Assembly (NCBI RefSeq): GCF_000018105.1
Contig: NC_009925.1
Location: 5,070,001-5,102,000 of the forward strand
Reading direction: 5' to 3'
DNA from: Acaryochloris marina MBIC11017
GTDB taxonomy: Bacteria; Cyanobacteriota; Cyanobacteriia; Thermosynechococcales; Thermosynechococcaceae
DNA length: 32,000 nucleotides
Below are positions 1-32,000 of this stretch, one piece after another. The notes under the pieces are model-generated. The model worked only from the letters and a program-made list of their open reading frames with translations. It did no database searches and was not told the origin of the DNA. Positions within the stretch are counted from its first letter, which is position 1. Every line of letters starts with the position of its first letter. The translations under genes were made by a program, and so were the position numbers.

Positions 1-804
1 ACAAGGAACGCTAAGACAGCAATCTGATACATCACAATACCCGTCAATCAAAACACTAACAGGTAGGGTATGTCGCAGATCCTCGACGATGCTAAACACA
101 ATCATCTCTACGGCCAACGCTACGGTGTAGTTGGTATAGCCTTTGGCTTGGAAGATGGTCCAGGCAGACCGCTTGGCATCTTCGACCATCTGTTGGCGTA
201 AGGGGTTGGCATCAATTAATTCACCCCCGATCATGGCGGAACTGAGGGCGGCAAACTGGCTGTCCCCATGCTCTCCCAGAATATAGGCGTTGATATCAGA
301 GGAATGGATACCCAACTGGGCAGATAACAGATCCCGAAACCGGGCAGAGTCTATCAATGTGCCGGTACCGATGACGCGTTGCCAAGGGTTGAGATGGGTG
401 TGCTGCCTGATAATTTGCAGAATTTCGTAGTTTAGGGCGTCAACGGGGTTGCTGATATTGATAAAGATGGCATTCGGACTGTGTTGGAGAAGAGGCGGGA
501 TTAAGGTGTTCATGATCTGAATGTTCTTCGCCAGCAAGGCACTGCGGGCCTGCATCTGCTTGGGCATAGGAGCACTCGCAGCAATGACGATAATGTCGGA
601 CCCAGCGGTGTCCTCAAGATCGCCATCCCGAACCATTAGCCGATAGGGCGTCAGTGCGACGGCTTGCTGAATATCAATGGCCTCGGCATGGGCAATCTCC
701 CTAGTGCGGTTATAGAGAACTAACTCGGAGGCTAACCCTTCTTTCGCCAGGATAAAGCTGATGGTTGAACCTACTTTGCCAATGCCGATTATAGAAATTT
801 TCAT
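1..804 (-). CDS. ldh: L-lactate dehydrogenase (LDH/MDH family), partial; the C-terminus runs off the window start
   Basis: The reverse-strand frame is open from position 1 to the ATG at 802-804 (MKISIIGIGKVGST...). It has a Rossmann GIGKVG motif and the L-LDH active-site signature LGEHGDS. It is missing from the ORF track because there is no stop codon inside the window. Confidence 0.85.
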   Translation of the reverse strand, partial: MKISIIGIGKVGSTISFILAKEGLASELVLYNRTREIAHAEAIDIQQAVALTPYRLMVRDGDLEDTAGSDIIVIAASAPMPKQMQARSALLAKNIQIMNTLIPPLLQHSPNAIFINISNPVDALNYEILQIIRQHTHLNPWQRVIGTGTLIDSARFRDLLSAQLGIHSSDINAYILGEHGDSQFAALSSAMIGGELIDANPLRQQMVEDAKRSAWTIFQAKGYTNYTVALAVEMIVFSIVEDLRHTLPVSVLIDGYCDVSDCCLSVPC

Positions 805-1256
805 ATTACGACGCTGGGATGGAAATGGATTGTATATCTGCTTGATTCGTTAACTGCATAATTCTTCAATGGGAAGATGATGAATTGATAGAGGGGATCG
901 AAGCGGGCATGATTGTCTCTATAACGTTGACGACAATTGCACTTATTGCGGGGGCTCAAAATCTGCACTGGGTCAGTCGTTCAGATAGGGTGAATCCTCT
1001 TAATTATGACAATCGCTGCTGCTGGCGTGTCTGAGAAATGATCAAACTGTGACCTCGGCATTGAAGAAGCCTAGCCTACCTTCGATTTGAGAAACCATCT
1101 GAGATGAACAGCTAGATCGTAATTCGGAGAAAAAGTCTCTGGCATCAGAGTCATTCAGACCAAAAATTAAATATTTTTCTGGCGCTTTCCTTCTCTATTG
1201 AAAGATTGCTTGGCTTCTCAGTGGTTCGTTTACCGTCTGAAGTTTTTAGGTAAGCA

Positions 1257-2288
1257 ATGATGACGATTACTTTTAAGCAATATCCAAAGTGTATTTCTGA
1301 TCTATTCAACTATGGATTAATGTACGCGGTGGCAGAATATAAAATTCATTCTCCACAACCCTTAACCCAGTCTGAAAGTTGGGGCTATTGGACTCAACCT
1401 AGATCACCATGGATGGAAGGGTTGGCAAGAATTTATCCGCTTAAGGCACAACGCATCTCTTTCCTAAATCGGATGCTTGCTCAAGATCATGCCAGCGGTA
1501 TTGAAACTCATTACGATGTTTCCAATGAGTTCTATGCTTTGTTCCTAGACGAAAGATATCGGTTTTATACCTGTGCTGAATTTCAGTCAGAACAAGATTC
1601 TTTAGAAGAGGCACAAGCCCATAAAGCTCAATATCTCTTATCGTTAATGCAATTGCAGGGGAACGAGAAGGTTCTAGATCTCGGGTGTGGTTGGGGAGCC
1701 ATGTTGAAGTTTCTCCAAGATTCAGGCCATCAGGGGCCATTAGCAGGATACACCCTATCAAAAGAGCAGTTAGCCTATGCTCAACAACGGTTAGGGTTAA
1801 ACGTCTCTCTCACTAATTTTATTACGGATCAGTTTGTAGAAACTCCCTATGATTGCATCTTTTCGATTGGTGCTTTAGAGCATGTTCGCCCCCATGAACT
1901 CACAGATTTGTACCAAAAAATTTATGATGCACTCGTTCCTGGTGGCAAAGCGGTGCATCAATTCTTCTCTCTGGAGCGTGAGCCCTATCCAGCATCAATG
2001 GTTTTGATGCAACTTTTTTTCCCAGGGTCTCTATTGTCTATGCATAAGACTCATCTCCAAATCGCTCATGAGGTCGGGTTCCGTATTACCCATGACTCAA
2101 TTCATGACTACAAACCCACTTTGAAAGCCTGGTATGAACGATTGGCCAAAAACCAAGATCAAGCGATTGAGCTAGTGGGGCTAGACATATTCAATCGCTA
2201 TATGACCTTTTTCCCGATCGCATGGCTGTTCTTTGAGCAGCATGAAGCTGAACTCCATAGAATCGTGATGGAAAAACCAGAGACTTAA
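1257..2288 (+). CDS. SAM-dependent methyltransferase, cyclopropane-fatty-acyl-phospholipid synthase (CMAS) family
   Basis: 343-aa ORF. It contains the CMAS block THYDVSNEFYALFLDERYRFYTCAEF...AQAHKAQYLL followed by SAM motif I, VLDLGCGWGAM. Confidence 0.85.
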   Translation: MMTITFKQYPKCISDLFNYGLMYAVAEYKIHSPQPLTQSESWGYWTQPRSPWMEGLARIYPLKAQRISFLNRMLAQDHASGIETHYDVSNEFYALFLDERYRFYTCAEFQSEQDSLEEAQAHKAQYLLSLMQLQGNEKVLDLGCGWGAMLKFLQDSGHQGPLAGYTLSKEQLAYAQQRLGLNVSLTNFITDQFVETPYDCIFSIGALEHVRPHELTDLYQKIYDALVPGGKAVHQFFSLEREPYPASMVLMQLFFPGSLLSMHKTHLQIAHEVGFRITHDSIHDYKPTLKAWYERLAKNQDQAIELVGLDIFNRYMTFFPIAWLFFEQHEAELHRIVMEKPET

Positions 2289-2346
2289 AAACTTAAATGA
2301 GAGGATCATGAACGAATCTTCACATTTTTGAGATCGAGAGGGATAT

Positions 2347-5300
2347 CTAGAGTATCTGCTCTAAAATTGTTGGGTCTTTAATCTCATGATCTTTAGCCAG
2401 CATAATGGCCTTGGAAATCACCTCTGCCGTTTTTGGATCATTATCGGCAAAGGGCAAAAAGAGCCGTCCTCGATGTTGACTATGAACGGGCACCACACAA
2501 ATTGCGCCACCGGGTTGACGATGCACCATTGCACTGCCCAGATGAACGCTATAGCTACCCATCTTCCCTTCGATTAAGGCATGAGAATTTTGCAGTTGAA
2601 TATTATTAAGCTGGAGCAGGCGGCTGGTTTCTTGGAGCAGGGAAGCTCTCATTTCTACCGTCGAAGCACTGGCTTCTGGATCGACGCCGCCCTGGTGGGC
2701 CACGCTGACGACTAGATCTAGATCCCGCATCACTTCACTAAAAAGACGGGAGGGAACGGCGGATAATTCCAGGGGCTTGTAGGTGGTGCGATCGCAAAAG
2801 CAAATCTGATCTAAGGTAAACCCTTCCACCTCCGTCGGCGTATACCAGCCCTCTTCAAATTCAAGCCAGACCACAATCTGTTGATCATGAAAGGTACGCC
2901 GAATCCCTTCGTCTGGATGGGCGACCCAGCCCCGCTTGCCCAGGAGGGCCAAGGACTGCCGAGGGTTGACTTGATGCCCTGCATACCGACAAGAGCCAGA
3001 ACCCCGGCCTTGTTGTTCTGCCGTAGTCAAAACATAGAGTTCTCGGAAAATCTGCTTAAAGGGTTGGACTAGCTCCGACTGGAAACAGTATTGCTGCCAG
3101 AGATGCCAATCATCCCGCTCGGCTAAATCAACGGAGTGAGCAATGCGTAGCTGCATGGATGCTGTGATGGCCACGGTCTGACCGTCATGGTTGAATAATC
3201 CATCCACCTGGGGCAATCCGGCTACCCCGGTATCACTCTCAATAAACACCAGGCGCTGTAATACGGGTTTTAACAGGGGATGGGCTAAGAGTTGCTTTAA
3301 CTCGGTGCCAGTGAACTGATCGCCCCGGCACATGGATTGTTCTAAGGATTGAGTGATACGACTGGCCTGCTGGGTAATCTCTTTTTTGCGCTGTTGCAGG
3401 GCTTTGATCTCTGGATTTTTGCGGAGTTTAGCTGGGACTGATTTGAGGGATTTCCCATTTTTAAGCACCGAAATCTGGGGTTTACCATCAGGAGTGATGG
3501 TTAAACTGACGGTGACCGGATCAATCTCTACGGACACAGCGCCAGTGGCCAAATCTTGGATCGCCATCCCTTCCATGGCCCATTCCAGCCGCTGCGGATC
3601 GGGATACCCAGCGGTGCGCGCTAAGTTATCCATGCTAATGCGAGCGGCTAGCTTTTCACTGGCTTGACGCTGGGAGCCAAACTTACGGCTCTCCCGCAGA
3701 AATTCTTGGATGATTTGATAGCGTTCCAGGAGGTCTGCGTCTCGCTTTTTCCCTCTTGCTAAAGGCAGTAGGCCCAAGGCCCGCACACTATCTTGATGGC
3801 GCTTGGTTTGCAGCCGTTTAATCAGGCCAGCTCGATCGGTTACCCCGGTCATAGCCTCGGCAAAGAGTTGTGCTCGCTTATGCCCTCCACCGCCAGAGGT
3901 GTACTTGGCGGCTTCATTTAAGGCCGTCCACCGATCCGACTTCATGCCTTTGCGAATCCGCTGAAACCAGGCCACATCCACAGCGCCATCCAACAAATCC
4001 TGGCTAGAGAGGGGCGTCCGTTCGGCAATCTGAGCGGCCCACAGGTTGCGAATATCAGCATCCACCTGCCAAGCCTCATCTTTGGTATGGGCATGAAACC
4101 ACCAAACGGCTTCCGCAAACCCTTTCCACCGCAGGGCATGTTCAATGTAATTCACCCATTGGGGCGCATACATGGCCAGCTCTACAAGCTGCTGGGTGGG
4201 GATAGCGGCAGCTTTAACGATTTTGGCAAAGTCCTGGGGCGTTTCGTCTTCTCCCGGAAAAGAAACCCGACATAGATGGCTTAATACCGCAGTCCGACTT
4301 TTACTATCCGAGACCCAACCCCGAATAAATTTTTCATTATCCAGCTTTTGCAGGAGGTTCACTACGGTGGCAATGCCTTCAATGGAACTGAGATTCTTGG
4401 CAACTTCAGTGGCTGCGGTGGGCAGTTCGCCTCGGGTAAGTTCGACTTCCAGGATGCGATCGCAACATTGATTCACGATCTGACCGATCTTGGGATTAGC
4501 CTGTATGCAGGGATGCGGCTTCCGTTGGGTCAACTCTCGCAGTTCGTTAAACCTCGAAGACATGGGGCGAGCACCAATTAAGTAATCGCAGAAATCTGCA
4601 TCAGTAGCAGCTTCAGCACCATAGGCTAGGGTAATTTCCTGCAACTCAGGCCGATGGCGTTGAATAAATCCTTCTTGGACAGTTTCAAAGCGGTCGTAGC
4701 TATAGCGAGTTTCTCCTGATTTAACCCGCCAATAGGGGACACTCTTATCGCTAGGTTCATCAATCCAACGCAGGAGCTGCCAAAGGTGGCGAAACTGTTC
4801 CACAGACCATTCTGTCGGGTGATCACGGAAATGAGATCTGGCTAAATTTAGCCACACCAACAGTCTTGAATGACGCCACTCCTTCCGCTTGCTTGCCGTA
4901 TGTTGATGGATGATAGCTAGGGTATATTGAGCTGCATTTAACAAGGCATCAATTAAATTTTGGGGTGGCTCCAAATAAATCAACCAAGATAGAAGGCCGG
5001 GTATCAAAGGGGAGGTTAGTTCAACTGGGCTAAACCACTGCTCAAAAAGTTCCAGTTGCCACTTGGGCGGTTGGTTGCGTCCACGATCCATTCCAAACTC
5101 GTAGTGAAATGGCTGGCTATTTGCACCATGACAAGCCGCAATGGCACGAATGATTTCCAATCCATCTGGATCTCGTAAAGCCTTTGGGCGATTCATTAAC
5201 CAAGTCTGCCAAACTTCTGCCAAAGGAAGTCTTTTTAGATTCTCCTCCTGAGATAGCTTGAAATCGGGTGTTGGCAGCCAGTAAAGATTCCCCAATAATT

Positions 5301-7269
5301 GTTCCTGGGGATAGTCGCTATTGAGTACAACCTCCTCAGTCCGGTGCTCGTCAATTAGTGCATGTAAGGAGGCCAGTATTTCTTGGGCTGCCTCGGAAAC
5401 CAAGGGAATGGGATGTTTGGGTTGTTTCGGGCATTGGGGATGCGATCGCAACTCCCAAGGCGCTAAACCCAAAGCATCATCCAAGGTGGGAATATCCTGT
5501 TGATCCGCCAGAAGCTGATCAAGCAGTTCTTGTTCACTTGCCGTCCGCTTGGGACGCTGGCTAGCGTAGGCTTCAGCGACGGGTTTGACCTGGCCCCGAT
5601 CCGTTTGCTGAAGTTGGACAAGCAGTTCTAACCCGGCTTTGCGCTGAGGGGCTTTAGACTGGCTTAGAAGTCGTTGGGCACTCTCAATGACGGCATCATC
5701 TTCTTGTTTTAACAACAAGGACAGCACACCCCTCCTCAAGTCTGCTGCTTTGCGATATAGCATCGACTCCAGGGTTTGGGCTTCAGGGGCAGTTGGACAG
5801 TAGCGATGAGCGTTGAGAGCACTCATGATTTGCTCCCGGACATAGCTACTGCGATCGCGAATTAGTTCAAAAACAACCTCCCGAGTCTGATCATCCCAAG
5901 TTTGCTTAATTAACTGTTTCCCCACTTCAATGCGGCCCCATTCGCCCATCATGGTTCGATAAGGCATTAACTGCTCAACAGGGCGGTCACCTAAACTGCG
6001 AACCAGATTGTCGGCAACACTCTGCAGGGTAATGGTGTAATTCATCCATGACCACACCAGGGGTTCAATGGATGTTTCTTTCGCGGAAAAGCGGTTGATA
6101 AACGTTTCTAATGCTTCAAAGCCAGCCCTGCATCCCAAGGAGAGATAGGCTTGAACGGCAACTCGGATATCATTGTCGGCAAGACTGGGAATAAGGGCCT
6201 CTCGGGCTTGACTGGTATCTAATTGACGAAGCAGATAAGCCGCCACAAATCTTTGCTCAACGGTCCCTGTTTTCAGAAGTTCCACGGCAGGTGGAATTGC
6301 TAGATCGACATTTTCGAAGGCCAGAGACCAAAGGGCGAGATAAACCCGATTAGGGTCATCATTTTGGAGGAACGCAGTTCGTTGGTTCGGGTGCTCCAAC
6401 ACCTGGAGAAGCAGTTCTAAACTTTCTTGCACCCGACGCTGATGCTCCACCTCCCAACCCAGGCCAAACCATACATCCACGGCTCGGATCGTGGCACTAA
6501 AGCGGACAAGATTATGCTCTAGGATAACGCGGACGATCCGTTGAAAGGCTTGGGGATGGGCTTCATCAATGGTTTCTAAAATGGTTTGCCGTAGTCCTTC
6601 TTGGCGTTGGGCAGCCACTAGCAGATTCTCAATCAACTCCCAGCCCTCGGGGCGATTGGCGACTAGCAGGGCGCGAGTCACATGCCGCCCCATGGCACCA
6701 ATCTCATGGTCACCCCGAGCGGAGTCACAGAGAGTCTCGAAAATCTGATCGCCTAAAGCATCGCCTTGGTTGATGGCTGCAGCGAACAAGCGCCCTAGAA
6801 GATCGGCACTATAGCCCAGATAAGGAGCCCAAGCTGCATACCAGTCCAGGGGCTGTTCATACCCTCGGACAATCCCCAGTAATGACTGAATAAAATTCCG
6901 ACGGGCAAATTCATGATGTTCAGGATGGTCCGAGCGAAAGGCTCTGCGAGAGTAACCCACCTGATAGGGGAGGGTCGTAATCAAATCGTAAGCTAGCAAC
7001 ACATAGTCGCTGATTTGAGGAAAGAGAACCTCAAAAAGTTGGGACCGCTCTGATTCTGAAAGCTCAATCGCGTCTTGACAGGGCTGCCAGTAGGGCTCTC
7101 GGTTATAGGGGTGGTCCCACTCATAGAGTGAATCATCTAGGCGCAACATTCTCCGGCCAATATGATTCAAGTGGTCCGGTAATGCGGCCAGTTCAGTGGC
7201 TCGGCGATCCGACCATTCTTCAACCCGAAATTTCTTCAGGGATTCCTGCGCAAGTTCACGATTTAGCAT
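2347..7269 (-). CDS. Giant 1640-aa protein of unknown function; HEAT/ARM-like helical N-terminal two thirds plus a DUF4132-like C-terminal region
   Basis: Uninterrupted 4.9-kb ORF. The N-terminal ~900 aa are helical-repeat-like. The block ISVLKNGKSLKSVPAKLRKN...LLAHPLLKPVLQRLVF...LRIAHSVDL...SELVQPFKQIFRELY (about nt 3010-3582) matches my memory of DUF4132 (E. coli YehI/MolR type). Further C-terminal blocks are VMRDLDLVVSVAHQGGVDPEASASTVEMR, YSVHLGSAMVH and LFLPFADNDPKTAEVISKAIMLAKD. I saw no P-loop or recognisable catalytic motif. The ATG lies 1 nt after the upstream stop and is preceded by GGGGGA. The CDS call is confident; the family assignment is about 0.5. Confidence 0.9.
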   Translation of the reverse strand: MLNRELAQESLKKFRVEEWSDRRATELAALPDHLNHIGRRMLRLDDSLYEWDHPYNREPYWQPCQDAIELSESERSQLFEVLFPQISDYVLLAYDLITTLPYQVGYSRRAFRSDHPEHHEFARRNFIQSLLGIVRGYEQPLDWYAAWAPYLGYSADLLGRLFAAAINQGDALGDQIFETLCDSARGDHEIGAMGRHVTRALLVANRPEGWELIENLLVAAQRQEGLRQTILETIDEAHPQAFQRIVRVILEHNLVRFSATIRAVDVWFGLGWEVEHQRRVQESLELLLQVLEHPNQRTAFLQNDDPNRVYLALWSLAFENVDLAIPPAVELLKTGTVEQRFVAAYLLRQLDTSQAREALIPSLADNDIRVAVQAYLSLGCRAGFEALETFINRFSAKETSIEPLVWSWMNYTITLQSVADNLVRSLGDRPVEQLMPYRTMMGEWGRIEVGKQLIKQTWDDQTREVVFELIRDRSSYVREQIMSALNAHRYCPTAPEAQTLESMLYRKAADLRRGVLSLLLKQEDDAVIESAQRLLSQSKAPQRKAGLELLVQLQQTDRGQVKPVAEAYASQRPKRTASEQELLDQLLADQQDIPTLDDALGLAPWELRSHPQCPKQPKHPIPLVSEAAQEILASLHALIDEHRTEEVVLNSDYPQEQLLGNLYWLPTPDFKLSQEENLKRLPLAEVWQTWLMNRPKALRDPDGLEIIRAIAACHGANSQPFHYEFGMDRGRNQPPKWQLELFEQWFSPVELTSPLIPGLLSWLIYLEPPQNLIDALLNAAQYTLAIIHQHTASKRKEWRHSRLLVWLNLARSHFRDHPTEWSVEQFRHLWQLLRWIDEPSDKSVPYWRVKSGETRYSYDRFETVQEGFIQRHRPELQEITLAYGAEAATDADFCDYLIGARPMSSRFNELRELTQRKPHPCIQANPKIGQIVNQCCDRILEVELTRGELPTAATEVAKNLSSIEGIATVVNLLQKLDNEKFIRGWVSDSKSRTAVLSHLCRVSFPGEDETPQDFAKIVKAAAIPTQQLVELAMYAPQWVNYIEHALRWKGFAEAVWWFHAHTKDEAWQVDADIRNLWAAQIAERTPLSSQDLLDGAVDVAWFQRIRKGMKSDRWTALNEAAKYTSGGGGHKRAQLFAEAMTGVTDRAGLIKRLQTKRHQDSVRALGLLPLARGKKRDADLLERYQIIQEFLRESRKFGSQRQASEKLAARISMDNLARTAGYPDPQRLEWAMEGMAIQDLATGAVSVEIDPVTVSLTITPDGKPQISVLKNGKSLKSVPAKLRKNPEIKALQQRKKEITQQASRITQSLEQSMCRGDQFTGTELKQLLAHPLLKPVLQRLVFIESDTGVAGLPQVDGLFNHDGQTVAITASMQLRIAHSVDLAERDDWHLWQQYCFQSELVQPFKQIFRELYVLTTAEQQGRGSGSCRYAGHQVNPRQSLALLGKRGWVAHPDEGIRRTFHDQQIVVWLEFEEGWYTPTEVEGFTLDQICFCDRTTYKPLELSAVPSRLFSEVMRDLDLVVSVAHQGGVDPEASASTVEMRASLLQETSRLLQLNNIQLQNSHALIEGKMGSYSVHLGSAMVHRQPGGAICVVPVHSQHRGRLFLPFADNDPKTAEVISKAIMLAKDHEIKDPTILEQIL

Positions 7270-7270
7270 G

Positions 7271-7702
7271 TTATCCCCCTACCAGTGCAACGAGTCGAAT
7301 AAACGTTAAGCGGCTATCGAGCTTGAGATGCACGGTGGCATCTAACGCTTCCTGCTGCACATCATCCAGAAATACGTAGTACAGCCCATCAATAAAGCCC
7401 ATAATGGCGGTCTCGATCGCCGCCGCCTCATCCACGCCTTGTTCAAAGTCGCGATCGCCCATGGTTACTTTGCCCTCAGCCAAGCCCTGATGGATCTCGT
7501 CCTTCCTTAGGAACCGCTGTAACTTCTGCTCCGTTTGCCGCGTTTGAAAAGCCTGGACTTCAGCCCTCACTACACAGGTAATCAGGTCACGGAGCGTGAG
7601 GGGAGAATCTTGTAGAGAAGGTGGGATGGGAATGGACCAATCAGAAAAGATGGGACGTCGTTTCCCAACGACTTTTCCCTCAACGGTGATACAGGAAGTC
7701 AT
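7271..7702 (-). CDS. 143-aa hypothetical protein ending in Gly-Gly (candidate beta-grasp/ubiquitin-like tail), translationally coupled to the giant ORF
   Basis: The ORF ends ...LKLDSRLTFIRLVALVGG-TAA. Its stop (7271-7273) is separated by a single nt from the ATG of the 1640-aa gene (7267-7269). A promoter-like -35/-10 pair lies just upstream. I recognised no known family. Confidence 0.7.
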   Translation of the reverse strand: MTSCITVEGKVVGKRRPIFSDWSIPIPPSLQDSPLTLRDLITCVVRAEVQAFQTRQTEQKLQRFLRKDEIHQGLAEGKVTMGDRDFEQGVDEAAAIETAIMGFIDGLYYVFLDDVQQEALDATVHLKLDSRLTFIRLVALVGG

Positions 7703-7720
7703 GTGATTAGGAGGAGAAGT

Positions 7721-7760
7721 GAAACAAATGTACTATAGCCAATGAAAATTAAATTGTCAT
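7721..7760 (-). promoter_or_regulatory. Promoter-like element for the 143-aa/1640-aa genes, with an overlapping LexA-box-like motif
   Basis: On the minus strand: ATGACA (7755-7760), a 17-nt spacer, then TATAGT (7732-7737). AGTACATTTGTTTC (7721-7734) has one mismatch to the cyanobacterial LexA consensus RGTACNNNDGTWCB and overlaps the -10. The element lies 19-58 nt upstream of the ATG at 7702. Confidence 0.35.
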
Positions 7761-7791
7761 CAGTGAAAAAGCAGAATCTTGCGGGTGATAC

Positions 7792-7995
7792 TCAATCTAC
7801 TTCTAGGGAATGTTCAACCAGGAACCGCCCTGCTGATAATGCCCCTAGATTACTCTCATAGAACTCACCATCGGTATGGACCTGATGTTCGGGGGTGATC
7901 ACCCAACATTGATATCCCCATTCCAATGCATAGGAGACACCAATTAGCCATCCACCGGGAAATCCAACTAAATCGGTTAGGGAGTCTATTGCCAT
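7792..7995 (-). CDS. 67-aa hypothetical protein
   Basis: The ORF has a strong Shine-Dalgarno (GGGAGGG) a few nt upstream of its ATG. It has the same orientation as the 143-aa and 1640-aa genes and lies 89 nt upstream of them. I recognised no family. Confidence 0.5.
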
Positions 7996-8039
7996 TCAAC
8001 CCTCCCTACAAAGAGGAAAAAGAAACTTTTTTTGCCCTG

Positions 8040-8073
8040 TTGACACAAGACTAGTACAAGTATACTATACTAG
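8040..8073 (+). promoter_or_regulatory. recA promoter with a LexA-box-like palindrome
   Basis: TTGACA (8040-8045), a 17-nt spacer, then TACTAT (8063-8068). AGTACAAGTATACT (8053-8066) has one mismatch to RGTACNNNDGTWCB. It is embedded in the inverted repeat CTAGTA-N11-TACTAG (8051-8073). Confidence 0.5.
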
Positions 8074-8110
8074 TCGAACAACCTCAAATTATCCTTTTGG
8101 AGACCCAATC

Positions 8111-9169
8111 ATGGCCACCCATACCGACGCTTCCGAAAAGCAAAAAGCCCTGGACTTGGTGATGAAAAATGTGGAACGGACCTTTGGTAAAGGGTCAATT
8201 ATGCGTCTTGGGGATGCCACGCGGATGCAGATTGAAACCATTTCTACAGGCGCTTTGACTCTGGATCTGGCGTTGGGGGGCGGGCTACCCAGGGGACGAG
8301 TGATTGAGATCTATGGTCCTGAAAGTTCTGGAAAAACCACCGTAGCGTTACATGCGATCGCACAGATCCAAAAAAACGGCGGAGTCGCGGCCTTCGTCGA
8401 TGCTGAACATGCCCTAGACCCGGTCTATGCCGCTGCCTTGGGGGTCGATGTTTCTGAACTTCTGGTCAGCCAGCCTGACTCCGGCGAGATGGCCCTAGAA
8501 ATTGTCGATCAGCTGGTCCGCTCTAGTGCCGTTGATCTGGTGGTGGTGGATTCCGTGGCTGCCCTCACCCCCCGTGCTGAAATCGAAGGGGATATGGGCG
8601 ATTCCCACATGGGATTACAGGCTCGGTTAATGAGTCAGGCCCTCAGAAAAATCACCAGTAATATTTCCAAATCCGGCAGTACTGTTATTTTCCTCAACCA
8701 GCTTCGCCAGAAGATTGGTGTGACCTACGGTAGCCCCGAAGTCACCACAGGCGGAAACGCCCTCAAATTCTATGCTTCCGTTCGCCTCGATATCCGCCGC
8801 ATTCAAACCCTCAAAAAAGGCACGGATATGTTTGGGATTCGGGCCAAAGTCAAAGTCGCCAAGAACAAAGTGGCTCCTCCGTTTCGAATTGCCGAGTTTG
8901 ACATTCTGTTCGGCCAAGGCATTTCCACTACAGGATGCCTGGTTGATATGGCCGAAGAAACAGATGTGATTGTTCGCAAAGGGGCTTGGTATAGCTTCGA
9001 TGGCAACAATATTGGCCAGGGACGAGAAAATACGATTCAGTACTTTATCGATAATCCGGAATTCGCTGAGAATGTCGAGCAACAAGTCCGCCAGAAGTTG
9101 GAGTTAGGGGCTGAAGTCTCTGCCAATTCGATCACAGCTGTGGAAGTTGAGGAAGAAGAGGCCGCATAA
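8111..9169 (+). CDS. recA: Recombinase RecA
   Basis: Walker [10 protein letters not shown], the typical RecA core ([27 protein letters not shown]), and an acidic C-terminal tail (EVEEEEAA). Confidence 0.98.
8354..8361. repeat. HIP1 octamer GCGATCGC (one representative of 11 perfect copies)
   Basis: Perfect copies start at 2788, 4456, 5442, 5851, 7451, 8354, 12426, 18675, 20466, 24417 and 24674. Confidence 0.9.
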
Positions 9170-9245
9170 TACCGGCTTAATCTCCATCCCCTATCATTTC
9201 AACGCTTAATTTGTCCGACCTGATTCTTACATTGAGGAACATTCA

Positions 9246-9626
9246 ATGATTGGATATGTGACTTTAGGTACAAACGATATCGCTAAAGCAGCCCAGTTTT
9301 ATGATTCTCTTTTCGAGGTGCTTGGCGGCAGCAGGTTTATGGAGTTCGAAAGTTTTATTGCCTGGAGTACGGGACCCGATCAGCCCAGCGTCTGTGTAAC
9401 CAAACCCTTCAATGGCGAGCCTGCCACCGTTGGCAATGGCGTCATGATTGCCCTCATGGTGGATAGCAATGACAAAGTAGATGAAGTCTACAAAAAGGCC
9501 ATTGAGCTGGGTGCCCAAGATGAAGGTCCAGCCGGGCCAAGAGGCGACATAGAAGGATTCTATGCGGGCTACTTCCGGGATCTAGATGGTAATAAACTCA
9601 ATGTTTTTCATATGCCTTCGCCCTAA
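9246..9626 (+). CDS. VOC family protein (glyoxalase/bleomycin-resistance/dioxygenase fold), single domain
   Basis: 126 aa. The N-terminus (IGYVTLGTNDIAKAAQFYDSLF) and C-terminus (YFRDLDGNKLNVF) are typical of small VOC proteins. Confidence 0.8.
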   Translation: MIGYVTLGTNDIAKAAQFYDSLFEVLGGSRFMEFESFIAWSTGPDQPSVCVTKPFNGEPATVGNGVMIALMVDSNDKVDEVYKKAIELGAQDEGPAGPRGDIEGFYAGYFRDLDGNKLNVFHMPSP

Positions 9627-9779
9627 AAGGTTGCAGGCATTATTAATTGACTGCGTCTGATCGCAGAGGCAGCATCATTTCGGCCTTAATCTGCAGTACC
9701 TATTTTCCGAAATCGCACAACTAAACCACAGTAATTCCGCATACGACTGACTACTGCTTAAAAGCAAAAGGAGACAGCC

Positions 9780-10556
9780 ATGGGTTTACAGGATCAAATC
9801 GGCAGTTTTTGCTGGTGGAGTTTAATGACAAAGGATGTGCCAAAAGCAAATGAGTTTTATCATCAGCTCTTTGATTGGCAGTTGAGTGAAATGGAAATTC
9901 CCGGCCATGACAATGCCACGATTTACGCTGCGGGAAAAGGTGGATTTGCCAATCCAGTCCCCATCGAGAACGACTTTCCGTTCCCCAGCCACTGGATTGC
10001 CTACATCACTGTTGCCAATGTCGAGCAAGCCTGTCAGCAGGCAGAAAAGTTGGGGGGCAAGGTCAGTGTTCCTACCTTTGAGATTCCATCCGTGGGCCAC
10101 ACAGCCGTGATCAATGATCCGGTTGGCTCCGCTTTTCATGTCTTCACCCCAGAGCAGGACAGTGACGATCTGAATATGATCGGTAATGGTCCTGGAGAGG
10201 TTTGCTGGATGGAACTTCTAGTCGATGATCCAACTGCTGCTTTACCCTTCTACTCCGAACTATTTGGCTGGCAGTTTTCCGCTCCTATGCCTATGAACGG
10301 TGGAGAGTATTACATCGCCAAGGTGAATGGTGAGGATGTGGGCGGGATTATGAAGCGACCGCCAGATGTACCCCAGATGCCCCCCGTCTGGATGAACTAC
10401 TTCTCCGTCAACTCAGTGGATCAGTGGTCAGATAAGGTCCAATCCTTAGGGGGTAAGATTGTGGTACCCAAAACGGAAATACCGGGGACGGGATTTTTTG
10501 CCTGTATGGAAGATCCAACCGGTGCCCATTCCTATTTATTTGAGCTGGCCCGTTAA
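9780..10556 (+). CDS. Two-domain VOC family protein (Rv0577/CFP32-like)
   Basis: 258 aa with two tandem halves. Each starts F/CW.EL...D...A..FY..LF.WQ and ends with a G-rich beta segment (DPVGSAFHVF / DPTGAHSYLF). An AAGGAGA RBS precedes the ATG. Confidence 0.8.
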   Translation: MGLQDQIGSFCWWSLMTKDVPKANEFYHQLFDWQLSEMEIPGHDNATIYAAGKGGFANPVPIENDFPFPSHWIAYITVANVEQACQQAEKLGGKVSVPTFEIPSVGHTAVINDPVGSAFHVFTPEQDSDDLNMIGNGPGEVCWMELLVDDPTAALPFYSELFGWQFSAPMPMNGGEYYIAKVNGEDVGGIMKRPPDVPQMPPVWMNYFSVNSVDQWSDKVQSLGGKIVVPKTEIPGTGFFACMEDPTGAHSYLFELAR

Positions 10557-10584
10557 ACTTTTAGCACGTCAGCGTGTTTGAATT

Positions 10585-12816
10585 ATGACCTACGAGGCCG
10601 CTCATCCGACTCATCCCCCGACCGAACAGTTACAAGGGGTTGTAGAGCGGCTAACCTATCATTCCGATGAATCGGGATATACCGTGGCCCGCTTCAAAGC
10701 CCCTAGAACCCGTGAGTTAATCACCATTGTGGGCAGCTTTGCTAATATCCAAGCGGGCCAAACCCTCCAAGTTCAGGGGATTTGGCGGGATCATCCTAAA
10801 TACGGCGCTCAATTTCAAGTCAAACAATACCAAGAAACGAAACCCGCTACCCTGACGGGGATTGAAAAGTACCTCGGGAGTGGCTTAATTAAGGGCGTGG
10901 GTCCGGTCACCGCCAAGCGCATCGTCGCTCATTTTGGCCTAGAAACCCTGGATATTATTGAGAACCAGATTGAGCGCCTAGTTGAAGTCCCCGGCATTGC
11001 CAAGAAGCGAGTCAAACTGATTCAGACCGCTTGGGACAGCCAGAAAACCATCAAAGAGGTGATGGTGTTCCTCCAGGGCCATGGTGTCTCCACTACCTAT
11101 GCTGTCAAAATCTTTAAGCAGTATGGAGACGAAGCCATCGATATCGTCACCCAGAATCCCTACCGACTGGCAACGGATGTCTATGGCATTGGCTTTATCA
11201 CTGCCGATCAAATTGCCCGTAGCTTAGGCATTCCTCCTCACTCAGAGTATCGCTATCGCAGTGGCCTCCTACATGTCCTTAGCGAGTCCGCCGATGAAGG
11301 GCATTGTTATCTACCTCAACCTGAGCTGATCACTCGGGCCGTAAAGCGATTGGCCCTCCCCGAATATCAGCCCAAGCCCGATCAAGTGGAATATTTGATC
11401 CATGCCATGGTCGCGGACGCTGAGCTGATTGTTGAACAGTTTGAACGGGAGGATGCAACGGAATTGTTGTGCTATGCTCCTCCCTTCTTTCGAGCGGAGT
11501 TTCATTTGTCTCGCCGATTACTCCAATTACTCGCCAATCCCCTAGAAGTCGATCAGGGTCGAGTCCGTCGTTGGCTCGATCGGTTTATGGAACAAACGAA
11601 TGTCCATCTCTCGGAGCAACAGCAGCAGGCTGTGGAGTTGGCCGCTAGCCAGCGAGTTGTCATTCTCACGGGTGGACCGGGCACGGGGAAGACCTTTACC
11701 ACCCGGACCATTGTCGCCCTCTGGAAAGCCATGGGGAAAGAGATTGTATTGGCTTCTCCCACCGGACGAGCTGCCCAGCGACTCAGCGAAGTAACGGGTC
11801 ACGAAGCGAAAACCATCCATCGCCTTTTAGAGTTTGACCCTAAAACCATGAAGTTTCAGCGGGATGTAGACCACCCCATTCCTGCTGATGCGGTGGTGAT
11901 TGATGAAGCATCCATGCTGGATTTGTTTCTAGCCAATTCCCTAATTAAAGCCATTGATACCAATGCCCAACTGTTGCTCGTGGGGGATACGGATCAGCTA
12001 CCCAGCGTCGGACCCGGAAATGTGCTGCTGGATCTGATTACCGCCCAGAGAATTCCCGTCATGGAACTAACAGAGGTTTTTCGTCAAGCCCAAGCCAGTC
12101 AAATTATCCAAAATGCTCATCAGATTAACCAAGGCAAGTTCCCCCATCTAGAGTCTGTCAGCCCTGCGCCCAAGACGGATTGTCTCTGGCTTGGGGCACC
12201 TGAGCCGGAGCAGGGTCAGCAAGCGATTCAAGAACTCATCAATGATCTGATTCCGCAATTGGGATATGTGGCGGCACGAGATGTGCAGGTCCTTTGTCCT
12301 ATGACCAGAGGAGAGGTGGGGACTCGCAAGCTGAATCAAGTTCTGCAGGCATTGATTAATCCCCCTAGTCCGAGTAAAGCTGAGTTAACCCGAGGGGGGC
12401 TGATTCTTAGGGTGGGCGATCGCGTACTTCAACAGGTCAATGATTACAATCGCGAGGTCTTCAATGGCGATATGGGGGTGATCGAGGCGATTAATCTAGA
12501 AGAGGTTGCCGTGACGGTTCGGTATGCTGAGCGGTCTGTTTCTTATGATCTGGCAGACTTAAATGAAATAGGGTTGGCTTGGGCCGTCACGATTCATAAG
12601 AGCCAGGGGTCAGAATATCCCGTTGTGATCCTGCCTATGTATATGCAGCATTACATTATGCTGAGCCGCAATCTGCTCTACACAGGTTTGACGAGGGCTA
12701 AGAAACTGGCGATTCTAGTGGGTCCCAAAAATGCAATCAGCATGGCGATTCGACAGGTGAAGGATAAGCAGCGATATACCTTGCTGGACAAGCGGTTGAG
12801 CTTTGTTGCTCAGTGA
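10585..12816 (+). CDS. recD2: ATP-dependent RecD-like DNA helicase (RecD2, SF1B)
   Basis: 743 aa. N-terminal OB-like region with HhH-like segments (GIGFITADQIA), Walker A GGPGTGKTF, VIDEASM, LVGDTDQLPSVGPG, and C-terminal AVTIHKSQGSEYP. Confidence 0.9.
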   Translation: MTYEAAHPTHPPTEQLQGVVERLTYHSDESGYTVARFKAPRTRELITIVGSFANIQAGQTLQVQGIWRDHPKYGAQFQVKQYQETKPATLTGIEKYLGSGLIKGVGPVTAKRIVAHFGLETLDIIENQIERLVEVPGIAKKRVKLIQTAWDSQKTIKEVMVFLQGHGVSTTYAVKIFKQYGDEAIDIVTQNPYRLATDVYGIGFITADQIARSLGIPPHSEYRYRSGLLHVLSESADEGHCYLPQPELITRAVKRLALPEYQPKPDQVEYLIHAMVADAELIVEQFEREDATELLCYAPPFFRAEFHLSRRLLQLLANPLEVDQGRVRRWLDRFMEQTNVHLSEQQQQAVELAASQRVVILTGGPGTGKTFTTRTIVALWKAMGKEIVLASPTGRAAQRLSEVTGHEAKTIHRLLEFDPKTMKFQRDVDHPIPADAVVIDEASMLDLFLANSLIKAIDTNAQLLLVGDTDQLPSVGPGNVLLDLITAQRIPVMELTEVFRQAQASQIIQNAHQINQGKFPHLESVSPAPKTDCLWLGAPEPEQGQQAIQELINDLIPQLGYVAARDVQVLCPMTRGEVGTRKLNQVLQALINPPSPSKAELTRGGLILRVGDRVLQQVNDYNREVFNGDMGVIEAINLEEVAVTVRYAERSVSYDLADLNEIGLAWAVTIHKSQGSEYPVVILPMYMQHYIMLSRNLLYTGLTRAKKLAILVGPKNAISMAIRQVKDKQRYTLLDKRLSFVAQ

Positions 12817-12940
12817 TGAATTCAGCTATGGGGCATTTCTTACCGGACTCTGACGGGAGTCCAGAGTTAAACTCGATTCACGTTTATTGGATTTGAATAG
12901 GAGATAGGGACTGAACAAATACATCCTTAGAATTAAATTT

Positions 12941-14440
12941 TTAGTGGTTATCCCACTCGGCATAGAAACTCCGCAGATAGTGAGCTAGAGAACGGTTATC
13001 CTTGGCTTGCCCCTCTAATTCAGCGATATTCTGCTGCCTAAGCTGTTCCTGTAGACGGTCAATGATTTCTCCCTCATTGACCTGACTGGATTGCCCATCC
13101 CAGATCACCCAGTCTCCATTCACCATGACATGCTTAACATGTTGACGGGTTGCTCTACGAAGCAGGCCATCAGGGGCTGACAAGGGCCACATGCCTTGAA
13201 TGGCTGCCCAATCAACGAGCACGAGATCTGCCATTTCGTTCTTGGCCAAGCAGCCAAGGGGGATATCCTCCCCTAACGTAATCCGTCTGCCGCCTACGGT
13301 GCCCATCTGCCAAATGGTCTGTGCTTCTAGGTTGGGCGAGGACGCCCTTGGTTGATTACCCAGGGTCCAAGCCAATCTCATTTCCCGTAGATAATCTTGA
13401 TCATCATCTAATCCATGACCATCTAAACCAATCCCTAGGTTAATCCCGGCCTGATTCATCACCGCGATGGGGGCGATGCCGCTCCGGAGTCGCAAATTAC
13501 TGCTGGGATTATGGGCAACGCCAACTCCTCGTTCTGCTAAGCGAGCTAAATCTGCTTCGTCTACCCAAACCATATGGGCACAAGTCAACCAGGGACCGAG
13601 CACACCTATTTCATCTAGATGTTGGACAAAACTTTTCCCCCAACGACGGTAGGCATATTGTTGTTGATAGCAAGTCTCCAGTAGATGCATTTGCACCCGA
13701 GTTTGGTGCTGTTGGGCAAAGTCAACTGCTTCCAGCAGTAATGGATCGCTACACCATTGCCCACCTGCAGGGCTGACATGAATTTGAACAGTATGCTGCT
13801 GATCATCGTGAAAACGGTTGTAGAGGTTGCGGCATAAACAAAAGTAATCTTTAGTGGACAACACCGAGGAAGCATCGGTCGGCTCGATCAAGGATCGTAG
13901 GTTTGCCGGTAAATGGCGGTGAAAGACTTCTGGGTCATAGGCAATAGGGTTTTGATCGACAATAGGGGGATGGAATGCAACTCGAATGCCCACATCTCGA
14001 TAGCCTTGAATTGTCTGATCTGCCTCAGTTTCTAGCGTTTGCCAATTACGGGGATTGTGACTATGAGAGACAGTCCCTACTCCAGATTTCAGTAGCTGTA
14101 ACCCATCAAAGGCTGCTGCAAGATAGGGATCAAGGGTGGGCTGAGCCCCTAACTGGAGCAGCCAAATTTCGAGTAAGTCATCGGCGATTCCAAAGGATCC
14201 TGTGCCAATGGCACGACCATGGTCATGACTATTCACCAGTGCTGGCATCAGCAGGAGGTGATCGCCACCCTTTTGTGGAGTATCAGGATAGCGATCCGTC
14301 AGTTCCTGGTGTGATCCAGCAGCGACAATTCGGTTCCCCTCAACACAAACACCAAAATTGGATTGAGCCGGAACATGCGGGTTGGGTAGTGCTGTTCCAG
14401 CCCAAATAATCTGCTGAGGATGGGGATTCTCTAACACCAA
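12941..14440 (-). CDS. Amidohydrolase-superfamily protein (chlorohydrolase/aminohydrolase-like)
   Basis: 499 aa. Metal-binding N-terminal motif LVNSHDHGR, internal H residues, and the GIGLDGHG...DD segment typical of metal-dependent deaminase-type hydrolases. The substrate is unknown. Confidence 0.8.
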   Translation of the reverse strand: MVLENPHPQQIIWAGTALPNPHVPAQSNFGVCVEGNRIVAAGSHQELTDRYPDTPQKGGDHLLLMPALVNSHDHGRAIGTGSFGIADDLLEIWLLQLGAQPTLDPYLAAAFDGLQLLKSGVGTVSHSHNPRNWQTLETEADQTIQGYRDVGIRVAFHPPIVDQNPIAYDPEVFHRHLPANLRSLIEPTDASSVLSTKDYFCLCRNLYNRFHDDQQHTVQIHVSPAGGQWCSDPLLLEAVDFAQQHQTRVQMHLLETCYQQQYAYRRWGKSFVQHLDEIGVLGPWLTCAHMVWVDEADLARLAERGVGVAHNPSSNLRLRSGIAPIAVMNQAGINLGIGLDGHGLDDDQDYLREMRLAWTLGNQPRASSPNLEAQTIWQMGTVGGRRITLGEDIPLGCLAKNEMADLVLVDWAAIQGMWPLSAPDGLLRRATRQHVKHVMVNGDWVIWDGQSSQVNEGEIIDRLQEQLRQQNIAELEGQAKDNRSLAHYLRSFYAEWDNH

Positions 14441-14481
14441 GGGATCTCAGCTCACACGCTGTTTGAATGGATTCCGTAGCA

Positions 14482-14587
14482 TGGGGTTTAGGGTACATTG
14501 AAACAGAAAATAGCATCTGAAACCTTTACTGTCAAAGCATTATAGCCTTAGCGTTGCTTTTTATCCCTAATGTACTCTAAACCCCAG
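14482..14587. mobile_element. MITE-like small element with ~18-nt terminal inverted repeats
   Basis: TGGGGTTTAGGGTACATT (14482-14499) is the near-perfect reverse complement of AATGTACTCTAAACCCCA (14569-14586), with one mismatch. Its right ~70 nt recur at 19042-19111. Confidence 0.5.
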
Positions 14588-14703
14588 ATTGCTGAATGCC
14601 TGAAAGTCCCGCTAGCCAACGTAGAGAATTCTGTCTGCTATATCGGGCATGGGAAGGATATGGTGTCGATCATAAATCACTTTCTGATGATGCACTGATT
14701 CTT

Positions 14704-14747
14704 TTGACATAATTAGCTTCTCAAAGCTATATTAGTAAGTACTTACT
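14704..14747 (+). promoter_or_regulatory. tetR promoter plus a 14-nt perfect palindromic operator
   Basis: TTGACA (14704-14709), an 18-nt spacer, then TATATT (14728-14733). This is followed immediately by the perfect palindrome AGTAAGTACTTACT (14734-14747), 13 nt before the tetR ATG. Confidence 0.55.
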
Positions 14748-14759
14748 CACTTTAGAAAA

Positions 14760-15368
14760 ATGGCACGCCCACCAAAAATCTCGAATGAAAATATTCTGGC
14801 GATAGCACGAGAGATCTTCCTGGAACAGGGGGTGGGGGCTTCAACCCTTGATATTGCTGAGCAGGTTGGAATTTCTGAAGCCTCCATCTTCAAGCGGTTC
14901 AAAACAAAGCAAACTTTATTTGCTGCAGCCATGGGCATTTTGGAGCAACCGCCATGGTTGTCTGTACTCGCAGATTATGAGCCCACAGCCAATGTCAAAT
15001 CGGAACTTACCGATATTTGTGAGCAAATGTTGGCGTTCTATCAGGATCTAATGCCACGGGTTTTGATGGTAATGGCTCAAGGTAAAGTATCCGCTCCACT
15101 ACCGATAGTGCCACCACCCATCCGAGATCGAAAGCTCTTAGTTGGCTTTCTTGATCGAGCAGTGCAAGCAGGCCATCTCCGAACCTGTGATACGCAGACT
15201 GTCGCACAGATGATTATTGGAACCATCATCAATACTGTTGTTACTCAGCATATGATCCACAAATTATCTATCCAGCCATCCATGCCAAATTTTGTATTTC
15301 CGCCTTCAGAAACGCTTATCAAAAATTTGATTGAGACGTTGTGGATGGGGATTGCACCTGATTCATAA
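14760..15368 (+). CDS. TetR/AcrR family transcriptional regulator
   Basis: 202 aa with the N-terminal HTH region ILAIAREIFLEQGVGASTLDIAEQVGISEASIFKRFKTKQ. Confidence 0.9.
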   Translation: MARPPKISNENILAIAREIFLEQGVGASTLDIAEQVGISEASIFKRFKTKQTLFAAAMGILEQPPWLSVLADYEPTANVKSELTDICEQMLAFYQDLMPRVLMVMAQGKVSAPLPIVPPPIRDRKLLVGFLDRAVQAGHLRTCDTQTVAQMIIGTIINTVVTQHMIHKLSIQPSMPNFVFPPSETLIKNLIETLWMGIAPDS

Positions 15369-15388
15369 ATTTTTTATTCAATTCGTAA

Positions 15389-15400
15389 GTAAGTACTTAC
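15389..15400. promoter_or_regulatory. Second copy of the operator palindrome, upstream of the exporter genes
   Basis: GTAAGTACTTAC (15389-15400) is identical to the 12-nt core of the palindrome at 14735-14746. It lies 33 nt before the GTG start of the adaptor gene. Confidence 0.55.
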
Positions 15401-15432
15401 ATTTTATCGCTTGAATATCTTGGAGGCCAACA

Positions 15433-16935
15433 GTGGTTTCGAGTCAAATACCTACGCAAGAGCCCCGTCAACCACCAAAAAAATATTCCTTATGGCGTAG
15501 GCTTCGATGGGGGTTGTTGGTGTTGATGATTGTCTTTGGTCCTGGTCGAACGAGTGTCCAATTTTTAATGGCTCGCAGGGAATCCTCTGGGACACAACTG
15601 TTGACTCAATCTGTAGAACGGAAAACGCTACCCGTGACGATTACGGCCAATGGGGAGGTTCATGCAGCTCGATCAATTAATCTTAGTCCCAAATCGGCTG
15701 GGGTGATTGAACAACTATTGGTGCAGGAGGGAGATCGTGTTCGTCAAGGTCAGTTGATGGCGATCATGGATGATGCCAATCTGCGAGGGCAACTGATCCA
15801 GGTGCAGGGCCAGCTTGCCCAGCAAGAAGCAAACCTCCAGCGGCTGCTCGCTGGAAATCGCCGAGAGGATATCGCTAAGGCCAAAGCTCAGCTCACGGAA
15901 GCTCGTGCCCAATTACAGCAATTGCAGTCAGGAAGCCGTCCCCAGGAAGTTGCTCAGGCGGAGGCCCGTCTACAGCAAGCCCAAGCTACGTTAAAGCTAA
16001 GAGAAACGGATTGGCAACGATACCAGCAGCTTTATCAAGCAGGTGCAGTCTCCCGAGAAAGTCGCGATCAAAAACGGACAGATCGTGATGTTGCCAAGAA
16101 TCAGGTTCGGGAAGCAGAACAAGCCCTAGCTTTGCAACAGGCAGGCCCTCGCTCTGAAGAATTGACACAGGCAGAGGCCCGAGTCACGCAGCAAGAACAA
16201 ACCCTTGCAGCCCTTCAGGCGGGGAACCGAACGGAGGATATAGCCCAGGCTCGTGCCCAGGTCTTATCAGCCCAAGGGTCACTCGCTACGATTCAAGCTC
16301 AGCTGCGGGATGCCAAAATCCTGGCTCCCTTCGATGGGGTGATCACCCAAATTTATGCGGATGTGGGGGCTTTTGTCAGCCCGTCTATGGCTGGGAGTGG
16401 CATCTCCGCTTCATCTTCTTCGATTTTGACCTTAGCGAGTGATCGCTATGAGGTCGTCGTCAATCTATCGGAAGCCCAAATTGCTCAAGTCAAACTGGAT
16501 CAGAAGGTGAACGTGAAGATTGATGCGCTACCAAAGACGCCTTTGACGGGGACTGTTTCCCAAATTGCGCCCCAAGCCACCGTCACCCAAAACGTCACCA
16601 GTTTTGAAGTTAGGGTCACTCTCCCATCTACTACTACCGAGAAGTTGAAGGTTGGGATGAATGTAGAAGCAGACTTTGAGGTGGATCGATTGGAGAATGC
16701 ACTCTTGGTCCCCAATGCAGCGGTTGTTCGCCAAGCTAACCAAGAGGGGGTTTATATATTAGCGGAGAATCGTCAACCGAAGTTTCAAGTGATTCAAACG
16801 GGAGCAACGGCCAACGGACAAACAGAGGTGACTTCAGGGCTGAAGGGGCAAGAGAGAGTGTTGATCAGTCCGCCTACAGAGTCAAAATCAGGACCTAACC
16901 GACGGCTTCCCTTTGGTCCGCGTCCTCAGGAGTAG
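15433..16935 (+). CDS. Efflux periplasmic adaptor (HlyD/MacA/DevB-like membrane fusion protein)
   Basis: 500 aa. GTG start with GGAGG at 15422-15426, an N-terminal membrane anchor, a long Q/A-rich coiled-coil hairpin with repeated GNR.EDIA.A.AQ units, and a beta-barrel C-terminal half. Confidence 0.9.
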   Translation: MVSSQIPTQEPRQPPKKYSLWRRLRWGLLVLMIVFGPGRTSVQFLMARRESSGTQLLTQSVERKTLPVTITANGEVHAARSINLSPKSAGVIEQLLVQEGDRVRQGQLMAIMDDANLRGQLIQVQGQLAQQEANLQRLLAGNRREDIAKAKAQLTEARAQLQQLQSGSRPQEVAQAEARLQQAQATLKLRETDWQRYQQLYQAGAVSRESRDQKRTDRDVAKNQVREAEQALALQQAGPRSEELTQAEARVTQQEQTLAALQAGNRTEDIAQARAQVLSAQGSLATIQAQLRDAKILAPFDGVITQIYADVGAFVSPSMAGSGISASSSSILTLASDRYEVVVNLSEAQIAQVKLDQKVNVKIDALPKTPLTGTVSQIAPQATVTQNVTSFEVRVTLPSTTTEKLKVGMNVEADFEVDRLENALLVPNAAVVRQANQEGVYILAENRQPKFQVIQTGATANGQTEVTSGLKGQERVLISPPTESKSGPNRRLPFGPRPQE

Positions 16936-16937
16936 TT

Positions 16938-18200
16938 ATGGCAGTTTTCAAATCCAAGCCTCAGCGGATTTCAGCCTTTGAAATTGGAGAAATGGCAATT
17001 GTCGCACTCTGGGACAACAAGCTCCGCAGTGGACTGACGATGTTGGGCGTGATTATCGGCATCGGTTCAGTTATTTCAATTTCCTCCATCGGTCAGGGGA
17101 TTCAGCAATCGACTGAAGATAGTATTCGCAGCCTGGGTACGGATGTGTTGCAGGTGATGGCAGGGTCAGCGAAAAGCGGTGGGGTTAGCCAAGGTCAGGG
17201 GTCGATCACAACCCTGACTTGGGAAGATGCTAAAGCGATAGAAGCCCAAGCACCCTCTGCAACTGTTGTTTCAGCATACTTACAGCGCAATACTCAAGTT
17301 GTCTATGGTGAAGAAAACACGGCCACCACAGTCTATGGTGCTGATCTCAGCTATCCCGAAGCCCGCAATACTTTCCCAAAAACAGGACGATTCTTTACTG
17401 CAGAGGAACTGGAAACCGCCGCTTCAGTAGTCGTAATTGCCCCTACCGTTCAAAGCAATTTATTCCCTAATCACGTCAATCCCATTGGTGAAAAGCTGCG
17501 GATTCAGGGAGAGATATACGAGATAATTGGGGTGATGGAAGCTAAAGGCTCTCAAGGTCCCATTGATCGCGATGATGCAGTCTATATCCCCCTGACCAGT
17601 ATGTCGGCTCGGATTATCGGTAACAATGCCCTGATTGGTGTATCAGTAAATGGAATCTATATTAAGGGCCAGGACGAATCTCAACTCGATATTGTCAAGT
17701 TCCAGGTGGAGAATATCCTCCGCCTTCGGCATAATATTTCCTCTCCTGCAGAGGATGATTTCCGGATTACAAATCAGGCCGATATTCTGCAAACCTTCAC
17801 CACAATTTTGGGTTTGCTAACAATCATGATTGTGACCATTGCTGGGATCTCCCTGGTCGTGGGAGGGATTGGCATTGCCAACATCATGTTGGTGTCTGTA
17901 GTAGAACGCACACGGGAGATTGGAATTCGCAAAGCGTTAGGGGCTACGGATGGAGCAATTCTGAGCCAATTTCTAACGGAGTCGGTGGTGATTTCCGTCG
18001 TGGGGGGTGTAATTGGCATTGTTCTGGGGGTAGGCATCACCTTTATTTCAGCGACTGCCTTTGGCTTTACTTTTATTGTGTCCAGTAGTGCGGTGGCGAT
18101 TGGTGTTGGTTTATCCACTACGGTTGGCTTAGTCGCAGGGGTTATTCCCGCTCGCAACGCAGCCCGACTCGACCCCATTGAGGCTCTTCGCAGTGATTAG
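16938..18200 (+). CDS. ABC transporter permease, MacB/FtsX (DevC-like)
   Basis: 420 aa. One N-terminal TM helix, a large periplasmic domain, and a C-terminal FtsX region (VERTREIGIRKALGA). Its start is 2 nt after the adaptor gene's stop. Confidence 0.9.
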   Translation: MAVFKSKPQRISAFEIGEMAIVALWDNKLRSGLTMLGVIIGIGSVISISSIGQGIQQSTEDSIRSLGTDVLQVMAGSAKSGGVSQGQGSITTLTWEDAKAIEAQAPSATVVSAYLQRNTQVVYGEENTATTVYGADLSYPEARNTFPKTGRFFTAEELETAASVVVIAPTVQSNLFPNHVNPIGEKLRIQGEIYEIIGVMEAKGSQGPIDRDDAVYIPLTSMSARIIGNNALIGVSVNGIYIKGQDESQLDIVKFQVENILRLRHNISSPAEDDFRITNQADILQTFTTILGLLTIMIVTIAGISLVVGGIGIANIMLVSVVERTREIGIRKALGATDGAILSQFLTESVVISVVGGVIGIVLGVGITFISATAFGFTFIVSSSAVAIGVGLSTTVGLVAGVIPARNAARLDPIEALRSD

Positions 18201-18908
18201 GTGTCTAAAGCGAGCGTGTCAGCCATGATTATTCTGGAAAATATTACCAAATGCTATCAACTGGGTGACAATCAAGTCCCCATTTTGAGAGGAATCGACC
18301 TTCACATCCAGCCAGGAGAGTATGTCTCCATCATGGGTGCCTCAGGCTCTGGTAAATCAACATTAATGAACATCATCGGTTGCTTAGATCAGCCCACGGA
18401 TGGTCAATATTTTCTGGATAACCGCAACCTAACCACTTTTACCAAAGATGAATTAGCGCTAATACGCAATCAACAGATTGGCTTTGTGTTTCAACAATTT
18501 AATCTATTGCCTCGTTCCACCGCCTTGGAGAACGTGATGTTGCCCATGATCTATGCAGGGATTCCAAAATCAGAGCGGCGTTGTCGAGCTGTTGAGATGT
18601 TGGATCGAGTAGGACTAGGCGACCGCCTGATGAATCGTCCGAGTCAGCTTTCAGGTGGACAGCAGCAACGGGTTGCGATCGCACGAGCCCTAGTGAATAA
18701 TCCTGCCTTGCTATTAGCAGATGAACCAACAGGAGCCCTGGATTCTCAAACCTCACAAGAAGTCATGAATTTGTTTCAGACTTTGAACCAACAGGACATT
18801 ACGATTGTGGTAATTACCCATGAACTTGAGGTCGCCACCCAAGCCCAGCGTCGCATCACGATTTGTGATGGTCAGATATTGAATCATTCCAAAGGCGAGG
18901 TAACCTAA
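18201..18908 (+). CDS. ABC transporter ATP-binding protein (MacB/DevA-like)
   Basis: Walker [10 protein letters not shown], signature [15 protein letters not shown], and Walker B LLLADEPT. The track's GTG start abuts the permease stop. An ATG at 18225 (MIILENITK...) is an equally plausible start. Confidence 0.9.
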
Positions 18909-19041
18909 ACGTCTAAAAGTACCTTTCAGAAAGGCTTTTAGAGGCTGAATAGATGAATTTTAAAGAAGTTATTTCTTTGAAACCTATACCTGAAGAACAA
19001 TACGTCGATTTTGGTGCTTTAAAAAGCTCGAAAGTTATCGC

Positions 19042-19111
19042 CTGAAATCCATGCTGTCAAATCATTACAGCCTTAGCGTTGTTTTCTGTTCCAATGTAAC
19101 CATAACCCCAG
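19042..19111. repeat. Partial second copy (right half) of the 14482-14587 element
   Basis: My hand alignment of 19042-19111 to 14517-14587 gives about 56 of 71 identical positions, in the same orientation. It includes CTGTCAAA.CATTA.AGCCTTAGCGTTG and the terminal AATGTA...AACCCCAG. Confidence 0.5.
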
Positions 19112-19202
19112 CATCAGCTTATCCCTCTTGCCGTGACGGTCAAAGCCTGTAACCAACGCTCTATCTAGATGCTAAAAAAGCCTCAGGCAAAAAGCTGTGT
19201 AT

Positions 19203-19242
19203 AACCCTACGGTCCAAACTAATTAGCTTGGACCGTAGGGTT
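19203..19242. terminator. 15-bp perfect stem-loop between convergent genes (putative bidirectional terminator)
   Basis: AACCCTACGGTCCAA (19203-19217) pairs with TTGGACCGTAGGGTT (19228-19242) around a 10-nt loop. T-runs follow on the minus-strand reading. It lies between the ABC ATPase gene (+) and the 196-aa gene (-). Confidence 0.55.
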
Positions 19243-19303
19243 GATGGCTTACGGAATCCGTATGGGACTCCAGGCTCGATATCGTCAGTTTAAGCTACCA
19301 GAC

Positions 19304-19894
19304 TTACGGGGCGGTTGCTGAAGACTCAGTAGATTCTTCACTGGTTGAGGGGTTAGAAGAACCAGTGGGTTCAGGAGAAGAAACTTTTGGATTAGAAGAC
19401 GGTAGCGCCTCTTGACTGGAAGGATTCGTGGGTTGAGGAGGAGCAGGCTGGTTTTGGATAATGGTGGGTGGAGCAGCGGGTGTTTCGGTGCGTTCGGCTG
19501 CAGGTAGATTGGGTAAGGTGATGTTGATATCAGGCGGTGTTGAGGACTCTGAGGGCTGAGCGGGGATCACTTTTGGCGTCACTTCGGTGTTCTGTCGGTT
19601 CGTTAAGATGTACCAAGCTAAAATTCCCAGTCCGAAGAACGTGGTCGCGATCACCCCAACCAAGAGGCCCCGAGCGGCATTATCGTTATCTCGAATTTTG
19701 AGTTGGCGATCCATTTCGAGCCGGGCTCGTTCCAATCGTGCGTCCATCGCTGGATCATCACTGCTTACGGTTTCGCGATGTTTACGTACAGACCCATCAG
19801 AGTAGCGCACTTCTTGATCGATGATGATTTTTTCATCGGATGACGGTTGGGGATATGGACGGTTTGTAGAATGTGTCATAAAGGTTACTTCCAA
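19304..19894 (-). CDS. Single-pass membrane protein with a Pro/Ser/Thr-rich C-terminal tail (paralog of 19943-20263)
   Basis: 196 aa. Charged N-terminal region, one TM helix (GLLVGVIATTFFGLGILAWYIL), then PPDINITLPNLP and a long P/S/T/E-rich tail. The true start could be the internal MTHST at 19879. Confidence 0.6.
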   Translation of the reverse strand: MEVTFMTHSTNRPYPQPSSDEKIIIDQEVRYSDGSVRKHRETVSSDDPAMDARLERARLEMDRQLKIRDNDNAARGLLVGVIATTFFGLGILAWYILTNRQNTEVTPKVIPAQPSESSTPPDINITLPNLPAAERTETPAAPPTIIQNQPAPPQPTNPSSQEALPSSNPKVSSPEPTGSSNPSTSEESTESSATAP

Positions 19895-19942
19895 TTACTA
19901 AAGGACAGTGCATCTCTCAATGGGGAACATAGGATAGAGTGC

Positions 19943-20263
19943 CTAACTGCCAGAACTGGATTCAGTGTTCTCATTACTAGGATTAGGGATATCAATGTCA
20001 GGTTTAGGTAGATTAATCTCTGGTTTGGGGACATTGATATTGATGTCTGGTTGGGGTGCTTCCGGTTTGGGGACATTAATCACTTCCGTATCTCCCGTTG
20101 ATGGCTGATTGGTTTGGGCAAACACAAGCCATCCGCCAATTCCCAATACTGCGACGGCAAAAACGCCCACAAATAGTCCAGTTGCTGGATTGCTTTGATT
20201 TGCACGACTGCCAGCTGCATAGCCTTGCTCGTAGCGAGCTTGTTCTTTCTCTAATTGATTCAT
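19943..20263 (-). CDS. Single-pass membrane protein with a repeated I-N-V-P-K-P-type tail (paralog of 19304-19894)
   Basis: 106 aa. TM helix GLFVGVFAVAVLGIGGWLVF, followed by VINVPKPE / ININVPKPE / INLPKPD / IDIPNPS repeats and an S/E-rich end. Confidence 0.6.
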   Translation of the reverse strand: MNQLEKEQARYEQGYAAGSRANQSNPATGLFVGVFAVAVLGIGGWLVFAQTNQPSTGDTEVINVPKPEAPQPDININVPKPEINLPKPDIDIPNPSNENTESSSGS

Positions 20264-20356
20264 AGGGTTTCCTTAACGTTCGGTTTCAGTGTATGGGGAC
20301 CGATAGGGGGGCATCATCTTCCCAAAGTAGGAACTGGGGGGGTGACCGTTCTCCCC

Positions 20357-20557
20357 CTAAAGATGGAGACAAGACCGTCCTGGATACTCTTGGACAGGGA
20401 CTAAACCCGTTTTGTTAGGCCAAACAAGAATGAAACAGACGATAAAAATGCAGAACAAGATTTTTGCGATCGCAGCGGCACTGGCAGCAATACCGCTAAA
20501 CCCAAGAAAGGCGGCAATTAAAGCAACCACCAGAAATGTCAGAGTTAAATTGAGCAT
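20357..20557 (-). CDS. DUF1328 (UPF0391, YtjA-like) small membrane protein
   Basis: The N-terminal 45 aa (LTFLVVALIAAFLGFSGIAASAAAIAKILFCIFIV) match the DUF1328 pattern (ALIAA.LGF.GIA..AAGIAKILFF.F). The C-terminus is about 10 aa longer than usual. Confidence 0.7.
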   Translation of the reverse strand: MLNLTLTFLVVALIAAFLGFSGIAASAAAIAKILFCIFIVCFILVWPNKTGLVPVQEYPGRSCLHL

Positions 20558-21693
20558 AAAAACGTCTCCCTTGTATTGATGTAAATGGTTGAAAGAGGTT
20601 AGTGAGAAAAGCGAGATCCGAGGTGCGATCTCATCTCCCTACAAATTGAAGTGGGTGCTTTGTCTGTCTGAGCTTTTCGTTGATAAACAAAATGATTTCT
20701 GTTTGTGATGGTCGCAGGCCGGTTGTAGACCATCGCACATCAACTCAATGTCGATTAAATAGGATAGGAGGGGTTCTAGCTCAAATCATCTGGATAGACT
20801 GTCGAGCAATGAAATGGCCAAATTGATGCGATTCAAATCTTCATCCTGGATATAGAAGAACTCTCAGCAATAATTTAGCCAGCTTGACTCTGATTGATCT
20901 ATCTTCCTCACAATTGGAGCCATAAGTAATAATGCATAGATGGCATAAATTAAGCTTCCTAGAATGGAATGAATCTCAAACGACCATCTGGTAGTCAGTC
21001 TGCTATTTTTTAAATGTAAATTTTTATTCGAGTAAATACTATTTTAATTTTTTACTTTTGATAATTTATGAAAAATAATAGCCATGTTTTTGGTAGTATT
21101 CTTTAAAAGTTTATAGAACCCCTTTTTACAGCACTTAAGAGAAAAAACTAAAGTAAAACCTTGACTAAAGCTAGGTTATTTAGATCATGGTCCCTAGCGA
21201 ATAGCTTCCACTAGCCAGTGCTTATTCCTATTCTTAGGAATGGCTATATTCTCAATTAAGAATTCTACTGAAATTTGGCTTTAGTAGCTATTTTGGATCG
21301 ATTCTTGAGATTTAGACTAGTTGTCTAGGTCAAACATAACTACTAATTGAATCTCTGCCTGTCATTGCTATATAGGACTATCTTATAGAGCAATCAGTTA
21401 GTGCTGGATATATTTTGCTTTCCTTAAGTAAGCGCTCGGGGATACTGCATATAAATGCAGCATCCCCTCTTCATAACTTGACGATTTTTTCGATTCTTTA
21501 ATGTCGAAAGAAATCCATCTGGAATCACTAGAAGTAAGTCAAACTCTTGCTTCAACAAAGTGCTGCCAACCTTCTACTGAACTTATTTAGTAACAAGATA
21601 GTTTAAATGTTCTTGTTTCCGAATATCTAGATTTTGAGTTGTTCAGTTTTGCTCGCTCGTTTACATCTGTTTATTAGGAAGGAATTCATTCTT

Positions 21694-22113
21694 ATGCGAC
21701 TATTCATGCGCCGTTTTGCTGTATTGACTTTAGTTTTAGCCAGCTGCTTGGGTTTGACGGGGTGGTTGCAACCTGCCAATGCACTGGATATTAATTTAGC
21801 TACAACGTACCGAAATCCTGTAGATGCCAAGCTAGAAACAGATTTTGGCCAAAAAATTGACTTAAATAACACCAATGTTATTGCCTTTAGCCAATATAAG
21901 GGTCTATACCCTACCATCGCCGGTAAAGTGGTTCAGAACGCTCCCTACAGTAGTGTCGAAGAAGTCCTAAATATTGATGGCTTAACGGATGTTCAAAAGA
22001 AAATGCTGCAACAGCATCTGGGTGACTTTACGATTACAGACCCAGATCCAGCCTTAGTTGGGGGGCAAGATCGCTATAACCCAGGGGCTTATTATCCTGT
22101 TCGTCGCTCATAA
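21694..22113 (+). CDS. psbU: Photosystem II 12-kDa extrinsic protein PsbU
   Basis: Signal peptide [30 protein letters not shown], then [52 protein letters not shown] and DRYNPGAYY, as in PsbU. I chose the ATG at 21694 (AGGAAGGA upstream) over the track's start at 21634. Confidence 0.9.
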
Positions 22114-22242
22114 TCACCAAGGCACGGGTGGGATATGGGGGAATTCCATCCGTTCATTCCATCATGAAAGTCACTCTTAAGACGGTTGATCACGGGTAAA
22201 CCATTATTGCCCGCTTGTTTCCAATATTGGAGGCAATCCACC

Positions 22243-23427
22243 ATGCAAGTATGTTCTAGGCAAGGCTGGCGAGTTATTTACCAGCGACTGATAAGACTTG
22301 TAATCAGCATTATTTTTATCTGGAACGTTATTTCTATAGGCTGGCTGAACCCCACGACCAAAGTGTGTTGGGCTGCTCTACCGGTTGGGGATGCCGTCAA
22401 TCCCATGAGTATTTTGAGGCTGGCATTGCCCGTGGATAACGAAGCCATTCAAACTCTTCATCAATACTTAGAAGAGATGCCTCCTCAACTTGAGGATCCA
22501 GCTGCGCGATTACAACCCAAACAATGGTTTGAAATTGGCAATAAGGTCACACAGATCATTCAAACCTTTAATAAAGACGCATCCGATCTTCTTGCTGCCA
22601 TTCCACCTTCCTTTCGGCCCCAGGCTTTGGTCCGCATGAATCAAATTAATGCAGCTCTCGCGGATCTTAAGATCCTATCTGACCAGCAAAATAAAGAAAA
22701 ATTTGTGGCAAGACGCACCCAAGCCTGGAATTCAGTGGATTTGCTGGCAGCGTCTATGGAGCCACAAATTCCTGTCAACATACCGAATGACTACCAAACG
22801 CTGCCTCATCTGAAGGGAAGAGCAGTTGTGGTTCTTGACACTAGTAAGGGGCCAATCACCATGATGGTGGATGGTTATAACGCGCCTATTACTGCTGGTA
22901 ACTTTCTGGATCTCGTTCAGCGAGAGTTCTATGACGATCTAACATTTACCCGTGAAGATGGGGCCTATGTGGTGCAAACAGGGAATCCAGGGGGAGCCCA
23001 AGCTGGATTTGTGGATCCAGAGACCAGCCAATATCGCTCTATTCCTTTGGAGGTTAGGGTCAAGGGGGATTCTGAACCGGTGTACGGATCCACTTTAGAA
23101 GAGTTAGGCTTGTCTGATCCTGTTCTTCCCTTTTCTGCCTATGGGACCGTCGCCATGGGGCATCCTGCTGGCGACCCTAATGGTGGTTCCTCTGAATTTT
23201 TCTTTCACTTATTTGAGCCTGAATTGACCTCTGCAGGACTAAATTTGCTGGATGGCCAATATGCCGTTTTTGGCTATGTGGTTGCGGGACAAGATGTATT
23301 AGCTCAATTACGTCATGGCGATCATCTGCATTCCGCCCGGGTGGTTGATATTTCTCCACCCAATGGCTTCACCTTACGCTATCTGGATTGGATTCTAGTG
23401 CAAAAGAGTCCGATGCCTTTGGCTTAA
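22243..23427 (+). CDS. Cyclophilin-type peptidyl-prolyl cis-trans isomerase with an N-terminal helical domain (TLP40/CYP38-like, probably lumenal)
   Basis: The C-terminal half contains PITAGNFLDLVQREFYDDLTF, SEFFFHL and QYAVFGYVVAGQDVL (cyclophilin fold). The N-terminus has a hydrophobic signal or anchor. I prefer the ATG at 22243 (GGAGG at 22229-22233) over the TTG at 22186. Confidence 0.85.
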   Translation: MQVCSRQGWRVIYQRLIRLVISIIFIWNVISIGWLNPTTKVCWAALPVGDAVNPMSILRLALPVDNEAIQTLHQYLEEMPPQLEDPAARLQPKQWFEIGNKVTQIIQTFNKDASDLLAAIPPSFRPQALVRMNQINAALADLKILSDQQNKEKFVARRTQAWNSVDLLAASMEPQIPVNIPNDYQTLPHLKGRAVVVLDTSKGPITMMVDGYNAPITAGNFLDLVQREFYDDLTFTREDGAYVVQTGNPGGAQAGFVDPETSQYRSIPLEVRVKGDSEPVYGSTLEELGLSDPVLPFSAYGTVAMGHPAGDPNGGSSEFFFHLFEPELTSAGLNLLDGQYAVFGYVVAGQDVLAQLRHGDHLHSARVVDISPPNGFTLRYLDWILVQKSPMPLA

Positions 23428-23502
23428 AACGTTTTTCCATTACCAAGAGCTGAATTGATTACATCAAAATTTATTTTCTATCCATAACTCATAACTTTAA
23501 TC

Positions 23503-23712
23503 ATGAATAATCAACAATCGAACTTTTCTATCATTTATAGCGGTGATAATAGTTACTCTTCTGTTTTTACAGTGGTGAGTATCGTCGTTTTTTGGCTTCT
23601 TTTAGTCTCTATCCTCATTACCATCCTCGCTTATTCAGCGTCCTCTTGTTCTTGTGAAACGACGGGAACCTATTTTGATATTTGGCGTATCGCCTGTCGC
23701 CCTTGTGCATAG
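23503..23712 (+). CDS. Possible 69-aa small membrane protein with a Cys-rich tail
   Basis: One clear TM helix (FTVVSIVVFWLLLVSILITILAY) followed by SSCSCETTG...ACRPCA. A strong intrinsic terminator lies 79 nt downstream. There is no SD and I recognised no family. Confidence 0.3.
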   Translation: MNNQQSNFSIIYSGDNSYSSVFTVVSIVVFWLLLVSILITILAYSASSCSCETTGTYFDIWRIACRPCA

Positions 23713-23790
23713 GGAATGTGGACGATTCCCTATCAAAGTTAGAAACTGCTTGATTTGACTGTCAAGCTTCAATGACTCGCTCAAACAAAT

Positions 23791-23831
23791 CCCCAGGTAG
23801 ATCTTTTATAATGACCTGCCTGGGGTTTTTT
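23791..23831 (+). terminator. Rho-independent terminator
   Basis: CCCCAGGTAG (23791-23800) pairs with CTGCCTGGGG (23816-23825), giving 10 bp including one G-U pair. TTTTTT follows at 23826-23831. An A-rich stretch on the other side lets it also serve the convergent M50 protease gene. Confidence 0.7.
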
Positions 23832-23910
23832 AGCTGGGCTATATGAATAGCGAAGACGCTTATGCCTTGGGGGTTCACACCGGATAAGCAGTGATGGTGA
23901 TAGATACCCC

Positions 23911-25005
23911 TTACGCGGTTGCTACTCTTTGCTGAAGAAGACGGCGGATAGCTGCTTTTTCTAGTAAACCGACGAGGGCACCACTTTCTTTAACGACTGC
24001 TAGGGTCTGAAGCTTTTCTCTATCCAGCAATGCCACAATGTCGAGGAGTGATTGAGTGGACTGCACCACTGGAGGCAGTACGGTTGGCTGCAAGAGTTCT
24101 TTGACGGACACTTGGGGCCATTGCATCGTAGCCACAGAATTTAGATCCTCTAAGTTGACGGACCCGACGAGTTGCCCTTGCTCATCCACAACCAGAAATC
24201 TAGACACTTTACCCTGATAAGGAATCGCCTGATTGGCAAGCTGGCGGAGGGAATCATGAAGGCCAATCACAAATTCACCTTCGATCACGACATCTGCTGC
24301 AGTGTATCGGCTCAGCTCTTCCTGAAGTTGGGAAGATTGGAAGGCTCGGCCTGCATTCTGGTATAAAAACCAGCCAATCAATGCATTCCAGACACTAAGG
24401 GAAAGGATACCGGATGCGATCGCAACCCCACCCACAACCTGGCCAGCACGGGCTGCTATTCTGATGCCTCGATAGCGATTGCCCGTAATTTTCCAGACGG
24501 CTGCTTTGAGGACATTACCACCATCTAACGGTAGCCCTGGAATCATATTGAACAAGGCTAAAAATAGGTTGATTGTGGCGAGAAACCCAACGATGGCGGC
24601 AATTGGGCCGCTCGGCAAACTCATGCTTCCGTAGGAGAGGAGCGCCCACAGGAGAACGCTAACAGCAGGACCTGCGATCGCAATGGCAAACGCTCCAAAG
24701 GGCGTTTTTGATTCCTCTTCCAGACTGGCAAGGCCACCAAACAGAAACAGCGTGATGGACTTCACCTCAATCCCTTGCTGCATCGCCACTAAGCTATGAC
24801 CGAGTTCATGGGCAAGCACTGAACTAAACAGCAAAATCGCCGTGCCAAGGCCCAGGAGCCAAGGTGCAATTCCCATTAGATTTGGAAACTGTGCTGCGAG
24901 GCCGTTGCCATAGGTCCAAGAAAAAAACAGCAATACCAAAAACCATGATGCATTGAGATAGAAAGGGATGCCAAAGAGGCTGCCTAACCTAAAGTTACCG
25001 TTCAT
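23911..25005 (-). CDS. Site-2 protease family (M50) zinc metalloprotease with a C-terminal CBS pair
   Basis: HELGH motif (VLAHELGHSL), multiple TM helices, the NMIPGLPLDGG motif, and a C-terminal CBS-like region of about 130 aa. Confidence 0.85.
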   Translation of the reverse strand: MNGNFRLGSLFGIPFYLNASWFLVLLFFSWTYGNGLAAQFPNLMGIAPWLLGLGTAILLFSSVLAHELGHSLVAMQQGIEVKSITLFLFGGLASLEEESKTPFGAFAIAIAGPAVSVLLWALLSYGSMSLPSGPIAAIVGFLATINLFLALFNMIPGLPLDGGNVLKAAVWKITGNRYRGIRIAARAGQVVGGVAIASGILSLSVWNALIGWFLYQNAGRAFQSSQLQEELSRYTAADVVIEGEFVIGLHDSLRQLANQAIPYQGKVSRFLVVDEQGQLVGSVNLEDLNSVATMQWPQVSVKELLQPTVLPPVVQSTQSLLDIVALLDREKLQTLAVVKESGALVGLLEKAAIRRLLQQRVATA

Positions 25006-25396
25006 GAAAAGACTCCTAATCGATGGATGAGCAACCCTCCTCGAAAGGTTAACGGTAGGAATTGCTCCTTATTGAAATTGTAACGAAGTGTAAATTTATG
25101 CTTTTCCGTAGTAACCGCCCTGAATCGTTCGGTTCTCCTGTGGGGTGGTCGCCCAGCCCTTATCCAATTCAACGCCCTCGCTAGGATTGCCAGACCTGAT
25201 GTGGTCAATCACTCGCTATACATTGATCTCGATGGAGGACCTTTCGTTGTGCATGACTCAGGTTCTAGGGGGCAAGCTTGCAGTTTGGCTGCATTCAGTT
25301 GGGAAAACTACGCTTCAACCTTAGACGGCTGAATTTTATCGATTGCCTCCAAAAAACTTCGTAGACTGTTGGTATTGCTATAAGGGAGAAATCCTG

Positions 25397-25894
25397 ATGG
25401 GATACAATCGCATTCTGGCAGCGGTAGATGCTTCATCCTTGCGATCGATTGTGTATGAGCAGGCGTTGGAAACGGCTCAACTCCACCAAGCTGAATTATT
25501 GCTTCTGCATGCGATTGAAGCGGATATCAGTCCGTCGTCGGGTAATCCTCTCGATACCGGGTACCTCTCTCCATCTGTGGTGGATCTGCAGATGGCTCAG
25601 CAAGCGTGGGAGGTGCAACTTTCAGAAGCAAAACAATGGCTACAAGACTTTTGCCAAGCGGCTAAACAACAGGGGGTTGAGGCAACCTTTGAAGCGGAGT
25701 TGGGAAATCCAGGGTATCAAGTTTGCGATCTCGCTCGGGATTGGCAAGCTGACTTAATCGTTGTGGGGCGACATGGCCGCACTGGCATCACAGAACTCAT
25801 ATTGGGAAGTGTCAGCAATCACGTCGTTCACCATGCCCCTTGTTCCGTCTTGGTGATTCAGGGAGAAGAAAAGGTTATGGACGTGTCCGGCTAA
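25397..25894 (+). CDS. Universal stress protein (UspA family)
   Basis: MGYNRILAAVD...LLLLHA...DLIVVGRHGRTGITELILGSVSNHVVHHAPCSVLVI. I prefer the ATG at 25397 (GGAG RBS) over the longer track start at 25343. Confidence 0.85.
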   Translation: MGYNRILAAVDASSLRSIVYEQALETAQLHQAELLLLHAIEADISPSSGNPLDTGYLSPSVVDLQMAQQAWEVQLSEAKQWLQDFCQAAKQQGVEATFEAELGNPGYQVCDLARDWQADLIVVGRHGRTGITELILGSVSNHVVHHAPCSVLVIQGEEKVMDVSG

Positions 25895-25951
25895 TTGTAG
25901 CCTTTGGAAGTTTAAAGGTGATTCAGTAGGATTTTCCAGTGCTATAGTCAG

Positions 25952-25980
25952 CTGCCACCAGCCTTAATGGTTGGTGGCAG
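25952..25980. terminator. Stem-loop between convergent usp and hdeD-like genes
   Basis: CTGCCACCA (25952-25960) pairs with TGGTGGCAG (25972-25980). There is no clear U-run. Confidence 0.35.
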
Positions 25981-26023
25981 ATAAAAGGGAAAGGTCTAAC
26001 TGATGCATGAAATCAGCCCTTTT

Positions 26024-26605
26024 CTAACTGGCTTGGGGTTGCTGGGGACCGGAGCCAAACAGATCGGTGTCTGTTAAGCCAAAGACCACCATTGGCCATC
26101 CATCAGACATCAGATTTAAGCCAATCAAGAGACCCAAGATCCAGGCAGAGTCAGCAGGCCAGCCCAACATAATCGAAAGACCAAACACAACGGCAAATAC
26201 ACCACTCCCTAGGGTCCAATACCAGCCAGACTCTTCCTCTCGCATACGAATAGCCATCATGGCTTGCAAAATACCTTCGATAAGAATGAAAGTCCCCACA
26301 GCGAAGGTTAGGCTCAGGACACCTTGAAGGGGATAGAACAGTAGCAATAAACTTGAGCCAATGTAGCCTGCACCTAATAGAAGTTTAAAGGCTAAGCTTT
26401 TCACATTAGTACGAGACTGATAAGCATAAATCAGTTGAATAATACCGCTACTAAAAAAGACGCCTGCAATCACTAGTTCCGTAGCTAATGTACTGACAAA
26501 GGGCATGGTAATGGCGACGAAGCCTAGGACAACGAGCAGTGTGCCCAGGGCGATAGACCATTTCCCGAATGAAGGCTGGCTTTTTTGAATATCTTGGTTA
26601 CTCAT
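26024..26605 (-). CDS. HdeD/DUF308 family membrane protein
   Basis: 193 aa with six predicted TM helices and the repeating G-rich pattern (GVFFSSGIIQLIYA, GILQAMMAI) typical of DUF308. Confidence 0.65.
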   Translation of the reverse strand: MSNQDIQKSQPSFGKWSIALGTLLVVLGFVAITMPFVSTLATELVIAGVFFSSGIIQLIYAYQSRTNVKSLAFKLLLGAGYIGSSLLLLFYPLQGVLSLTFAVGTFILIEGILQAMMAIRMREEESGWYWTLGSGVFAVVFGLSIMLGWPADSAWILGLLIGLNLMSDGWPMVVFGLTDTDLFGSGPQQPQAS

Positions 26606-26972
26606 ATATGCATCCTTTTTGGTTGCGGAATATTGAAGTTTTAATTCCGCGAATTAATCTGTAATTATCATCTGTGAAATAGTGTTGAATTGAATCTACC
26701 TTTAGAGAGAAAGCCATGAGAAATTCACCTAACCTAAGGTGTATATAGCATTTCTAAAGGGACTATTGATGTTGATATTTTTTGTTAAAATATAGTTTAT
26801 ATCTATAAGGAATTGCAGGTGCTATGCATAACGAATCTACCTTCTCCAGAAAGATTGGATGAGGCCAAAATCTCTGTCTAAAGGTAGTTCTGTGACAACC
26901 TTTCTTGCTTATATTATTTATCTAGTTGTTCGATATTGATTGAGCAAAAACGCAGTTTTTTGAGGATTTTTA

Positions 26973-27113
26973 ATGGACGTCATAGCCTACGTTTTTATCT
27001 TAGCCTGTATTATCGGCTTATTCTTTTTTGCTGTTTTCTTCCGCGAGAAACCCACCCTTGATAAAATTCAAAGCCGAAGTTTTCGTGAATCTTCTCAGTC
27101 TACTAGAAGATAA
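26973..27113 (+). CDS. psbT: Photosystem II reaction centre protein T-like small ORF (46 aa), below the ORF-track cutoff
   Basis: Hand translation gives MDVIAYVFILACIIGLFFFAVFFREKPTLDKIQSRSFRESSQSTRR. The first 27 aa closely resemble PsbT as I recall it (for example METITYVFIFACIIALFFFAIFFREPP). A 13-bp stem-loop follows the stop. Confidence 0.7.
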   Translation: MDVIAYVFILACIIGLFFFAVFFREKPTLDKIQSRSFRESSQSTRR

Positions 27114-27122
27114 AATAGTGTA

Positions 27123-27155
27123 TTGCGTGCCATCCAAGAAAAGGATGGCACGCAA
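27123..27155 (+). terminator. 13-bp perfect stem-loop downstream of the psbT-like ORF
   Basis: TTGCGTGCCATCC (27123-27135) pairs with GGATGGCACGCAA (27143-27155) around a 7-nt loop. No U-run follows, so it may act as a stabiliser rather than a canonical terminator. Confidence 0.45.
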
Positions 27156-27294
27156 TAAGATAGAAACAAAAAGATGATATGAAAAATTTTGATTGGCCCA
27201 AAATCTGATTCAAATGATCAGTTTTTTGAGGTTTTAGGTAATTAAAGTATGGCTTTGAGATTTCCTGAAGGGAATATTTGTTTCTTGATATAAA

Positions 27295-28743
27295 TTACTC
27301 TTCTTGAGGCCAAGTGAACTTGAACGTTGTACCATGATTGACCTCAGATTCGATCTGGATACTTCCCCCTTTAGATTCGATGATCTTCTTGACAATTGAT
27401 AGGCCAATCCCTGTGTTTTCTGTTGCGTCGCGACTATCTAAGACTTGAAAGATTTTAAAGATCTTATCGTGATAATCCTCGGCGATACCTGGACCATCAT
27501 CACTAACCATAAACTCATAAAAATCCAATTGCTTTTGCTCTGAGATACGAATATGCCCCTCTGATTGGTGATGATGTTTGATGGCATTGCTCAGTAGGTT
27601 GCTAAAGACCTGCTGTAATTGGAGGGTATCCGTTTTTAGAGTGGGCATTGGCCCCACAATCTCAATCTTGAATTCGGCAGGGGGAGCCAACGAATCGATG
27701 ATGTCAGCCAGTAAGTCTCCGACCCTAACCGTTTCTATCGTGGATTGGCGGCGACCTACCCGAGAAAATTGCAGCAGCCCATTAATCAAGGCCTCCATAC
27801 GATGAACCCGTTTTCGCAGCAAGTTCATCTGGTAGCGGTTTTCTTCGTCTAGTTTTTCGTCGAGATCTTCTTCAATCCACTCAGAAAGATTGGCAATCGC
27901 TCGCAAAGGCGCTTTCAGGTCATGGGAAACCACATAAGTAAACTGGTCTAGCTCTTTATTGCGATCGGCTAAGGTGAGATTTGCCGTTGCCAAAATACGG
28001 TTCGTGGCAGCTAATTCATCCCCTCGGCGCAGCATTTGTTTTTCCGTTTGCCGATACAAAGACAATGCGGCAGCAATCCCCAGCAGGCTAATTACACCAG
28101 ACACCCCCAATAGGGCATCATTGACAAACCTAGCTTGGTTCAGACGGGTGCGACGTCTAACTAATATTTCTTGCTCAGCATCTTTAAAGTCTTGCAAGGA
28201 TTGCCGAACTGCATCCATCCGGGCTTTCCCTTGTTCCACTAAAGCCCCGAGGCGAGGGGCCTGGGGTGCAAATCGAAAGTCATTTTCAATTTGCTTCAGG
28301 GTTTTAGCAAGAATATCCAGTTCTTGTTGGATTAAAAGTTTTAGCTCAGTAATCTGTTGGCTTTGTTCTGGGTTTTCTTGAACCTGTTGAGATAATGCCT
28401 GTAGCGTTGGCTCAATTTCAGGTAATGCCTCTCGATAAGAAACCAGAAATTTTTGGTCTTCGGTGAGTCCATAGCCCCGAATGCCTGTCTCTGCATTGAT
28501 TAAGGCGTTTAAGAGTTGATCGCTGGTGCGCAATACCTTTTGGGTATGGACGATCTGTCGGTAGGTAAAATCTTCATTCTTGCGAGTGCCGATCCAGGCC
28601 GCCATCGTGATTAACAGACAGGTTAAAGGGATGGCTAAAATAACGGTTCCTTGGCGCGTTAGGGATAGGTTCGTCCAGAGGTACAGGATGGATTTTCCCT
28701 TTGCAGATTTTTTGGCTTTAGACGTTTGCTCGGCTTGTCCCAT
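27295..28743 (-). CDS. Sensor histidine kinase with a CHASE3 extracytoplasmic domain
   Basis: TM helix, then a CHASE3-like region (LINAETGIRGYGLTEDQKFLVSYREA), a second TM helix, HisKA (FTYVVSHDLKAPLRAI), and a HATPase_c domain (NLLSNAIKH, DDGPGI, GIGLSIV). Confidence 0.9.
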   Translation of the reverse strand: MGQAEQTSKAKKSAKGKSILYLWTNLSLTRQGTVILAIPLTCLLITMAAWIGTRKNEDFTYRQIVHTQKVLRTSDQLLNALINAETGIRGYGLTEDQKFLVSYREALPEIEPTLQALSQQVQENPEQSQQITELKLLIQQELDILAKTLKQIENDFRFAPQAPRLGALVEQGKARMDAVRQSLQDFKDAEQEILVRRRTRLNQARFVNDALLGVSGVISLLGIAAALSLYRQTEKQMLRRGDELAATNRILATANLTLADRNKELDQFTYVVSHDLKAPLRAIANLSEWIEEDLDEKLDEENRYQMNLLRKRVHRMEALINGLLQFSRVGRRQSTIETVRVGDLLADIIDSLAPPAEFKIEIVGPMPTLKTDTLQLQQVFSNLLSNAIKHHHQSEGHIRISEQKQLDFYEFMVSDDGPGIAEDYHDKIFKIFQVLDSRDATENTGIGLSIVKKIIESKGGSIQIESEVNHGTTFKFTWPQEE

Positions 28744-28781
28744 AGTGTTGCAACGTTAGATTCAGTCTCCCTGGAAACTTA

Positions 28782-29498
28782 TTAAGTGACTAAGCCTGAC
28801 CGAAGGGCTCTGACGGCAGCTTGGGTTCGGTCATCGGCGCAGAGTTTATTCAAAATGCTGCGCACGTGAGTTTTGACGGTGCCGACGGAAATATAGAGCT
28901 TGTCTGCAATCACGGCGTTACTGCATCCTGCCACAATCAGTTCTAAAACTTCTAATTCGCGATCCGTTAACGGTTCTGTTTCTAGGATGGCTTGGTATTC
29001 CGGATCGGTGGCTTTAATTACTGTGGTGTCGGTTTCAGCATCTTGAGGAGTCTTTTTTGACGCTTTAGCCTGTTGCAAGACAATCCGAGCAATGTTGGGA
29101 TCAATCCAAGCATTGCCTTCATGGGTCAGCTGAATGGCGCTGAGTAAATCCTCGACACTAACTTCCTTGAGGCTGTAGGAATCTGCGCCAGCAGCAAAGG
29201 CCGCCAGTACGGCATCTTCACTGGTATTGGCTGTCAGCATCAGCACCTTAGTTTGCAAGCTGTCATCCGCTTGCTGGAATTGTTTGAGCTGTAGGGTGAC
29301 TTCAATGCCGTCGATGTCGGGCAAGCCAATATCCAAAATGGCAACATCGGGTTTGTATTGCTGAATCATCTCCAAACCCTGGCGACCATTGGCCGCCGAC
29401 CCGAGGACATCCACGGTCCCACTGTGCTGGAGCGCGGCGGTTAGGCCCACACGGCTGAGATCATGGTCTTCGATAATAACAACCTGAATTTTAGTCAT
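28782..29498 (-). CDS. Response regulator, NarL/FixJ family (REC plus LuxR-type HTH)
   Basis: REC domain (VVIIEDHDL...DVAILDIGLPDIDG...LMLTA) and a C-terminal LTDRELEVLELIVAGCSNAVIADKLYISVGTVKTHVRSILNKL. The interdomain linker is unusually long. Confidence 0.9.
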   Translation of the reverse strand: MTKIQVVIIEDHDLSRVGLTAALQHSGTVDVLGSAANGRQGLEMIQQYKPDVAILDIGLPDIDGIEVTLQLKQFQQADDSLQTKVLMLTANTSEDAVLAAFAAGADSYSLKEVSVEDLLSAIQLTHEGNAWIDPNIARIVLQQAKASKKTPQDAETDTTVIKATDPEYQAILETEPLTDRELEVLELIVAGCSNAVIADKLYISVGTVKTHVRSILNKLCADDRTQAAVRALRSGLVT

Positions 29499-29542
29499 GG
29501 ATTCGCCTTGTTAACGGGTGAGTAAGAGGAGCAGGAAACGGA

Positions 29543-30505
29543 CTAGGGTGCCGTTAAAGATAGGTCGTTCAGAGGAGAATGTTCGTTTGACTTCAATGGG
29601 GATATACCGATCGTGGCACTGATTGCTTTGGCTTGCTCAACATTGTCGGCAATCGTTTGGCAAATGTCATCGATGGGTAAATCATTGGCATCTTGGCCAA
29701 AGGGGTTATCCAATTCTCGTCCCACCTCTTCCAGTCCCAGCAGGATAAAGCTCACCACCGCCACCATGGGCACTGCCCATCCATGAATCTCAGGCACCCA
29801 ACGGAAGGGTAAGCCCACACAGTAAATCAGGATCAACCGTTTCAAGTAAATTCGATAGGCAATGGGAAGGGGAGTAGAGCGAATGCGTTCACAGCTACTG
29901 ATTCCTTCAATCATTTTGCCAAGAGCCTGGTCAAGATTGGAAGCTTGGTTACTGTCGATATAGCCTTGCTGCAGCGCCTGTTGCAGGTGCATCCCGATCC
30001 AAAACGTGATTTGCAAGGGAGGATGCTGGGCGTCTGCCAAAATTTGCGCTTGCTCAGGTGTAATTAGGTCTTGCAGGGTGTCACCGATGGGTTCTGATCG
30101 CAGGTGCAGTTTTGTGGCTAGGGCAATGGCAACGAGTAGATTGAGTAGGGTGTCTCGATCCGTGGATGGGGTGGCTTTGGGGGAGGGCCAAAGTAAAGCA
30201 ACCTGACGAGCAAAGTTGCGGCTATTAACGACCAGTGTTCCCCAAGCTTTGCGGCCATCCCAAAACCGATCGTAGGCCGTGTTAGTGCGAAACACGAGCA
30301 GTAAGCCCAAGACCAGGTTGTAGACCACATTGGTGGTTAAGTCACCGATTTCTTGGAGGTAGATGGGGTAGTCAAAATAGTCAAGACTACAGATGGCCAA
30401 GGTAAACCCGGTAAAGGCCAGAATTCGAGGCAGGATAATGCCCGCGACGGAGCCGTCGAGTCTGAAAGTGGTTGCTAGCCAATTCGATTTGGTTGGAGTA
30501 TACAT
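29543..30505 (-). CDS. Bestrophin-family (YneE/UPF0187) putative anion channel
   Basis: 320 aa with TM helices and the conserved block FRTNTAYDRFWDGRKAWG, which is characteristic of bacterial bestrophin homologs. Confidence 0.75.
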   Translation of the reverse strand: MYTPTKSNWLATTFRLDGSVAGIILPRILAFTGFTLAICSLDYFDYPIYLQEIGDLTTNVVYNLVLGLLLVFRTNTAYDRFWDGRKAWGTLVVNSRNFARQVALLWPSPKATPSTDRDTLLNLLVAIALATKLHLRSEPIGDTLQDLITPEQAQILADAQHPPLQITFWIGMHLQQALQQGYIDSNQASNLDQALGKMIEGISSCERIRSTPLPIAYRIYLKRLILIYCVGLPFRWVPEIHGWAVPMVAVVSFILLGLEEVGRELDNPFGQDANDLPIDDICQTIADNVEQAKAISATIGISPLKSNEHSPLNDLSLTAP

Positions 30506-30513
30506 AGTGTCGT

Positions 30514-30954
30514 TTAGCTGGAAAGATTGAGTTCGTCGGCTTGGGTTTCAATAAACAGCCGCATGCGACGAACGTTGCGATAGTTGGCGGCCTGGGATTG
30601 CGCTTGGTAAAGGGCTGCCGCTTGGTTTAAATCTGAGATCGCACGTTCATATTGCTCTTGCAAATAATGAACCCAACCTCGCTGCTCCAGAATTTGTGGG
30701 TTTTGTCCAGCGGAGAGATCTACCGCTTTATTAAAGGCTTGGAGGCTATTGATATAATCCTCGACAATCAAAGCATTCATTCCCACCGTTTGCCAGTCCT
30801 GAGCCGTTTGTAGCGTGTCAGGTAGAGGCTGGCGAACGGTGATGGGTCTTTTAAAGCTGCGGTGCTGCTCTGCAGGTGTTGCCGTTGCTATTCCAGGTAG
30901 AACGCTATTAAAGACAATTACTAAACATAAGGTTGGTACTAATCTCAAAGGCAT
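30514..30954 (-). CDS. Secreted TPR-like repeat protein
   Basis: 146 aa with a signal peptide (LCLVIVFNSVLPGIATA) and two or three TPR-like helical pairs (YINSLQAFNKAVDL, YERAISDLNQAAALY). Its stop lies 8 nt before the bestrophin start. Confidence 0.55.
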   Translation of the reverse strand: MPLRLVPTLCLVIVFNSVLPGIATATPAEQHRSFKRPITVRQPLPDTLQTAQDWQTVGMNALIVEDYINSLQAFNKAVDLSAGQNPQILEQRGWVHYLQEQYERAISDLNQAAALYQAQSQAANYRNVRRMRLFIETQADELNLSS

Positions 30955-31190
30955 AAATAGCTCGTGTCATTACTAATCTCCACCTTAGAAAATTCAGGAG
31001 CTTCATACATCTTCTAAAAGACAGGATTATGTCTCTCTCCAAAGATAGAGATGGATAAAAATTTGAGTCATTTATGGATCACAATCTCTACCTTAGGGAG
31101 GATGGCCAGAACTATAAGTTACGGCTAGAGGTAGAGGAGAGTCTTCGGTAGCTTCCTATTAAATGTAACTATCAGATTTAGCCTTAACTC

Positions 31191-32000
31191 ATGAAATACG
31201 ACCATCAGCTCTTAACCGATCCTCAGACATCTGCCCCTAAGACGGGTGGTATTGCTTACCAGGAAGCCCTCAAAAAATGGTCAGAACGGCCTACTCAGCT
31301 CTTATCGCCATCCCAGTCCTTGCTAAGTTTGGAGTCCGTTGGACGGACTGATGTCGGGCTTAATCGCTCCCACAACGAAGATTACTTTTCGATTGATCAG
31401 CAGCACTTTTGCACGCCTGATCTTCCTGATGGTGGCTATCGAGGTCTCTATATCCTTTGTGATGGCATGGGGGGCATGGCTAGAGGAGAAGTGGCAAGTG
31501 AACTGGCGACTAAAACCCTACGGAGTTATCTGAATAGCCGCTGGCAACGCCATTTACCTACTGAAATTGGTTTAGAACTGGCTATTAATACGGCCAATAA
31601 AGCAGTCTATGAACGCAACCAGAGAGAGCAGCGTGCTGGCTCGGGCCGCATGGGAACCACTGCCGTTGTGGTAATGGTAAATAATACCCACATTAGATAT
31701 GTCCATATTGGAGACAGTCGCCTGTATCGATTGACACGACAATATGGTCTGCAGCAATTAACCACCGATCACAATGCCTATCAGCGGGCTTTGCAGCGGG
31801 GCTACTCCCCAGAAGAAGCGCAAGCCTTTGGGCCACAATTGACCAAAGCCTTAGGACCTTGGTCTGGGGAATCGCTCCGCCCTAAGTCTCAAACCTTAGC
31901 GGTGGAAGAAGATACGGTCTTTCTCCTCTGCTCTGATGGCCTCAGCGATCACGATTTATTGGAAAACCATGCCAATAGTCATTTAATGGGAATGTTGGAT
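31191..32000 (+). CDS. PP2C-family Ser/Thr protein phosphatase, partial (C-terminus beyond the window)
   Basis: By hand translation the frame is open from the ATG at 31191 to the window end (270 codons). Motifs: GRTDVGLNRSHNEDYF, LYILCDGMGGMARGEVAS, GTTAVVV, HIGDSRLY, LLCSDGLSD. It is missing from the ORF track because there is no stop in the window. Confidence 0.85.
   Translation, partial: MKYDHQLLTDPQTSAPKTGGIAYQEALKKWSERPTQLLSPSQSLLSLESVGRTDVGLNRSHNEDYFSIDQQHFCTPDLPDGGYRGLYILCDGMGGMARGEVASELATKTLRSYLNSRWQRHLPTEIGLELAINTANKAVYERNQREQRAGSGRMGTTAVVVMVNNTHIRYVHIGDSRLYRLTRQYGLQQLTTDHNAYQRALQRGYSPEEAQAFGPQLTKALGPWSGESLRPKSQTLAVEEDTVFLLCSDGLSDHDLLENHANSHLMGMLD

Follow-up and report, generated by a model that had tools for sequence, protein, structure and literature searches.

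A two-gene cassette beside recA in Acaryochloris marina with a LexA-type candidate operator and a counterpart in Deinococcus DRA0165-DRA0166

A group of minus-strand genes encoding a giant protein of 1640 aa lies divergent from recA in Acaryochloris marina MBIC11017, and the question is which of these genes form a unit, how this unit is controlled and what its products might do. The window, i.e., the whole stretch of DNA analysed, comprises 32,000 nt (NC_009925.1 positions 5,070,001 to 5,102,000, forward strand). The initial annotation placed minus-strand ORFs of 67, 143 and 1640 aa next to a plus-strand recA, and these coordinates are borne out. The features of the locus, numbered from the first letter of the window, are as follows.

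2347..7269, minus strand: giant gene, 1640 aa, second in the cassette (ORF and translation, Pfam)
3574..7083, minus strand: DUF5724 region of the giant, residues 63-1232, alpha-helical (Pfam E 1.2e-235)
2926..3456, minus strand: DUF4132 domain of the giant, residues 1272-1448 (Pfam E 7.5e-52)
2353..2658, minus strand: DUF7737 domain of the giant, residues 1538-1639 (Pfam E 7.1e-37)
7271..7702, minus strand: small partner gene, 143 aa, beta-grasp-like in its predicted fold, first in the cassette (translation, homologs, AF2/Foldseek)
7267..7279, minus strand: gene junction, GGG GGA (Gly-Gly), TAA, one base, ATG of the giant (sequence)
7732..7760, minus strand: sigma-70-like cassette promoter, ATGACA, 17 nt, TATAGT (consensus scan, 10/12 matches)
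7721..7734, minus strand: LexA-box-like candidate operator AGTACATTTGTTTC, overlapping the -10 element (motif and matrix scan)
7792..7995, minus strand: 67-aa gene, outside the cassette, divergent from recA (ORF, homolog clusters)
8040..8068, plus strand: recA promoter-like element, TTGACA, 17 nt, TACTAT (consensus scan)
8053-8066: LexA-box-like palindrome AGTACAAGTATACT within the recA promoter-like element (motif and matrix scan)
8111..9169, plus strand: recA, a neighbour only, outside the conserved unit (Pfam RecA E 1e-132)

The locus is a self-contained two-gene cassette in which the 143-aa gene is followed by the 1640-aa gene, without the 67-aa ORF. The stop codon of the 143-aa gene (7271-7273) and the ATG of the giant gene (7267-7269) are separated by 1 nt, and the Gly codons at this junction double as a Shine-Dalgarno-like purine run. 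The coupled pair proposed in the initial annotation is also found elsewhere: among 80 related loci compared, 75 are informative (at least 1 kb of downstream DNA), and in 72 of these the giant gene directly follows a co-oriented gene of about 140 aa, in most cases 1-10 nt away or overlapping it. Relatives of the small gene are present in 253 species, and the pair spans hundreds of species and no fewer than seven phyla; it is kept with close spacing and common orientation in Cyanobacteria, Planctomycetota, Armatimonadota, Chloroflexota, Verrucomicrobiota, Gemmatimonadota, Deinococcota and Bacteroidota. Besides the giant gene, no neighbouring gene recurs around the small gene in the 80 loci. An Rfam scan of positions 2000-10000 matched no RNA family.

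The inclusion of the 67-aa ORF in the unit does not hold, as the promoter and LexA-like box (7760-7721) lie downstream of this ORF and before the 143-aa gene. The 67-aa gene is absent from every examined cassette locus outside Acaryochloris, which removes it as a partner; its homologs form 20 clusters, and every cluster with an organism name belongs to Acaryochloris or Acaryochloridaceae. A paralog on a 393-kb A. marina replicon is divergent from a recA-RecD2 pair, followed by an acetyltransferase gene and not by the cassette. A three-gene operon is rejected on the basis of this Acaryochloris-only distribution and of the paralog without a cassette, and the homolog distribution indicates a genuine 67-aa gene that accompanies copies of recA. 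The linkage of the cassette to recA is specific to Acaryochloris and not conserved, with recA adjoining the cassette in 2 of the 80 loci, both from Acaryochloris.

The giant consists of DUF5724, DUF4132 and DUF7737, in that order, with Pfam scores of 785.9, 176.3 and 126 bits against gathering cut-offs of 25, 27 and 27, so that the earlier recognition of DUF4132 is confirmed. Of the approximately 900 aa of HEAT/ARM-like repeats described in the same place, HEAT-like repeats are detectable only around residues 300-520, where residues 301-398 match alphaRep (E 5e-7) and HEAT_2 is sub-threshold in Pfam, and designed HEAT-like repeats are the only matches of the giant in a PDB sequence search. An AQRxEGLRQxxLE block is conserved in the DUF5724 region (about residues 219-232), and a QPFKQxFRExY...RYxGxQ block in DUF4132 is near-invariant among homologs. 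DUF7737 is the most conserved stretch, with the motifs GRxFLPFxDxDP and HLGS, and the C-terminal module as a whole contains clusters of invariant Asp, Glu and His residues in addition to one near-invariant Cys.

A Foldseek comparison of the AF2 model of the C-terminal 400 aa (residues 1241-1640, pLDDT 86) gives no significant match, with best E values of 0.25 for the PDB and 0.02 for BFVD, and a relaxed Pfam scan of 42 homologs of this region reveals no recurring remote family. No DNA-binding or catalytic domain is detected in the Acaryochloris giant by Pfam, NCBIfam, Foldseek or the relaxed Pfam scan, and an NCBIfam search with the 67-, 143- and 1640-aa proteins returns nothing. Two orthologs of the giant, P0167 and P0204, have a C-terminal WGR fusion.

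The initial annotation assigned the giant to the E. coli YehI/MolR type and suggested a link to conflict. DUF4132 is indeed common to the giant, YehI and MolR/YehH, and a WGR domain is present in YehF and MolR, as in the two orthologs above; MolR has been described as a LexA regulon member (PMC8533742). The assignment is nevertheless imprecise, because YehI contains DUF4132 only, without DUF5724 and DUF7737, and is not preceded by a partner with a GG end (the terminus of YehK is not GG). Inspection of the E. coli genome agrees with the neighbourhood described earlier, in which yehI adjoins yehLMPQ; YehI is flanked by MoxR, vWA and SWIM genes, none of which lies beside the Acaryochloris cassette, is present in the window or recurs in the 80 related loci. 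The literature on YehI and yehLMPQ yielded nothing on function.

The shared DUF4132 and the position of yehI beside yehLMPQ could suggest a role of the cassette in phage defence or conflict and a relationship to the E. coli YehI and MoxR-vWA-SWIM cluster, and defence loci often combine a large repeat protein with a small partner. This reading is very improbable, given that PADLOC finds no match at E up to 1 for the 67-, 143- and 1640-aa proteins, that phage genomes contain no cassette homologs, that plasmid matches are confined to large non-mobilizable replicons, and that the cassette is flanked by varied housekeeping genes instead of defence islands.

The 143-aa protein ends in ...VALVGG, in agreement with its earlier description as GG-terminated. 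It has no Pfam domain and nothing meaningful in a PDB sequence search; likewise, none of 220 homologs has a Pfam domain, and relaxed Pfam scans of 30 homologs show no recurring remote family. The family comprises 2094 representative clusters, the top 150 of which are all stand-alone proteins of about 135-160 aa. The C-terminus is GG in 122 of these 150 representatives (81%) and GA in 13, and the penultimate Gly is invariant both in 30 diverse members and in the 150 representatives. About 10% of the family end in GA, G, GL or GI instead of GG, and short extensions beyond the Gly occur occasionally (e.g., ...LSGRLW in B. finegoldii). In 33 of the 80 orthologous loci, the sequence GGAGGN forms two Gly codons and lies 5-10 nt before the giant start. 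Conservation of GG solely as the ribosome-binding site of the giant was considered and is rejected, because GG persists where the giant is 50-150 nt away and where the codons are of the type GGT GGT.

The AF2 model of the 143-aa protein (pLDDT 78) has the topology beta-beta-alpha(-alpha)-beta-beta-beta with a disordered tail. Nearly all of the top 12 Foldseek matches are MoaD, ThiS, SAMP, ubiquitin/Ubl, ISG15 or SUMO structures, none of which is significant; the top match is MoaD 1fm0_D, the best E value is 0.095 and the TM is about 0.5 on target length. A fold like that of MPT synthase was predicted for DR_A0165 by an independent group (PMC9650054). In this model, the small protein would be a beta-grasp protein of the MoaD/ubiquitin-like kind whose Gly tail is flexible, and it shares the C-terminal Gly-Gly with these proteins. 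It differs from them in about 60 inserted residues that include an extra helix, in the lack of a significant sequence or structure score, in a GG terminus that is not universal, and in the absence of an E1 or MoeB partner at the cassette locus.

These features raise the possibility that the small protein serves as a genuine ubiquitin-like modifier or as a sulfur carrier, the Gly of which is activated and attached or thiocarboxylated, with either the giant as a new activating/ligating enzyme or a MoeB/ThiF-type E1 acting in trans. The beta-grasp-like model with its disordered Gly-Gly tail, the GG end of 81% of the representatives, post-Gly extensions that resemble Ubl precursors, and the invariant Asp/Glu/His clusters and near-invariant Cys of the giant would all fit such a role. 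However, Pfam, NCBIfam and Foldseek reveal no domain of a Ubl system (E1/adenylation, E2, JAMM or other) in the giant, no gene of these types is among the recurring neighbours in the 80 loci, about a tenth of the family lacks a GG end, and the GG codons are under a second constraint as a ribosome-binding site. A modifier or sulfur carrier is therefore considered unlikely.

Directly before the 143-aa gene lies a promoter-like element that belongs to the cassette, its -10 box overlapped by a LexA-type palindrome. The arrangement ATGACA-N17-TATAGT is also visible at the related loci L004, L007 and L008. The window was scanned with the motif RGTACNNNDGTWCB and with a matrix built from literature boxes. 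The LexA-box-like motifs proposed earlier on both promoter-like elements are present at 7721-7734 and 8053-8066; each has one mismatch from RGTACNNNDGTWCB and overlaps a -10 element. The raw count of such motifs in the window is 7 versus 5.9 expected and thus not above chance. With the matrix, the recA box scores best in the 32 kb (15.5) and the box of the 143-aa promoter second (13.4); judged on score alone, neither site stands out from shuffled controls (mean top shuffle score 13.6). The significance of the boxes lies in their position and in their conservation in orthologs instead of in the raw count.

The box at 7721-7734 is similar to AGTACAGGTGTTTT, the box given for A. marina lexA in PMC3091678, and both window boxes fit, with one mismatch, the RGTACNNNDGTWCB form of the cyanobacterial LexA regulon motif (RGTACNNNDGTWCB / AGTACWNWTGTACT, PMC3091678), whereas most cassette orthologs carry an AGTTC-N4-GAACT variant instead. 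A search of the main text of that 2010 survey does not find the cassette named. A LexA-like palindrome lies about 23-38 nt before the start codon in 11 of 13 cyanobacterial orthologs, and the best or second-best matrix score of the locus falls within the upstream 120 nt in 11 of the 13 loci. The AGTTC-N4-GAACT variant occurs six times in 1.19 Mb of fetched DNA, compared with 0.05 expected, and all six copies are located 32-38 nt upstream of the small gene. The genes beside other high-scoring matrix sites in the cyanobacterial loci do not include an SOS gene. Outside the cyanobacteria, Cheo-box-like sites with one mismatch are located upstream in three loci (two from Chloroflexota and one from Armatimonadota) versus 0.23 expected.

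In one conserved position, the GTTC half-site of this variant does not match the canonical GTAC or GAAC, and the sequence ATAGTTC-N4-GAACTAT directly precedes PadR-family genes in at least six metagenome contigs (soil), so another repressor could bind AGTTC-N4-GAACT. If the variant were the operator of a non-LexA regulator such as a PadR-type repressor, the regulation of the cassette would be unrelated to SOS. This is rather unlikely: AGTAC-type boxes occupy the equivalent position in the Acaryochloris, Microcoleus and Xenococcaceae orthologs, AGTTC/GAACT half-sites occur in published predicted cyanobacterial LexA boxes (e.g., alr4905 and PCC 7002 recA; PMC3091678), and the variant sites score 10-12.5 with the LexA matrix as the top site in their loci. 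Additionally, no PadR gene recurs near the cassette, and the Deinococcus orthologs are under a damage-responsive repressor (PMC8533742). The metagenome scan for ATAGTTC-N4-GAACTAT gave at least 120 matches, mostly due to chance, and none among the matches listed is beside recA, lexA or the cassette.

The Deinococcus operon in question is DRA0165-DRA0166 of D. radiodurans, and sequence comparison identifies the Acaryochloris cassette as its cyanobacterial ortholog. This operon has already been described in Deinococcus, and the Acaryochloris locus belongs to the same operon type. The two-gene layout is shared, with a gap of 2 nt in D. radiodurans and 1 nt here. DRA0165 is 42% identical to the 143-aa protein and ends in AGG-stop; DRA0166 (1626 versus 1640 aa) also contains DUF5724, DUF4132 and DUF7737, and its identity to the giant is 48% in the C-terminal 778 aa and 32% in the N-terminal part. 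The operator is upstream in both cases but differs in type, an RDRM bound by DdrO in D. radiodurans and a LexA-type box in Acaryochloris, and the neighbours differ as well (trxC on chromosome II versus recA). The RDRM is at -83 of the D. radiodurans cassette, and D. ficus and D. psychrotolerans have kept it.

DRA0165-DRA0166 is a member of the DdrO/IrrE radiation-desiccation response regulon; it is bound by DdrO and up-regulated upon DdrO depletion, and DRA0166 is induced by mitomycin C in an IrrE-dependent manner (PMC8533742). The link to DNA damage suggested in the initial annotation is thus supported, both by this mitomycin C-induced DdrO target and by the LexA-like operators kept in cyanobacterial orthologs. 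The description of the family as functionally blank overlooked this work and a second Deinococcus paper (PMC9650054), in which the DR_A0165 product was studied as "SEP068184": the protein rises after gamma irradiation and H2O2, its deletion improves H2O2 survival and increases catalase activity with little effect for UV or gamma radiation, and Trx1 (DR_A0164) is bound in a pull-down. The higher H2O2 resistance of the knockout, with little UV or gamma effect, gives no simple pointer to DNA repair.

These data (PMC9650054) could indicate that the cassette is mainly a regulator of redox or oxidative stress, in which the small protein dampens antioxidant capacity via thioredoxin and DNA damage is one of several inducers. 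Nevertheless, a thioredoxin gene is not adjacent in D. ficus, D. psychrotolerans, B. finegoldii or any cyanobacterial locus, and the cassette operators are of the DNA-damage type (LexA, DdrO). The giant partner was not considered in PMC9650054, and DR_A0166 is not mentioned in those of its supplementary files examined for Co-IP data. Two claims of that paper are also contradicted: the protein is not restricted to Deinococcus (220 homologs, 253 species and 2094 clusters here), and an RDRM does exist (PMC8533742; the site at -83, D. ficus and D. psychrotolerans). A mainly redox-related function is accordingly judged improbable.

The explanation that we favour, at slightly better than an even chance, is that the locus is a DRA0165-DRA0166-type cassette controlled by LexA and derepressed by damage, and that its two proteins form a complex at damaged nucleic acid or at proteins recruited there. 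The operator sequence suggests that LexA represses the cassette in Acaryochloris, and RecA-activating DNA damage would derepress it along with the neighbouring recA. Coupled translation would then supply the small protein and the giant in fixed proportion for assembly of a complex. The small subunit, a beta-grasp (MoaD/ubiquitin-like) protein according to its model, may dock its flexible Gly tail into the DUF4132-DUF7737 module of the giant, with its many invariant Asp, Glu and His residues, by analogy with the insertion of the MoaD tail into MoaE, and the helical N-terminus of about 1200 aa may serve as a scaffold. The weakest step is the last, that the complex would act at damaged nucleic acid or on proteins brought to it, which is proposed because of the C-terminal WGR fusions and of WGR-DUF4132 proteins such as E. 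coli MolR. Our best guess is therefore a damage-induced complex of the small protein and the giant that acts at DNA lesions. Overall, the initial annotation stands in its ORFs, 1-nt gap, GG terminus, DUF4132, coupled pair and DNA-damage link, and gives way in its three-gene unit, recA linkage, YehI type and conflict role.

A bolder version, in which the Gly tail is activated by the DUF4132-DUF7737 module and attached to targets at DNA lesions as a damage-induced bacterial protein-tagging or sulfur-transfer system, is distinctly unlikely; if true, it would amount to a prokaryotic parallel, with unrelated enzymes, to the ubiquitin signals of DNA repair. Any chemical use of the tail would imply a novel, DNA-damage-linked type of protein modification in bacteria, and if the tail is not used in this way, the cassette is still among the larger uncharacterised members of bacterial damage regulons. 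The operator, the Gly tail, the invariant acidic/His cluster and the WGR fusions offer experimental handles. The cassette joins three separate observations, namely the entry in the Deinococcus radiation regulon, the "Deinococcus-specific" small peptide and the DUF4132/DUF5724/DUF7737 families, and is apparently under two unrelated DNA-damage repressors, with LexA-type boxes in cyanobacteria and DdrO in Deinococcus. Finally, the region upstream of the recA paralog contains a box, TAGTAATCTTGTACTA, similar to that of recA at 8053-8066.

The three minus-strand ORFs of the initial annotation are all present at the positions assigned to them, and the genes of this part of the window are arranged as follows.

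2347-7269, minus strand: giant gene, 1640 aa (ORF and translation)
7271-7702, minus strand: small gene, 143 aa (ORF and translation)
7792-7995, minus strand: 67-aa ORF
8111-9169, plus strand: recA, neighbour of the cassette
9246-9626, plus strand: glyoxalase-fold gene downstream of recA
9780-10556, plus strand: glyoxalase/bleomycin-resistance-like gene downstream of recA
10585-12816, plus strand: RecD2 helicase gene downstream of recA

As described initially, a single base separates the stop codon of the 143-aa gene from the ATG of the giant gene (junction GGG GGA TAA C ATG, minus strand), and the small protein is GG-terminated (...VALVGG). A profile search finds relatives of the 143-aa protein in 253 species genomes, with 94-95% identity to the counterparts in two Acaryochloris MAGs. 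In a neighbourhood survey of the best 80 loci, 75 extend at least 1 kb downstream of the small gene, and a giant homolog follows on the same strand in 72 of these 75, which confirms the pairing expected among orthologs; the spacing is mostly a gap of 1-10 nt or a stop/start overlap. No recurring third gene is found near the pair in the 80 loci. The three-gene unit originally proposed therefore contracts to a cassette of two genes, and recA and the 67-aa ORF adjoin it only in two Acaryochloris loci of the 80, so that recA proximity is not a general property of the orthologs. The cassette belongs to an operon type already described; its recognition as a pan-bacterial two-gene unit is new. Several exceptions look like cassette decay: L009 (9966-10561) keeps the operator and small gene with a 96-nt remnant of the giant 3' end, the giant is broken into three ORFs in L006 (8610-13602), and L008 and L077 have a small gene without a giant. 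Either the small gene outlives the giant in these loci or they are assembly artefacts.

The 67-aa ORF is a real gene. Its product has a 100% identical counterpart in A. marina and 20 homolog clusters, of which all the organism-named ones are from Acaryochloris or Acaryochloridaceae. A 393-kb A. marina replicon carries a paralog (L203, 6001-6204) that is again divergent from a recA-RecD2 pair and is followed by genes for an acetyltransferase and an RNB protein, not by the cassette, which indicates that the 67-aa gene belongs with recA. In both contexts examined, the gene is head-to-head with a recA copy, and the common region holds a LexA-like box. Additionally, each genome has several paralogs of the family, and a member is named "Immunity protein 35 domain-containing protein" in one UniRef entry. 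The plus-strand series recA, glyoxalase-fold, glyoxalase/bleomycin-resistance-like and RecD2 (8111-12816) forms a small cluster of DNA-damage flavour.

None of the 220 close homologs of the 143-aa protein has a Pfam domain. A profile search against 1.84 billion representative proteins recovers 2094 clusters at E <= 0.001, the top 150 of which are all stand-alone proteins of approximately 135-160 aa that end at the profile end. The C-terminal motif F-[LV]-R-L-x-x-L-x-G-G is invariant in 30 diverse members. Among the 150 representatives, 122 end in GG and 13 in GA, and a few carry 1-5 other residues after the conserved Gly; the B. finegoldii protein terminates in ...LSGRLW, and it is the penultimate Gly that is truly invariant. 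In 33 of the 80 loci, the codons of the terminal Gly pair read GGAGGN, 5-10 nt before the giant start, and double as the ribosome-binding site of the giant. At this junction (7267-7279 in the window), these codons are very often GGA GGN across the related loci L001-L080, giving a GGAGG Shine-Dalgarno sequence for the giant, and the same bases may be under two overlapping constraints, on protein and on translation. The GG is kept even where the two genes are 50-150 nt apart, which points to a constraint that acts, at least in part, on the protein.

The AlphaFold2 model of the small protein (pLDDT 78) has a beta-beta-long alpha-alpha-beta-beta-beta topology with a disordered tail. A Foldseek search of the PDB gives no significant match (best E 0.095); the top-ranked, non-significant matches are nearly all beta-grasp proteins (MoaD (1fm0_D), a trypanosome Ubl, SAMP1, ISG15, the parkin Ubl and ThiS), with DIX domains also among them. 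The Deinococcus homolog has been predicted to resemble MPT synthase by an independent group (PMC9650054). The Gly-tailed, predicted beta-grasp nature of the small subunit is a new proposal.

The giant protein contains three Pfam domains.

Residues 63-1232: DUF5724 (E 1.2e-235)
Residues 1272-1448: DUF4132 (E 7.5e-52)
Residues 1538-1639: DUF7737 (E 7.1e-37)

The giant had been classed as YehI/MolR type; since YehI carries DUF4132 alone, the giant represents another architecture of the DUF4132 superfamily. The E. coli yehI gene is indeed next to yehLMPQ, and the corresponding MoxR, vWA and SWIM genes are, as was stated, not found in the 32-kb window. HEAT-like repeats are present (designed alphaRep proteins in the PDB, E 5e-7; HEAT_2 sub-threshold), although they are detectable only at residues ~300-520 rather than over some 900 aa. 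The description of a protein lacking a recognisable enzymatic motif holds for database matches, and relaxed Pfam scans of 42 giant homologs reveal nothing further. The conservation profile of 50 full-length orthologs has three peaks.

Residues 201-240: AQRxEGLRQxxLE
Residues 1401-1450: QPFKQxFRExY...RYxGxQ
Residues 1501-1640: FSExMRDxDLxVSVAHxGxVDPEA, HLGS, GRxFLPFxDxDP

The C-terminal region is rich in invariant Asp, Glu, His and Arg residues and has a near-invariant Cys at residue 1395, a pattern to be expected of an active site or a specific binding pocket. For residues 1241-1640, AF2 gives a confident model (pLDDT 86) that matches nothing significantly in the PDB (best E 0.25) or among viral predicted structures (best E 0.02); this module without a detectable solved structural relative is also new. 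A WGR domain, the DNA-break-binding domain of PARPs, lies C-terminal of DUF7737 in two giant orthologs, P0167 and P0204. In E. coli, YehF belongs to the WGR proteins, and MolR is described as combining WGR with DUF4132 (PMC8533742). In L211 (562-5838), the locus of a WGR-bearing ortholog, the giant is split into two gene calls of 710 and 660 aa, ~1.1 kb apart, which possibly reflects a frameshift or an interruption in this copy; a DNA methyltransferase gene and an AP_endonuc_2-family (PF01261) gene lie just downstream.

We infer that the small and giant genes would be translationally coupled and their products would form a stoichiometric complex. In this complex, the conserved C-terminal module of the giant would be the docking site for the flexible Gly tail of the small subunit, and the helical N-terminus of the giant would serve as scaffold. 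For the small protein, genuine ubiquitin-like conjugation or a sulfur-carrier chemistry is ranked lower, because neither the giant nor any recurring neighbour has a detectable adenylating, E2 or JAMM component, GG is not universal at the terminus, and the beta-grasp assignment is itself statistically non-significant.

The regulatory elements of the region are as follows.

7760-7732, minus strand: cassette promoter-like element ATGACA-17-TATAGT, directly upstream of the 143-aa gene
7734-7721, minus strand: cassette LexA-like box AGTACATTTGTTTC, one mismatch from the cyanobacterial LexA consensus
8040-8068, plus strand: recA promoter-like element TTGACA-17-TACTAT, with AGTACAAGTATACT inside

With a weight matrix built from 46 published cyanobacterial LexA boxes (PMC3091678), the LexA-like motifs noticed earlier on both promoter-like elements are the best (recA, 15.5) and second-best (cassette, 13.4) sites in the whole window; the top score in shuffled sequence averages 13.6, so the score alone is no proof. 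The cassette box closely resembles the autoregulatory box of A. marina lexA, AGTACAGGTGTTTT (PMC3091678). The decisive evidence for the putative cassette operator is comparative. Loci L004-L009 have a perfect AGTTC-N4-GAACT 32-38 nt before the small gene, overlapping TATAGT, and all six occurrences in 1.19 Mb of locus DNA are at this cassette position (0.05 expected). L003 has a version with one mismatch, L021 and L028 have AGTAC-type boxes upstream of the small gene, and in 11 of 13 cyanobacterial loci the locus-best or second-best matrix site lies within the upstream 120 nt. Cheo-box-like sites (AGAAC-N4-GTTCT, one mismatch) are found upstream in three further loci, two from Chloroflexota and one from Armatimonadota (0.23 expected). 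The conserved LexA-like operator at the cyanobacterial copies is new.

AGTTC and GAACT half-sites occur in the predicted LexA boxes of alr4905 and PCC 7002 recA (PMC3091678). One reservation concerns the AGTTC-N4-GAACT variant, which, with lower probability, may be bound by a repressor other than LexA: the 18-mer ATAGTTC-N4-GAACTAT, among the matches listed, also precedes PadR-family genes in soil metagenomes. In at least six GC-rich environmental contigs (L095, L126, L146, L160, L176 and L183), the 18-mer stands directly at PadR-family gene starts, where it apparently serves PadR autoregulation as an operator identical in sequence to that of the cyanobacterial cassette. In L007, a Thermosynechococcaceae contig, the canonical LexA-type box AGGACATAAGTACT (14.3; 1561-1574) lies ~430 nt from the AGTTC-N4-GAACT box (1995-2008), both in one intergenic region between a PsbQ-like gene and the cassette.

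In tblastn searches of plasmids and secondary replicons, the small protein matches four Deinococcus species, Chondrinema, Fulvitalea and Bacteroides finegoldii. The D. radiodurans match is a 134-aa protein ending in ...ALAGG, followed after 2 nt by a 1626-aa DUF5724 + DUF4132 + DUF7737 protein, and the position after trxC identifies this orthologous pair as DRA0165 and DRA0166. The RDRM GGTTATGCTATTTACATAAC, a DdrO operator, lies 83 nt upstream (L082 7913-7932), in agreement with the table in PMC8533742, and RDRM-like palindromes are also upstream in D. psychrotolerans (TTATGCTATTTACATAA, L206 ~5920-5940) and D. ficus (TTCTGCTATTTACAGAA, L208 ~5910-5927). DdrO binds the DRA0165-DRA0166 operator, DdrO depletion strongly up-regulates the operon, and mitomycin C induces the DRA0166 protein in an IrrE-dependent manner (PMC8533742). 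The DR_A0165 product, studied as "SEP068184", increases after gamma irradiation and H2O2 and pulls down with Trx1, and its deletion raises H2O2 survival and catalase activity (PMC9650054). The same study describes the protein as Deinococcus-confined and without an RDRM; the former is contradicted by homologs across many phyla, and the latter by the RDRM at -83, kept in two more Deinococcus species. Its functional interpretation left out the 1626-aa partner.

The operator is of the DdrO type in Deinococcus, whereas the cyanobacterial copies have a LexA-type box, which also appears in some other lineages; one cassette appears to be under two unrelated damage-responsive repressor systems in distant phyla. 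E. coli MolR is reported to be under LexA control (PMC8533742). In light of the two repressor systems, the WGR fusions and this reported control, a DNA-damage or genotoxic-stress response is the best-supported role that the sequence data suggest for the cassette, and part of this damage link is already published. The suggested link to conflict, that is, a defence system, finds no support: no PADLOC match is found, phage genomes have no homolog, plasmid matches are to large non-mobilizable replicons only, and the cassette is flanked by ordinary housekeeping genes. The cassette is of interest as a large family with convergent regulation and testable biochemistry.

Elsewhere in the window, AGTTTAAATGTTCT (21600-21613; LexA-matrix score 11.65) is the fourth-ranked match and third distinct site, 20 nt before the psbU start (psbU 21634-22113) and within the lowest-GC kilobase (0.352). 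A TetR regulator followed by HlyD-type, MacB/FtsX-type and ABC ATPase genes (14760-18908) is a typical tripartite efflux operon, unrelated to the cassette.
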